Positions 1 to 64,000 of a DNA stretch of 64,000 nt are shown here, one piece after another. A program made the translations under genes and the position numbers. Location of the stretch: NCBI RefSeq assembly GCF_004010195.1, contig NC_057719.1:16042515-16106514 (forward strand), in the 5' to 3' direction. The DNA is from Chiloscyllium plagiosum (Eukaryota). Numbering within the stretch: the first letter of the stretch is position 1; every line of letters starts with the position of its first letter. The notes below the pieces were generated by a model that saw only the letters and a program-made list of their open reading frames with translations, had not been told where the DNA came from and did not search any database.

Positions 1-301
1 TTACATTTGATGTTAACACATTCCGAGCATGTAAGAGACTTAAATATACACTCTGGTTAGTTGTAGGTTAGATTAGTAGATAGTTGAGTTTTGTCTGTTT
101 GTTTTTTTTTGTTGTTTTTTTTCTTTTGGGTTTTTTTTTTGTTGTTGTTTTGTTTTGTTTTGTTTTTTTTTGTTGTCAAATTTTGGCTATTGTATATTTG
201 AGCTAATTGTATATCAATGTTTATATCTGAGAGTTTTGTTTATTTTTGTAAACTTGTAAAAATGTTAAATTTCTAATAAAAATATCTATAAAAAAAAAAA
301 A
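1..301 (+). mobile_element. 3' end of an L1-like LINE (T-rich 3' UTR, polyA signal, polyA tail)
   Basis: T-rich tract, AATAAA at 275-280, A-run at 290-301. No coding part lies in the window. Confidence 0.5.
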
Positions 302-1315
302 GACCCCAGATGTAGAAAAAAGGTTCTAATGAGGAAAACCCTAATTATAATCTAAACAGTAAGGAATTGTTTAACTCTGCACAGACCCTTTAAAAATTTG
401 ATATCAAATCAAGATTAGCTAACTAGCCTGAATCAAATGTCAAATCAAACACCTTGCCATCTGTAGGGTCAGAGTATTTATCCATTATTTAATGAGAGTG
501 TGCCGCCAGGTTGATATCTATGGCCATGTGTTTAAAACACCATTCATTCTTTTCAGATGCTTATTTTGTTTTTGTGATAATACATTCAAGATCATTGCAA
601 GGTCAAAGTCAGAAAACAATAGTGACATAGTTTAAAATAAAGTTGATAAAAAATGCAAAAAACCTTCATATAAAGCATATCTAATAAACTTTGATGTAAA
701 ACTGGTGATAACTTTGTGTAATGTTGCTTTTCAGTTCCACCAAAGGCTACAGTGAATCCTGCTTGAGTAAGATCAGCAGGTGATGTCAATAGTGAACTTT
801 CATATCTCACTGTAAAATGCTGTTTCCTCCCTGCAAACTCAATAAAATGTACCTAAGGTAATGTCCTTATTTAAATCTTGTACAATGCGTCATTGCTCAA
901 TGCAGTGAGTCAACGAAGGATATGTGTTTGATGTCATTGCAGTCAACACCATTGCCATCTAGTGCTCTTCTTTAGATAATTAAACTCACTCTGCTGAAAA
1001 ACATTGTTGAGAATGAATTAAAATCTGCTGATATTGTTCCTGAATTGATCCACCCTCAGTCTAATTTGAACTCAAACCTAAAGAGATCAATGTTAGAAGG
1101 GATAAAAACCACTGCAGAGAGAATGAAAGGCTCCAGTAAGACTTTCGCAGGCAGAGGGATAAGGTTCCACCTCATCTGAAAATGTTGGATGGGTCAGATT
1201 CCACTGATGAACCCTTCATATTTCTTGAACTAAATGGTGCACGATGGTATCATGTAAGGTTTGGTCTTCTACCATCTGCTACAGACAGTATGTCATGACA
1301 GGACATGATTTGGAG

Positions 1316-1637
1316 ATTAGATTAGACTCCCTACATTATGGAAACAGTCCCTTCGGCCCAACAAGTCCACACTGACCCTCTGAAGAGTAACCCACCCAGA
1401 CTCATTTCCCTACCTTATGTTTACCCCCTGACTAATGCACTTTAATACTATGGGCAATTTAGCATAACCAATTCATCTGGCCTGCACATCTTTGGATTGG
1501 AGGAAACAGGAGGAAACCCACGCAAAAACAGGGAGAATGTGCAAACTCCACACAGGCATTTGCCCGAGGCAGGATTCGAACCTGGGTCCCTGGTGCTGTG
1601 AGGCAACAGTGCTAACCACTGAGCCACTGTGCTGCCC
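1316..1637 (-). mobile_element. HE1/V-type tRNA-derived SINE
   Basis: Minus strand starts GGGCAGCACAGTGGCTCAGTGG (A box) ... GGTTCGAATCC (B box), has the core TGTGTGGAGTTTGCACATTCTCCC and a CR1-like tail ending in TCTAA repeats. Many homologous copies occur in the window. Confidence 0.9.
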
Positions 1638-1658
1638 TTGATGCCACTGCCACCCCTT

Positions 1659-1748
1659 CAACCACCTGATGTAGGAGCAGCACTCCGAAAGCTAGTACTT
1701 TCAATTAAACCTGTTGGACTATAACCTGGTGTTGTGTGATTTTTAACT
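1659..1748 (+). mobile_element. PLE-derived short repeat with degenerate hammerhead motif
   Basis: CAC-CTGATGT-A-GGAG-CAGCA-CTCC-GAAAGCTA-GTA at 1663-1697; the last core base is T rather than A. Confidence 0.55.
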
Positions 1749-2481
1749 ATGAGTGGACATATGAGTAATAATATAGTTGCAACATTATGTGACATTGTAT
1801 GTTTACACAATGAGAAATTTATACTTACATTTCTCTACTCAGTGAAAATGTGTCAATAGTGTTTGAGCACAGAGAAAATAGCAGTTAAAGAATTGTAATT
1901 TTGACCTTCTTGATTCAGAAGGCAATCACTGCTTTCATAAATTGAATGCTCTTCAGGTTATTGATCCATCCACCGGCTGCTGAAATGTATCGCATTAAAG
2001 ATAGGCTCTTCAAATTCTGATTAAAAAAAAACCTTTCTTGCAATTTTTTTTGGATGGCGAACTACAGGAAAGGTGTGTGTGTGTCTCTCTCTCTCTCCAT
2101 TACAAAATTTGGACTGATGAGTCATTCTTGGAAACAGCATTCAATGCCATTGAAAAATGACCCATGCATGAATACTGTCTCATTATTGATAAAGTAAGGA
2201 GTGGGCCATAAGATCATTCAAATCTAACAATCAAATATTAGTTGGAGTGCACTTCCTTCATTACATTGATCAAGACTTTGATACATGGAATAATTATAAC
2301 CTTTTTCAATCCTTTTGATCCAGACTGTCTGAACACAAGCTTCAAAAGCTTTTTAAAAATCTAGTCACACACAGCGAACTTTGATGATTCATTATATCCT
2401 GGTAACAGTGAAATTTATCAAAGCATTTGATAGGAGTGCAACCAGACGAAAATACCCAGACAAACAAGTAACAGAACAATT

Positions 2482-2575
2482 GTTCTGAGGAAGGGTCATG
2501 AACCTGAAAGTTTAACTTCCTTTCTCCATTTAGGCTGCTAGACCTTCCTGATCTGTCCAATATTTTCTGCTTTTA
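2482..2575 (+). mobile_element. PLE-derived short repeat with degenerate hammerhead motif
   Basis: GTT-CTGAGGA-AGGGTCATGAACCT-GAAAGTTT-AAC, followed by the family tail (GCTGCTAGACCT...TTTTCTGCTTTTA). Confidence 0.55.
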
Positions 2576-4243
2576 TCTGCTAAGTAGCTCTCCCTGGATT
2601 TTCTGATGACCAGATAGTTGTTACTGAACAGTAGACAGGAGTTGTGCATGGAGACCCTACAGAATCTGCAATGTAGCCGGCTTCAAAGGAATTTCCCAGA
2701 GAGTTGAGGATTCTGCTGGGCAATTCCTCCATACCTGAAACCCTCTGAAAGTCTCCATTTAGACTGGAGAATTCAGGTGTTCTGCTGCAGTTACTTAAAC
2801 AATTACTCAGGAAAGTTTATACAATTAAAAGCCTAGCCTAAATTTTGAGTATTTTTTCAACTGACCCCTTCCAACATAATACATACTCACCCCTTACATC
2901 CTTCAGACCCTGAACAACACCCACTGCCCCAGAACCCAACTCTCTTCCCCACTGCTGAACCCAACCCTCCACTTGTCCCCATTTTAAACTTGCCCCCTTC
3001 TACCCCAACAGGATCTTATAGTCCCCAGGACCCTACACATTCCTCCATTCAAGACCCAAAAATGACCCCACTGCACCTCCCAGTCCTCCAGGGAGCAGAC
3101 ACACCACCCCAGGCCCAAACTCACACACTGCACCCACACTACTCCTGCAGGATCTGATATCTCCTACTCAATCCCAGCCTACCCTACGTATACATGACTT
3201 CCTGCTCCCTGCACCCTTGAACCCTGGGACGCCACTCACCTGGCAACCCACTTTTCTTAACCTCTTACCAGCCTGGCACTCTAATTAACTTAGTACCCTA
3301 CTCCTGTAACCACATGGCAACCTATCCTCCCAGCACTTTTCCCTCGCACATATCCTATCATTTACTTAATCTTTCAGAAGGGCTGTTAAAGTGGAACTTT
3401 ATATTTCAGAACACGACAACCAACTGGCGTGAGAAAGTGATTGCACGGTTTTCCTTCCCCCCCCATCCGTTCTGCACTCTGAGAGAAAGGTCAGAATTGA
3501 AAAATGTCTCCGTATTTCCGAAGGAGCCCTGATCACAATTTCCTGTCGGAGATATGGAGCATTTTCTTTCTACAAAAATAAGAAGTGGAGTGGCAAACTA
3601 TGTGACACTGTCACTCCTAATCTTGTTTGATGCTTGGGAATATCACTTCATGTAGATTGGAGAATTCAGGTGTTCTTCTGAAGTTACTTAAACAATTACT
3701 CAGGAAAGCTTATACAATTAAAAGCCTAGGCTGTAGGAATTCCATTATTTTTGAGTAGTAACAGTAATTTTTCCAAAACTTTCCTATGCCACATCGGTCA
3801 GGAAAACCCAGTAATGTAACAGATTGAACCAGGTTAACAGTCCCAGTTAGGGAATTTGTATTCTATGAAGTCTAGCTGGCTAATCTCGTTACAATCACTA
3901 CGTCCCTCCCCCATTGAGTCTGAGAACATAGGTTGGTCTGTTTTCTTGGAGAACCTCTGGGGATGTTTAGCACTGGGTCAGGTTCCTCTGACTCGCATTT
4001 GACATAGGGAGTGTATAATACATGGGAGTTTGCCTCTTATGCCAGGATTGCCTTGGTTGAAATTCAGTCTCTCCCTCTAGCAAAGGTGTCGATGATGCCT
4101 ACATCTATCATGTCCATCTCAGATTCAGAAGTGGCATCAACACTTGATGGAGAGAGTGAACCCATGGGTTCCCGTAGCCTTTCCAACTGTTACGAGGAAT
4201 AGGACATGCTTTGCTGCCGCACTGTTTGCGAGTTTCCGGCTTT

Positions 4244-5437
4244 CATAGAACATAGAAAATAGAACAGTGCAGCACAATACAGGCCCTTCGGCCTTTGATG
4301 TTATACCGTCCTTTCAACCTACTCTAACATCAGACTACCGTACATATCCTTCATTGTACTATCTTCCATCTGCCTATCCAAGAGTCATTTAAATGTCCCT
4401 AATGTATCTGACTTGACTACCACTCCCGGCAGTGCATTCCACGCATTCACCACTCTCGGTGTAAAGAACCTAGCTCTGACATCTCCCCTAAACCTCCCTC
4501 CAATCACCTTAAAATTATGCTCCCTTGTGATAAACATTTCCACCCTGGGAAAAAGCCTTTGACTAACCACCCTATCTATGCCTCTTATCATCTTTTTCAC
4601 TTCTATCAAGTCACCTCTCATCCTTCTTCGCTCCATGCCCTCCAGTCCAGACAGTATCCTGGTAAATCTCCTCCGTACCTTCTCTAAAGCTTCCACATCT
4701 TTCCTATAATGAGGCAACCAGAACTGAACACAATATTCCAAGTGTGGTCTTACCAAGGCTCTTTGGAGCTGCAGCATAACCTCACGGCTCTTAAACTCAA
4801 TTCCCCGCTAATGAAAGCCATCATGTCATATACCTTCTTAACATTGCTATCAACCTGGGTGGCAAATTTGAGAGATCTATGAACATGAACTCCAAGATCC
4901 GTCTGTTCCTCCACACTGCCAAGAACCCTGCCTTTAACCCTGTATTCTGCATTCAAATTTGACCTTCCAATGTGAATAACTTCACACTTTTCCAGGTTGA
5001 ACTCCATCTGCCACTTAACAGCCCAGTTCTGCATCCTGTCAATGGCCTGTTGGAACATAAAACAGCCCTCCACACTATCCACAACTCCACCAACCTTTGT
5101 GTCATCGGCAAACTTACTATCCCACCCTTCCACTTCCTTATCCAAGTCATTTATAAAAATCACAAAGAGTAGAGGTCCTAGAATTGATCCCTGCAGAACA
5201 CCACTGGTCACCAAGCTCCAGGCTGAACACTTTCCATCTACCACCATCCTCTGTCTTCTATGGGCTAGCCAATTCTGTATTCAGACAGCCAGATTTCCCT
5301 GTATGCCATGCCTCCTTACTTTCTGAATGAGCTACCATGGGGAACCTTATCAAATGCCTTGCTCAAATCCATATATACAACATCCACTGCTCTACCTTCA
5401 TCAATGTGTTTTGTCACATCCTCAAAGAATTCAATAA
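4244..5437 (-). mobile_element. 5'-truncated CR1 LINE nested in Gypsy
   Basis: RT motifs SGVLQGSILGPLLFVIFINDL and SKFADDTK, plus RPHLEYCVQFW; TTCTATG-type tail; candidate TSD TTCATA at 4242-4247 and 5438-5443. Confidence 0.92.
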
Positions 5438-7147
5438 TTCATATGGTCCATATGTTTGTTTAGGACCATTGCATCTATCCAAATGCTATACGTCTCTGGT
5501 CCTGACCTCACATCGACTATGTTTCTTAAAGGCCATTTCCATTGTTCTTACATCAGACATCATCCCCTGTATCAAACAGTCTCTCTTGTTTGGCAAAGTC
5601 TTGGGTCTGGCACTGGCATTTCTAATGGTGTTTAATCTTCCCATTCAGGTCTGGGAAGATTACATTTAACCTGGTGCAGAGTGTTCTACCTATTGGTAAC
5701 TAGAGAGATAGCACTGGCAGAGTTGCACATGGCGTGGTCCTAGAATCAAATAAGAACCATGAAATCTTGATTTCTAGTGAGGCTGTCGGTTGCTTCTTCA
5801 AACCAAACGTCAAACTTTGGACTGCTCTTTCTGCCAGGCTATTGGATGTTACAGAGCTGCCTTATATGTTGAATCTCATTCAACTTTAGGAAATACCAAA
5901 ATTCCCTGCTGGCAAACGTTGACCAGTTATCTGTGACCAACACTTCTGGGAGCCCATGTATTGCACACAGTTTTTTTATTGGCATCCCACGTTTGATGAA
6001 TGGACTCTATGCACTTCCAGCCACTTTGAATGGGCATTAACAATGACTAAGAACGTTGAGCCAATGAAAAGACCAGCATAGTCAACATTTCACCAAGTTC
6101 AAGGTTTATCTGGTCATTTCCAAGGATGTGGGGGAAGCTGCTGGCGATAATTTCTGTCCTTGTTGGCACTCTGGGTCCTGCCCCACCTATACAACTATGT
6201 CTATTTTCAATCCTCGCCACCAGACATAACTTCTCACCAGCATTTTCAATTTGGAGACCCCTGGATGACCCTGGTGGAGTTCAGCTGGTATCTGCTGGTG
6301 ACATTGCTCAGGACAATCACTCTTGCTTCCCATAACAATATGCTGTCCCCAATATTGTGCTGGTCTCTCTGGGTCCAAAAAAAGGTTTCAATTCTGGTTG
6401 TGACAGCCCTATAGTTTCCCCTATTACCACCAGTTATTTCAGCTTTGAAAGGGCTAGATCTTTCTGTGTCCAAAGTCTGATATTGTTAGCTGTGACTGGA
6501 AGTGTGTCCAGAAAATGTAAAATATTACAGACTCTTCCATTGATAGTACCATCGGTGGTGTATGCATCTGCATTCACTACTTGGCCTTCTGTACAATGTT
6601 CTAACTTGTATAGTAGGCACTTAGTATGAGAGTCCTCCACTGAATTCAACCTGAAGCTAGGGATTGCACTGTCTTGTCCTCTTTAAGCAGACCTATTAGG
6701 GCTTTGAGGTCCACTATTACCACAAATTTTCATCCATAAAGGTATTAGTGAAACTTCCTGACTGCCAAGCTTTCTTTCTCTATCTATGAGTATTTACACT
6801 CTTCATTAGCCAAAGTACTCGATGCATATGCTACAGGGTGTTCCTCTCAACTGGGCTACCTATGAGCTAATATACCCCAATGCTGTATGGGGAGGCATTG
6901 CAGGTCAATCTCAGATCACGCTTGGGATCATAATGTACCAACACCTTAGAGGATGATAGCAGTTCTTCACTTCACTGCAAGCTATGACTTGGCTACGCAA
7001 CTATTTCCAAGGCTGACCCTTTTTTAAGAAGTTGATACAAAGATGCAGGATGGAGGCCAGGTTATGTATAAATTTTCTGTAATAATTTAACAAGCCAAGA
7101 AATGACCTGAGCTCCTGGATAGGATTGGGAGCCAGGGCTCCCTTCGT

Positions 7148-7850
7148 GTCATAGAGACATGGAGATGTATAGGACAGCAACAGACCCTTTGATCCAACTT
7201 GTCCATGTTGACCAGATATCCTAACCTAATCTAGTCCCATTTGCCAGCACTTGGCCCATATTCCTCTAAACCCTTCCTATTCATATACCCATCTACGTGC
7301 CTTTTAAATGTTGTAATTGTACCAGCCTCCACCACTTCCTCTGGCAGCTCATTCCATAACGCACCACACTATGCCTAAAAACGTTGCCCCTTAGGTCCAT
7401 TTTAACTTTTTCCCCTCTCACCCTAAACCTATGCCCTCTATTTCTGGACTCCCCCACCCCAAGGAAAAGGCTTTGTCTATTTACCAAATCCATGCCCCTC
7501 ATGATCTTATAAACTTCCATAAGCTGTATAAGATCACCACCCAGCCTGTGATGCTGCAGGGAAAACAGCCTCTCTTTCTATAGCTCAACTCCTCCAACCC
7601 TGGCAACATTCATTTAAATCTTTTCAGAACCCTTCCAAATTTCACAACGTCCTTCCAATAGGAAGGAGACCACAATTGCATGCAATATTCCAAAAGTGGC
7701 CTAACCAATGTCCTGTACAGCCATAACATGACCTCCCAACTCTCATATACAATGCTCTGACCAATAAAGGAAAACATACCAAACACCTTCTTCACTATTC
7801 TATCTACCTGCAACTCCACTTTTAAGGAACAATGAACCTGCACTGCAAGA
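7148..7850 (-). mobile_element. 5'-truncated CR1 (HER1-like) LINE
   Basis: C-terminal ORF2 motifs LYRTLVRPLLEYCMQLWSP and EVYKIMRG; CTATGAC tail. Confidence 0.92.
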
Positions 7851-10567
7851 TAGAGTCATAGAGTCATAGAGATGTACAGCATGGAAACAGACCCTTCGGT
7901 CCAACCGTCCATGCTGACCAGATATTCCAACCCAATCTAGCCCCACCTGCCAGCACCCGGCCCATATCCCTCCAAACCCTTCCTATTCATATACCCATCC
8001 AAATGCCTCTTAAATGTTGCAGTTGTACCAGCCTCCACCACATCCTCTGGCAGCTCATTCCATACACGTACCACCCTCTGCGTGAAAAAGTTGCCCCTTA
8101 GGTCTCTTTTATATTTTTCCCCTCTCACTCTAAACTTATGCCCTCTAGTTCTGGACTTCCCAACCCCAGGGAAAAGACTTTCTCTATTTATCCTATCCAT
8201 GCCCCTCATAATTTTGTAAACCTCTATAACCTCAGCCTCCAACGCTCCAGGGAAAACAGCCCCAGCCTGTTCAGCCTCTCCCTGTAGCTCAGATTCTCCA
8301 ACCCTGGCAACATCCTTGTAAATCTTTTCTGAACGCTTTCATGTTTCACAACATCTTTCCGATAGGAAGGAGACCAGAATTGCACGCTATATTCCAACCA
8401 ATGTCCTGTACAGCCGCAACATGAGCTCCCAATTCCTGTACTCAATACTCCGACCAATAGAAGAAAGCATACCAAATGCCTTCTTCACTATCCTATCTAA
8501 CTGCGACTCCACTTTCAAGGAGCTATGAACCTGCACTCCAAGGTCTCTTTGTTCAGCAACACTCTCTAGGACCTTACCATTAAGTATATAAATCCTGCTA
8601 AGATTTGCTTTCCCAAAATGCAGCACCTCACATTTATCTGAATTAAACTTCATCTGCCACTCCTCAGCCCATTGGCCCATCTGATCAAGATCCTGTTATA
8701 CTCTGAGGTAACCTTCTTCGCTGTCCACCATGCCTCCAACTTTGGTGCCATCTGCAAACTTACTTACTATACCTCTTATGCTCACATCCAAATCATTTAT
8801 ATAAATGACGAAAAGTAGTGAACCCAGCACCGATCCTTGTGGCACTCCACTGGTCACAGGCCTCCAGTCTGAAAAACAACCCTCCACCACCACTCTCTGT
8901 CTTCTACCTTTGAGCCAGTTTTGTATCCAAATGGCTAGTTCTCCCTGTATTCTATGAGATCTAACCTTGCTAACTAGTCTCCTATGGGGAACCTTGTCAA
9001 ATGTCTTACTGAAGTCCATATAGATCACATCTACTGCTCTGCCCTCATCAATCCTCTTTGCTACTTCTTCAAAAAACTCAATCAAGTTCATGAGACATGA
9101 TTTCCCATGCACAAAGCCATGCTGACTATCCCTAATCAGTCACTGCCTTTACAAATACATGGAAATTCTGTGGCTCAGGATTCCCTCGAACAACTTGCGC
9201 ACCATCAATACCAGACTCACTGGTCCAAAGTTCCCTGGCTTGTTTTTACCACCTTTCTTAAATAGTGGCATCACGTTAACCAACCTCCAGTCTTCCAGCA
9301 CCTCACCTGTGACTATTGATGATACAAATATCAGGTACACCTGATCAGGTCCTGGGGATTTAACGACTTTTCCGCATTTTAAGACATCCAGCACCTCCTC
9401 CTCTGTAATATGGACATTTTTCAAGATGTCACCATCTATTTCCCCACATTCTATATCTTCCATGCCCTTCTCCACAGTTAACACTATGTAAAATACTCTT
9501 TTAATATCTCCCCCATCTCCTGCGGCTCCACACATAAACTGCCTTCCTCGTGTTTGAGGGACCCTATTCTCTCCCTGGTTACCCTTTTGTCCTTAATGTA
9601 TTTGTAAAAGCTCTCTGGATTATCCTTAACCCTATTTGCCGAAGCTATCTCATGTCCCCTTTTAGTCCTCCTGATTTCCCTCTTAAGTATACTTCTACTG
9701 CCTTTATACTCTAAGGATTCACTCGATCTCTGCTGTCTATACCTGACATATGCTTCCTTGTTTTTCTTAACCAAAACCGCAATTTCTTTAGTCATCCAGA
9801 ATTCCCTACACCTATCAGTCTTTCCTTTCACCCTAATAGGAATATACTGTTTCTGGACTCTCGTTATCTCATTTTTAACGACTTCCCATTTTTCAGCTGT
9901 CCCTTTACCTGTGAACAGGTAATGCTGTAATCACCTGCCCCATCAGCTTTTGTAAGTTCTTGCCGAATACCATCCAATTTAGCCTTCCTCCAATTTAGAA
10001 CTACAACTGTTAGATCTGGTCTATCCTTTTCCATCACTATTTTAAAACTAATAGAATTATGGTCGCTGGCCCGAAAGTGCTCCCCCACTGACACCTCAGT
10101 CACCTGCCCTGCCTTATTTCCCAAGAGTAGTTCAAGTTTTGCACCTTCTCTAGTAGGTACATCCACATACTGAATCAGAAAATGTTCTTGTACACACTTA
10201 ACAAATTCCTGTCCATCTAAACAGTTAACACTATGACAGTCCCAGTCGATATTTGGAAAGTTAAAATCCCCTAACATAACCACCCTATTATTCTTACAGA
10301 TAACTGAAATCTCCTTACAAATTTGGTACTCAATTCCTGCTAACTATTAGGGGGTCGACAATACATTCCCAATAAAGTGATCATCCCTTTCTTATTTTTC
10401 AGTTCCACCTAAATAACTTCACTGGATGTATTCCCAGGAATATCTTCCCTAAGTACAGCAGTATGCTATCCCTTATCAACCACCCACCCCCCACACCCCC
10501 ACCTCCTCTCTTGTGTCCCTTTCTATTCTTCCTATCGCATTTGTATCCTGAAATGTTAAGCTGCCAG
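7851..10567 (-). mobile_element. CR1 (HER1-like) LINE, most of ORF2, disrupted
   Basis: APE motifs GDFNFPNIDW and SDH; RT motifs [26 protein letters not shown]; (CTATGACT)n tail at 7851-7870. Confidence 0.95.
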
Positions 10568-11102
10568 TTGATCGTCTTCATTTTACCTTCTCCAAGTCGG
10601 TCACCTAGTGGACCTGGAACATCTGTTTTTCCCTTCTTAGGCATATGGCTGCCTTGGAAAACATCTGAGGACCGTGTCTAAGTTCTCTAAGTGCTCCTTA
10701 TTAGTCTTCTATGTAATTAGCAGGACACCTAAATAAATTGTGACCTGAGGTAGACCTTGCAAAATATTCTCCATCTTCCGTTAAAAACTTGAGCAGGCTG
10801 ATGATACCCCAAATGGCAGTATCGTATATTTGTACAAGCTCTTATGGATATTAATCGTATCATACCTCCGAGAATCTCATCTAAATGCAAATCCAAGTAA
10901 ATGTGGCTCATGTCTAGCTTTGTGAAGGACAGCCACCCTGCCAGCCCTGCGTATAATCCTCTATCTAAGACATTGGGTACATTTCCAGCTGCAAAAAGTG
11001 GTTTACTGTTTGTTTAAAACACAAAGGCAAACCGAACTGTCAGACTTCAAAATCAGTATGACTGATGCTGCCCATTCTGGAACTTGGGCTGGTTTGATGA
11101 TT

Positions 11103-11495
11103 AGTGAGCTTTGAGAAGATTTGTAGCTGAAGTTGAGGTTCTGGATGTAGGTTTGCTCGCTGAGCTGGAAGGTACATTTCCAGATGTTTCATCACCCTAC
11201 TGGGTAACATCGTCAGTGTGCCTCCGGGCAAAGCACTGCTGATGATTCCTGCTTTCTATTTATATGTTTGGGTTTCTTTGGGTTGGTGATGTCATTTCCT
11301 GTGGTGATGTCATTTCCTGTTCTTTTTCTCAGGGGCTGGTGGATGGGGTCTAACTTGATGAACCTATTGATAGAGTTCCAGTTGGAATGCCATGCTTCTA
11401 GGAATTCTCGTCCATGTTTCTGTTTGGCTTGTCCTAGGATGGATGTGTTGTCCCAGTCAAAGTGGTGTCGAGACACGCACGAGCAACACTACATC
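11103..11495 (-). mobile_element. Penelope-like element 3' fragment (Poseidon-type GIY-YIG C-terminus plus pLTR)
   Basis: HHFDWDNTSILGQAKQKHGREFLEAWHS; homologous to 25295-25785; flanked by CTGGTTT(G/A)ATGATT at 11089-11102 and 11496-11509. Confidence 0.85.
11181..11220 (-). ncRNA. Minimal type-I hammerhead ribozyme motif (CpG-decayed)
   Basis: CA-CTGACGA-T-GTTACCC-AGTA-GGGTGAT-GAAACATC-TG: core intact, 7-bp helix II, ACGT decayed to ACAT. Confidence 0.65.
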
Positions 11496-12502
11496 CTGGT
11501 TTAATGATTCCTTCACTTTCCAGCCTTCTGATTTCTGCCTCTACTTTTGCCCATAAGGCATATGGCATTTGGCAGGTCCTGCAGAATCATGGAATTGCTT
11601 CCTGGTCAACATGCGAGGTGGCCTTGGCTCATATGATAGTTCTTTGACATTACTGTAAAACGTCTGGGTATTTAAATAGGGCTTCACTCAGGCAGCCATT
11701 TTATAATCAAAAAATGTTGACCCAATTCAGAAGAATCTTTCTCAACCAATATCGCCCCATCAAAATTGGGATAAGCCTTTCAGTACAATGACTGGTAAAT
11801 GGGCCTAATTGCCTGGTTCCACACTGTAGAGATTCAATGATCCTATGATTCAATGGTGTAGGTTTTCAGTCTAGCTGAGGTCTTATGCCAACTTTATTGA
11901 AAAAATGTTATTGAAAACTGGTTCTGTCTGACACGGCCGCACCAGTATCGACCTCCATTCTAACCAGGTGACCATTTAACCAGATGATTATTTTGATTGG
12001 TTCTGATTTGGATGTTGCTAAGCAATTTAATGTCATAACCCAGATGCAGGTGGACTTTCTAAGACGTGAGCTATCCTGGATACCGGCCTATGAGCTCTTT
12101 TACTCTCTTTAGATCCAGTAGGATCCATTTGCTGTCTTGAATCCGCATGCTGGGCTTGCCTGCCCAGATCCTGAAGAAAATTTTAACTGTTTGATCGTGA
12201 CTTGGCTTTGTTTTGGGATTTTGCTGTGGGCCAACCTAGAGTCCCTCCAATCAGGAAATGCCTTAATTGAGTCTATGCAATCGGTGTTTTCCAGCTCAGT
12301 CAGACTGGCAAGACTGTCCACTTCCAACGGAATGCCCTGTAACTCATGTGCTCCACTTACCACGTTCTCCAATAATAAAGCAAGCTGTAATGCCTGTTTG
12401 AAGTCCAGTTGGGCTAACGAGTAGGCGTTTTGCATGGTTATGTCATTAATCCCATATATCAGCCAGTCTCTAAGCATCTCATTAAGGGATAAGCCAAAGT
12501 CG

Positions 12503-12951
12503 TGCCTGCCCCTCTTCCGCGGTTATGTTAGAGCCCGGGTGTCCTTGGAGAAGGAGCACGCGGTGTCGACCAACACCCTGGAGTTGTTCAGGAAGAGGTG
12601 GGCGCCGCAGGGAGTGGAGTGCATCATTTCTCCCTCCAATTCTATTTTGATTTTGTCCCTACCCTCCCCTTCACTGTTTTGATCACACAGCACTGCCCTT
12701 TGATGTGAAGGGCAGTGTTTGTCACTGGCCACCCGGGTGTTTTTCTATCTTCCTGGTGGTGGAAATTGAATAAAGATTGGTGCACTTTGTGTCTTTCACT
12801 GTGTCTCACACCTGCACACACACACCATGGGTGCTGGGGATAAAATAAGCACTACCGCACTTAGGTGGTAGTGTGGGGGTTAAAAAAGAAAGGGGAAAGG
12901 AAAAAAAAAAAAAAAATCCCCCCCCCGTCTCACTAGAAAAAAGAAAAAAAA
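12503..12951 (+). mobile_element. Short Tx1-clade LINE 3' copy with TSD and short 3' transduction
   Basis: ORF2 C-terminus CLPLFRGYVRARVSLEKEHAVST...; 3' UTR; two A-tails separated by TCCCCCCCCCGTCTCACTAG; TSD AAGCCAAAGTCG at 12491-12502 and 12952-12963. Confidence 0.9.
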
Positions 12952-13416
12952 AAGCCAAAGTCGCACATGCCTCTGCCAGTCGTCTTAACCCAGTCATAAA
13001 TCCCGACACTGATTTCCCAATCCTTGAACTGCCGAGTAAAACAACAGTGTCTCAGAATTAAAGGAGGCTTAGGGTTGGAATATTCTTTAACTAAATCTGT
13101 CAAGTTTTGAAAGGTGCTCATTGCTTGTCATCTGCACTAATTCATTTGCCCAGACAAAATAGTGCATTCTTCCCACATACTGGGCCCAATCTTCAATGGC
13201 AAGGTTGAATGAGTTAAGCTTCCTGAATAGTAGCATGATGCAAGAAATGCTTACCCCAACTCAAAGGCAAATGTTGCAAGCGAGTTTCTTCTGGAACATG
13301 CTTTACTCTTGTTGCCACTGAAATGACTCCACAGAAGCCAGTATCCCATCACCAAGCCACCATTTATTTTCACTTGTAAAGTTCTTGACTCTGGCACAGC
13401 CTCTTCAGAGTCAGAA

Positions 13417-13730
13417 TCTTAGAGTCCTTACCGAGTGGAAACATGCCCTTCGGCCCAACAAGCCCACACTGACCCTCCGAAGAGTATCCCACCCAAACCC
13501 ATTTCCCAACTTTTACCCCTGACTAATTCACCTAACCTACACATCTCTGAACACCACGGGCAATTTAGCATGGCCAATTCACCTAACCTGCACATCTTTG
13601 AATTGTGGGAGGAAACCCACACAGACATGGGAAAATGTGCAAACTCCAAACAGACAGTTGCCTGAGGCTGGAATCGAACCTGAGTCCCTGGCACTGTGAG
13701 GCAGCAGTGCTAACCACTGAGCCACCGTGC
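13417..13730 (-). mobile_element. HE1-type SINE in the Gypsy 5' LTR
   Basis: A and B boxes plus core; TSD AGTCAGAA at 13409-13416 and 13731-13738. Confidence 0.9.
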
Positions 13731-13769
13731 AGTCAGAACCCCAGAGTATCAGAATCTCTGACACTTCTC

Positions 13770-14188
13770 TTTTTTTTTTCCTTTTTCATTTTTTCTTCTT
13801 TTTTAATTTAACCCCCACACTACCACCTAAGTGCGGTAGTGCTTATTTTTTCCCCCAGCACCCATGGTGTGTGTGTGCAGGTGTGAGACACAGTGAAAGA
13901 CACAAAGTGCACGAATCTTTATTCAAATTCCACCACCAGAAAGATAGGAAAATACCCGGGTGTCCAGTGACAAACACTGCCCTTCACATCAAAGGGCAGT
14001 GCTGTGTGATCAAAACAGTGAAGGGGAGGGTAGGGACTAAATCAAAATAGAGTTGGAGGGGGAAATAATGCACTCCACTCCCTGCGGCGCCCACCTTTCC
14101 CTGAACAACTCCAGGGTGTTGGTCGACACCGCGTGCTCCTTCTCCAAGGACACCCGGGCTCTAACGTAACCGCGGAAGAGGGGCAGGC
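13770..14188 (-). mobile_element. Short Tx1 3' copy A in the Gypsy LTR
   Basis: Homologous to 12503-12900; flanked by GACACTTCTC at 13760-13769 and 14189-14198. Confidence 0.9.
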
Positions 14189-14198
14189 GACACTTCTC

Positions 14199-14704
14199 TT
14201 TTTTTTTTTCGGCCCTAATGACCCTCTCCACGGCTCGCTGCCTGGACCTTCTCCTGTTTATATTTTTTTTCTCCTGTTTATATTTTTTTTTTCTCCTGTT
14301 TATTTTTTATTTTTATTTTTTTCTTTCAGTTTCCACCACCAGGAAGATAGGAAAACACCCGGGTGGCCTGCTCCTGTTTATTTATTTATTTATTTATTTT
14401 TCCTCTTTTTAATAATTTAACCCCCACACTACCACCTAAGTGCGGTAGTTCTCCTGTTTATATTTTTTTTTTCTCTCTTTTTCTTTTTTTTTATAATTTA
14501 ACCCCCACACTACCACCTAAGTGCAGTAGTACAGTGGAGGGGAGGGTAGGGACTAAATCAAAATAGAATTGGAGGGAGAAATGATGCACTCCACTCCCTG
14601 CGGCGCCCACCTCTCCCTGAACAACTCCAGGGTGTTGGTCGACACCGCGTGCTCCTTCTCCAAGGACACCCGGGCTCTAACGTAACCGCGGAAGAGGGGC
14701 AGGC
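14199..14704 (-). mobile_element. Short Tx1 3' copy B with composite tail array
   Basis: Same 5' end as copy A, internal UTR deletion near 14530, flanked by GACACTTCTC (14189-14198, 14705-14714); the tail holds five CTCCTGTTTA repeats. Confidence 0.88.
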
Positions 14705-14802
14705 GACACTTCTCTTTTTATCTGGTCAGCCAGGACTCCTTATTGGACCAGATTAACAGCCCCAGTCAGGGAACTCAGTTAAAAAACCATGGATATCCAG
14801 CT

Positions 14803-14948
14803 GACATAGAGTCGTAGAGATGTACAGCATAGAAACAGACCCTTCGGTCCAACCCGTCCATGCCGATCAGGTATTCCAACTCAATCTAGTCCCACCTGCC
14901 AGCACCCGGCCAATATCTGTCCAAACCCTTCCTATTCATATATTCATC
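14803..14948 (-). mobile_element. CR1 3' tail
   Basis: Near-identical to 7857-8000. Confidence 0.85.
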
Positions 14949-15485
14949 TTTCCAATCACTATCGACTGACCCACAAAGTGCCTCTCAGGTAACTCTTTGA
15001 ACAGATAAAGTCAGTCAGTTATGTTGTAATTAATCTCAACTTGGTCTTTAAGATATTTTGGAAAATCTCAGCTCAATTTTTGAGTAATCCAACAGATATT
15101 GGTAAATGCAATAACACCAGTACTTATAGTATTGGAAAATGAATCAATATTCTGGGTTTCTTTGAATGTGTCAGCTGTTCAGCTGGATATAGAGCAATGA
15201 ATGGAAGATCTGTAGCAAGGTTCCCAAAATAATTGTGTGCCATTAGCACTCCTCAAAAATGAATCAGATCTCTGATACCCACATCAAGAACACACAATGA
15301 AATTTATAGCTTTTATAGTTATTGTCATTGGACTTATGCTTTGAAAATTGATTTAGTTTGATAGTTTTGTGGCATTTTAATCCTGTTTGTTATATTACAA
15401 AACAGAGTCTATGTTACAACTGAGAATGATATCAATCGGGGGAAAAAAGCAAAGGCAAAAGCAAAAGCAGAACTTGCAGAAGACC

Positions 15486-15620
15486 CTAAAGATGGGTCAC
15501 TGGACCCCTAACATTAACTCTGCTTTCTCTCCACAGATGCTGCCAAACTTGCTGAGTTTTTTTCCAGCAATTTCTGTTGTTGTTTTAGATTTCCAGCATT
15601 TGTAGTTCTTTGTTTCTTTT
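15486..15620 (+). mobile_element. Degenerate PLE-derived short repeat
   Basis: GGGTCACTGGACCC helix-II remnant, then AACATTAACTCTG...CACAGATGCTGCC; homologous to 56869-56966. Confidence 0.55.
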
Positions 15621-15626
15621 GACAGA

Positions 15627-15895
15627 GTCAATAGAATCCCTACCATGTGGAAAGAGGCCACGCAGTCCCTCAGGTCTGCACCAGCAATAAAACAGCATCC
15701 CAGCTAGACCCAGACCCTCATTCTACCCCTGTAACCCTGCATTTATCATGGCTAATCCACCTAGGCTGCACACCTTTGGACCGTGGGAGGAAAACAGAGC
15801 ACCTGGAGGAAATCCATGCAGGCATGAGAGAACGTGCAAACGCCTCACAGACCCAGGGCTGGAATTGAACCTGGGTCCCCATGAGGCAGCAGTGC
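15627..15895 (-). mobile_element. HE1-type SINE (diverged)
   Basis: B box GGTTCAATTCC and core remnants. Confidence 0.75.
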
Positions 15896-16611
15896 GTCCT
15901 ATACTCACTATGTAGTGAGCTACCGAGAATAGAGTGAGAAAACCTGTGAGAGAAACTCTCGTTGAGAAACTCTCACTTGCCAAATTCTGGTAACGTTCAG
16001 TCCTCTGTTAGGTTTAGAGGCAAAGTTCCTACAACTGAGTAATACCTCCGCTGAAAGCCATGTTTTCAGTAAACAGTTAGGAAATGAAATATAAATATTG
16101 ATTTAATTAAAAGTGCAATCATGGGCGATTTACTCTTGTTATTTTTTTCTCAGCGTTAATGTGTTCCAATAACTTTAAGTATCCAAACCATTTCAACAGA
16201 CCGAAAAGTTCGCATTGAAATCCGTTCACCAACAACAATCAGTTGAAGGATAATCATTACTTAAAAAGAAAGATTCAGAATCCAAGGAGCTGCGTAACTT
16301 CAAACCATATGTGATCCTGCTTAATTAAAGTGGAAGAAAAGGCCTTGATCTGCTGTTTGTTTTGGTCACAGTGGGGTGGGATTAATTCTCAGAAGTTCAA
16401 TAGAAATCTTGCACAGCTGTTACACCTTTGGACAGCAGTGTCGAACAAAGAAGCCCTGATGATACTACAGAAGGTAATGGCTGCTGGCCATTTACAGAGT
16501 GAAACATTCTTTCTCATCTAGTCCCTGAAATAGTTAGGAGATTTCAGCTGCTCAGCTTTTGTAGCAAAATCACAGACCTCTGTATTGAGAACATCTATGC
16601 CTGTTAGAACA

Positions 16612-16785
16612 GGAAGAAAGACTTGTATGTCTTCAGTTCCTTTCTTGATCTCTGGAAGTTCCAGAGTGCTTTACAGCCAACTAAGATCTGTTGAAGTGTA
16701 ATTGATGGTGTAATAATGGCAAGAAAGCAACTGTTTCCAGGTAACAATGTGATAATAACCATTTATGGTGATGTTGGTTGGCCAG
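16612..16785 (-). mobile_element. Deu-type SINE 3' part (L2-like tail)
   Basis: Reverse complement of the motif TTGGCTGTAAAGCACT...GAAAGG...ATACAAGTCTTTCTT, shared with 32330-32500 and 45795-45975. Confidence 0.55.
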
Positions 16786-18264
16786 AGTCATAGAATAGAA
16801 TCGTGGCATCACAGAAGAAACCATTTGAGTTGTTGTGTCTTTCCTGGCCCTGTGATGGAGCAGTTCTCATACTGTCATTCTTCCACCCTCTCCCTATATT
16901 CCTATTGCTGCCCTGCGTCAAAGTATCCACCTCACTTCTCTGAAATGAAATGTAGGGCTGAATCTCAGGGTTTTTTGGCTATGTGCGAGTCATATAGAGT
17001 TTAGTGATGTGATTCAACCCATGAAGTCTTCATATTTCTTACCAAACTCACCTCAACAATGGACATTTCAGCCCTGATAGCAAGTATCATGTCTGATGAC
17101 TACCCCATCCTAATACACACTACTCATCAAGCAACACGCTACTCACCAGAGAATTGACGAGCACCATCTTTAAAGCCGGTTGTGCACCCGGACAAGTTCT
17201 GCCAGTCCAGACGTGCCCTGCACCTTTCCTGACATTTGCCCCAGAGGGATGGCCAGCATTGTAGGATGGAGGTTAATGTCCTTCCCCACTCTGCCACCAT
17301 CTTCTCTCCAATACCTTGCACTCATTCTATCTCTGCTACTGCATTCGTCACCCACCGAGGCTCATGCTGTATATGTTTCAGGCAATAGCGAGACATTTCC
17401 CTCACTCGCTCCTACCCACTCCAACCACCAGCTGCACTAACCTGCATGCCCTCTGAGCTGTCGACCCTCTTGTTCGGAAAGCCTACACCAACAATAATAG
17501 AAGAAATTTGGTGGTTGCGCAGCTATCATAAAATATGCCTCTCTCGTCCAGGAGCAAACAGCCTACAATAGAACAAAAATAGACAACAGGTAGCATTGTG
17601 CCTGTCATTTAGCTCCTCCCCACTTATCAGCAGAGGATCCTAACTCGAACTGCTCTGAGCAGAGTCTGACCTGGTATTGGAGACTGGCCTTCACTGTACT
17701 GGGACCCACTGAATGAAGGTAATTAACCTTAACTGGACTGATGCCTGCTGAGAACCATGGCAAGCTCCCCAGCTTTGTGTCTGACCTAAATAGCGCAGGA
17801 AAATAGTAATATGAACCCGGTATCTCTAGCTTTGGAGGCAATGCACAAAATGGTATGGCAAGGCAATGCACAGAAGGGATGCTCTGAGCTTCGAGTAAAT
17901 TTCACAGCATTTGTGCACTTCAGCAGTGAGCAGAGATACAAGAAAGCAAAATACTGTGGATGCTGGAAATCTGAAACAAACACAGAAAATATTTCAGTTC
18001 TGAAGGAGAGTCGACCTGCTGAGTTTCTCCAGCATTCTCCGAGTTTGTTAGTCCAGAGTTGCAGCCTGGTCCAGTCCATGAGCTTGTTGCATGTCCATCA
18101 ACGCATAGTGTTCTTGCTGCAGCATAACAATGATTGTTGCCTGTGGCTCAGCATTGACATGCCGAAGTGTGCTGGATCAGAGATGAGCAATGATGGTTTA
18201 TAGAGTCTGGCAAGTGTCAAATGCCAATGTCCAGGGTGTATGTGTCTGGTGCCTATGGAGATAA

Positions 18265-18725
18265 AGTCATAGAGCCATAGAGACATACAGCATGGAAACA
18301 GACCCTTTGGTCCAACTCGTCTATGCTGACCAGAAATCCTAAATTAATCTAGTCCCATTTGCCAGTTCCTGGCCCATATCCCTCTAAACTCTTCCTATTC
18401 ATAAACCCATCCAGATGCCTTTCAACTGTAATTGTACCAGCCTCCATCACTTCCTCTGGCATCTCATTACATACAAACACCACCCTCTGCATGAAAAAGT
18501 TGCCCCTTAGGTCCCTTTTAAATTTTTGCCCTCTCATCCTAAAACTATGCCCTCTAGTTCTGGACTCCCCCTCCCCACAGAAAAGGCCTTGTCTATTTAC
18601 CCTATCCATGCCCCTCATGATTTTATAAATCTCTATAAGGTCACCCCACAGCCTCCAACGCTCCAGGGAAGACAGCTTCAGGCTATTCAACCTCTCCCTG
18701 TAGCTCAAATACCCCAAATCTAGCA
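18265..18725 (-). mobile_element. CR1 3' fragment
   Basis: LSYRERLN...GDLIEIYKIMRG...GNFFMQRVV and CR1 tail. Confidence 0.92.
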
Positions 18726-19015
18726 TACTCACAGGGTGATAAGATTTCACCCATAATTTCTTTTACAGCTAATATCTATGCTGCACAATTACACTTGATC
18801 TTGAAATTCCAAAAAAGAAGTCTCCTGGTACATTTTTGTTCAAGTTCTGTTTTCTAATTTATAATCCAAAAAGAAAAAAAAAATGTAAATGTTCCTTATG
18901 TACGAATTGCTAGATTTAAATGTGAGATCTGAAATGTAGTGAAATGGATGGTAACTGCCTGATAGAATCTTTCAGCTCTACGTATCTGTGATCAAAACAC
19001 ATCAGCTGCGACCTC

Positions 19016-19150
19016 ACTAAAATGACTCCACAGAGGCTGGTATCCTATCACCAAATCACCCTTTACTTACAAATGGAAAGTCTTTGACACTGGTCCAGCT
19101 CCCTCAGAGCCAGCTCTCAGATTCAACAGAACCTTTGACGTTCCTGTTTA
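19016..19150 (-). mobile_element. Gypsy LTR fragment (same family as 13319-14962)
   Basis: AAATGACTCCACAGAGGCTGGTATCCTATCACCAA... aligns to 13321-13410 and 13751-13770. Confidence 0.8.
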
Positions 19151-19200
19151 TTTTTTTGTCTCCAGGAGTGTCAGAGAGAACAGAACCTCTGACATGCCTG

Positions 19201-22200
19201 TTTTTTTTTGACCCTCCTGTTTGTTTTTTTTTCTCCTTTTCCCCACACTACCACCTAACCGCGGTAGTGCTTATATTTCCCCCAGCCCCCATGTTGTGTG
19301 TGTGCAGGTGTGAGACACAGTGAGAGACACAAGGTGTATGAATCATTATTCGGTTTCCACCACCAGGAAGAAAGGAAACACCCGAGTGGCCAGTGACAAG
19401 CACTGCCCTTCACAAAAGGGCAATGCTGTGTGATCAAACAGTGAAGGAGGGCAGGGATTAAATCAAAATAGAATTGGAAGGGGCCAGTTTATGGCCAGGC
19501 CCAAGAGCAGACCCATGAGGAGGTCTTCAGACCTGCCCTCCCTCCTCTGTACCGGGTGCCCGACGATCAGGAGCATGGGACTGAAGTGCAACTAAAAGCA
19601 GAGGAGATTTTTAAGAAAATCAAAAGGGAGTGCAAACGCCCACACCCAATATATACGTGGTCCACGGACTCCACAGAACAAGCAGTTGGGCTGGGAGTCC
19701 GTGAACTACCACAATCTGCGGTTGCAGGGGACCGCTACATGCAGCACCTTCCACCCCAGATCCCTGAGAGAAAGGGGGAGGACTCCCACGTAGAGAGCCC
19801 TCCACTGGGGATCCCCACCGCCCGGTGGCAAATGGACCCACCGAGGCGTGTCCGGTTGGTGGATGAGGGACAAGCGGTGGATGGTGTGCAGCAGCAGTCT
19901 ATACAGGGCCCACTTTATGTCCATAAAAAGGGACAAAATTAAAATTCCGGAGGCAGCTCAGGTTGTGGGGCACAGGCTCCCGTGGAAAGTACAGGACCTT
20001 GGGGCCAATGTGAAATTCCGTGCGGGCTGGGGTGAGTGCGGACAGGATCCCACCGCACACCCAAGCATCCAACTGGTGCACTACGTCGGGTCCGAGCACC
20101 GCCGTTTTAAGGTGTTGGATGGTGGTGGCCACGCTGCGGCAGCGTCCAGCCCAGGCCCCCGGCACCCAGCACGTCCCCGACCCTGGCCCCCCCCGCCGCC
20201 ACGGCCCTCCCCCCCGACAGCCACTCGAACCCGCGAGTACGGAGGTGCGGATTCCTGAGCAACGGCTCCCTGACGACAGCCGCTACTCCAGCCGGAGGGT
20301 AGGCGCGACGCGATTCGACCATGTTCCAGACAGTGATCAGGTCCTGGTAAAAGACAGGCAGCGTCTTGACGACGACCTCCAAACGGTCGACGAACAGGAG
20401 CTGCGTGTCGTAGTTGAGGTTACGCACCTGGCAGAAAAAATACGTCGCCAGGGCGCACCACCTAGGAGGAGGCTCGACGTAAAGGTATCGCCGCAAGGTC
20501 TGAAGGCGGAACGTCGCGACCTGGGTGCGGGCGCACACCAGCGACTGACCGCCCTCCTCAATAGGGAGACTCAGAGCCTGCGCGGCGACCCAGTGCATCT
20601 TTTTGTCCCATCGACCAACGTTCTCTGGATGTCAGCGACAAAGCCAGGAGGAGGGACCAAAGTGACCAGCCGGTACCACAGCATGGCGCCCACCAGCTGG
20701 TTTATAACCAGCACTGACACTCTGCGGCGGCGTACAAAAGTCGGATCCGGGCGACGAACTGCGCCCCGAACCCGAATGCCCGCAGAGTCCCGAGCAGGTA
20801 CTCGTGATCGACCCTGTCGGACGCCTTCTCCTGGTCGAGAGACAGGAAGGCGCTCGGCAGACCAGCCCGTCGACAGAAATGGATCAGGTCCCGGACCAGG
20901 TGGACGTTATCGTGTATCCTCCGGCCCGGGACCGTGTAGGACTGGTCCGGGTGGATCATGTGGGCCAGCACGGAGGCCAGGCGAGAGGACAACACCCTGG
21001 CGAAGATTTTGTAATCCGTGCCGAGGAGGGAGACCGGACGCCAGTTCTTTAAGGAACGAAGGTCCCCCTTCTTTGGCAGCAGGATGATGACCGCCCTGTG
21101 CCAAGAAAGGGGCAGCAGTCCGGCATTTAGGCACTCCCCCAGGACCTGTGCGTAGTCGCTCCCCAGGACGTCCCAGAACGCCCTGAAGAACTCCACAGTC
21201 AGCCCGTCCAGCCCCGGGGTTTTGCCCCTCGAGAGCCGGTCGAGGGCGCCGGTCAGCTCCTCCAAAGTGACGGGAGCGTCGAGCCTTCCGGCGTCCTCCG
21301 GGCTGAGCTGCGGCAGGTCCTCCCACAGAACTCTGCGAGCATCCTCGCTGGACGGATCCGGAGAGAACAGGGCTGTGTAATAGTTTCGGACGTGGGCCCT
21401 GACGCCCTCCGGGTCCGAGACGAGGGACCCGTCGTCGGCCAGCAGCACAAGGAGCTGCTGGCGGGTGCCACGCCTTTTTTCCAGCGAGTAGAAGAAGGGG
21501 GAGCCGCGGTCCAGGTCCTGGAGGAGCTGGATCCGCGGCCTCACGTACGCGCCCCGAGCCCCGACGAGCTGCAGGTCCCGGAGCGCGGCCTTCTTCTCTT
21601 CGTACGCCCCGCGCAGGGCCGGGTCCGCGTCGGGCTGACCGAGGCGTGAATCCAGGTCGAGCATCTCCCTCTCCAACTCCCCGATCCTGGATTTCCGCCT
21701 CTTCGTCGACCCCCTCGCGTACTCCTGACAGAAGACGCGGACGTGAGCCTTGCCCATGTCCCACCATAGCCTCAGGGAGGGGAAGCTTCCCCCCTTCCTT
21801 CTCCAGCTGGCCCAGAAACGACGAAACGAGTCCCGGAACCGCTCGTCCTCCAGCAGCAGGTTGTTAAAGTGCCAGTACGCGGAGCCGAGCCTGGCGCCGA
21901 ACAGGAGTTCCATCCACACCAGGTGGTGGTCCGTGCAGGACACCTGCCACGTGGAGGCCTTCGGAAAACAGGAGGCGTACGCCCGCGAAATGTACAGGCG
22001 GTCGATTCTGGACGCTCCGACCCCAGGCCTCACGAAGGTGAAGGCGATGGAGTCGGGATGGAGATTCCGCCAGACGTCCACCAGGTCGAAGGACTTGACC
22101 AAGTCCCCCAACCTCTTCCCCGACGCCCAGTCAGTGCGGGCACCGCCGTGGTCCCTGCCCTCGAGGACACAGTTAAAATCTCCCGAGGATGACGCACTGG

Positions 22201-24195
22201 TTCTTGTCAATGGAGGCGAGATGAGCGGACACTTCTTCAAAGAAGCTCGCTTGCCTCGGCCCGGCCAGGGGAGCATAGACTTTCACCAAGTGAAGCACCG
22301 CGCCCCCCAGCCGAACCGTCAGGTGAAGCAAACGGCCTGGCACTGGCTCCCTGACCCCCAAGATCTCCGGCTGAAAATGCAGGGCCAACAAGATAGCCAC
22401 CCCGCCAGATCTGCGGGTGAGGTGACTCATGTAAACTCCCCCTCGCCACTCCAGGAGCCAGGTGGCTTCGTCTCCCGGGGTAGTGTGGGTTTCTTGCAGG
22501 AAGCACACCGCATACCACCCGTCCCGAAGGACCGAGAGGGTCTGGAATCTGCGCTGTTACTCCTTGCTGCCATTGATGTTGAGGCAGGCTATAGTTGTCT
22601 CCATGTCAGAAGCGTTGTGCAACCACCACCAGTACAGTTAAAAACCTATATACATATTTACAGGGAGGACAAGGGAGGGGCACAGATGTCCCTCGCCCTC
22701 ACCAGGAGCGCCCCCAGGAAGTTCCTGACTCGCTTTCGCTCATTGACATCGAGCCCAGGCGCCTGGTGAGCAGCGTGGGCCGAACAGTAAACTCTCTCGA
22801 AGGAGCTCCAGCGGTCGAGCGCCAGTTGGGCTCTATCACGGCGACTCCGAGTTTTCTCGACAAACTCCTAGAGTTCCTCGAGGGGGATGGGGGGAGATCA
22901 GTGGGCGGCACCTGGGATTCAAAAATGTCACTGCAGACAGAGTCCACGTCGTCCCTGGTGTCCACCACCGATCCCGAACCCTCCTCAAGGAGGTCGCCCT
23001 CGGTCACCGACCCCTCCCCCACCAAGAGGATGGGTGCTGGTCCGGCGCCGCCAACCGGCCTCAAACCCCCGGCGACCCCACCCCCAGGGTCACCGGCGGT
23101 ACCTTCCTCGGTGCACCCCTTCCCGGAACACCCCGAGTTCAGCTCATCGGGCAGCAGAGGCTCGGGGCCCCGCTCCTCTCCCGACACCGGGACGCCCGGC
23201 TCCTCAGGAAAAATGTCCTCCCCCAGGTCCAGGGCCCCCGGGAAAACAGTCTGGGAGGGAGGAGCGAAGATAACGCCTTCCGCCCCTCCGCCACTCGACG
23301 ACCCAGCAGAGGGTCCTCCGTTGTTGCCGACACCATGGCCCGTGTGGTTATTAAAGTCCTCCCCAGGGGCCGGAGGAGTTGAGGCAGCAGGAGGCCCTGC
23401 TGTAGCCCCTGGGGGTTTGGGTAGGTCGGGCCACGGTGCCGGACAATGAAGAGGCATCATTAGCTCATCCGCTGAAGAGGGGCAGCACCACGAGCGCGCT
23501 GCTGGAGTATCTCTCCCCTCCAAGGGCCAGTGCCTCTTTCCCAGAGGGACAGGGGGGAATTTATGGGCCTTCCCCTCCCCGCCCGCCTTGGTGGTCATGG
23601 GGCCCGAGGTCCCTCCCCCCAGCCTTTCCCGGAATACGATTGGCTGGGGGAAGACAGGGGGCGTGGCCAGGGTGGGGAGGGTCAGGTGTGTCACTTCCTG
23701 CCCCGCCCCTGGTTTATCAGGTGATGGCGGGCGGGGCAGGGGCCCAGTTCCCTCTCTGGGGCCCAGAGACACGGTCGCTGGAGGAGGTAGGGCAGCGGTG
23801 GTTCCCCCCAGGTTAGTGCTAGGGTGCGGCTGGGTGGGATGGGACGGGACGGGACGGGGCGGGGCGGGGCGGAGCTCAGGGGTCCCCGGGCCAGGCGTTG
23901 CTCTATCGGGGTGGGTGTGGGGTCAGTGGGGCCGGGGTCAGTGCGGCCAGGATCAGGTATGGGTTTCGGGGTCAGGGTTCCCGCGCCAGGGCGACGCTGG
24001 CACAGCCGCAGGGGCATTGTCGTGCCGGGGTGGGGTAGGTCGTGGGCTAGGTGTCGGGGAAGGGAATAGGGTGGTCTCCCCGTGGGCGGGCCTGACATGC
24101 CGCGCCTTCTGGCCAGCCGGACGCTCACCCCCCTCCCTGCCAGAGGCTGGAGCATTGGAAGCCTCCGGTGCCGGGGCTTGTGGTGTTGACTTTGG
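19201..24195 (-). mobile_element. Long Tx1-clade LINE (ORF1 3' part, APE-RT ORF2, 3' UTR), defective
   Basis: ORF2 ATG at 22604 (METTIACLNING), CFLQETH, GDFNCVL, SRIDRLY, TDHH, KTPGLDGL, KNWRPVSLLGTDYKI, SLDQEKA; C-terminal Cys/His region near 19700-19620. Contains an early stop, frameshifts and deletions. The 5' end falls in the gap. Confidence 0.93.
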
Positions 24196-24619
24196 NNNNN
24201 NNNNNNNNNNNNNNNNNNNNNNNNNNNNNNNNNNNNNNNNNNNNNNNNNNNNNNNNNNNNNNNNNNNNNNNNNNNNNNNNNNNNNNNNNNNNNNNNNNNN
24301 NNNNNNNNNNNNNNNNNNNNNNNNNNNNNNNNNNNNNNNNNNNNNNNNNNNNNNNNNNNNNNNNNNNNNNNNNNNNNNNNNNNNNNNNNNNNNNNNNNNN
24401 NNNNNNNNNNNNNNNNNNNNNNNNNNNNNNNNNNNNNNNNNNNNNNNNNNNNNNNNNNNNNNNNNNNNNNNNNNNNNNNNNNNNNNNNNNNNNNNNNNNN
24501 NNNNNNNNNNNNNNNNNNNNNNNNNNNNNNNNNNNNNNNNNNNNNNNNNNNNNNNNNNNNNNNNNNNNNNNNNNNNNNNNNNNNNNNNNNNNNNNNNNNN
24601 NNNNNNNNNNNNNNNNNNN
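24196..24619. other. Assembly gap
   Basis: Run of N. Confidence 1.
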
Positions 24620-24915
24620 GTGAGCCTTGCCCACGTCCCACCATAGCCTCAGGGAGGGGAAGCTTCCCCGCTTCCTTCTCCAGCCGGCCCAGAAACAACG
24701 AAACGAGTCCCGGAACCGCTCGTCCTCCAGCAGCAGGTTGTTAAAGTGCCAGTACGCGGAGCCGAGCCTGGCGCCGAACAGGAGTTCCATCCACACCAGG
24801 TGATGGTCCGTGCAGGACACCTGCCACGTGGAGGCCTTCGGAAAACAGGAGGCGTACGCCCGCGAAATGTACAGGCGGTCGATTCTGGACGCTCCGACCC
24901 CAGGCCTCACGAAGG
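24620..24915 (-). mobile_element. Second Tx1 ORF2 segment, 5'-truncated
   Basis: Matches 21743-22038 with about 5 substitutions. Confidence 0.9.
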
Positions 24916-25294
24916 CAGTGGAAGTGGGCCTTCAGCAGTAACAGTGGTGGAGGTCCTGGGGAGGGGCCCAAGGCGAGTCTCAGGCAGCGGTGGTGGAGGC
25001 AGGCCTCAGCATTGGAGGCAGGCCTCAGGGAGTCCTAGGCAGGCCCTTGATTGCAGCGGTGGGGGCAGACCTGTTGGGGAGGGTCCCCCAGGCAGCCCCA
25101 AAATTTAATCCCAGGCAGCAGCAGTGGAGGTGGGCCTCTAACAACAGCGGCAGTGGTGGAGGTCCTAGGAGGGGCCCCAAGGCAAGTCCCAAGCAGCAAC
25201 AGCTGAGGCAGGTCTGGGTGGGGTCCCAGAGACCAGCAGTGAGCAATAACCTGCTCACTGACACTCAGTTTGGGTTCTCCCAGTGTCACACAGC

Positions 25295-25785
25295 AAAAAA
25301 TCCCATGCAAGAACTGCACAAAACACTATATAGGACAAACAGGAAGACAGCTAACGATCCGCATCCATGAACATCAACTAGCCACGAAACGCCACGACCA
25401 GCTATCCTTAGTAGCCACACACGCATACGACAAGCAACATGAATTCGACTGGGACAACACTACCATTATAGGGCAAGCCAAACAAAGAATAGCCAGGGAA
25501 TTCCTAGAAGCATGGCACTCATCCACAAACTCCATCAACAAACACATCGACCTGGACCCAATATACCGGCCACTACAGCGGACAGCTGAAACTGACAACC
25601 GGAAACGGCAGGGACAGGCCACTATAAACACCGGAGGAAACACCACAGAAGCGCTTCACAGGAGGCTCCCAAGCACGAGGATGTCACCTAGACAGGGGAC
25701 GAAACGTTTGTAACAAAAATTCCAGCTCGGCGAACAGAACCACAACAACGAGCAGCCGAGCTACAAATCTTCACCCAAACTTTGA
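25295..25785 (+). mobile_element. Penelope-like element 3' fragment (GIY-YIG endonuclease plus pLTR)
   Basis: KIPCKNCTKHYIGQTGRQLTIRIHEH...HEFDWDN...REFLEAWHS. Hammerhead remnant GCAC-GAGGA-T-GTCACCT-AGAC-AGGGGAC-GAAACGTT at 25673-25708 (core T deleted). Confidence 0.9.
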
Positions 25786-25924
25786 TCATCAGTAGATTCT
25801 TAATTGTTCTTAAAATGGAACTCAAATTCCTCCATCTGCCATGGGTGACTTGAAGCTATGCCTCCAGCACATTCGCTGAGTTTCTTCGCTCCCCTAACCA
25901 CGATGTTCTAGTGCAGCTGTAACA

Positions 25925-27340
25925 CTGCACCTACCCGACAATGTGAAAAATTGCCCAGATATATCCTGCATACAAAAAGCAGGACACATCCAACCCGGCC
26001 AATTACCAGCTTACTCTCGCTCATCAGTATAGTGATGGAAGATGTCATCAACAGTGCTATCAAGCAGCACATGCTCAGCAATAACCTGCTCACTGACACT
26101 CAGTTTGGGTTCTCCCAGTGTCACACAGCTCCTGACCTCATGATAGACTTGGTTCTACCAAGAACAGAATTCCAGAGGTGAGGTGAGAGTGACAGCCCTT
26201 GACATCAAGACCAGATTTGAGCAAGTGTGGCATCAACAAACCCTACCAAAACTGGAATCAATGGGCATCGGGGGCAAACTCTTTGCAGGTTGGAGCCAAT
26301 AACTGGCACATAGGAAAGTGGTTGTGCTGTTAGAGTCCAGTTATCTTAGCGCCAGGATATCTTTGTGTGAGTTCCTCAGAATAATGTTCCAGACCCAACC
26401 ATCTGCAGCTGCTTCTTCAATGACCTTCCCTCCATCATAAGGTCAGAAGTGACAATGTTCACTGATTACACAATATTCAGCACCATTCACAACTCATCAG
26501 AAACTGAAGCAGTCCATGATCAAATGCAACAAGATCTGGACAATATTCAGGCTTGGACTGACAATTGGCAAGTAACATTCACATCACACAAATGCTAAGC
26601 AATGACCATCTCCAATAAGAGACAGTCTAACCATTGCCCTTTGACATTCACTGGTGTTAACATCACTGAATTCCCCACTATCATTATCCTGGGGATTGCC
26701 ATTGACTAGAAGCTCAACTGGACTTGTCATATAATATAATGGCTACAAAGGAAAGTCAGAGGATAGGAATAATGCAACAGGTAACTCACCACCTGATTTC
26801 CCAACGCCTGTCCTTCATCAACAAGGCAACGCTCAGGAGTGTGATGGAATGCCCCCCATTTGCCTGGATGGGTGCAGCTCTGACAACACTCAAGGAGCTT
26901 GGCACCATCCAGAACAAAGCAGCTGCTTGATTGGCCCCACATCCACAAACATCCATTCCCTCCACCACTATTGCTCAGTAGCAGCAGTGTGTACTACCTA
27001 CAAGATGCACTGCAGAAATTCTCCAAAGATTCTGAGACAAGACCTTCCAAGCCCACAACCACTTCCATCCAGACTATCAAGGGCAACAGATATCTGGGAA
27101 CACTAGCACCTTCAAGTTCCCCTTTAAGCCACTCACCATTCTGATCTGGAAAAATATTTGCAGATTCACTGTTGCTGGGTTGAAATCCTGGAATTCTTTC
27201 CCTGAGGGCATTGTGGGTCAACCTACAGCACACGGATTGCAGTTGTTAAAGAAGGCAGCTCATTATCACCTTCTCAAAGACAAGAAGAGAGGGGCAATAA
27301 ATGTTGGCCCAGTCAGCAATGTGAATGTACAAAAAAAAAG
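25925..27340 (+). mobile_element. Older CR1-group LINE 3' half, decayed
   Basis: RT remnants KKQDTSNPANY, SNNLLTDTQFGF, ALDIK..FEQVWH, FNDL; tail GGCAATAAATG...A-run. Confidence 0.85.
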
Positions 27341-28874
27341 ATGTGTTCTCTGAATTTTGCTTCTGTGTGAGTCCAATATTTCACAAGCCAGAAGCAGTAC
27401 AGTTGTAATGTTACCACATGGCTACATTACCTGATAAAGGAGTAAATGGGAAGGAAAAAGGAGCACCTGAAAACTAAAACATAGCCCACAAAAATCAAAA
27501 GGTGGTCTCCAGATAATTTTAAGAAGAGCCTGAAAAATAAATTCTGACCTCTGAAGACATTGTTGTTTATGGATCTGCATGTGCACAAACAATATTTCAT
27601 TGGTTGTGAGGTGCTTTAACACATTCTGAGTTCATGAAAGGTGCTATGTAAATGAATCTCCTTTTCTTGCATTAAAAGTACTGTACCTATTATTTTAGTA
27701 CTGTGCAAGAGCTTCACTCTCCCATTTAAACCATGCTATAAGAAATATCCTCATTTTAAATTGTAACAATGCTCATTATGCCCATTATATATAAGTAAAC
27801 AGCCACCAAGTAATAAATTATGGTCAATACACAAAAACAGTTCTGAAAAGTATCAGTTGTCCTGATTCTGCTATCTCCACCTGACCCTTTTATTCAATGA
27901 TTTCAATGTGGAGTCGCATAAAGTCACCATGACAGAGTTACAGCCCTGTCTCTGATTTACAGCCCTGTTTCTCAAGGCTCCATACTAAGAGCATAGGGCT
28001 GCTGAGTTTTCTCTTCTGTTTCCTGTCTCTCAGGAAATGTATCCTGAACTTAGATAGCAAATTCTGGACCAAGGAGAAATGAGTCAGGAAAATATAGGAC
28101 CTTGCAAAGGCCATATCTAGCTCACTTCTGACACACGTTTTTCATGGCAATATTGGCAAAAGGATGGCAAGAACAGGTGACAATTCCTAGTGGTGCTAGG
28201 TAAAAGTTCAAAATCCAAACTATGTGGAAATCCACGTAACATTTATTTTGCAGCAAGTGATGAATGGACTGCTTTACACTTGGTTCGTAACCAACTATTC
28301 ATCAGACAAAAGCACAGCATTATAATTGCCAAATACCTTTCCTCAACACAAAGTTAAACACAGCAATGAAAGTAAACAAAAGACTTTGTGCATCCAGGTA
28401 CTGCAGAGTGTGGTCGTAAACTACGCAAACAAGGAAATCTCATTGTACTTCCAAGCCGATATCACAGTTTCAGTTCAGATCGTGTCTAAGTTAGTGTTAG
28501 CCACTCTGGCTCCACTGTTATCTGTTTCAAATGATAGATATGCAGTACAACCTAAGTTGTTTCTTTATGGATGGCATTTACTTGTCCTTCCGTCGATTTA
28601 AGAGGTTGGCCATCTTGTGCTATCACAAAATTCCTGTTTTGCAAAGGGAGGATTTTAGGAAGGTCTGTGATATTTCACAAAGCAACCTTTGAATGGAGTG
28701 TTCACTTTCAGTCACCGAGTATCCTATTGTCCACAAATCAACTCTGAACAGCTATGAGAACTGAAATTGTTAAATAATAAAACCACTCAAGAAGAGAAGC
28801 TAATCCATTTGTTATATAGACAGGCAGGAGGCTGGAAGAACACAGCAAGCCAGGCAGCATCAGAAGGTGGAGAG

Positions 28875-28907
28875 GTCGACGTTTCGGGTGTAACCCTTCT
28901 TCAGGAC
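28875..28907 (-). ncRNA. Intact minimal type-I hammerhead ribozyme motif in a PLE-derived repeat (28818-28910)
   Basis: GTC-CTGAAGA-A-GGGT-TAC-ACCC-GAAACGTC-GAC: helix I GTC/GAC, helix II GGGT/ACCC, palindromic ACGT, GUC triplet. Confidence 0.8.
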
Positions 28908-29137
28908 TGGGCCTAGTGTTTTTGTCTCAATCCATATGTTACAGCACTGTCATAGAAAACAGAGTTAATTCGCAGGTTTCTGATATAGACACATTCAAAA
29001 TACTCTTAATTGGACAGCTACATAATTTATTAATGAACAGATTTGTATTTGAAATTATTCAGAATCTGTCAACAAGGCAGTTATATTATTTGACTAATTT
29101 AAAACATTCTTAATGATTAATGTAGTTCAGTAAAACT

Positions 29138-29272
29138 GTTGAAAAGTGTGACACTGGAAAAACACAGCAGGTTAGGCAACATCTAAGAAGCAGGAGAGTT
29201 GACCTTCACATTCCTTTCCAGCACTACACTTTTCAACTCTGATCTCCAGCATCTGCAGTCCACAATTTCTCT
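29138..29272. mobile_element. Inverted pair of PLE pLTR ends
   Basis: GTTGAAAAGTGT...CTGGAAA on the left is the reverse complement of TTTCCAG...ACACTTTTCAAC on the right; family tail GATCTCCAGCATCTGCAG. Confidence 0.65.
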
Positions 29273-29330
29273 CAGTAAAACTGTGCCAATTTAAAGGAGT
29301 TCATTAACTTAAAGTAATATTGTAATACAT

Positions 29331-29551
29331 CACTGGTCGTTCTGCCATAATGTGCATTTCGTTAATCTGAATTTGCTATAATGTGATTGACGAATTGGGG
29401 ACATTGTTTCTAAAGCGCAAACCTTTAAAGTGTGTATTGGTTATAATGCGATTCCAGCCCCAATAGTTTAAGTGATGCTGCTATTAAACAATTTTCTTGT
29501 AACATTTGACCGCAAGAGAATGGACCTATCGTGTTTTAGCAGAACTGACTG
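29331..29551. mobile_element. Tigger/pogo-like MITE (decayed)
   Basis: Imperfect TIRs GTTCTGCCATAA and TTTTAGCAGAACTGACTG, followed by TA. Confidence 0.55.
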
Positions 29552-30153
29552 TACATTTCCGCATTTACTTCCACCCCAGGGCACTGCCTATGACTTTGGG
29601 CTGTTTCAAATAATTATATTCACTGCACAATCCTGGTCTGCTGCACTGAATCCCTTCTATGACCATACACACATATATTTTTAGCTACTGCCCCAGTCCT
29701 GAAATCACCCAGAGGAAAGAAAAACATGGAAAAAAAAGGGTAATACTTGAAAATGACCAGACTGGCCACACTGGATCACCATTTTGAAGTATGCAAGATG
29801 GGTTTGGCCAGTATATATCATTCACCAGTTTTACTGGTTTCACCTACTGGCATCCTTTCATCTTTCTTTATTCTCTTGGCCCATCTTGGGTTCCTCTTAT
29901 TACATTTAGTTTCTCCAATCATAGGCTCTTTGCTCTCTCAGTCTCTATACTATCAATATTCCTTGATCACCTACACTTCTGCCATTCTCTTGGACTTGAA
30001 TCCCTATGGAAGATGAAGTAACATGTTTACCTACTTTGAAGGATCCATCACATGCAGCAGAGTTCATGACATTTGCATAAATTGGGAAGAAATTGTTTTA
30101 TTTTGAGCAATGAATATCCATAAAAATAGAAAGGCTTTCATGATTCTTTATAA

Positions 30154-30457
30154 GGGACAGCACAGTGGCTCAGTGGTTAACACTGCTGCCTCACAGCACC
30201 AGGGAACCCAGGTTTGATTCCAGCCTCGGGCAACTGTCTGTGTGGAGTTTGCACATTCTCCCTGTGTCTGCGTGGGTTTCCTCCGGGTGCTCTGGTTTCC
30301 TCATACATTCCAAAGATGTGCAGGTCAGGTGAATTGACCATGCTAAATTACCCATAGTGTTAGGTGCATTAGTCAGAGGGAAATGGGTCTGGGTGGGTTA
30401 CTCTTCGGAGGGTCGGTGTGGACTTGTTGGGCCAAAAGGCCTGCTTCCACACTGTAG
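30154..30457 (+). mobile_element. HE1-type SINE followed by (TG)n
   Basis: A box GTGGCTCAGTGG, B box GGTTTGATTCC, core and tail. Confidence 0.92.
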
Positions 30458-30589
30458 TGTGTGTGTGTGTATACGTGTGTGTGTGAAACAGAAAGAGAGT
30501 GGGTGTGTGTGTATGTGTTGTGTGGGGAGGGGATAATTTATTCAACACTCAGAGACCTTTATCTGATCATTGACGCACATGGAAGACAG

Positions 30590-31312
30590 TACCGTTCAGC
30601 ACTGATGCACTCTGAATTAGCGTGACTCACTACTTGAACCCTGAACGCTGATTTACAATATTGTGGGCAAAATGCCTCTTTAGAAAGTTCTAATCTGGGT
30701 TGATACCCCAGTGTAGTCCTGAGCAGGGGTGTGCAGTCAGAGGCGAATTGTTAAGAAAAAAGGTCGCATCTATCTGGCATGGTAGCTCAGTGGTTAGCAC
30801 TGCTGTCTCACAGCACCAGGGTATTGCATTTGATTCTACCGTTGGGCGACAGTACATTCTCCCCATGTCTGTGTGGGTTTCCTCTGGGTGCTCAGGTTTC
30901 CTCCCACAATCCAAAGACATGCAGGGTACGTGAACTGGTCATGCTAAATTGTCATAATGTTCAGGTTAGGTGCATTAGTCACGGGTAAGTATAGGATAAT
31001 AGGATAGGGGAATGGATCTTCAGAAGATTGGTGTGGATTTGTTGAGCTGAAGGGCCTGTTTCCACACTGTAGGGATTCTATGATTCTATCCTCTCAAGTG
31101 GAGGGAGAAGATACCATAGCACAATTTTAAAGAATAGTAAGGGAGTTAACCCTGGAGTCCTGACCAATCAACATTGCAAAAGCAGGTCACTTGGCAACTA
31201 TCATATTGCTGTTTGTGGGAGCTTATTGTGCCCTGTTTCATTGGCTGAGTAAAAAAAATTTCATTGACCGTAATGAGCCTTGCTGAGGTTCATACAAATG
31301 TGACTTTCTTTC
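30590..31312 (+). mobile_element. Deu-type SINE interrupted by an HE1 SINE (30776-31088)
   Basis: CCCAGTGTAGTCCTGAGCAGG...GCAGTCAGAGG before the HE1 copy, and ATATTGCTGTTTGTGGGAGCTT after it. Confidence 0.6.
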
Positions 31313-31401
31313 TTTATGTATTCTATTTATTCATTAACAACTTCACTGAGGGGTGGCACTACAAACAATCCATCTCTACCTTAATGATATTGTTGCATTA
31401 C

Positions 31402-31533
31402 CTTGTAAGATTGACACCCAAATCTTCCCATCGCAGATATAAAGGTCTTTCTTGAAAACATCAAACCAGAGACGGCTGGCTTCAGTCTCAGTGCAGGGTG
31501 GGTGGCTTCCAATTGTCACCTTCATGTCTGTTT
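31402..31533 (-). CDS. Probable internal coding exon (phase 1-1) of an unidentified gene
   Basis: Acceptor tcctcttgtgttgaaatcag, donor G|gtaatg, 132 bp open: TDMKVTIGSHPPCTETEASRLWFDVFKKDLYICDGKIWVSILQ. Confidence 0.55.
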
Positions 31534-31621
31534 CTGATTTCAACACAAGAGGAGATCAACAACGTTCGTATTTACCAGAGACGAGTCATTGAGTTAGACA
31601 CTGTGTGGCTTCACTATGGCT

Positions 31622-31968
31622 AGGAGAAAGTGAGGTCTGCAGATGCTGGAGATCAGAGCTGAAAATTTCATTTCCCCTCCTCCCACCTTGTCTCAGTCAA
31701 ATCCATCGAACTCAGCACCGCCTTCCTAACCTGCAATCTTCTTCCCGACCTCTCCGCCCCCACCCCAGTCTGGCCTATCACCCTCACCTTGACCTCTTTC
31801 CACCTATCACATTTCCGACGCCCCTCCCCCAAGTCCCTCCTCCCTACCTTTTATCTTAGCCTGCTGGACAAACTTTCCTCATTCCTGAAGAAGGGTTTAT
31901 GCCCGAAACGTCGATTCTCCTGTTCCCTGGATGCTGCCTGACCTGCTGCGCTTTTCCAGCAACACATT
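31622..31968 (+). mobile_element. PLE (Neptune-type) 3' UTR/pLTR with inverted terminal piece
   Basis: C-rich UTR homologous to 33578-33836; 31622-31667 is the antisense of the family 3' terminus. Confidence 0.8.
31881..31916 (+). ncRNA. Minimal type-I hammerhead ribozyme motif
   Basis: ATTC-CTGAAGA-A-GGGT-TTAT-GCCC-GAAACGTC-GATT. Confidence 0.75.
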
Positions 31969-33437
31969 CCAATCCAGTGAGGGAAGTTGGAAGATTTAAG
32001 CTGCTATCTTTTTGACGAGAGCCTACTAAGTGAAGGCCTGTCTGTCCTCTAATGTAGACATAGAAGAGCCAATGGCACTATTTTTAATAAGAGTTATAGA
32101 TACATAGAAAACACAGTAAGATTTCATGCACAGAAGGTAGTCGTCTGGCACATTATGTCCATACCAGTCGATGAATACCTCGTCACACTAATCCCACTCT
32201 CCAAATTTTGATTCCTAAACCCATTGACTGTTCCACCGCATGTTTTAATGTGATTATGGTTTTTGCCTGTATTACCCTTTGAACTCGTGGGTTCCAGAAC
32301 CTCACCACTGATGAGAAAGTTGTTCCAGGTGTCATAGTCAATATTTTTTCAATAATTAGTACAGCATTTCTTTTTGTGGGAGCTTGCTACATGTAAATTG
32401 CCTGCTATGTGTCAACACTGACTGTACTTCCAAAGTACTTTATTGGCTGTAAAGCATTTTGGATCTTTCTGTGGCCATAACAGTTACTATATAAATGCAA
32501 TTTAATTTTAATAACTCAATAGTTACTCATAGAAATCTAATGTTATATCACTGGGATGCTTTTTTGCCATTATTATGGCAATAATGTTTTTTTCAAATTT
32601 AAAAAAAAGTTATGATATTTCAGCTACTTTAATCCCATGTGTATCACTGATGATTTGTATTTACTCTGTGGAAATTTTAATTGAGTAGAAGATTTTACTG
32701 CATTTTACTTTCTGATTTGCTGTTTGAGAATACTTCAGTGTAATTGGCTGCCAACTCCCTGCGGTGATATCACTGTTACTGTATGCCTAGTGTTTGTCTT
32801 GATCTTGCACATATCAAGAAAGGGAAACTTCATGCCTCAGAGATCACTAGATAGCAGAAAATCCCTTTAATACTTCAAAGTACTCTTTTGGTATGATCCT
32901 AGATATTGAATATTGTTAGATATTATTACTGGAGCGAATCATAGATTTACATTTAAATAGTTCCCATTTCTGTCTTTGTTCACTCCTTTCCTCAGCAATA
33001 TTTTGTGTTTGATTTTGTCTACTTTCTGTGGTTTTATTTACCCTAATGAAGAAGAGCATATCTTCTCAACATCACAACTATTGATCTCACCCTGCTTGGC
33101 TGTTGTATGGAACCCCCTACGTGTTAACCCCTTAAAGCCAAATACATAACAATATTGTCAAATTTGATGGAATTTTAATGCATTTACTTTAGGGGAAATT
33201 TGGCATGTTAATATGCTGCAGTTTTTCTTATCTGCGATGTTTTGTGTTATGTTGCTGAAAATATTACTGATGAAATACTTAGCAGTTGTAGTAAAATCAT
33301 GCGTATACTTAGGATGAAGAAGATTATGAGTACCACATATGCTTGGTCCAGTTCTTGTTGGATTCATTTGGATATCAAAGTTGAAACTTTATTGCTGGAA
33401 CAGCACAGCAGGTCAGGCAGCATCCAGGGAACAGGAG

Positions 33438-33473
33438 ATTCGACGTTTCGGGCACAGGCCCTTCTTCAGGAAT
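33438..33473 (-). ncRNA. Intact minimal type-I hammerhead ribozyme motif
   Basis: ATTC-CTGAAGA-A-GGGC-CTGT-GCCC-GAAACGTC-GAAT on the minus strand. Confidence 0.82.
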
Positions 33474-33740
33474 GAGCAGAGAGTGTTCAGCAGGAGAAGA
33501 TAAAAGGTAGGGAGGAGGGACTTGGAGGAGGGGAGTTGGAAGTGGAGGAGATGCGGTGGAGGGCACCGTCGACCACGTCGCCTTCCTGACCTGCAGTCTT
33601 CTTGTTGACCTCTCCGCCTCCATCCTACTCCGACCTATCACCCTCACCTTGACCTCTTTCCACCTATCACATTTCCAACTCCCCTCCTCCAAGTCCCTCC
33701 TCCCTACCTTTTATCTTCTCCTGCTGAACACTCTCTGCTC

Positions 33741-33776
33741 ATTCCTGAAGAAGGGCCTGTGCCCGAAACGTCGAAT
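33741..33776 (+). ncRNA. Intact minimal type-I hammerhead ribozyme motif
   Basis: ATTC-CTGAAGA-A-GGGC-CTGT-GCCC-GAAACGTC-GAAT: helix I ATTC/GAAT, helix II GGGC/GCCC. Confidence 0.82.
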
Positions 33777-34148
33777 CTCCTGTTCCCTGGATGCTGCCTG
33801 ACCTGCTGTGCTGTTCCAGCAATAAAGTTTCAACTTAATAAATACAGCAAAGAATATTGTTTGAAAGGTTATCAGTGTTAAATAAAATGTGGGGTTCGGA
33901 GCAAGAATAGTATACGGTTGGGAATAGGATATCAGGCAGATTAGATGACATTGGAAATGACCCCAGAACTAGTGCCTTGTAGAAGATCAATACTGACTAT
34001 TGCTGAGGGAGTAAATGTAGTCTCTAAGTAGCTTCCGTTGGTGGGAGGCAGGAAAAGAAAAGGATTTTTGAAGTTATCGCCAAATCCTCTAAGAATTTGA
34101 AAGCTTCCCTCCTGCAGCAATCCTATAGGTACACATTTGTGTGCACTA

Positions 34149-34312
34149 AGGGTTGGAGGATTTGAGCTATAGGCTGAACTGGCTGGGGCTGTTTTCCCTG
34201 GAGCGTCGGAGGCTGAGGGGTGACCTTATAGAGGTTTACAAAATTATGAGGGGCATGGATAGGATAAATAGGCAAAGACTTTTCCCTGGGGTCAGGGAGT
34301 CCAGAACTAGTG
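34149..34312 (+). mobile_element. CR1 internal fragment
   Basis: LGLFSLERRRLRGDLIEVYKIMRG. Confidence 0.88.
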
Positions 34313-35895
34313 GGTATACCACCACTACTGAATCCATGGAATGGGGCGACCCAGCCCATACATACCACCTAGAGCTTTCATTAAGCAAGGAGAGGGCACA
34401 TATGTTCTGGAGGTCCCTTATGCCAACCAGAGGCACTATTTAATCCAGCTATTCAAATCCAGCTATTACCGTCATCTCCCTCACTAGGGCCTGAAAGTTG
34501 GGTTTTACAAATACACATTCTTACCTTCAGAGCAGCCTCCATAACGTCGTCTTCTTCAGAGTCAGCGATAGCCATCTTTGAAACCTGACATGGTTGGCAT
34601 TATACATCTGCCAGCCAATAGGATTAGCGGCAACCTTCTTAGGCAAGCTTTCCTCCCCAGATGGGAGCAGAATTCTTGCCCTGAATTAATTAGTACTCTG
34701 GCATGTTAGTCTGGCAGTTCATTGCTCAACATGGCTTGATTAAACTCCGTGGCTTAGTTTGTTTAAAGCAACAAAACACATTGTCTGGATTTTCCAAACA
34801 ATGGCAAACTCTCACAGATTGCAACTCCACTCTTTATTAAACCCCATTAACCAGCTCTGCATTTCTGACAGGAGATTCTGATCCTGGCTATTTGAAAATG
34901 CAGAGCCAAGCTTCCATTTTGACAGTTCTCTCAGAGTGCAGGAGAAGGTAAACCGTGCCCCATAATCTGAAGTAGGATAGGTGACTGCTGCCCTCTCACA
35001 GACAGCCACTTTGACAACTTCTGTCTAAGTACACAAGGTGAGTATGAGGTTGGCATGATGGGAGTAAGGTAAACTGCCTGGTGCATGGGAGGGGTAGGGT
35101 ACCATGTGGGTAGAATGCCAAGTGGGTAGGGGTAAGCATGCAGGAGATAGGGTGCCAGGCCACAAAGTAACCAAGAGTGTGCTGCTGTTTCATTGTTTGT
35201 GGGAGATAAAGGGTCTGGTGAGGAGGAGGCAGGTGGTGGGGCATGTCATGTCCTGGGGAGCTATGGGTGACTGTAGCATTTGGAGCATGGGATATTTAAT
35301 CCTGGGAAGGATGTCAAATCCTGTGCAGAGTAGGGGAAATGGTTGAAGATATTTCCTAAATAGCCGATGTCATTACACATCCCTTTGAAGCATGTGGGAC
35401 TTAAACTCTGGCCTCCTGACTCAGAGGCAAGGATGCTACAACTGCAACACAAAAGTCCTGAAGGGTATGTGGTTGGAGGACTAGCTTGAGGTTAGATATT
35501 GCACCAAGTTTTGGAACAGTCTTTTGAACCTCAAACACTTGCAAAGGAGAATGATAGAATTGGTGGCTAGGAATCAATTTTTGTGGTGGGGATCACAGCC
35601 CAGTTTTCCCAATATTTTATTGGAAGGCATTTCTATCCACCCAGTACTGGATGCTAAGAAAGCAGCCTGATAATTGAGAGATGCTGGAGGAGCTGAGAAT
35701 GGCAACTATGAGATCAAGTTGTGCAAATGTGACAACTGATGCTGTATTTTTGGATGATAGCATCCAAGGAGCAGCATTTAAGAACTGGAGGAGGAGTGAT
35801 GGATAGATCCAGCTCCATGCCATCTTTTTTGTTCTTCTTATTCAACCTTGATGAAGTGCTCAGTTGTAGTGATGGCTTTGGCAGTGGCGACAAAT

Positions 35896-36348
35896 GGCCC
35901 CAGCAGCCCAAACTTGGGTAGACCCAGCACCTGGACTTGAGTAAGCTCAGCAGCTTGGACTCGAGTAAGCTCAGCAGCCTGGACTCGAGTAGGCTCAGCA
36001 GCCTGGACTCGAGTAGGCTCAGCAGCCCGGATTCGCATAGGCTCAGCAGTCTGGACTTGAGTGGGCCCAGCAGCATGAACCTCAGTAGGCCCAGTAGCGC
36101 GGGCTTAAGTGGGCCCAGCAGGACAGACTCAGCATGGCCCAGCAACCTGGACTCAAGTAGGCTCAGCAGCCTAGACTTGAGTAGGCCCAACAGTATGAAC
36201 TCGACTGGGCCCAAAAGCTTGGACTTGAGTAGGCCCAGCAGCGCAAACTCGAGTGGGTTCAGGAGAATGGACTTGAGTAGGTCCAGCAATGCAGACTCAA
36301 GTGGGCTCAGCAGCCTGGACCTGAGTAATCCCAGCAGCACAGACTCAT
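35896..36348. repeat. 24-bp minisatellite, roughly 19 diverged units
   Basis: Consensus CTGGACTCGAGTAGGCTCAGCAGC. Confidence 0.92.
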
Positions 36349-38490
36349 GGGGGCAGAATTGGAGGTGAGTTTGGCTTCATGGCAGCATCTGCTTCCAACG
36401 CAGACTCATAGAGGCATTGGTGGAGGCGGGTTTGGGCCCAGTACAAGGCCCAACGGCATCAGCAGCAGCTGTGTCAGCGAGGTAGGCCTGAAGTGGACTC
36501 TTGGCAGCAGCAGACTCGGGTTTAGTACCCAGCAAATTGATGGTGTCTGTACTGGCGAGGTCCAGCGAGGACTCATAGTGGCAAGGCAGTTGGTGGAGGT
36601 AAGATGGCACCAAAGAATGACCACTTTTCATTCCAGTGGTAGTGGTGTGGCAAAGGAGACGCGTGCCTAACCACAAAGCCCATGGCTTATGATGGAGCAC
36701 TTCACAAGAAGGACTGTGAAGTTGGACACTTGCTGTATTTCCTCATTTTTCTGCCTTTAGGGTCAATGTTTTGGGATTGTTTTGTGTTTTAACATGGCCC
36801 CAGAGAGTGGCGACACTGAACAACACTTTTCACTGTATTTTGTAACAAGATACATATGGCAATAAATAAATTAAATAAATCAAACCTTACCACTGCACCA
36901 CAAAATTGCCCAGCACAGCAGACTCCTGAAATCACGAGACACTCCTGTGTGTTATTTGGCAGAGTCACTTGCTTCATGAGCCAAGCACATCTCATCACAG
37001 AATTTAATTAAATCTGTTTTAATGCATTGTGCAATAAAGTGCTGTAGATTGCGTTTCCTCCATTTTACCTCAGCACACAAACAGCAATTGTTTCTCACAA
37101 TTCTTTTGAGTTTTAGTGTTCATGGCAATGATATTGTCCGCAGAGTGATGTTTGTAGAGCAGGAGGTTTTCACAGGGTCGCTCATTAGACCAAGTGTAAT
37201 CTGAGATCCCCTGTTACACTCTTGCAGTTGCAAGTTTTTCACGTCCTTTGCAAATTCAGTAACTCATGTACCAAAAAGTGGCTGTCATTGACTCAAGACT
37301 GCAGCCCTGAGAGAAAAGAAGCCTAACACTGGTTGTGGTGGAAGCTTGGTGCAGGAAAATGCTTCCCAACAGATAAAATGTCACAACATTTGTTTCCTTG
37401 GATATTTCTGCCCAACAGAATTAGTCAATTTATGGAGGCCTCAACACCCACCTGGAGCCCTGTTATTTTCTTTATTGTTCAGTTCTGATCTTAATCGAAT
37501 ATCAGAACCAAAGAGGCAAAGTGACCGATCGACTGGAATGAGACTGGAATGACAGGCACCGTTGGAACTTTAATAACCAGGCTAGATAAAAGAATGTAGA
37601 CCACACCTCCTTGGTTTGGAAAGTGTATCAATGTAGCAGTAAATGACCATGAGTCTTGTTGTCACAATGAGGAGTGTGTCCTGATCATTGAGGCCTACTA
37701 TTCCACAAGTCGTCATAAATATTTATTTACCCAATTACACATAGAGTCATGGATGTATAACCTTTATTGCAAGCTTACGGTTTGACAAATGCAAAAATGA
37801 ATTATTAATGATCACTGTGCAATTTAAACTCCACCTCTTTAAAATCCAAAGGAACACAGACACATTCCTTCACAACCATGCCAGACAGGAACACATATAC
37901 AGTTTGATACAAATACTATAAGTAGAAAATACAGAGGGGGAAGACATGTCTCTTGATCAACAGCCAACACTATACGTGGGGGTTACGTTGTTTCTCTCAA
38001 TTCTTTTGATTTTTAGTGATGATGGCATGATTTTGTCTGCAGAGTGACAGGCCATTTAATAGCCAATCACATGGATCTAGGTCTTTTCTTGTTTTTGAAT
38101 TCTTTCTTCTCAGATTCTTTTGGTGTTGTCTTTTTGTTCCCTCATGGCGGGGGAGAGAGATTTTTTTTGGTGCATGCAGCTGGATGTCTCAGTGCATTAC
38201 CCTACTCGTTAGTGAAAATGTCAACTGAAGAAGAAGTAAATCCAAAGGAGATGCAGCAAGTACTGTCAATCTTAATTCTCAGATCAAGCAGGTAGGTTCT
38301 GATTGGTCAGAGTGTTGTCATGGGAAAGTAGCTAAGTTTGCTATGAATGGAGGAGAAGTATTTTTGCCTGTATTAAACATGGCCCTGTGGATTAATGTAC
38401 AAGTGCAAACCACTGCAAACCTAATGGCTGATGATCTTAAATTGGCTTCCAATGTAACTCTCAGTATTGTCTGGATTATTTAATAAATGA

Positions 38491-38802
38491 TTTAGATTAG
38501 ATTACTTACGGTGTGGAAACAGGCCCTTCAGCCCAACAAGTCCACACCAACCCGCCGAAGCACAACCCACCCAGACCCATTCCCCTACATTTACCCCTTC
38601 ACCTAACACTACAGGCAATTTTATCATGGCCAATTCACCTAACCTGCACATTTTTGGACTGTGGGAGAAAACCAGAGCACCCGGTGGAAACCCACACAGA
38701 CACAGGGAGAATGTGCAAACTCCACACAGAGACTCGCCTGAGGTGGGAATTGAACCTGGGTCTCTGGTGCTGTGAGGCAGCAGTGCTAACCACTGTGCTG
38801 CC
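38491..38802 (-). mobile_element. HE1-type SINE
   Basis: Full head, core and TCTAA tail. Confidence 0.92.
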
Positions 38803-40029
38803 AATAGTGCAATCACATCCACTGGTGAACACACATTTCTGAGATTTGTAAGCACGGTCTGCTTGAGCATGTGCTGTGAATAGTCAACTGGATGTTGTCT
38901 AACATGGATGACAGTCATTGGGATGTATGACTTCCATAGTTGGTATTGTACTGGCACTGAAACTTAGGGATTCACTTTAATAGTTACCCTAGATTAAAGG
39001 TAAGCTTAAACCCTCTAATATTTCCTGGGCAACAGATCCTCCAAAATCTCTTGACATTAAGGGACTTTTTTGGAGGAGTTTAGGTCCAGCGTAAATACCA
39101 ATCTAATTTTCAATTTCCCAGCCAATTCCCTTGGAGTCAGCTGTCTGGGGATGTGTAATTCTGCTCCCAATGTGTAATTCAAGGGTTTGCTGCTGCAATA
39201 ACAATCTCACCATTACAATTTCTGTTCATCTCTAGGACTGAGTCTAACTATTCTGTGGAAGTTTAGATGTCAAAGTATAATTGTAGCAATAATCATGGTT
39301 AGGTAGAGACAATTAAACTTTACCATCACTCCTTCTGATGTAAAATAAATTCAAAAGACATTGTCAAGCAATAATGAAATTAACAGCAACCACTTTAAGA
39401 GAATCAGTTCTCTACACTTTATTACCATTGTAAATGTTGAACAGATTTTCTATATTTTAAAACAAAGTTGTGCAGTAAATATGCATTTTAAATACTATTT
39501 TTACAATCAATTTATGAATTTCTTCAGTTTGAGCTTAAATGCGAAACATAAATTCTTGCTTTAAATTGGTCCTTTATGAGCAAAAGTCAGAGGCGTTGTT
39601 CATATTTCTATTTCACACACACAGTTTGAGACAGCTACAGAAAGCTGTTCATCATTGCAGCTGTGTAAATCAAAATGAACACATCATGAATAAACACAAT
39701 TATAGATTTATCTATCTTTAAATAATTCAACATAGATGTTTTCACAGAGAAAGGTCAATGTAGATTCTTTTCCCAGTACTGAATAAAGTGCAGCATGGTG
39801 AAGCTTTAGAATTCACGTCACCAAATCCAATCATCAACAACCCAAATGAAATTCAGCTAAACTCCAATCACCTACTTCTTTGGGTATTTAAACCCAAAGC
39901 ACTATAAGTCAATCTATAAGTGTTACCCAGTCTTTTAATATAGGTTTCCAAAAACTTTTACATTACCCAAATGAAATAAACAACTCTCCAATTTGTATGG
40001 CAAATGGATTGTGAAATTGATGTCACATC

Positions 40030-40380
40030 GAGACTAGAGTATTGTTCTGAGGGAATGTTGCACTGTTAGAAGAGTTTTCACCTTTCAGATGTAAAATTAA
40101 AACAGGATCTCTGCTTTCTCACTTGAACATAAAAGATCGCATAGTGTTACTTTGAAGAGGAGTGCAGGAGTTTCTCCTCAAGCTTTGGCCAATATTAATG
40201 CATCATCAATCATTCAAAAAGTACTCTGGGCCATCACTACATTTTTTTTGTGAAAGTTAGTAGTCACGTTTCTTACAATAGGTTTAATTGTCTGTCTATA
40301 TATCTAACCATAATTATTTCAGATGTCCATTGGCTCTAAATTGCTTTGGGTGGATTGAGGTTGTGGGAAGTGCTATGGGG
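40030..40380 (+). mobile_element. Deu-type SINE (old)
   Basis: GTTCTGAGGGAATGTTGCACTGTTAGAAG...CTTTCAGATG...CATTGGCTCTAAATTGCTTTGGG. Confidence 0.55.
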
Positions 40381-41492
40381 AAGACTGTACTCCTGCATGA
40401 GGCTATATACACTGCTCGTCACAACATCACGTATGTTTTCTCTAATATTTTTCAATCATTGGCATTGAGAGGTAGGAAACAGTAAAGTTGGTTTTTTTGG
40501 ATAAGTTACAATCCAAGCATTATAAGTTCTGAGTTAGTTCAGAAAGCTGGTGACAGAGCACATTGTGCACATTCTAGACAGAGAGATCACCCATCCTCGA
40601 CCAAAAACAGACTACACCCTACTCACATCCAGTGTATATCCTGCCTAGACACAAAGCATACCCAGTCTAAATCAATAGTACACCCATCCTTTAGCTAGAG
40701 TACACTCAGCCTAGAGCAAAGGCTAGACACATCATGCCATGTGGAGGAAAATATGAAGATTGCATATGCACAGCAAATTAGATTGGCAAAGACATATAAA
40801 TCAAACACTGGTCTCCTTAGATAGGAAGGTTTGATGGCACAGACAGACATGATGTCTAGATAGTAATGGGAATCAAAGAGAAATTATTCCAGCCACCAGC
40901 AGTGGGAGTCACAGAATCACTACGGTGTATTTATATATCTCCATTATTACTCAATCCAAAATGAGGCAACAATTCAAGTTTGAGATCTTACTATGTCGAT
41001 GATAATGGAGAGAGATGACAGCATCATAAAGTGAAACATTTGTCACCATTTTCCATTGAATGAGTGCAGGCAAAGTTTTATGGGGATAAAATATACTATG
41101 TATATAACAAAGTTTGCCAAGTTGCCTGGTAACATGGTTTGCTAGATCAACCCCTTTAACACATGCACATAATTGGTTTCTGAGTTCCTTGCTCTTTTTT
41201 ATTATACATTTTCTAATCAGTCATGTTCAGAGTTGGTATCACACACCACTAGGGCAGGTGGAATTTGATGCTGAACCTCCTGGTCTAGAGACAGAGACAA
41301 TACCACTGCAAAACAAGAATCCTTAGTATTTTTTATATTTCAGATGTCAATGCTCAGAATCAGAATATGAATTTTATTTAATTAACCTATTTTTCTAATC
41401 AAGCCCTTCAGAGATATTATTAAACACCTCTGCAGCACATGAGACTTGAACTTGGGTCTCCAGGTCCAGCAGTAGGGACACTACCACTCTGC

Positions 41493-41618
41493 GGAGAGGA
41501 GAAAGTGAGGTCTGCAGATGCTGGAGATCAAAGTTGAAACTTTATTGCTGGAACAGCACAGCAGGTCAGGCAGCATCCAGGGAACAGGAGATTCGACGTT
41601 TCGGGCACAGGCCCTTCT
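41493..41618 (-). mobile_element. Young PLE pLTR end inserted into a tRNA-like SINE head
   Basis: Identical to 33374-33465 over the shared part; TSD CCACTCTGC at 41484-41492 and 41619-41627. Confidence 0.88.
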
Positions 41619-42202
41619 CCACTCTGCCACAAGACGGCCCACAAGAGTCCTTCATTTACAAATAATACAATACATAACAATGCCACATGGTTACAGAACC
41701 AAATAAGGACAAATATAACATTAATTGCTCTGAATAGCCTCCTCTTCAAAGCCATTATCACCAAAATCAATTAACTCCTTTAAAACAGAGCAGACTAAAC
41801 ATTTACAAGAAAAGGACTGAGAGTGCAGGAGTGCAATAATAATTAAAGAATAAAGTTTTGAAGCATTATTTTTAGGAACAGGATCCCCACATAGATGAGG
41901 TCAGAGCTGAGTAGTATGGGCTGTGTCAGGAATCCAGTATTGTGGAGATATGCAAGATTAGATTAGACTGTTATAGAAAACTTTCATGTTCATGTTTGTT
42001 TTACTCATTATTAGTCACTACACTCAGAAAAGTTGCAGTTGTACGAAAAAGTACTTGTTGGTGCAATGACTAACTTAATCAGTCAAAAATGACTTGTTTA
42101 TTATTCCCTGCCCTCTATTTTAAAAAGCTATCCAGCAATAAGAGTTTTATGCAGTTTGAAGCATTTTTTAGTAAAAACACATTACATTTGAAACTAAACT
42201 TT

Positions 42203-42452
42203 GGATGGATACATGAACAGGAAAGGTTTGGAGGGATATGGGCCAGATGGGACTTGTTTAGTTTGGGATTATGTTTGACATGGACTGGTTGGACAAAAGA
42301 GGAGAAAGTGAGAACTGCAGATGCTGGAGTACCAGAGTTGAAAAATGTGACGCTGGAAAAACACAGCAGGCCAGGCAGCATCTGAGGAGCAGGAGAATCA
42401 ACTCTGGTTGGACTAAAGAGTCTGTTTCTGTGCTGTATGACTCTATGACTCT
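42203..42452 (+). mobile_element. CR1 tail interrupted by an antisense PLE pLTR end (about 42300-42402)
   Basis: CR1 tail ending CTATGACTCTA; CTGGTTGGAC(A/T)AAA duplicated on both sides of the insert. Confidence 0.75.
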
Positions 42453-42730
42453 AAAATGAATTTATGAATCACGTACTGGACACACACATTGGAAAAATGC
42501 AATTTGCACAAATTCAAGTATAATTTACGGTGAATTATAAGAATTACACATTCTACACACCACCTGACTCATTCTGTGGCATCCCACTTTGATAATAGAA
42601 TGGGACCATTCCTTCTTCTCTGATTAACAGCTTATCCTGTCCAAACCTTCTTTATAAAACAACTGGCCTATTCCAGTTAATAGTCTGGTAAATCTTCTCT
42701 GACCTATTTCCAACACATATACATCCTTAT

Positions 42731-42950
42731 AAAAGCAAATTACTGTGGATGCTGGAATCTGAAACCAAAAGAGAAAATGCTGGAAAATCTCAGCAACTCT
42801 GGGAGCATCCATTAGGAGAGAAAAGAGCTGACGTGTCAAATCTAACTGACCTTTTGTCAAAGGGTCAGTTAGACTCGAAACGTCAACTCTTTTCTCTCCT
42901 TACAGTAGCTGCCAGACTTGCTGAGATTTTCCAGCATTTTCTTTTTTGGT
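42731..42950. mobile_element. Fold-back PLE-derived repeat nested in an old minus-strand CR1
   Basis: Imperfect palindrome 42764-42950 centred on TGACCTTTTGTCAAAGGGTCA. Confidence 0.75.
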
Positions 42951-43064
42951 CACATTTACATCCTTCCCTAAATAAAGTGACCAGCATTGTACACTGTAGG
43001 TTCATGATGAAGTGTGCATTTAGGAGTGGACAGGTCTCAGAAATGGAACTTGGTGCATGAATAA

Positions 43065-43620
43065 GAAGAGTAACTTGTATTTATAACAAGGACTTTAAAT
43101 GTAACAAATCTTCCTCAGGCAATTCACATGACTATTATCAAAATGCATTTGACACTAAAACATTCAGGAGATAAGGATGGGAAAAGGTAGGAAACTGGAA
43201 TTGAGGATTGCCAGATCAGATATGATCTAATTGAATGGCAGAGCAGACTCAATGGGCTGAATGGCCTACTTCTGTTCCAATGTCTTAAGGTCTTAGGATG
43301 AGTAAAAGCTTAGTCAAACAGATAAGTTTTCAGGAAAACATTCAAAAATGACAGAAGTCACAGGGAGGTACGAAGGGAGGGAGTTTCAACGCTTGAGAAA
43401 GGCATGGCTGAAGGTACAACTTCTCATGGTGGAATGACTAAAATCAGGACACAAAAAAGACAAGAATTAGAGGAGCACTGATATATCAAGAGTTGTGGGG
43501 CCGGAGTAACTTGCAGAGATAGTGATGGGTAAAGCTATGGAGGGAGTTGAAAACAAGAATGAGAATCTTCAAACCAAGGCATTGATGGACCAGGATCCAA
43601 ACCCATCAGTGGGAGCAATG
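43065..43620 (-). mobile_element. Old L2-like 3' fragment with a plus-strand CR1-type tail nested at about 43175-43295
   Basis: ACTTGTATTTATAAC..., AAAGCTTAGTCAAACAGATAAGTTTT (reverse of an L2 tail), and GCAGACTCAATGGGCTGAATGGCCTACTTCTGTTCC. Confidence 0.5.
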
Positions 43621-44826
43621 ATGATGGGTGAACAGAACTTTGAGCAGGTTAGGAAATGAGGAGCAGAATACTGTCCCTCCCACCATATTGGAACACTGCA
43701 CAAAGATACAGCCGTATTCAAAGAACATATATCTGGCCCAAGTTATACAGACACACACATGGGGTAAAGGTTCAGGAGCCTGGTGGAAAAGTTGTGCACA
43801 TTTACGTGCCCGAGATGCTTTAATTTGTACAATATTTAGGCAAGGACAGTATCAGTATGGAAATAGCAGCATGAACTTAAAAACAAAAGAGATTTAAAGC
43901 AACACTCCAGTTAAACAGTTAAATAAAAAAAGAAGCATACATTACACTTTCACATTGATAGCCAAAATCAACCATCATTTCAGATGGACAAATTCCAACC
44001 TGCTGAGGATATTTAATAGGCAAAACCAGCTTGCAGCAAATAAGCCCATATTCCTATCAAAACTATCTTTTGTTTTCAGAGAAAGTATCTATTTTATAAG
44101 AAAGTTCAATTATGAGATGAAGAGCACAGAGTATTGCTCAGATTAAATACTTCATTTTCATTTGGAGTCTTTGTCTAGATACCCTGCTACACAAATAACA
44201 CCACTTTAGTGTGAAATTCATCACCTGTGACTAACTTGGGATTCCTTTCATTCTTCATTTAAAAATTACCTGAAAGTATTGATCTGGAGAATATTTGGAT
44301 CATGCAATTTGTGGCCAAGTTGTACTTAAAGCGGAAGTCACAAATTGAGAATCTCTATTTAACTTATCTAAAAGTTTGTGTCTTTAGAACAGTTATTTAT
44401 AATATATAGGTTTATAAAATACACAGACAGAAGCTGTGAAACTTCCCTATTATATACACTGCATTCCACTCTTACTGTGATCTATTGTTATTAAATTGGA
44501 GTTATGAATGAAGAAAGACAACATTGACATAAGTTACGAAGATTACGACAATGCTAAGTATTAGGTTTTGGACATTACACAGTTTGGCACACATCCACAG
44601 ACTATGGTTTTCAAACCCTGTCCCATAATGCCCTCTGACAAGTTTCAATTTCCAGTAGCGTTCAGTGGCCAACAAAATCTGGAGTTTTACCATCAAGAAT
44701 GCAACATTATTCCCAATAATCTCTTTAGAAAATACATGATACAAAGACACAATTCATTGTTGAGTCCCACGTTTTTGAAATTTGAGTCTGGTTAGGACAT
44801 GCTCAGCTCAGCAAAACACTGTGACC

Positions 44827-44934
44827 TCAGGTGAGGTTCAGGTTGTGCCACTTGATAACAACTTTCTCTGGATTTGCACTTGTGTCCTGCCACTGTTCCA
44901 AAGCCTCTCCAGTGCTGTCCCATCCAATCACCAC
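44827..44934 (-). CDS. TC2N: TC2N final coding exon
   Basis: Acceptor ctttttgctttcag; VVIGWDSTGEALEQWQDTSANPEKVVIKWHNLNLT-stop, matching the remembered vertebrate TC2N C-terminus (NPEKVVIRWHKLNPS); phase 0 fits the previous exon. Confidence 0.93.
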   Translation of the reverse strand: MVIGWDSTGEALEQWQDTSANPEKVVIKWHNLNLT

Positions 44935-45499
44935 CTGAAAGCAAAAAGTATCTGGGTCAGTGTCAGATATGAATAACTTACCATTAAAACCCCATCACTT
45001 TTCCTCCGAAAACCGACAGGATAGTGAAGATCTTCTGAAGTGTAATTGCTGATGCAAAGCAGGAAATGAGGCAGTCAATTTTATGCACAGCAAGTTCCCA
45101 AACACATCACTGTCATAACAAGCAGATAGTCTGCTTTAGTGTTATTATGAGGGAAGACGTCTTCAAATGAGGCCATCTGGGTAGAGCTCAAATAAATAAA
45201 AAGGGCTGATTACCTTGATGGGATTATACTTAATAGTCAGAGGGAGATAGCGGATCAGATATGTAGGCAAATCAAAGAAAGACGTGAGAGAAACAGGAGA
45301 AAATAAAATGAGTTGAATCTTGAACATCTGGCCCATTTGAAAAACTTATTTGTTTTGTAAAATATAACTATGTGGCTGGGAATATGCAGCTGATAAATGC
45401 AGGTTTCAGTGTTATGTGAAAAGAAAATAACTTCATCCACTTGACAAGCTTCATTCCATTAGATTCAGTCTAGCACTGTCTTAGTAGGCCTTTCTATGC

Positions 45500-45785
45500 A
45501 CTGGTAGAAAACGCTGTCCTAGCTGCAATCTAAAAGTTCCACCGCATTTAATTCCTTTGCACTAAGGTGTTCCCAGTTAATGTTAGCAAAGTTGACGTCC
45601 CCCACAACTATCACCCTGTTTCTCTCACTCCTTTTGTGACTTGGCTACATATCAGCTGTTCCATCTCCCTCTGACTGTTGAGAGGTCTGTAGTATAATCT
45701 CAGCAAGGTAATTGTCCCCTATTTTTATTTCTGAGCTCTACCCAGGTGGCCTCATTTGAAGACCCTTCTAGAACGCTGTCCCTTA
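45500..45785 (-). mobile_element. Old CR1 endonuclease fragment
   Basis: Minus strand RVIVVGDVNFANINW, homologous to 10240-10450. Confidence 0.7.
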
Positions 45786-45794
45786 AGTAATGCT

Positions 45795-45975
45795 AAAACA
45801 GATTGTCTGCTTGTTATGACATTGATGCGTTTGGGAGCTTGCTCTGCACAAAATTGACTGCGTCGTTTCTTGCTTTGCAACAGTGATAACACTTCAGAAA
45901 TTCCTCATTGTCTGTAGAACACTTTTGAGATGTCTGGCGGTTTTGTACAGTGCTACATAAATGAAATGTTCCTTT
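45795..45975 (+). mobile_element. Deu-type SINE 3' part
   Basis: TTTGGGAGCTTGCTCTGCACAAATTGACTGC...GTGCTACATAAATG. Confidence 0.6.
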
Positions 45976-46249
45976 CATTTAATTGGAATTCTGCAACTTG
46001 GACTTTCTCTCTTATAGTTGTACAAGAAATCATTATTGGCTATGCCTCCTGCTGCCTTTGCTCAAGTTCTAGAATATCCTCCTCAAACCCCTCTGTCTCT
46101 CTCCTCCTTTATGACATTCTTGAAAACCTACATCTCTGACAAAGTGTTTGGTCAACTGGCCTAATGTCCTGGATCAATGGAAAACGAACCTTTAATAAAT
46201 ACACACATTGGACCATGGACAATGGACCAGCGTCCTTTCTCAATAACTA

Positions 46250-47380
46250 TGCCTGTTGCGCTTACACCCATCATCATGAAGTGCAATGAGAGGCTCATGA
46301 TGAGGCATATTAAGACCCTGCTGCCCCTCTCACTGGATACCCTGCAGTTCGCATAATGACCCAACCGCTCAACAGATGATGCAATTTCCACCACCTCCAT
46401 CCACCCTCACCCACCTGGAGAAGAAGGACACCTATGTCAGATGACTGTTCATGAACTTCAGTTCTGCATTTAACAATATCATTTCTCAGCACCTGATTGG
46501 AAAGCTGAGTCTGCTGGGCCTAAATACCTCCCTTTGTAACTAATACCTGGACTTCCTGACTGGGAGACCTCAGTCAGTCCGGATTGGGAACAGCATCTCC
46601 AACACCATCAGACAGAGCATGGGGGTCCCCCAGGACTGTATGCTCAGTCCACTGCTGTTCACCCTGCTAACACATGACTGTGCAGTGATGCACAGGTAAA
46701 ATCACATCATCAAATTTGCTGATGATATAACTGTAGTGGGTTTTATCAGCACGAATGACGAGTCTGCATACAGAGAGGAGGTGCAGCAGCTAATGGACTG
46801 GCGCAGAGACAACAACCTGTCTCTGAACATGGACAAGATGAAAGAGATGGTTGTTGACTTTGGGAAGGCATAGAGCGACCACTCTCCATTGGACATCAAT
46901 GGTTCCCCTATGGAGATCGTGAAGAGCACCGAATTTCTTGGTGTACACCTGCTGGAGAATCTCACCTGGTCCCCTAACACCAGCTCCACAGCTAAGAAAG
47001 CCCAGCAGCGTCTCTACTTTCTGCACAGGCTGAGGAAAGCCCACCTCCCACCCCCGTCCTCACCATATTCTACAGAGGGTTCATTGAGAGTATCCTGAAC
47101 TACTACATCACTGCCTGGTTCGGGAACTGCACTTTCTCAGATTACAAGACCCTACAACGGATAGTGAGGACAGGTGAAAAGATCATCGGGGTTTCTCTCC
47201 CCTCCATTACAGACATTTACAACACACGCTGCATCCGAAAGGCTAACATCATTGTGGAAGACCCCACACACCCCTCACTCAAACTCTTTTCCCTCCTGCC
47301 ATCTGGCAGAAGATACTGGAGCAACTGGTCTCTGACAGCCAGACTGTACAATGGTTTCTTCCCTCAAGCCATCAGGCTCC
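46250..47380 (+). mobile_element. Rex1/Babar LINE RT fragment, decayed
   Basis: [82 protein letters not shown]. Confidence 0.92.
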
Positions 47381-47428
47381 TTTTGACTGTCTCGGTTGTG
47401 TATGGCAGAAATGACAAATAAAAAGCTA

Positions 47429-47439
47429 GTCTCTCTCAG

Positions 47440-47476
<37 letters not shown>
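47429..47476. repeat. (TC)n microsatellite
   Basis: Seen directly. Confidence 0.95.
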
Positions 47477-47557
47477 AATGCATTGAGAGTTGCAGAAATA
47501 AGAAATGTAAAACAGGGCGATGTCCTCTGTAGGAGATCTGGGACCTGAGGAAACATC

Positions 47558-47725
47558 TATAATTACAGCATTTAAAAGGCATCTGGGTGGGTAGATGAAT
47601 AGAAAGGGTGTTAGACGGAATATGGGCCAAATGCTTGCAAATGGGACGAGGTCAGATTGGGATGTCTGGTCAGCATGGACAATTTGAACTGAAGGGTCTG
47701 TTTCCATGCTGTATGTCTCTAACTA
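47558..47725 (+). mobile_element. CR1 3' tail
   Basis: Homologous to 52600-52770. Confidence 0.85.
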
Positions 47726-48524
47726 TGCATTTCCTTTACCACTGTAAATAATCCCTGCTAAACACTGTAGCATCAGAAGCAGGAAGTTAGAATATTTAAT
47801 TTAGACTGTTTGTATCTAATCATGTGCTACAGAACACAAAACAAGAGGAATTTTAATAAACATGTTTACACTAATAAAAGAAACACAAGACAAAAGAAAA
47901 CAAAGCATATTAAATTACATCTCAAATTTTTCTGTTAAAATCAATAGTTCAAAACAATAGTTAAAATCAGCTGCAGTCTGATTCCACATGTGCAAAACTT
48001 AATTATTTTTGGTGTCAGAAATTTACTGCCCCAAAAAGCACAGACTTTATATCATCCTGCATATCTAAGTATTGAGTGTGACTGTGTGTGTATCAGACAG
48101 AAAATACGGTGTTTAATTCATTCATTTGTGTTGGATAGATTGGAAGCCTGATAGCCTCACTTTACTGTTTTCTAATCTGGGTTCTTTTGTTGTTCATACG
48201 AGCTAAGGCGAGACTTTAAACTATGTTTATTAGCATAGCACATGATGGCAAGGCTACTACCCTTATCTGTACAGGATTCTATCTCTTTGCAGAACATTAA
48301 CACATGGCTACTTAGGTCACAGTGGCATCACTGTTGACCTCATAGGCTTACCTACAAATTCCTTAAGCCTGTCTCTACAGCTTGGCTGGAATTTCTATAA
48401 CAAAATTCTTCCCACCTTCTCCTGACACAGTTGCTGTGAAGCATTTCTGTACATCTTTTGGATATCCAATTGTTGTCAACAGCCAGAGCAGGTTATAATC
48501 CGACACTTCTCTTGAGCAGTTTAG

Positions 48525-48803
48525 GTGGGGGAGTTCAAAACTAGGGCGCATATTTTTAAGGTGAGAGAAGAAAGATTTAAAAAGGACACAAGGGAAAACT
48601 TTTGTTTTTACACAGAGTGGTTACTGTGTGGAGAAACTGGTGGTGGATGTAGGTACAGTTACAATGTTTAAAAGATATTTGGATAAGTTCATGAATAGGA
48701 AAGGTTTAGAGGAATATGAGCCAAGAGCAGACTAGTTTAGTTATGAGAACATGGCAGGCATGGATTGGCTGGATCGAAGGGTCTGTTTCCGTGCTGCATG
48801 ACT
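48525..48803 (+). mobile_element. CR1 3' fragment
   Basis: Homologous to 52460-52770. Confidence 0.82.
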
Positions 48804-50315
48804 TTGAATGCCTACCCACCAATCTGAATACAGTAGATGACACACCCCTATTGCTAATTAAACAGTTCATGGATAATCACTGCCGCGTGTTTATTCCCTA
48901 CAAGCATCAGGGTGTGAATCTCGTTTATCCACAGCATCAAAGTCCCCAATTCGAACATAACTCTGATATGATCTCTCCAAACCCGGAGCATGCACATAGA
49001 AGTTGATGCAATTTTGAGAGTTTTGAGTGCATGCACTTTTAGGCTGAAAGTTTATTTCTGTAGTAACCTGCAGAGTGTTGGCCTACAAAAACAACCAAGT
49101 GGAAAGTGAGCTTTGGAAACTGCAGGCAAAATGGATTAAACGAAGTGAAAATGATATGGCTTACATTTGCCACCTTTCACTGAGTCAAGATTTTACCTGC
49201 AGGACAGTAATGGATAATGCATTGTAGTAATTGCCACCTACTTAAGTGAAGCTGTAATGAATGCTCCCTTTGTTGTTCAATCAATAACTGGGGAGAAACT
49301 TCTATGATGCTGTGTTTCAAGCATGACTGCAAGAGAGCTTAAAATGACATTAATCTTGGGTTGTACAATGGAAAGTAATCATTTAAGACTCTTGTTGAAT
49401 TGAACAGATTCCAGTGAGACTGTGTGATTTAAAAATAGTGGGTCTCCCAACCTACAAAATATGTTTCCACACCCTAAATATTCTTCAGCTGAAGCTGTAA
49501 AGAAAGATTTCAGTCAGCTGCCACCAGGCAAAGGGCAGAAACCCTAAATTAAAAGAGTTCCTTTTGTGTCACATATCTATTGAGGGACTGGTCTGTTTAC
49601 GTACACTGAATAGGTTAAAATAAGGGTGAGGTTCAGTGTGATACATACACACCAAAAGCCAAACCCTGCAGAAGAAAAATTGATGACGTTAGTAAGGAAT
49701 CAATTTGCCTGCCCTATGTAAAAATAGACAATTATTAAAATATTTTCTTCTGGAGATAATTACTGGACAGAGTCTGGATTTGCTTCACGGGTTTACACTG
49801 GGAGGATTGATAGAGAATTGTTGAGACAATGTAAGCAGTGAGTTTTTCAGTGATTAAACCAGCTAAAGCTGCATGACAGATTGACAGGCAGGTCCCCATA
49901 AATTCAATGAAAACTTCAGGGACAGGCGTGTCTGCCATTAACTTTGTCAGGTGACAGCTGATTAATGATGGTAGAGGCATCCCATTGTTCTCTAGAAGGA
50001 AGTCCACCTAGTGGATCTGCCAGCCAATCAGAGGCCAGCCGCTCTGTACCATACCGGGATCGATGGCCACTGCTCACATAGCAGGAGGCCTAGGGGTGGG
50101 AGGGGAGGGTGACCATGGATGCTCCCAAATGCGCTGAACTCTAGGATCTCACTACAACAACATTGACAGGCCCTGGCAAGGAGGATAGCAGGTTCAGGTA
50201 CGACAGGGCAGAGTGGGAGCGAGAATGGGAAGAGGTGTTCTTCTTGTTGTTGGTGGGGGAAGGGAAAGCCCAGAGAGAATGTACAAGGTTCCAATAACAT
50301 CACCCTCTCACTCAA

Positions 50316-53300
50316 TAAAAACCAAAAGAACTACAGATGCTGTAGATAAGAAACCAAAACAGAAATTGCTGGAAAAGCTCAGCAGGTCTGGCAGCATCTG
50401 TGGAGAGAAATCAGAGTTAACCTTTGGGATCAAAAGACTCTTCCTCAGAACTAACGGTAGCTGGGAAAATGTCAGTTTATATGCAGAAGATAGGGTGGGG
50501 GGAGATATTAATGAGTAAACGATAGGTGGGGATAGAGCCCAGAGAAAGAGAAGAAGACCAGATCTAACAATTGAAGTTCTAAATTGGAGGAAGGTTAATT
50601 TTGACGGTATTAGGCAATAACTTTCAAAAGCTGACTGGACGCAGATGCTCACAAGTAAAGGGACAGCTGGAAAATGGGAAGCCTTTAGAAATGAGAGAAT
50701 GGGAGTCCAGAGACAATATATTCCTGTTAGGATGAAAGGAAAAGCTGGTAGGTATAGGGAATGCTGGATGACTAAAACAATTAAGGGTTTGGTTAAGAAA
50801 AAGCAGGAAGCATATGTCAGGTATAGACAGGGTAGATCGAGTGAATTCTTAGAAGACTGTAAAGGCAGTAGGAGTTACTGCAGAGGGAAATCAGGTGGGC
50901 AAAAAGTGGACATGAGTTATCTTTGGCAAATAGAGTTAAGGAGAATCCAAAGGAATTTTACAAATAAATTAAGGACAAAAGGATAACTAGGGAGATAATA
51001 GGGCCCCTCAAAGATCAGCAAGGCAGCTCATATGTGGAGCCGCAGGAGAACGGGGAGATACTAAACGAGTATTTTGCATCAGTGTTTACTGTGGAAAAGG
51101 ACATGGAAGATATAGAATGTGAGGAAATAGATTGTGACATCTTGAAAAATGTCCATATTACAGAGGAGAAAGTGCTGGAGTCTTGAAACACAAAGGTGAA
51201 TAAATTTCCAGGACCTGATCAGGTGTACCCTCGAACTCTGTGGGAAGCTAGGGAAGTAATTGCTGGGCTCCTTGCTGAGATATTGTATTGTCGATAGTCA
51301 CAGATGAGGTGCCAGAAGATTGGAGGTTGGCTAACGTGGTACCATTATTTAAGAAAGATGGTAAGGACAAGGTGGGGAACGACAGACTGATGAGCCTGAC
51401 GTCAGTGGTGAGCAAGTTGTTGGAGTGAGTCCGGAGGGACAGGATTTATACATACTTGGAAAGGCAAGGATTGATCATGGATAGTTAACATGGCTTTGTG
51501 CATGGGAAATCATGTCTGACAAACTTGATTGAGTTTTTTGAAAAAGTAACAAAGGGGATTGAAGAGGGCAGAGTGGTGGACAGAACCTATATGGACTTCA
51601 GTAAGGCATTCAACAAGGTTCCCCATGGGAAACTCGTTAGCAAGATTATAGCAAATGAAATACCGGGAAAACTAGCCATTTGGATACAGAACTGACTTGA
51701 AGGTAGAAGACAGAGGGTGGTGGTGGAGAGTTGTTTTTCAGAGTGGAGGCCTGTGACCAGTGAAGTGCCACAAGGATCAGTGCTGGGTCCACTGCTTTTT
51801 GTCATTTATATAAATGATTTGGATATGAACATAAGAGGTATAGTTAGTAAGTTTGCAGATGACACCAAAATTGGAGGTGTGGACAGTGAAGAAGGTTACC
51901 TCAGAGTACAATGGGATCTTGATCTGATGGGCCAATGGGCTGAGGAGTGGCAGATGGAGTTTAATTCAGATAAATGCAAGGTGCTGCATTTTGGGAAAGC
52001 AAATCTTAGCAGGAATTATACACTTAACAGTAAGGTCCTAGGGAGTGTAGCTGAACAAAGAGACCTTGGGAGTGCAGGTTCATAGCTCCTTGAAAGTAGA
52101 ATCACAGAGGTAGATAGGGTAGTGAAGAAAGTGTTTGGTATGCTTTCCTTTATGGGTCAGAGTATTGAGTATAGGAGTTGGGAGATCATCTTGTGGCTGT
52201 ACAAGATGTTGGTTAGGTCATTTTTGGAATATTGCGTGCAATTCTGGTCTCCTTCCTATTGGAAGGATGATGTGCAACTTGAAAGGGTTCAGAAAAGATT
52301 TACAAGGATGTTGCCAGGGTTGGAGGATTTGAGCTATAGGAAGAGGCTGAATAGGCTGGGGCTGTTTTCCCTGGAGTGTCGGAGGCTGAGGGGTGACCTT
52401 ATAGAGGTTTATAAAACCATGAAGGTCATGGATAGGATAAATAGACAAAGTCTTTTCCCTGGGGTGGGGGAGTCCAGAACTAGAGGACATAGGTTTAGGG
52501 TGAGAGGGGAAAAATATAAAAGGGACCTAAGGGGCAACATTTTCACGCAGAGGGTAGTGCGTGTATGAACTGAGCTGCCAGAGGAAGTGGTGGAGGCTAG
52601 TACAATTGCAATATTTAAAAAACTTCTGGAAGTGTATATGAATAGGAAAGGTTTCGATGGATATAGGCCAAGTATTGGCAAATGGGACTAGATTAGGTTG
52701 GGATATCTGGTCAGCATGGACGAGATGGACCAAAGGGTCTGTTTCCGTGCTGTATATCTCTATGACTCTGTGACTCAAACAGTTGGACAGACAAAAGAGT
52801 GAATAATGATCTGGCTAGGAGAGTGAGTAGCTATTAATGGCGACTGTTAGTGGCTCACAATGGGTTATGTGTAATAGCAGAGTATATAATAACAAGGCCT
52901 GGGATGTAGGGGTTAGGGTAAGGACATGGGAGAGCTCAAGCCCAAAAATTGTTGAACGCGATATTAAGTCAGAAGGCTGCAGGGTCCCTAGTGGAAAATG
53001 AGGTGTTCTTCCAGTTTGCTCTAAGCTTCACTGGGGCACAGAGGTGTTGGCCAAACACCAGGGTGGTGTGTTGAAGAGGCAGGTAACTGGAAGCTTAGTG
53101 TCTTTTTTGCAGACAGAATGTAAATGTTCTGTGAAGCAGTCACCCAATTTACTATTTGAATCTCCAGTGAAGAAGAGACCACATTGTGAGCAGTGAATGC
53201 AGTAGACCAGATTGTGAGAAGTGCAGGTAAAGTGCTGCTTCACCTGAAAGGTATTTTTGAGCCTTGGATTCTGAGGGGGGAGGAGATCAATAGGCAGGTG

Positions 53301-53675
53301 TTACACCTTCTGCCGTTGCAGGGGAAGGCACCATGGGGCTGTGTGGGCGTTATTTAGAGTGTAGAAGGAGTGGACCAAGGTGTCCTGGAGGGAATGGTCC
53401 CTGCAGAAGGCTTAAAAGGGAGAGGAGGGGAGTATGTGTCTGGTGGTGGCAACTCACTGAAGGTGGCAGAGTGGCTAATGATCCTCTCCATGGGGATAAC
53501 AGGTAAGAACAAGGGGCACCTATCGCTATTGTGAAGGAAGAGAGTGAGTAAGGGCTGAAGTACAGGACATGGGCTGGACACAGCTGAGGGCACAACAGTG
53601 CTGGGGAGTCCTTGGTTGAGAAAGAAGATGGACATTTTGGAGGCTCCCTTGTCGAATAGCCCCCTTCTGCACTGT
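50316..53675 (-). mobile_element. Neptune-type Penelope-like element 3' part, split by a CR1
   Basis: GIY-YIG region KQHFTCTSHNLVYCIHCSQCGLFFTGDS (53243-53160), SKMSIFFLNQGLPSTVV, UTR 52777-52950 continuing at 50316-50550 with a degenerate hammerhead at 50418-50452. Confidence 0.82.
50553..52776 (+). mobile_element. 5'-truncated CR1 (HER1-like) LINE
   Basis: RT motifs [47 protein letters not shown] tail; same family as 7851-10567. Confidence 0.95.
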
Positions 53676-53989
53676 AACAATTTTGTTGTTCTTTACTATT
53701 ATCTGTTTTTATTTCAAAATGTGGATTTGTTGACTCATTCAGGTATATCTGCAAATGGACGTCCTTCATCTTCATCTCAGTCAAAAGATCACAAGGACCA
53801 CTGGAGTGGCCTTAGACGGGATCTGTCTATGGATATATTCTATCACCTGTCCCCCTGGATACTCAAACAACAGAAAGTGTAAAAGTGGAAGGAAAGGCTT
53901 AAATGTCAGTAGGTAAACCGTATCCTCGATAACTAATGCTTTGTTGGAAAGTGAGTTTTGAACCAAGTCTCAAGATAAGTTTAGGCTCA

Positions 53990-54331
<342 letters not shown>

Positions 54332-54523
54332 TCAAGTTCCTTCCACTTGTCATGATTTCCTGGAAACATTATATTTAGATTGCACTTCCATCTTCAGAAA
54401 ATATTCATTCAGCAAGGAAAATAAGAGATTTCAATGCCTGATTCAAAATTTCATTCCCAGAAGTATAAATATACAAATACTCTGCTTGGATTCCTTCCAG
54501 TGAGTGTATGTTTATCCTCAATA

Positions 54524-55419
54524 CAAAGGAACCTCGATTATCCAAATATCAATTATCCGAAATTTCGGATTATCCAAAGAAGGTCTCAAGGTCCCGATTG
54601 AAACACTACATCAAAGAGGTGTTTCCAACACTGATCGTGTCTTTTGTTTACAATGATTAAAAATGAACTCAGCTGACTGAAATGCTGCCGAGAACTGTCC
54701 TGGACATTGATGGGAGCCCAGGCAACATCTCCAAATGACTGACCTCCCATCCCCTCTTTCTCTCTCTCTCTCCCGACACTTTCCCTGGAGTTCTACACAG
54801 GGGTGTACCCTAAGCCTCTTTTCCCCAGATAATCTCTCCAACGTTGTAACATTGTCCTGTACAGGGCAGAGGTGGAACTTGTCAAAGTGTCATAGCAAAA
54901 CGTTGTGCGTGCGTGTGTGTGCATGCGAGCTATTTTGAGACTCACCCCCCCCCTCCACCCCCCAAAGGCAGCAGCAGTCTTACTGTTGGTGTCCAGTTCA
55001 GCTGCCCGGGGGATGGGGGGGGACGGGGATGGACGGTGGGTGAGATAGCAGAGGGGTGAAGGTAGCAGACTGGGGGGTGGTGGCAATGGTGGGAGGGGCT
55101 GGACAGGGAAGCAGGGTCTCGTGCGCAGTGTGCTGCTGCCTAGTCTCCTTAATGGGGTGTGGACTTAGCAAGTGTTCACTGTGTCAATCCCATTGAACTG
55201 ATTGGGGTGGGGGGAGGCTTCAGCAATGCTGCAGGTCCTTTATACACAAGTGTGTGTCTGCTCAAAAACAAACCCTGAGACAGAGAGAGGGAGCAAGGCA
55301 AGCAGAGCGAGGGGAAAGGAAACTTCAGAAAACTCTGAGCCACAGAGGAGAGGTCTTGAATCAATTAACCAAACAAAATACTGCCCGCCCATCTTGTTTG
55401 GATAATCGAGGTTCCTCTG
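54524..55419. mobile_element. Tigger/pogo-like non-autonomous DNA transposon
   Basis: TIRs CA(A/G)AGGAACCTCGATTATCCAAA (23 bp, 1 mismatch); TA at 54522-54523 and 55420-55421. Confidence 0.9.
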
Positions 55420-55619
55420 TATGCTCCAATCAAAGGTCAGGGTTTGAAATACAAAATATCAACAAACTTAAATAATGCTGAAAACAAAAGCATAGTTTGC
55501 CAAAACTTTTCTTTTTTGTTCATCGAACTGGTACATTGGCCATGATAACACCTCTACCAATCAAAATCCATTTGCCAACCAATCAGCAATCACTTCTTAA
55601 CAGATTATACAATGTCAGG

Positions 55620-56024
55620 ACTGGCCATTAACAGGTCCAGGCAGCGGCCCGTGGAGGGGGTTGTTAGGGCCAACTGCCTGCCCCTCTTCCCCGTTTACAT
55701 TAGGGCCCGGGTGTCCTTGGAGAAGGAGCACGCGGATTCCACCAACACCCTGGAGTTGTTCAGGGAGAGGTGGGCGCCACAGGGAGTGGAGTGCATTATT
55801 TCCCCTGCCAACTCTATTTTGATTTAATCCCTGCCCTCCCCTTCACTGTTTGATCACACAGCATTGCCCTTTGTGAAGGGCACTGCTTGTCACTGGCCAC
55901 TCGGGTGTTTTCCTATCTTCCTGGTGGTGGAAATTGAATAAAGATTCGTACACCTTGTGTCTCTCACTGTGTCTCACACCTGCACACAGACAACATGGGT
56001 GTTGGGGGATAAATGAAAAAAAAA
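55620..56024 (+). mobile_element. 5'-truncated Tx1 3' copy
   Basis: LAINRSRQRPVEGVVRANCLPLF...; TSD ATACAATGTCAGG at 55607-55619 and 56025-56037. Confidence 0.9.
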
Positions 56025-56868
56025 ATACAATGTCAGGTTCTCTTTACTTTGGTATTCTTTCAAATCATCTTGACAAACACAAGATGAATAGGCTTCAGCA
56101 AAAATTGTATCTTTTTCCAGTAATACTCAATTGTTGTACTAACTACAGCCAAGTGTATACCCACAAACATCAAAACAGACACTTTGGTGACACTCCCAGA
56201 TGAGTTAAACAAGTCGGTTGAAAATTTCATCTTTTGCTTAAATCAGCTTCAATGTATCACTGGGTCCCAACTAAATATACAATTCATAGTTACATTAAGG
56301 TTGCCAAATTGATAAGGCCATGCTTAAGTACCATGTCCTTCTCAAATCACTGGATTAAAAATAAGATAATAAAGCCATTGGAGAGGAGGCAGAAAAGACT
56401 TACAAAGCTGAAACCAGAAAGCAATGCTATAGACTTAAGAAGATTTTTTAAATTATTAAAGGTTTTGTTTGAGTGGATACAGAAAAAAAGGGGTAGAGTT
56501 TCGTGGAGGAGACAGGTGGGTCAACGCAAATGCCACCTTGATAAGGCCCCAGCCACCACAGTCATGCTTGGGTGTGTGGAAGCAAGATGGACTGGGGTCC
56601 ATCACCTCCAGACGCAGGTCTGAAGCACCAACAGATGTGGGTGGATAGTCAAGCCAGCTGAAATGCCCAATTCAGTTTACTAGGATATCAGAACAGGTTT
56701 ATTAATGTCAGACCCTCATGAACAATTGATATGGTGCTTACATGTAGCTAACACCATGGGAAATACCCAGAACAGAACATGGAGCTCTAAATCTTCTTTA
56801 TTGTTCTGATAAAGTTCTTTAAAACTGTCGGTCAGCAGTGAAGGCCTTTGGAGGTAGCTGATAAATTT

Positions 56869-56966
56869 ATTCTGAAAGATGGTCACTGGACTCAAAACAT
56901 TAACTCTGCTTTCCCTTCACAGATCCTGCCAAACTTGCTGAGTTTCTCCAGAAATTTCTGTTTTTG
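56869..56966 (+). mobile_element. Degenerate PLE-derived short repeat
   Basis: TTCTGAAAGATGGTCACTGGACTCAAAACATTAAC...; homologous to 15486-15620. Confidence 0.55.
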
Positions 56967-57029
56967 AATTGTTAAATTTGACTGCCCTGAGAAATTCATC
57001 ATGATGAATCTAAGGCTCCATGAAGTTTG

Positions 57030-57365
57030 CTTGCAGGCCATGAAGTTCAATCATTTTCAGTCTCATCTTTGAAGATTAGATGCTCAGGATAAAATGCCAG
57101 ACACGGAGGAACTCACTCGAGCTGGCCTGATAAACATCAACAGAACCTCAGGAAAGCCACAACAGAGTTGGGCCGGTCATCCAGCCAGATCGACTGATGC
57201 TGGCCTGTGGAAACCAATCTTGTACGGGGAGCTGAAATGTGGGGCGCACTCTCTCAATGGTCAAAGGAACCTGTACATGGAAACCCTGAAAACTCCATTA
57301 AGAATTTTGATATGGACATCAGGTTCTGGGCGAGGGTTATCCAGGATCACTGCTCCTGACACAGA
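57030..57365 (+). mobile_element. RTE-clade LINE C-terminal fragment
   Basis: PDTEEL...QSWAGHPARSTD..LWKPILYGELKCG....GQRNLY.ETLK. Confidence 0.75.
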
Positions 57366-57689
57366 CAAGTAAAAAAATGTTGTGGCTTCCTCAAAAGTGA
57401 GTGCATATCAGACGCAGAGGGCCAAAGCAAGGGGAGAGATCATGAAGCAGCACACCATGTTGAAAATCATGGTCTGTGATATTCTGTTCTGCTTGAAGCA
57501 GAAGGGTCACACACACCCTCAGATGATGAACATAAATGACTATGTCTCAAAGGACAAATAAGGAAAGAAAGGACTTCAGCAGAGAAATATACATCCATTA
57601 ACAACACCCCACCTTTGAATGAACATCTAATACACAATGAACATCTAAGAATAGCCTCTGAGGATATGCAAAAGGAATTATGTCATTCA

Positions 57690-58018
57690 CTTTTATTTAT
57701 TTGCAAAATATGGGTGTCACTGACTCCACCAGCATTTCTTGCCCATCTCCAATTCCCCAGAGTGCAGTGAAGAAGCTATCATGTTGCTGTGGGACTCAAG
57801 TCACATGTAGACCAGACCAGGTGGTTTCCATCCCTAAAGGACATTAGTGAACCAGACAGGTTTTCCAACAATTGACAACGGTTTCATGTTCATTTGTTGC
57901 AGGATTTTAAATTCAATTTAATTCAAATTGCACCTTCTGCCAAACACAAATCCTGAGAACATTAACTGGGACTCTGGATTAACAGTCTAGCAATAATATC
58001 CTCGGTCATCACCTCCCC
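57690..58018 (-). mobile_element. Old SINE/LINE-tail element sharing the tail of 25925-27340
   Basis: CCAGCATTTCTTGCCC is the reverse of the GGGCAATAAATG tail; the remainder resembles 25790-25900. Confidence 0.55.
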
Positions 58019-58299
58019 AAAGCCAAGGTAACATCAGAATACATGGAGCTAAAGCTTAAATCTTTAAGGCTTTGATAGGTTATAGAAATGTAGAAAATAT
58101 AGAATATAGGAGCAGGAGTATGTCATTCAGTATGATCATAGCTTATTATCCAACTCAATACTCTCTTCCCACATTCTTTGGCTGTTTTTTCTTTGCTTTG
58201 TAAGTAGTTATGTTTAATAAAGGCTGGTAACATTTGCACAGTTGAAAGTTGGTTTCACTTTACTACATTCCGTAAATTGCTGAAGGTTTATCCAACCCC

Positions 58300-58628
58300 A
58301 GTCATAGAATCCCTACACTGTGGAAACAGACCATTCAGCCGAACAAGTCTGCACCGACTCTCTGAACAGCGTCTCACCCAGACTCACCTCCCCTACCCTC
58401 TCCCTGTAACCCTACATTTCCCATGGCTAATCCACCTAGCTTACACATCCCTGGACACCTACGGCAATTAAGAATGGCCAATCCACCTAACCTACACAAC
58501 TTTGGACTGAGGGAGGAAACCAGAATACATGGAGGAAACCCACACAGACACAGGGAGAATGTGCAAACTCCACACAGACAGTCATGCGAGGTTGGAATTG
58601 AACTCGGGTCCCTGGTGCTGTGAGGTAA
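58300..58628 (-). mobile_element. HE1-type SINE (long variant)
   Basis: B box, core and tail. Confidence 0.88.
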
Positions 58629-58973
58629 CATGCCGCCCAATCTCTGGTCCTTTCCAGCTCTCATTTACCTGAGGGCCACTGCAAGCTCAAGTAGCAGGGT
58701 CAAACGTTACTGACTCTATGAGCCACACTGGCCCGATATTCATGAGGCCTCAGGCCTAATATCAGTCCCCTAGGGCCTCACCATTGAGGTGTTGGGATTG
58801 TACTCTGTCACCTTCCCCACTCCTAATTCAAAGATGACCATCTCCAAAGTTCTACACCAATTCTGTCATCCCCAGCCCAAGCCCTTCCAATCCATATATT
58901 TTATTGCTGAAAAATGTTACAAATATCAACTATTAACGGTCTCATTACTTGGTGATGGACAAAGTCTGTGTTA

Positions 58974-59237
<264 letters not shown>

Positions 59238-59883
59238 CTAAGTGGGTTTTGAAGGATCAGAGATTGCAAAGATTGTGCTGACTTCACCCACAATAATATC
59301 AAACTTGAGTTGATTGACAGTGGTTACGGCTCTATCTGATTGAAACATGTCCATGTCCAATGTGGATCTTAAACAGGACCTGCAATGGGACACGGCTCCT
59401 GGTGGATTGTATAAATGATAACAAAAATAGCAGCTTTCATTTATTGAGCAGAAGCCAAATCCTTCACGCTTCAGGACAAATCATTCACCTTTTTTTTAAA
59501 AATGAGCTTCCTGGGTGTCCAGATGATCTGGAAATTATGTTTAGAAAGCAGCTACAGTAAAATGCAACAGGTTTTACATATTAATCCGGGACTGGCTCAC
59601 ACATGCCAGTTTGGAAGACAAATATCAAATACCTTTTAAATTGAGAGCAATTTCTCCCTGGGTCAACCGGTTTTGTAGGTATGTATTAAATCTATCTACC
59701 GGAACACGAAAAATCTCAATGTGATGTAAATCATGTCCTGCAATACCAGAAGGACCACTGCTGTATTATTAACTTTGATGTTAGTGTCACAATTTTAGAT
59801 TGAAAAACATCAGACACTTAGCTCATTCTCACTGCTTCTTTACTATATTCCTTTTATTTAAATTATACTATACCTTCCCTAAA

Positions 59884-61010
59884 GCACGGTAGCACAGTGG
59901 TTAGCACTGCTGCCTCACAGTGCTAGAGACCCGGGTTCAATTCCCGCCTCAGGTGACTGACTGTGTCTGTGTGGGTTTCCTCCGGGTGCTCCGGTTTCCT
60001 CCCACAGTCCAAAGATGTGCAGGTCAGGTGAATTGGCCTTGCTAAATTGCCTGTAGTGTTAGGTTAGGGGTATGGGTGGGTTGCGCTTCGGTGAGTCGGG
60101 TTGGGCTGAAGGGCCTGTTTCCACACTATAAGTAATCTAAATTGTGCTCCTTGTTCTTTTTAATCTCATTTTTTAGTCCTCTGATCATCTACTTTGTAGT
60201 AACTTTGGGGAAAGGGTTTACCGTTTTTTTACTTTCTATCATGTGATTGAGTGACAAATGCTTAAAGGATCACTAACATTTTATAATTCACTGTAAGGGT
60301 TCCGATCGGGGTTAAAGGGCTCCTGAATGGGAAAATAAACAGCTGATTCAGAAAGACAAATGTCTGCGTGGGTTTGCTCCGGGTGCTCTGGTTTCCTCCC
60401 ACAGTCCAAAGATGTGCAGGTCAGGTGAATTGGCTATACTAAATTGCCCGTAGTGTTAGGTTAGGGGTATGGGTGGGTTGAGCTTCGGTGAGTCGGGTTG
60501 GGCTGAAGGGCCTGTTTCAAACACTGTAAGTAATCTAAATTGTGCTCCTTGTTCTTTTTAATCTCATTTTTTAGTCCTCTGATCATCTACTTTGTAGTAA
60601 CTTTGGGGAAAGGGTTTACCGTTTTTTTACTTTCTATCATGTGATTGAGTGACAAATGCTTAAAGGATCACTAACATTTTATAATTCACTGTAAGGGTTC
60701 CGATCGGGGTTAAAGGGCTCCTGAATGGGAAAATAAACAGCTGATTCAGAAAGACAAATGTCTGCGTGGGTTTGTTCTGGGTGCTCTGGTTTCCTCCCAC
60801 AGTGCAAAAATATGCAGGTTAGGTGGATTGGCCAAGCTAAATTGCCCCATAGTATCCAGGGATGTGCAGGTTAGATGGATTAGCCGATGGAAATGCAAAA
60901 TTACAGGGAGAGGGTAGGGGGTTGGGTCTGGGTGGGATGATCTTCGTAAGGATCATTGTGGACCTGATGGGCTGAATGGCCTGCTTCCACACTAGGAATT
61001 TTATGATTCT
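59884..61010 (+). repeat. Three HE1 SINE pieces with an intervening tandem duplication (59964-60360, 60361-60758)
   Basis: Near-identical 397-bp and 398-bp units, each made of a SINE 3' part plus unique spacer. Confidence 0.92.
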
Positions 61011-62077
61011 TTTAATGCTCAATGCACAAGACATTAAGTGAGATAGAAGTGATGTTAAAAAAGAACAGAAACTGATTGGAAACAGAAAATGTTGGAAGTA
61101 AATGACTAAGGGTGTAGGTGTGTTGTGTTGATATAGGTCTATTATTTTAATAATAGCAATATATAAATAAAGAACTGCAGCTGCTGGAAACCTGTAACAA
61201 AAACAGACAGTGCTGGAGAAAGCAGTTCTGCAGCATCGGTGAAGAGAGATAAAGTGAGTTGATGTTGAGTCCGTGATACTGCATTTTGCTTTTATTAATG
61301 GTATTTGAAACTAGGGACAAGAGGTCTCTGAAATGAAATTACTGAGGAGAAGATTGAAGCTGCTGGAAATACTCAGCAGGTCAAACAGTGTCTTTGGAAA
61401 GAGTAGCATTCAGATACAATGTCAACAGCTGCCTCATTAATTCTGGTTCTCTCTCTATAGACACTACTGGATCTGCTGAGGATTACCAGCAGTCTGAGTC
61501 ATCATTTCAGTGTCTGCTTTCGGTGACTGCTTGCTCCTGGTTTCAAATTCCATGATTAAAATGATCAACACAACCCTTCCACATGTATTCCACGACTTTA
61601 CTATGATATTCTGAGAAGCACAAAGGTAGTAGACAGTGAAGAACAATTACATTTACAGGCAATAAATACTGAGTACAGACATAGTCTTTCACCATTCTGG
61701 TGGATGCTGTCAAATATTTCATACTTACCTTATGCATTTGCTCACTGTATCCTCATACACAGAATCTTCTGCCTTCACTGGTGAGTTAGGTAATAAGATT
61801 ATTAGCCAGGGTGGTGGCATATCCCACTGCTTACCCACCTCCACCAGAATTATATCTGGGAGGGAATGCCCATTATCAACCTTCCCACACCACTACCCAT
61901 TGAGGATCTTGCATAGCTAATGAGTAATTATTTATAGTCTAACCCAACACCTCAATAGCAGACCTCTCACCATGCAGTGTGTACGGAAGCTAAAGACATT
62001 TTGTCAGCTTCTCACCTAGTTGGGGGGGGGAATGGTCCTTCAGGATTCATTAAGGGACTGGAAATCAGCAAGGGGCT

Positions 62078-62600
62078 GGACAGGATATTGGTTTGGCTAC
62101 TTTTGGAATATTGTGTGCAATTCTGGTCTCCCTCCTACAGGAAGAACGTTGTGAAACTTGAAAGGATTCAGAAAAGGTTTACAAGGATGTTGCCAGGGTT
62201 GGAGGGTTTGAGCTGTAGGGAGAGGCTGAATAGGCTGGGCTGTTTTCCCTGGAGTGTCGGAGGCTGAGGGGTGACCTTATGGTCTTATCTCTGAGATGGG
62301 GGAGTCCAGAACTAGAAGGCATAGGTTTAGGATGAGAAAGGAAACATTTAAAAGGGACCTAAGGGGCAAAGTTTTCAAGCAAAGGGTGGTACATGTATGG
62401 AATGAGCTGCCAGAAGAAGTGGTGGAGGTTAGTACAATTACAACATTTAAAAGGAGGTGGATGGGTATATGATTAGGAAGGGTTTAAAGAGATATGGGCC
62501 AAGTGCTGGCAAATGGAATTAGATTAATTTAGAATACTGGTTGGCATGGACAAGTTGGACTGAAGGGTCTATTTCTGTGCTGTACATCTCAATGACTCTA
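62078..62600 (+). mobile_element. CR1 3' fragment
   Basis: LLEYCVQFWSPSYRKNVVKLERIQKRFTRMLPGL and tail. Confidence 0.9.
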
Positions 62601-63356
62601 TGGAGATCCACTGCTGCCAGCACTGCTGGCCCTTCTTCCCATAATAATCAACAGCCTCTAAACCAAAACAAAACAACTCTAACTTCATACAAAGGTACAA
62701 AGAAGAGTAGCCCTTTTGGCCCTTTAAGCCTGCTCTGCCATTCAATAAAAACCATGGCTGATCTGATTATACCTGTGACCAAGGTCCCTCCACCATCCTG
62801 GATCTCTGGTGGGTCTTCTTCCAGCTGCGGCCACAGCGGCCTGGCCTAATAGCAACAGGCCACTGAATGGCCTCAGCTGTCATTGGGTGAGACCTTCACC
62901 TCCAGGGTCTTGATTCCAGGTGAAGGATCACTCAGGCCTTGCCACTGCCTGATTGGCATGTGAGTTGAGAGGTCTTCCCATAAAAAGAGACAGCATGGGT
63001 CCCTTAATGGCTCTCCAGTCAGGAAACATGACCCCCCTCTCAATCCTTTGATGAAATCTTGCCCCAGGATGCAGCAAAACATATTGTGGGCTTGTTCCTG
63101 CTGATGAACCTTGCCCTACTGTAAGTGCATGTTGGGAAATCATAGAAAATAATTTTTCCCACAAACTTTCCACCCGTTCCTTTAAAATAGGTTGTGGAAA
63201 CCATACAAATTATATAGTCACCTCGCTCCCAGTGGACAAAAGTCACCAAATATAAATGGTGGCCTACCTCCCAACTACTCCCATCCCTCCCAACTCCTTA
63301 AACTGATCCTAAAGTTCATAAAGCCATCATCATAGAAAACCTGAAATAAAATTTCA

Positions 63357-63668
<312 letters not shown>

Positions 63669-64000
63669 TTAACTACTTCGCACCTGCTGTTGTTATCTTC
63701 CCCAAACATGATGGCATGCTCCCCCCCCCCACCTCAGATCGCACTCCTCATCTTCCATGTTGGTCCATCTCCCAACTGATCCCAAACCCTCTCGCCCCCC
63801 TCCCAAACTCCTATTCACACCAAACACCTCATGCTCATGTCCTCATCTCTCCTTCTCACTGTGAAACCTCTGTTGCCATCTCCTAAATCTTGATCTCCCA
63901 CTTCCTCCCTTTTGTTAAGGCCTCAGTCCCTCAGACACTGACATTATGCTCCACTCTCAACTGCCTGTCCTGAGGACTCCTGGCTACAATATCCTGTCTC

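What the first reader, a model, noticed from the sequence alone, without database searches (positions are those of the whole stretch)
12503..14704. Three independent short Tx1 copies share one 5' end, and a polyadenylated fragment stops just upstream of it
Seen: the copies at 12503(+), 14188(-) and 14704(-) all begin at (T)GCCTGCCCCTCTTCC within 1 nt, yet differ by substitutions and indels. The spacer at 14250-14210 reads ...GAGAGGGTCATTAGGGCCGA followed by polyA. The longer copy at 55620 shows this is the sequence immediately 5' of that start (GTTAGGGCCAAC-TGCCTGCCCC). Random 5' truncation does not predict this. Inference: there is a defined cleavage or processing site in the Tx1 RNA (small-RNA-guided slicing, nuclease or ribozyme) with both products retrotransposed, or a discrete non-autonomous derivative of about 400 nt. 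I could not fit an HDV-like or hammerhead fold by eye.
Basis: partly seen in the sequence, partly recalled or inferred. Interest (0 to 1): 0.75.

Follow-up and report, generated by a model that had tools for sequence, protein, structure and literature searches.

The report
Tx1 truncation hotspot and stacked copies
Broken copies of a frog-Tx1-type jumping gene start at one exact base in dozens of unlinked places, likely because its RNA breaks at a bulge in a predicted long hairpin, but two of the three copies flagged here sit at one insertion site and likely share their start because a new copy borrows its neighbour's.

Summary
The letters are as described, but the three copies are not independent. 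14188 and 14704 are units of one stack that repeats one target duplication three times; only 12503 is separate. The 'upstream product' is the cut-short head of a module that runs through the site at three other loci. The 5' end is still a real hotspot: 7 of 91 genome-order copies start at -2..0 against 0.7 expected (P about 1e-5), and 39 distinct junctions start at the U of GAC|UGCC. It takes about 4-8% of copies and is one of several peaks; one control position was only about 3-fold lower. The site follows an unpaired GAC bulge in a predicted 170-nt hairpin (z = -7). No ribozyme, ping-pong or 1U signature was found. In stacks, same-start units come from different donors yet match near the junction (0.11 versus 0.29 diagnostic differences, 65 loci), which points to joining by homology to the resident copy. 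Stacking at a target in another element is known for Tx1. An RNA break as cause is inferred (about 40%) and untested.

The parts
12491..12502 (+). Left target-site duplication of the separate copy (right copy at 12952-12963)
   Evidence: blunt join, the T at 12503 is not in the 3' flank
12503..12879 (+). Tx1 3' end, element -1..377 (end of ORF2 plus 3' UTR); starts at the hotspot base
   Evidence: 95% to a natural reference copy
12880..12963 (+). A-rich tail with a short non-A insert, then right target duplication
14705..14778 (-). Host repeat upstream of the stack: worn copy of an LTR-like element with CCAAT and TATA-like boxes; ends in duplication copy 1 (14714-14705)
14502..14704 (-). Stack unit A: element 0..173 joined to 349..377
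14325..14501 (-). Imported module: A-tract, foreign duplication, 349..377, A-tract, foreign duplication, 223..266
   Evidence: same chain at L308, L309, L310 on other contigs, 89-94%
14209..14324 (-).
   Evidence: same head at L316, L317, L318 runs on to +233..+372
14189..14208 (-). A-tract and duplication copy 2 (14198-14189)
13812..14188 (-). Stack unit B: element 0..377, different haplotype from unit A beyond +90
13733..13811 (-). A-rich tail, duplication copy 3 (13769-13760) and downstream remnant of the host repeat
55607..56037 (+). Separate copy, element -56..344 (55620-56014), own 13-bp duplication; reads through the site (T of -1 at 55675)
19241..22604 (-). Long copy of the same family: ORF2 with endonuclease and RT regions, broken by frameshifts; an internal deletion (-50 to +131) removes the site
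   Evidence: 42-56% identity to Xenopus Tx1 ORF2, residues 1-1212 in five pieces

Best explanation
These are 5'-truncated copies of a Tx1-clade LINE whose ends pile up at the U of GAC|UGCC, likely because the element's RNA breaks at an unpaired bulge in a predicted 170-nt hairpin, while the two minus-strand copies are units of one stack and likely share their start because a new cDNA is joined by pairing with the copy already there. Shown: Tx1 identity, the one-base hotspot at many unrelated target sites, the shared duplication, different donors within a stack, the identity gradient away from the junction, and modules shared between unlinked stacks. Predicted: the hairpin and bulge. Inferred: (1) a single-strand break at the bulge leaves a 379-nt polyadenylated 3' piece that is copied to its end; (2) each insertion regenerates the target, so later insertions land at the same site; (3) their cDNA pairs with or copies the resident unit's first tens of bases and so takes its start; (4) read-through RNA carries pieces of old stacks, foreign duplications included, to new sites.
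For: Identity: 56% over 94% of a 458-aa RT stretch to Xenopus Tx1 ORF2; RVT_1 above cutoff, zf-RVT below it. Hotspot: 8 of the first 100 of 1740 exact matches start at -2..0; 7 of 91 after collapsing, 0.73 expected, P 1e-5. 67 of 72 genome-wide non-element flanks have T at -1; 39 distinct junctions; 9 of 19 resolvable flank joins are blunt, 8 of them at -1 with a T absent from the target. Microhomology at the site 5 of 14, near chance; elsewhere 28 of 56, above chance. Hairpin -111 kcal/mol, z -7.0; in 78 copies pairing is 0.05, 0.03, 0.23 at -4..-2, 0.57 at -1 and 0.89-0.97 at 0..3. 5' ends lean to unpaired positions, rho -0.15, P 0.001. Stacks: 34 of 140 loci repeat a junction; diagnostic differences 0.11 (CI 0.06-0.17) at 5-30 nt, 0.17, then 0.285 (0.24-0.33) beyond 80 nt in 65 loci, against a flat 0.36/0.34/0.32 for different-start neighbours. 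Shared modules.
Against: No RNA end was observed. The microhomology difference between site and other ends is not significant (Fisher P 0.38). A same-method control at +30/31 gave 28 of 2351 (1.2%) against about 69 of 1740 (4%), only about 3-fold, with patterns of unequal sensitivity. +179 is a comparable peak (116 of 4359; 4 of 83) and is not at a 3'-arm bulge. The second sample gave only 2 of 42 at -1, one shared with the first. -1 copies are 44 of 48 one subfamily against 80 of 128 for nearby ends (P 8e-5), although the letters at the site are the same; a plain structural break does not predict that. No fragment ends at -2. No compensatory pair changes were seen in the hairpin, which lies in coding sequence. 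The order of units in the stacks rests on a gapped assembly.
Confidence: 0.42

Rival explanations
1. The RNA is intact; the reverse transcriptase stalls or lets go at -1, on leaving the 0..14 helix and meeting the next stem, and the cDNA is joined there.
For: Same hairpin. Smaller peaks at -5/-6 and +90 sit just 3' of predicted stems. Inversions and deletions at hairpins occur (L032). No matching 5' partner is needed.
Against: Pairing just upstream of 5' ends is negatively, not positively, related to end counts (rho -0.11). Joins at the site show no excess microhomology (small n). The subfamily skew is not explained either.
Confidence: 0.25
2. A few source loci make the peak: either short transcripts that start at -1 from the host promoter, or read-through RNAs whose internal duplication|-1 junction pairs with the similar new target and is inherited.
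For: Strong subfamily skew. -1 and +179 are the commonest junctions shared between unlinked stacks; 7 of 30 +179 loci share one foreign junction. L172 keeps a remnant of a donor duplication before -1. Six loci join the target at -19/-20, where a TATA-set start would fall near -1/0.
Against: All four 28/64 haplotypes occur in flank-joined -1 copies (11, 7, 6, 2). 11 of 33 first units lie outside the host repeat. First-unit starts do not favour other shared-module positions (7 of 106 versus shifted mean 4.0, max 10). Pol II usually starts on a purine (own knowledge) and the end is U. No clear lag-17/18 echo (r 0.15 and 0.01).
Confidence: 0.2
3. Programmed cutting at the site: piRNA-guided slicing or a self-cleaving ribozyme, with both products inserted.
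For: One-base sharpness, a U start, and a subfamily (time) restriction that a host guide RNA could give. A-tailed fragments ending at -3..-1 are perhaps 2-3-fold over background (8 versus 1-4).
Against: No ribozyme family at E<=1 in four loci. A CUGAAGA at -96 has no GAAA partner, and the cut is neither NUH| nor |GUC. The tenth base from -1 is C, not A. Blunt joins elsewhere start with T in 4 of 28. The window's fragment is an imported, shortened module. A cut in ORF2 would destroy the template.
Confidence: 0.08
4. The stacks and their gradient are assembly chimeras of short reads through a young repeat.
For: 101,977 contigs; N runs interrupt many stacks. The gradient's scale is close to a read length.
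Against: All 8 shared-module comparisons between unlinked loci differ by 1-7 substitutions. 19 of 43 loci have same-start units that differ at 2 or more diagnostic sites within 90 nt of the junction. Contigs of a separate run show A-tract plus duplication joints (table 5c). Single-unit -1 insertions with clean duplications do not depend on stack assembly.
Confidence: 0.05

Closest known systems
Tx1L of Xenopus laevis (YTX2_XENLA, P0006)
   Same: ORF2 56% identical over an RT stretch; targets another mobile element (Tx1D; PMC4494074, passages).
   Different: The host here is an LTR-like repeat and only about 38% of first-unit flanks (85 of 224) match it. No truncation hotspot is mentioned in the passages read.
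Crocodilian Tx1-Mar with SINEU-3; Tx1-8_Crp and Tx1-4_AMi (Kojima 2015, PMC4494074, passages)
   Same: Tandem insertions that sandwich a target duplication, read as sequential insertions; two families prefer LTR retrotransposons.
   Different: Those tandems are of SINE copies. Here randomly truncated LINE ends repeat one locus-specific start with different donors and carry foreign duplications.
Drosophila R1 and R2 5' joining (PMC2718515, passages)
   Same: cDNA that carries target-like sequence anneals to the top strand and gives precise 5' junctions; ancestral R1 makes 14-bp duplications.
   Different: There the homology comes from co-transcribed 28S sequence on full-length RNA; here it would come from a resident truncated copy.
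Human L1 two-template insertions (PMC11702581, preprint, passages) and L1 3' transduction (recalled)
   Same: Same-orientation pieces from different RNAs in one insertion; tail-flank-tail chains.
   Different: Rare for L1 (nine cases reported in the passage); here 87 of 140 loci hold a unit behind an A-tract.

Membership tests
Tx1 clade non-LTR retrotransposon | ORF2 with RT closest to Tx1-type proteins | tested here: met
   RVT_1; best named hit Xenopus Tx1 ORF2, 56%, E 1e-145. No tree built.
Tx1 clade non-LTR retrotransposon | N-terminal APE-type endonuclease region | tested here: met
   window 22604-22182 matches residues 1-141 of P0006 (which carries PF03372) at 51%; not scanned against Pfam itself
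Tx1 clade non-LTR retrotransposon | A-rich tail and target-site duplication | tested here: met
   65 junctions, duplications mostly 13-19 bp
Tx1 clade non-LTR retrotransposon | Target preference (Kojima's criterion: over 20% of flanks) | tested here: met
   85 of 224 first-unit flanks match the host repeat; sample includes loci chosen by junction patterns
Host as solo LTR | TG...CA ends with a 4-6 bp duplication; CCAAT, TATA, AATAAA | tested here: inconclusive
   ends and a 5-bp duplication readable in 2 of 4 loci (one with a mismatch); internal region not examined
Self-cleaving ribozyme (hammerhead, hairpin, HDV-like) | Conserved core around the cut | tested here: not met
   no Rfam ribozyme hit; no GAAA; cut context C|UGC. 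HDV fold judged by eye only.
Self-cleaving ribozyme (hammerhead, hairpin, HDV-like) | Self-cleavage in vitro | not testable with these tools
   bench assay
piRNA ping-pong slicing site | A at position 10 of the 3' product; 1U bias of ends | tested here: not met
   +8 is C; 4 of 28 other blunt ends start with T
piRNA ping-pong slicing site | Antisense small RNA with 10-nt 5' overlap | not testable with these tools
   no small-RNA raw reads offered
Discrete non-autonomous derivative (SINE-like) | One founder haplotype with fixed ends and own promoter | tested here: not met
   four haplotypes at 28/64, 3 of 48 from the other subfamily; no separate head sequence, the copy is pure LINE 3' end

The most novel reading that the evidence does not exclude
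A structured hairpin inside Tx1 ORF2 is cut at one base by a host nuclease or guide RNA that acted on one subfamily, and the 379-nt polyadenylated 3' piece is a retrotransposition substrate in its own right. The genome would then hold a fossil degradome of germline anti-LINE cutting, amplified by stacks that hand each 5' junction on to later insertions.
Probability: 0.2. Interest if true: 0.75.

Novelty: new variant of a known kind. Interest (0 to 1): 0.45.

Why it matters
Why LINE copies are 5'-truncated (RNA damage, enzyme fall-off or repair) is still argued. A one-base hotspot beside a predicted bulge, in about 40 independent junctions, is a place where the three can be told apart by 5'-end sequencing and one mutation. 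The stacks give population-scale evidence that a new cDNA can be joined through homology with a resident copy. They also warn that shared 5' ends among neighbouring copies are not independent events.

Tried and rejected
Rfam at E<=1 on 4 loci: only sub-threshold microRNA and one viral UTR model, none a ribozyme. RNA reads: 1771 reads of one single-cell polyA run laid on a natural copy; mostly one strand, tails at the 3' end, no start pile-up, but depth was 43-64 at the site in a 3'-weighted library, so this is no test of 5' ends; the sister run laid 0 reads. No listed holder is on record as RNA. The window's stack was not checked against independent reads, so its unit order rests on the assembly. 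Non-templated T as source of the -1 base: rejected, extra T is rare at other joins. Microhomology as cause of the -1 peak: rejected for the blunt joins. Start site set by the host TATA box: no clear lag echo, few candidate donors. General inheritance of module junctions at new sites: not above shifted controls. Hairpin covariation: none among 80 copies. Ribosome-linked decay 17 nt before the stop and a 190-nt periodicity: considered by hand, no fit. Atlas look-up gave only generic RT clusters. A first regex for host-repeat ends found nothing. Literature searches (listings and abstract starts) showed no paper on a Tx1 truncation hotspot or on same-start stacks; most subscription papers, Repbase reports and all supplements were not seen.

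Full report
Setting. The window lies in a 3.56-Gb assembly of 101,977 contigs; 'shark-type' is recalled and echoed by earlier notes, not tested. Positions are given relative to the G of GCCTGCCCC (0), using two natural copies as rulers (L021 and L107). ORF2 stops at 149 and the element ends at 377.

What the element is. The repeats are 3' ends of a Tx1-clade LINE. A 458-aa RT stretch from a long copy is 56% identical over 94% of its length to Xenopus Tx1 ORF2 and hits RVT_1; a C-terminal stretch hits zf-RVT below its cutoff. The window holds a long broken copy whose ORF2 (22604-19544, minus) matches residues 1-1212 of that protein in five pieces at 42-56%. Insertions end in A-tracts and mostly carry 13-19 bp duplications. 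85 of 224 first-unit flanks match one host repeat with CCAAT and TATA-like boxes; where both ends were in view, 2 of 4 loci showed TG...CA ends with a 5-bp duplication, so it is probably a solo LTR.

The observation. The three starts and the spacer are as described. But GAGAAGTGTC stands before 14704, before 14188 and after the last tail, so these two are units of one stack in a worn host copy. Only 12503 is separate. The stack reads: duplication, 0..173 joined to 349..377, tail, foreign duplication, 349..377, tail, foreign duplication, 223..266, three tail-plus-duplication repeats, -43..-3, tail, local duplication, 0..377, tail, local duplication. The middle is imported. The 349..377 plus 223..266 chain recurs at three other loci, and the head that starts at -43 recurs at three others, where it runs through the site to +233..+372. 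The spacer is thus a shortened piece of a shared module, not the partner of unit B.

Is the 5' end a hotspot? Yes. Of 1740 exact matches to 0..21, 1232 continue exactly upstream, so most copies pass the site. Among the first 100 in genome order (contigs 1-2, not the window's), 8 start at -2..0. After collapsing repeats in a locus this is 7 of 91, against 20 ends in 7457 nt at risk over -110..-3 (7 loci with internal deletions or interruptions were left out of that baseline): 0.73 expected, P 1e-5. A genome-wide pattern for non-element flanks gave 72 matches, 67 with T at -1; two proved to be intact copies and one a short inverted piece. Over all loci held there are 39 distinct junctions at -1 in 50 clusters, a count inflated by that selection. 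Of 19 flank joins with both duplications readable, 9 are blunt, 8 of them at -1 with a T that is not in the target, so the U is templated. Against a special site: a second sample (93 of 100 anchors recovered, 83 after collapsing) gave 2 of 42 at -1, 4 of 83 at +179 and 7 at 124-128. Genome-wide, +179 gave 116 of 4359. A control at +30/31 gave 37 of 2351, 28 after removing 9 intact copies with a one-base slip, only about 3-fold below the site, with patterns of unequal sensitivity. The site is the strongest peak seen, at about 4-8% of copies, among several.

Is there a 5' partner? A-tailed fragments ending at -3..-1 occur at 8 loci among 2024 copies, the window included. Background rates give 1-4, and that background is probably low because loci were chosen by downstream anchors. 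Seven end at -3, one at -1, none at -2, and none of the other seven precedes a -1/0 unit. This is weak. A 5' product lacks the tail and would seldom insert, so the result does not exclude a cut.

What sets the end? Positions -130..+41 fold into one long hairpin (-111 kcal/mol, z -7.0), the lowest z of 18 windows scanned. In 78 copies GAC at -4..-2 is unpaired and the helix starts at -1/0. Across the element, ends lean weakly to unpaired bases (rho -0.15) and pairing just upstream is negatively related (rho -0.11), which suits a break in a loop better than a block at a stem. Microhomology at the site is at chance level (5 of 14) and elsewhere above it (28 of 56), but the difference is not significant. 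There is no covariation in the hairpin, no ribozyme core, no 10A and no general 1U bias. Unexplained: 44 of 48 site copies belong to one subfamily against 80 of 128 for nearby ends, though they carry all four haplotypes at positions 28 and 64. RNA reads show that the family is transcribed on one strand and tailed, but cannot test 5' ends. I put an RNA break at about 40%, an RT stop at 25%, a few source loci at 20%, guided slicing or a ribozyme under 10%.

Why stack units share a start. 87 of 140 genome-order loci hold a unit behind an A-tract and 34 repeat a junction, at starts such as -389, -292, -223, -101, 110 and 116 that differ between loci. Same-start units often carry different haplotypes, even different subfamilies. 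In 220 pairs from 65 loci, differences at family-diagnostic sites rise from 0.07 within 20 nt of the junction to 0.25-0.29 beyond 80 nt, against 0.36-0.40 between loci. Locus-weighted values are 0.11, 0.17 and 0.285 with non-overlapping outer intervals, and different-start neighbours are flat at 0.32-0.36. Plain duplication or reuse of one template predicts identity throughout; independent truncation predicts different starts. Joining by homology to the resident copy fits both facts; this step is inferred. Some pairs are true duplications (12 of 183 with no diagnostic difference). Assembly chimerism is made unlikely by 1-7 substitutions in all 8 shared-module comparisons and by 19 of 43 loci whose same-start units differ within 90 nt of the junction, but it was not excluded with reads.

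Comparison with what is known. Tx1 families that target other mobile elements, including LTRs, and tandem insertions around a duplication are in print (PMC4494074, passages). Annealing-based precise 5' joining is proposed for R1 and R2 (PMC2718515, passages), and two-template insertions are described for L1 (PMC11702581, passages). PMC3747384 (passages) added only clade context. Seven searches listed nothing on a Tx1 truncation hotspot or on same-start stacks, within the limits of the library. Earlier notes from this scan report the same target and, in one case, the same inheritance of 5' junctions; they are leads, not support.

Verdict. A new variant of a known kind. The hotspot is real but modest and its cause is untested; the window's own evidence for cleavage with both products does not hold. 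Interest 0.45.

Noticed in passing
window 19241-24200 (-) and 24620-24928: Near-full-length copy of the same Tx1 family, G+C 0.64 at 20-24 kb, next to a 424-base N gap; 21743-22038 is repeated at 24620-24915 at 98%, possibly a gap-edge artefact.
   Followed up: partly
first-unit flanks outside the host repeat (e.g. L038, L065, L067, L082; window 55575-55619): A CCAAT-like motif lies 35-44 nt before the 5' junction in 30 hits among 139 such flanks, against about 2-4 per 5-nt bin elsewhere; some may be worn host copies.
   Followed up: partly
element +179 (window 12682 region): Second sharp 5' peak, 2 nt before the 3' UTR hairpin; one foreign junction accounts for 7 of 30 loci read, yet 6 of 8 flank joins are blunt.
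   Followed up: partly
stack junctions genome-wide: An A-tract followed by the duplication often spells AATAAA, and many imported pieces are 20-45 nt long, as if cut at this accidental polyadenylation signal.
   Followed up: no
element -370..-200 and +50..+220: Two further stable folds (z -5.1 and -4.8); -389 is a recurrent start (4 distinct junctions).
   Followed up: no
L079, L085, L117, L178, L197: Very long stacks with higher-order repeats of several units, a possible route from LINE ends to satellite DNA.
   Followed up: no
window 31719-33836 and 42764-42950: Inverted repeats: 33378-33544 against 33836-33670 at 99%, and a 187-bp palindrome at 86%.
   Followed up: no
window 59964-60449 and 60361-60847: Tandem duplication of about 400 bp at 96% within a common short repeat family.
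   Followed up: no

Follow-up and report, generated by a model that had tools for sequence, protein, structure and literature searches.

Mutsu, a target-specific member of the Tx1 clade, inserts into 5S rDNA. Keno, Kibi and Koshi are also target-specific members of this clade (PMC4494074); Keno uses U2 snRNA genes and Kibi and Koshi use microsatellites, so that their targets are host genes or simple repeats, unlike the long terminal repeat (LTR) used by the family described here. Like the present family, Tx1L of Xenopus laevis targets one site in another transposon, but its target is the piggyBac-type DNA transposon Tx1D and that of the present family is an LTR promoter. The DNA-contacting hairpin of the endonuclease has 11 residues in Tx1L and 8 in the present family. 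In vitro, the Tx1L endonuclease is reported to nick its genomic target almost exclusively (PMC1950540). Kojima (2015; PMC4494074) described two crocodilian Tx1 families, Tx1-8_Crp and Tx1-4_AMi, that prefer LTRs as the present family does. Compared by description only, these families are given no LTR type, coordinate or link to a TATA box in the main text of that paper, and its passages on them mention neither shared 5′ breaks nor polarity nor heads derived from an LTR.

Drosophila R1, an element of another clade with another target (28S rDNA), is likewise an APE-type, site-specific LINE with a 14-bp duplication (Stage and Eickbush 2009; PMC2718515). According to that study, R1 also forms tandem arrays, each new copy entering the duplication that borders a resident copy on its 5′ side, and target sequence on the 5′ end of its RNA anneals to the site. 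The sequence captured by R1 lies upstream of the site, whereas that of the present Tx1 lies downstream, and inherited truncation points are absent from the description given there. Unequal exchange has also been invoked for R1 arrays (PMC5932611).

We analyzed a stretch of 64,000 nucleotides (the window) together with related loci across the genome. It is probable (roughly 0.7) that an old Ty3/Gypsy LTR has received repeated, independent and sense-oriented insertions of a Tx1-clade family at its TATA box, and that the family likely uses the LTR promoter. Homing of Tx1 elements into LTRs is already reported for crocodilians (PMC4494074), and the present family is a sharper case rather than a new principle. 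The surprise is limited because Tx1 insertion into other transposons, LTR elements included, was already known. An earlier note on this DNA knew of no such pairing described in sharks; Tx1 insertion into LTR retrotransposons as such is in print (PMC4494074). In listings of the openly available literature, we found no account of this Tx1 family or of inherited truncation.

Identity of the elements and the locus in the window

The element is a Tx1-clade LINE, as the earlier note had proposed. Its ORF2 is 50% identical to that of Xenopus Tx1L (YTX2_XENLA) over 99% of the query (E 3e-268), and the match to human L1 ORF2 is much weaker (E 4e-59). In a quick tree without an L1 outgroup, ORF2 grouped with Tx1L, turtle and sturgeon sequences (SH-aLRT 86; 100 with one unnamed row). 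ORF2 of L225 and L230 contains PF03372 and PF00078, the endonuclease domain of L225 is naturally uninterrupted, L205 has a weak zf-RVT match, and the window copy carries an APE endonuclease and a reverse transcriptase (RT). ORF1-like frames are present, and a zinc knuckle had no Pfam match in the broken copies examined. A poly(A) tail, 5′ truncation and a target duplication, which are marks of target-primed reverse transcription, are all present.

The host is a Ty3/Gypsy LTR retrotransposon. It has two direct TG..CA LTRs, a primer-binding site and a polypurine tract, and the LTRs lie 4.0-4.3 kb apart in two copies, L301 and L302. With stops read as X, these two copies show the domain order RT, RNase H, integrase (PF00078, PF17919/PF17917, PF17921 and weak PF13683); the domain search of both copies gave no match to env, and there is no space for one. 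The insertion point is GATA/TAAACAGGAG, which is the TATA box of the LTR of about 270 bp; Tx1 lies there in sense orientation, flanked by target duplications of 8-15 nt. The 5′ junctions of Tx1 fell at LTR coordinate 113-120 in 28 of 34 cases (the site being at 105), and the 34 junctions examined included no antisense one, save one weak false match. The spacing of CCAAT, TATA and Inr was read in empty LTR copies; in 15 of 24, an Inr-like motif follows the TATA T at a distance of exactly 29 nt. The earlier note was right that Tx1 enters one LTR point in one orientation, but the cut that it placed at a TGAC motif lies about 14 nt away, in the TATA box.

In the window, GACACTTCTC occurs at 13760, 14189 and 14705 and flanks two minus-strand Tx1 units (13774-14188 and 14203-14704). 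The LTR halves on either side of 13774-14704 join into one LTR, followed by the primer-binding site and Gypsy internal sequence. Two tandem copies between three repeats had been recognized before, and only the length of the repeat, given as 10 nt, needed correction to 14 nt (14705-14718). The features are as follows.

14705..14805, minus strand: U3 (upstream) half of the 5′ LTR of the Gypsy element
14742-14746, minus strand: CCAAT box of the 5′ LTR
14716-14722, minus strand: TATA-like GATAAAA of the 5′ LTR, with the cut between 14719 and 14718
14705-14718, minus strand: 5′ copy of the 14-nt target duplication
14203..14704, minus strand: promoter-side Tx1 unit with an internal deletion and a composite tail; its 5′ break matches that of the unit that follows
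14189..14202, minus strand: second of the three target-duplication copies, with the local variant AAAAGAGAAGTGTC
13774..14188, minus strand: resident 5′-truncated Tx1 (end of ORF2, 3′ UTR, A-rich tail)
13319..13773, minus strand: R/U5 (downstream) half of the same LTR, ending ...TTTCA at 13319
13760-13773, minus strand: 3′ target copy, which opens the R/U5 half
About 13420-13734: SINE-like repeat interrupting the R/U5 half (the label is our own reading, with no database match behind it)
11000..13318, minus strand: primer-binding site and decayed gag/protease internal region of the Gypsy element, matching the internal region of L301 and L302
12503..12951, plus strand: off-site Tx1, antisense within the same Gypsy internal region, with the duplication AAGCCAAAGTCG at 12491 and 12952
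19018..19151, minus strand: downstream half of a second LTR, opening with TAAACAGGAAC at the cut site
19152..19240, minus strand: tail of the long Tx1, a composite of A tracts and two partial LTR target pieces (19197 and 19215)
19241..24196, minus strand: long broken Tx1 with part of ORF1 and with ORF2 from the ATG at 22604 (APE endonuclease, RT)
24620..24915, minus strand: beyond the N gap, a further 296 bp of ORF2 endonuclease/linker sequence, 98% identical to 21743-22038; either a second unit or an assembly artefact
55620..56025, plus strand: off-site Tx1 with the duplication TACAATGTCAGG at 55608 and 56026
3822..3904, minus strand: third LTR fragment, with a polypurine tract ahead of it; it stops just after CCAAT and has neither the site nor Tx1

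The long element joins the LTR at poly(A)/TAAACAGGAAC (19151/19152) in LTR-sense orientation, which bears out the earlier placement of its tail at 19151. Its 5′ LTR half is not seen because the 5′ end falls in an N gap (24197-24619). The copy has a stop near the start of ORF2 and deletions at 20715/20716 (about 500 bp) and 19482/19483 (about 175 bp). The tails were also said to carry further variants of the target, and they do: besides the two partial pieces in the long element, the tail of the promoter-side unit holds five canonical target copies (CTCCTGTTTA) at 14251-14460, unlike the local site variant. The off-site copy at 55620 has CCAAT 29 nt upstream of its cut, as in the LTR.

Preference for the LTR site across the genome

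Among 84 independent loci chosen by Tx1 sequence (hand-curated best BLAST matches, minus window copies and duplicates), 47 were on-site, 31 were off-site, one was in a related LTR and five were left unassigned. By the strict count, limited to loci with a resolved 5′ flank, 33 of 63 lay on the LTR site; with either flank accepted, 47 of 78 did. Kojima (2015; PMC4494074) called a family target-specific when more than 20% of flanks fall in one sequence type, and both proportions exceed this level. The LTR accounts for about 0.2% of the genome, at most 0.44%, and on-site insertions are in excess by at least 100-fold even over "anywhere in an LTR". These counts upheld the proposal that this LTR is a preferred target. 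In a reciprocal test, 42 loci carried A7 plus the target, and Tx1 was present upstream in 18 of the 20 that were examined. An unbiased 718 kb contained five LTRs, four with an insertion at the site. The Tx1 family was present in 4 of 30 well-conserved LTRs, most of which were empty. Since the samples are best BLAST matches, skewed to young copies and arrays, occupancy varies between them (4/5 versus 4/30).

The specificity is a strong preference (about half of the loci) and not absolute, as the copies at 12503 and 55620 had already indicated. About 40-50% of loci lie off the LTR, which counts against the reading favored here. Off-site cuts began with TAA in 19 of 24 cases, and CCAAT stood 26-29 nt upstream of 5 of 32 of them, versus a background of 1.3% (p=7e-5); the other 27 cuts lacked it at that distance and speak against a steering role for the motif. 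By strict count, 12 of 31 off-site loci had a copy of the target in the tail; among 86 control A-tract windows the number was 6, including 3 Tx1 loci.

The family provides a clean, high-copy example of a transposon that parasitises another transposon's promoter. Among the best-conserved LTRs, about one in eight has an interrupted TATA box; among older ones the share is higher. As a vertebrate APE-type LINE with a defined and dispensable target, the family also deserves attention where genes are to be inserted at chosen sites.

Promoter-side arrays and LTR-derived heads

Tx1 arrays extend on the promoter side. Adjacent units shared their start within 2 nt in 60 of 150 pairs, distributed over 39 of 64 arrays, compared to 1.4% between loci. 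The neighbor was the closest copy in only 2 of 51 shared-break pairs. Therefore, newcomers likely finish their integration on the resident copy. In 48 of 66 arrays, the last unit was older than the first (p=3e-4), and units of one array differ in age class and in tail. Rare variants of the resident were shared by the newcomer in 5 of 20 cases within the first 15 nt, a bin of 20 variants only, versus 22 of 284 beyond 120 nt. Against this stand the 90 adjacent pairs without a shared start and the opposite age order in 18 of 66 arrays. The arrays offer hundreds of natural junctions on how APE-type LINEs join their 5′ ends and where they truncate, and the breaks that neighbors have in common suggest that joining uses annealing to homology further downstream. 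In L239, 165 nt of LTR and unique flank are duplicated ahead of an 11-nt Tx1 piece.

Of 31 long copies examined, 9 were truncated or gapped, and all 22 that reach the head carry LTR R sequence; loci picked by their heads gave 35 of 35. The heads in L223, L206 and L227 share host-specific variants, and that of L226 comes from an LTR subfamily other than its host's. These LTR-derived heads are consistent with promoter capture. The off-site head of L396 begins at the Inr-like position, but no other off-site head coincides with the presumed start, and in L226 the head extends further upstream than the predicted start. RNA reads from many LTR copies covered U3 as well as R, with no pile-up at the start, and one run had no reads; the joint between R and head was found in 3-4 reads and one low-depth contig. 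The anatomy of head and LTR fits a promoter-dependent (co-transcribed) LINE of the R2/R1 kind. Against this, the 5′ UTR is long and GC-rich and could contain an internal promoter. For the 5′ end, we had considered a TART-like terminal repeat, which gave way to captured leaders once R sequence was found in the heads.

Proposed mechanism and competing explanations

In the proposed mechanism, the APE endonuclease would make a bottom-strand nick at the T/AAA step, and reverse transcription would begin there. Insertion is probably made more frequent by the promoter layout (CCAAT about 28 nt upstream) and by target sequence carried at the 3′ end of the RNA. The new cDNA end would then anneal to a homologous stretch of the top strand on the downstream side of the nick and copy back to the nick, the partner probably being LTR R sequence for full-length heads and the resident Tx1 for later, truncated copies. 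Annealing to the resident would explain both the promoter-side landing of newcomers and their inherited 5′ break. A full-length copy would be left behind an intact CCAAT-TATA-Inr and may be transcribed from the LTR start. Poly(A) followed by TAAAC spells AATAAA, and transcripts likely extend shortly into the target before polyadenylation; target pieces would therefore travel along. The carried pieces lie 7-66 nt after AATAAA, with only 25 of 42 within 10-35 nt, which does not favor this step. More tentatively, the LINE may be promoterless and steered to CCAAT-TATA by a host factor about 28 bp upstream (NF-Y-like tethering), rebuilding the LTR promoter through head annealing downstream of the nick. 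Its polarised, time-ordered arrays with inherited 5′ breaks would then be a natural record that homology-driven second-strand joining sets truncation points.

An unlikely alternative is that the endonuclease alone reads a site of 15-25 bp as that of Tx1L does, promoter capture being incidental and transcription driven by the element's own internal promoter. The near-exclusive nicking by Tx1L in vitro (PMC1950540) and the 50% identity of ORF2 favor this, as do single truncated copies without 5′ LTR homology that occupy the site (e.g., L014, L040 and L044). However, heavily mutated sites (AAAAGAGAAGTGTC in the window and GAACAAGAA in L234) are still used at the same LTR coordinate, CCAAT is in excess at off-site cuts, every resolved head is LTR-derived, and, compared with Tx1L, the hairpin that contacts DNA lacks 3 residues. 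For the arrays, tandem duplication at the DNA level (unequal crossing-over between duplications) or re-insertion of a locus's own transcript would predict a shared 5′ break and a shared local site variant, and R1 arrays have been attributed to unequal exchange (PMC5932611). The neighbor was in the top 5% of matches in 11 of 51 pairs, but below the median in 16 and rarely the best match, and the mixed ages, different tails and age polarity within arrays also oppose such an origin; DNA-level duplication was rejected after these neighbor-match and age tests and is considered improbable.

The possibility that LTRs are merely tolerated open chromatin, with insertions elsewhere purged, was given a very low probability. 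Off-site copies are common and the germ line may keep LTR promoters open, but one coordinate and one orientation within the LTR, together with the excess over LTRs at large, do not fit it, and purging on such a scale is implausible in a 3.6-Gb genome. The single-nucleotide precision also opposes it; if a positioned protein sets the site, the idea becomes part of the favored reading of repeated insertion at the TATA box. The least credible alternative is a single ancestral Tx1 insertion that hitch-hiked with the LTR, which the shared coordinate favors and nothing more. The insertions are independent because 114 different 5′ ends were found among 132 loci, and an ancestral copy amplified with the LTR was rejected on this count. 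Most conserved LTRs, and both LTRs of L301 and L302, are empty, and locus-specific site variants that postdate LTR insertion are duplicated on both sides of Tx1. Descent from one insertion amplified with the LTR had been named, beside a lack of enrichment, as what would overturn the idea of a preferred target; both enrichment and independence held. Because starts are scattered genome-wide, we also rejected the idea that 12503, 14188 and 14704 mark the fixed 5′ end of a non-autonomous element. A 1.6-kb non-coding passenger inserts at the same LTR site as Tx1.

Host LTR and family of the insertions

The Tx1 insertions of the window were described accurately in the earlier note. A pair of Tx1 units, along with the duplicated site in triplicate (13760, 14189 and 14705), splits a Ty3/Gypsy LTR into its halves. 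The note read the sequence antisense to the LTR; in LTR sense the cut falls between GATA and TAAACAGGAGTGTC.

14705-14805, minus strand: upstream half of the LTR
13319-13773, minus strand: downstream half of the LTR, with the CA terminus at 13319
19018-19151: downstream half of a second LTR, adjoining the tail of the long broken Tx1
12503 and 55620: starts of two off-site Tx1 copies, each with its own target duplication

The primer-binding site and internal sequence follow directly after the LTR end at 13319, and the internal part matches two-LTR copies elsewhere in the genome. The 4.0-4.3 kb between the LTRs of these copies contain domains for RT, RNase H and integrase, arranged as in Ty3/Gypsy elements; a domain search of the internal region found no env. 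The cut lies inside the LTR TATA box, 28 nt after a CCAAT box, and 15 of 24 empty LTR copies have an initiator-like motif exactly 29 nt past the TATA T (all three motifs being assigned by textbook patterns). An inverted CCAAT box pair is also present in U3 (CTGATTGG...CCAATCAG; window 14728-14770, empty LTRs L091-L110), and strand-switch joints in RNA reads fall at this pair.

The long Tx1 of the window is broken, and its 5′ end is lost in an N gap. Directly behind the gap, 24620-24915 is near-identical to 21743-22038, reflecting either an assembly artefact or a second long unit. The window also holds many other LINE fragments with RT matches, read as CR1-like (4639-5435, 7147-10022, 50555-52776), and many copies of a SINE-like family.

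For family assignment, the genomic copy L225 provided an uninterrupted 880-aa ORF2 stretch with APE and RT domains. Its best named match is Xenopus Tx1L ORF2 (50% identity over 99% of its length), far stronger than the match to human L1. In a quick tree with 22 rows, 20 of which were selected by length and name among the 120 matches listed, it clusters with Tx1L and with proteins of turtle and sturgeon. The literature searched yielded no account of the family. Two crocodilian Tx1 families preferring LTR retrotransposons are named in Kojima 2015 (PMC4494074). The parts of specialist interest are the TATA-box site, the LTR-derived heads and the inherited 5′ breaks.

Site preference across the genome

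Searching the DNA with three different Tx1 pieces provided 90 loci, the best of 178, 2195 and 1700 candidates, from which the 3 window copies and 3 duplicates were removed. Curation of flanks by hand placed 47 loci on-site, 31 elsewhere and 1 in a related LTR-like repeat, with the flank class of 5 undecided; the on-site share is 33/63 when only loci with a resolved 5′ flank are counted. An unbiased sample of 75 stretches at round coordinates (718 kb) contained five LTRs, about 0.19% of the DNA with an upper bound of 0.44%, so the on-site excess is at least 119-fold over insertion anywhere in an LTR. The Tx1 targeting is real, and the target preference proposed in the earlier note is supported. 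Four of these five LTRs carry an insertion at the site (three of the Tx1 family, one of a diverged relative). Among the first 30 of 1,024 perfect 25-mer LTRs, four hold Tx1, each with a different 5′ end, and Tx1 lies upstream in 18 of 20 fetched places out of 42 with seven A's before the target. Of 34 automatic calls, 28 put the 5′ junction at LTR coordinates 113-120; with the site at 105, the target duplications are 8-15 nt long. These 34 calls included no true antisense insertion at the LTR site. Spread of Tx1 by hitch-hiking inside the LTR from one ancestral insertion, the alternative raised in the same note, is excluded by the 114 different starts among the first units of 132 loci.

Other sequences occupy the same site. 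One is a non-coding, A-tailed element, here called the passenger, whose head resembles a second LTR subfamily and which inserts alone or inside Tx1 arrays; it also builds arrays of its own, again with shared 5′ breaks.

L289:166-1735 (also in L279, L292 and L288): passenger, 1.57 kb, with internal tandem repeats

At L240:4300-4881 (L125), a non-Tx1 sequence with a DNA-transposon-like terminus and an A tract has an exact joint to the target; it may be an RNA mobilized in trans. L310:7845-8100 has a third Tx1-like 3′ UTR, a diverged one, at the site, which suggests that older Tx1-like families also used it. At L057:900-1000, an insertion lies in a related repeat whose layout is the same (CAAT...A/TAACC), perhaps a diverged LTR family. 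At L026, a Tx1 piece lies within a tandem repeat of ~1.1-1.3 kb with identical flanks, a satellite-like amplification.

Site choice may draw on recognition by the endonuclease, on base pairing between the nicked strand and carried target RNA, and on promoter tethering. Off-site cuts start with TAA in 19 of 24, an L1-like step whose frequency is far too high to account for the LTR preference. A CCAAT 26-29 nt upstream was found in 5 of 32 off-site cuts, a small sample anchored by hand and including cuts of both families (background 1.3%, p=7e-5); the 55620 copy is among the five. At the Tx1 3′ junction, poly(A) plus TAAAC spells AATAAA, and 12 of 31 off-site loci have a target copy in the tail. 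The five target copies in the Tx1 tail at 14251-14460 of the window came with the RNA, because they are canonical, unlike the local site.

Arrays and shared 5′ breaks

Of 150 pairs of adjacent units, 60 have the same 5′ break to within 2 nt, and such pairs occur in 39 of 64 arrays; the figure for units of different loci is 1.4%. In front of every unit stands the site variant of its own locus. Duplication of units was rejected as their origin, since the closest copy is the neighbour in only 2 of 51 testable adjacent pairs and 48 of 66 arrays have a last unit older than their first. Rare variants carried by the resident, the older copy, recur in the promoter-side newcomer at the highest rate close to the break, in 5/20 cases in the first 15 nt versus 22/284 beyond 120 nt. 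At L239:4290-4620 (L127), a duplicate of 165 nt, made of LTR and unique flank, precedes 11 nt of Tx1 and a poly(A). As the simplest reading, we infer that new cDNA would anneal downstream of the nick to top-strand DNA with homology or microhomology and then copy back to the nick. However, 90 of the 150 pairs lack a shared break and 18 of the 66 arrays are in reverse age order, which speak against annealing.

R1 likewise stacks by insertion into the 5′ duplication (PMC2718515) and SINEU-3 also forms tandems (PMC4494074); the available portions of these two papers describe no shared 5′ breaks for either, and no paper on inherited truncation was found in the literature searched. Four off-site loci (L048, L010, L051, L029) were struck twice or more with shared breaks, so site re-use does not require the LTR. 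The 5′ break of the off-site 12503 copy is within 1 nt of those of array units (14188, 14704) 1.3 kb away; this 4-nt region holds the starts of 4 of 132 loci, so the agreement may be due to chance.

LTR-derived heads

The 5′ head is present in 22 of the 31 long Tx1 copies fetched, and each of these heads contains sequence of R, the LTR part downstream of the predicted transcription start. In six it continues the site for 60-75 nt, and in the other 16 it is a remnant behind a Tx1 3′ UTR piece with a nearly fixed end point. In a head-core set of 35 loci, 35 of the 40 matches listed for a query itself containing ~12 LTR-like letters, 24 were of the site-continuation type, 10 of the remnant type and 1 a deletion joint. 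Head and host share host-specific variants in three loci, and the L226 head belongs to an LTR subfamily other than that of its host. The head of off-site L396 starts at the predicted initiator. Although off-site, L205 carries a leader of 280 nt derived from Tx1 3′ sequence, indicating that such leaders travel in RNA. As judged from sequence, the heads fit transcripts that begin at the LTR promoter and include any sequence between the start and the Tx1 body; Kojima proposed promoter dependence of the same kind for SINEU (PMC4494074). Sequencing runs of four other organisms partly match the Tx1 3′ piece, and in one of these (X2) a single low-depth contig, at another locus, spans the R-head joint.

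Follow-up and report, generated by a model that had tools for sequence, protein, structure and literature searches.

What process builds an array of five identical short repeats, separated by scraps of a retrotransposon's own sequence, inside an LTR? The window studied here (the whole stretch of DNA analysed, 64 kb of Chiloscyllium plagiosum, taken from a gapped assembly of 3.56 Gb in 101,977 contigs) carries such an array, and an earlier note had read it as an ordered log of insertions, primed repeatedly at one donor LTR and moved here whole by 3′ transduction. The exact word CTCCTGTTTA does occur at 14251, 14271, 14293, 14371 and 14451, with no further exact match in the 64 kb window; allowing up to one mismatch, the window holds 13 matches against 5.81 expected, a count reached by 0 of 100 shuffles. 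The spacers between the repeats measure 10, 12, 68 and 70 nt and contain, in order, a T-run, a T-run, a T-run with an internal 3′ UTR piece, and a T-run with the terminal hairpin, which, with an ORF2 piece ahead of the first repeat, agrees with the contents described earlier. On its reverse strand, CTCCTGTTTA reads as the TATA word of an LTR. The repeat was rightly called foreign to the locus: the local target word is GACACTTCTC (at 13760, 14189 and 14705) and the regenerated LTR word is CTCCTGTTTA. The reported matches to an LTR variant at 19141 and 19214 both stand, although each has one mismatch and neither is therefore exact.

The element reads on the minus strand at the array locus and is Tx1-like by ORF2 similarity, from which its class is assigned. 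A 526-aa ORF2 piece matched the X. laevis Tx1 ORF2 (149 kDa protein) with 52% identity and 93% cover, while most teleost-type matches in the same search reached 35–44%. An RVT_1 domain lies at 20702-22282 (E 6.5e-15), and the hallmarks of Tx1 (an A-rich tail, a target duplication and 5′ truncation) are present. As a positional reference we used one natural Tx1 copy (L132), 1240 nt counted from the 3′ end, whose ORF2 translation contains a C-terminal CCHC zinc finger (C-x2-C-x7-H-x4-C).

A 36-nt pattern of the empty target site has 137 exact matches in the genome. On the opposite strand of 20 empty copies, CCAAT stands at −26 in 11, TATAAA at 0 in all 20 (fixed by the search pattern), an initiator-like TCACTCT at +27 in 12 and AATAAA at +85 in 9, and a purine-rich tract was seen by eye upstream in about 7 of the 20. 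From this layout, the LTR is predicted to carry a working promoter. The Tx1 insert faces in the LTR direction, between the TATA word and the predicted start, and the flanks of the array match the target LTR, with a degenerate TATA word. An outer duplication of 10–20 nt was found in 69 of 147 sampled loci, and the LTR TATA word was the target at 34 of these 69 resolvable sites; in the text available, Kojima (2015, PMC4494074) regards a Tx1 family as target-preferring when more than 20% of its flanks fall in one sequence type, a share exceeded here. One insertion (L152, C1:136,024,600-136,028,700) lies in the target LTR family in the opposite orientation and at a different position, near an inverted CCAAT-like word.

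Along the forward strand, the locus begins with the downstream (poly-A-signal) part of the target LTR (13321..13414, minus strand; matching an empty LTR copy at 74% over 94 nt), split off from the remainder by a dispersed repeat at 13419-13730 detected by self-BLAST. The first copy of the local target-site duplication, a degenerate LTR TATA word read backwards (13760..13774, plus strand), is followed by unit 1 (13775..14188, minus strand), a tail with a 5′-truncated Tx1 copy covering reference 1-390, whose last 91 nt are identical to 14614-14704. The second copy (14189..14203, plus strand) and its T-run, which extends to 14209, lead into module A (14210..14302, minus strand), composed of an ORF2 piece (14210-14249, minus strand; reference 393-433, with the ORF2 stop at 295) and the three foreign target words at 14251, 14271 and 14293 with their T-runs. 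Module B (14303..14463, minus strand) holds a tail, the internal 3′ UTR piece (14325-14368, minus strand; reference 124-167), the foreign word at 14371, another tail, the terminal hairpin (14416-14449, minus strand; it folds with a z of −2.95) and the foreign word at 14451. Next come a tail and a second terminal hairpin (14464..14530, minus strand; hairpin at 14487-14530, reference 1-42), joined without a tail to reference 217-390 (14531..14704, minus strand), where the insert ends. The third copy of the local duplication (14705..14719, plus strand) is followed by the promoter half of the target LTR with its CCAAT box (14720..14773, minus strand), which faces into the stack and, over 70 nt (14705-14773), matches an empty copy at 83%. 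The piece at 14531-14704 and the body of unit 1 (13799-14188) end at one and the same base, reference 390. This common end, the continuation of the insert to 14704 and the TATA identity of the repeat had escaped the earlier note.

Among three contig sets and one RNA run placed on 14210-14705, no contig or read spans the array, whose middle was skipped as repeat. Just past the junction that closes the ORF2 piece of module A, depth is provided by contigs of X1 and X2, two other runs. From about 2 in 100 of the RNA run, 395 reads were placed, with a strong strand bias (281 vs 13 at the peak); 17 of the 395 reached at least 99% identity, the signal being family-wide rather than from the locus of the array. 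The bias fits sense transcription of the Tx1 family, not of the array's locus.

Comparable arrays are abundant in this genome. One hairpin variant is matched exactly 2084 times and a second 579 times, giving at least 2,663 exact hairpin copies, and two sets of loci were sampled from them: set 1 comprises all 65 clusters formed by 88 hairpin places on one contig (C1), and set 2 draws on the second variant and comprises 82 loci (22 from the first 30 clusters, 8 having been removed for overlap or duplication, and 60 from the 62 that follow). Two or more pieces were found at 48 of 65 loci in set 1 and 51 of 82 in set 2 (99 of 147 together), and five or more at 17 and 22 loci, respectively. LTR sites carry more pieces per locus (a mean of 3.8 vs 1.9 elsewhere, p = 0.0005; 34 + 34 loci, one dropped as misclassed). 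Inner linkers opened with the local target word in 46 of 89 cases, an arrangement in which units are separated by the local target duplication as in R1-type tandems, and which the three local words of the window repeat; the other 43 opened with a non-local word, mostly CTCCTGTTT-type as judged by eye. Both in-place re-use and import therefore occur. One linker word that is seldom seen, GGGTATAGCACTTTA, turns up again at unrelated loci (L022 at ~1230-1900, L056 at ~170, and L259) as a further travelling junction.

The tails of 349 pieces from both sets consist of ~88% T, 7% C and 3–5% A on the array strand, with the same composition at true and internal 3′ ends. Tail C (G in the RNA) at ~7% compares with 1.3% at body T sites, and mixed tailing by a host enzyme is one candidate source, although the C content is higher in older pieces (8%, against 3.9% in 15 young ones) and some patterns are common to different loci. 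The data do not support internal priming on A-rich tracts as the source of the internal 3′ ends: the 120 tailed internal ends are spread over 83 positions, and T is no more frequent in the reference immediately 3′ of these ends than in the background (0.75 vs 0.79). The internal ends may represent either oligoadenylated RNAs or T-rich linkers made by the reverse transcriptase, the DNA fitting either. The earlier proposal that fragments of the element's own oligoadenylated RNA were captured is borne out as far as the spacers are tailed pieces of that RNA.

Junction A (reference 433 to the target word) was found exactly at 10 places on 8 contigs, junction B1 (reference 167 to the word) at 5 places and junction B2 (hairpin to the word) at 19, and within the gapped assembly A and B1 coincide only in the window. 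Among the best 40 of 1293 candidates scored, no BLAST match covers the join between A and B, the best matches covering either side of it. All 5 places that carry both B1 and B2 continue differently, and after B2 at least 12 different forms were seen at 18 readable places, with direct hairpin starts lumped as one; two of the B2 places (L107 and L113) have a common tail pattern, so some of these continuations are not new. After junction A, one to four words follow, varying between places, and the AT count in the first word ranges from 1 to 7, while the 3′ ends of the pieces that carry this junction are scattered and mostly internal.

One donor would pass the same upstream piece to all its daughters; since the continuations differ, the array is not one donor's log moved whole. 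Nor is the order of the spacers an order of insertion at one site, because the continuations of B2 vary and A and B1 co-occur nowhere else in the assembly. The earlier reading is supported in part, but three of its claims are not: repeated target-primed reverse transcription at one donor LTR meets the absence of any other place with junctions A and B1, transduction of the whole array meets the absence from the gapped assembly of a donor locus with the same sequence and order, and the insertion log meets modules that recur separately. What is left of the transfer is that parts did arrive from other loci, though not as a whole array from one donor. The array was likely stitched together from several RNAs by jumps of the reverse transcriptase at T-runs.

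Another regularity of these stacks concerns their 5′ ends. Pieces within a locus ended no more than 1 nt apart in 136 of 706 pairs in set 1 and 112 of 702 in set 2, a total of 248 of 1408 where ~20 were expected; in a permutation control of 2000 rounds the means were 10.5 and 9.2 and the maxima 23 and 25. Shared ends were present at 24 and 31 loci, compared with permutation means near 7 and maxima of 15 and 14. These same-end pairs are not simple duplications, because 60 of the 136 differ in their 3′ starts, each piece with a tail of its own, and because, of 1543 differences in the bodies, 854 involve two alleles that are each present in at least three other loci. The copying of one RNA repeatedly in a single event was also rejected as a general rule, since the bodies differ by 5–8% far from the junction.

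We compared each unit with its next same-end partner at non-CpG sites (66 pairs in 24 loci and 69 pairs in 31 loci) and found that likeness decays with distance from the shared end. Mismatch climbs from 2.1% in the last 10 nt to 5.2% beyond 160 nt in set 1, and from 2.9% to 7.7% in set 2; copies from other loci differ by 5.8–9.1%. Rare alleles follow the same course, being shared in 8 of 13 and 20 of 31 cases in the last 10 nt and in 4 of 77 and 6 of 88 beyond 160 nt (sets 1 and 2, respectively), with a bump in set 2 at 80–159 nt (26 of 85). The next 10 nt agree in 127 of 135 same-end pairs. Beyond 160 nt, same-end pairs are still more alike than copies from other loci (5.2 vs 7.2% and 7.7 vs 9.1%), and from this residual likeness and the bump at 80–159 nt some of the pairs may be plain duplications.

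The shared end also tracks the linker. Inner units carried it in 33 of 46 cases when a local word follows and in 3 of 43 when a foreign word follows, and 14 of 29 tail-less joins end at a junction that recurs within their locus. Tail-less pieces are not uniformly close to their same-end partners, with 0 of 114 differences in one locus (L086) and 12–15 of ~170 in another (L246). Taken together, these patterns suggest that a new cDNA likely completes on a resident copy. In the window, unit 1 and the outer piece have 0 mismatches over the last 91 nt and 5 over the preceding 83 nt, and 0 of 47 other copies are identical there; unit 1 (13775-14188) most likely took its end from 14531-14704 by pairing. 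Of 19 complete stacks with a repeated end, 16 share the end that lies on the promoter side. An RNA transcribed from the locus is a less likely template for the junction than the resident DNA, because a transcript starting 30 nt after the TATA word would begin inside that promoter-side unit, and because 4 of 16 multi-piece stacks at non-LTR sites also repeat an end.

Reference position 390 was considered as a genome-wide hot spot and set aside. A search for the 21-mer followed by a non-A base gave 25 places, mostly substitutions or small deletions; besides the two ends in the window, about three pieces end there (L042, L044 and L062), and in set 1 no 5′ end is found in more than 6 of the 65 loci.

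Our preferred reading, to which we give a probability of roughly two in three, is that the array is a patchwork of Tx1 RNA scraps, assembled by a reverse transcriptase jumping at T-runs, set into the TATA site of an LTR and closed on a resident copy. The family would enter at the TATA word in the direction of the LTR, duplicating 10–20 nt, as is observed at the resolvable sites. Lying behind a promoter, truncated copies and whole stacks would then be transcribed from the LTR with the donor's target word on board. Carried words and junctions would in this way reach loci with other local targets, where imported words and modular junctions are indeed found. A cDNA that has reached a carried word and its T-run would resemble a fresh primer and could pair with the A-tail of another RNA; such re-priming would make the next piece differ from place to place, and the A–B join may have been made in the array's own insertion or one round earlier. 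At a re-used site the added unit combines the body of another copy with the 5′ end of the resident unit, and the cDNA would presumably anneal to the resident DNA, be trimmed or extended to the resident junction, copy the target word and close. The adjacency of 390 and 393 in the window might reflect the breakage of one RNA whose two halves were each copied during the first event at the locus, a guess from a single case. No host function is proposed; the stacks would be by-products that make occupied sites easier to hit again.

Several alternatives were weighed. The best placed, which we consider improbable, holds that each foreign word with its T-run was added at the DNA level in a different generation, with few jumps per event: a transcript that begins just within a stack has the donor's word at its head, and an insertion that closes un-annealed adds one word per round, so that the array would record a lineage's passage through several loci. 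The variable number of words after junction A speaks for it, as does one locus (L012/L033) with two canonical words before a variant word that runs into the LTR promoter half, and R2 is described in the text available as duplicating 13–28 nt of carried upstream target when it joins without annealing (PMC3774820). It would account for the inherited junctions equally well. Against it, stepwise growth of this kind should have left behind intermediates with a common upstream piece, whereas the five places with B1 and B2 all differ in what follows and no A+B intermediate is present in the assembly.

Considerably weaker is the original proposal that repeated priming at one donor LTR built the five repeats in order and that read-through moved them whole. 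All five words are of a single type foreign to the site, in-place re-use of the target is real at about half of the inner linkers, and donor-like arrays do exist on unplaced contigs (L009 and L019); the arrays with junction A lie on contigs of 1.0–1.5 kb, and a donor with both A and B could be missing from the gapped assembly. However, A adjoins B nowhere else in it and the modules occur apart with different neighbours, and whereas units added in place mostly share a 5′ end, the three pieces here that are followed by foreign words end at 433, 167 and ~42-45. The least likely account is that slippage or unequal crossing-over multiplied a unit later altered by gene conversion or mutation, or that the assembly is in error: tail-only units are 20–22 nt near-repeats able to slip, one locus (L008) has a near-exact doubled block, same-end pairs are somewhat more alike than unlinked copies and the middle of the array lacks read support, but the differing 3′ starts with their own tails and the body differences at sites polymorphic in other loci count against it, the gradient toward the junction is not expected from duplication, and the region immediately past junction A is covered by contigs of X1 and X2.

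Returning to the patchwork closed on a resident copy, we also looked at what might direct the family to its sites. GATTGG was present within 130 nt on the promoter side at 28 of 57 set-1 loci, compared with 2 of 57 control flanks (8 loci skipped), and at LTR sites ATTGG starts 34–38 nt from the start of the duplication in 25 of 34. Among 35 sites outside the LTR, which are almost all unrelated to one another, 19 have ATT[AG][AG] at 30–46 nt, against 1–8 in 14 control windows, and a looser form, in 32 of these sites, peaks at 36–39 nt (11, other bins 0–7). The ATT motif was chosen after looking at the data, and it did not stand out in an open 4-mer scan; its steering of target choice is accordingly a lead. 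Among the 35 non-LTR sites (for instance L164, L125, L236 and L263), and at 55600-55633 in the window, a CCAAT-like or ATT-purine motif lies ~20–24 nt beyond the nick on the promoter side, at an LTR-like offset, and may be a second recognition site or a tether for a host factor. The literature searched, with most subscription journals outside its coverage, gave no account of CCAAT/TATA tethering of a non-LTR element.

A broader picture can be drawn only tentatively, and we regard it as somewhat doubtful in its entirety. Closure on a resident copy might be the main route at re-used sites, giving each locus a heritable truncation point of its own and making a stack a better landing pad as it grows; the family might be steered less by the cut site than by a CCAAT/ATT-type motif ~36–39 nt from the second nick; and the captured LTR promoter might yield composite RNAs from stacks, their foreign words preserving the earlier landing sites as a lineage barcode over loci.

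In CRISPR arrays the repeat is regenerated with each addition and captured pieces lie between the repeats. The array described here differs in that its spacers are self-derived, 10–70 nt long and uneven, and their order is not the history of one site. A scan of 24 of the 28 window frames of at least 150 aa found no cas genes and only reverse transcriptase and endonuclease matches. The remark that the array resembles CRISPR in architecture only was apt: its spacers consist entirely of tail or Tx1 sequence, no genes for acquisition or interference were seen, and it is a variant of known Tx1/R1/R2 behaviour, not CRISPR-like in mechanism. Two further systems are comparable. HeT-A carries strings of 5′ tags, short 3′-end-plus-A pieces at the head of the next copy, and unlike the Tx1 stacks it adds to chromosome ends without a target duplication. 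In L1 chimeras a new cDNA recombines with a resident L1 copy, as an occasional event rather than the usual outcome at a site. The head-to-tail stacking of HeT-A and TART, as far as the available text describes it, is a likeness as well (PMC6581046).

Among known systems, the nearest include Tx1L of X. laevis and the crocodilian families Tx1-8_Crp, Tx1-4_AMi, and Tx1-Mar with SINEU-3 (Kojima 2015, PMC4494074). In the text available, these have a Tx1-type ORF2 and prefer another transposon as target (LTR retrotransposons in two families), and the report describes tandem SINEU-3 copies around a target duplication, possible use of a flanking promoter, and 5′ extensions attributed to template jumps or read-through; that text does not describe a TATA-box site, stacks of 5–16 pieces or a shared 5′ truncation point. 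The R1 arrays of Drosophila 28S genes (Stage and Eickbush 2009, PMC2718515) likewise have copies split by a duplication from insertion into a regenerated site, and upstream target carried to new sites, but, in the portion available, they average 2–3 elements in rDNA, and identical R1 junctions in D. melanogaster are put down to amplification of one event, whereas in the Tx1 stacks the bodies differ and the ends are shared. For R2, the available text has pairing of cDNA and target setting the 5′ junction, with carried target duplicated when pairing fails (PMC3774820), and R2 proteins jump between RNAs (PMC11371274); the homology there is target sequence on the RNA, whereas in the Tx1 stacks it is apparently the resident copy, which fixes one end per locus.

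How the 5′ end of a LINE is joined, and where truncation points come from, is a long-standing question usually approached with engineered R2 or L1. LTR targeting and stacking were already known from Tx1 relatives; what appears new here is the likely inheritance of locus-specific truncation points, of which we found no account for Tx1 stacks in the literature searched, most subscription journals lying outside its coverage. Stacks make up about two thirds of the sampled loci and their bodies act as natural barcodes, so homology-driven closure becomes measurable on natural events, in tract length and side of addition. A truncation point common to tandem LINE copies is not proof of duplication, nor should such arrays be taken for the time line of one site. 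We regard the inherited junctions as the main part of this analysis and the array as a CRISPR-like log as the lesser part.

The window contains other copies of the family. A long, broken Tx1-like copy (19214..24197, minus strand) lies in another LTR of the same family (LTR match at 19018-19151) and ends in an assembly gap. In addition, 296 nt of ORF2 occur twice (21743-22038 and 24620-24915, 98% identity) on either side of a gap of ~420 N, a sign of another long copy in the stack or of an overlap in the assembly. Pieces of the downstream half of the LTR lie inside stacks behind T-runs of their own (19141-19222 in the window; L064 at 600-950), the arrangement that read-through transcripts, extending from the element into the LTR and then copied, would leave. 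A separate 5′-truncated copy with its own target duplication (55633..56013, minus strand) is continuous across the 390/393 break. Another, on the opposite strand and also with its own duplication (12504..12916, plus strand), lies ~850 nt from the stack and ends 1 nt from point 390/391, though this is no genome-wide hot spot; a local template for its end is possible. Finally, short near-identical repeats, inverted and direct and in part 98–99% alike, at 31719-31962, 33369-33836 and 41495-41621 are a young element with inverted arms.
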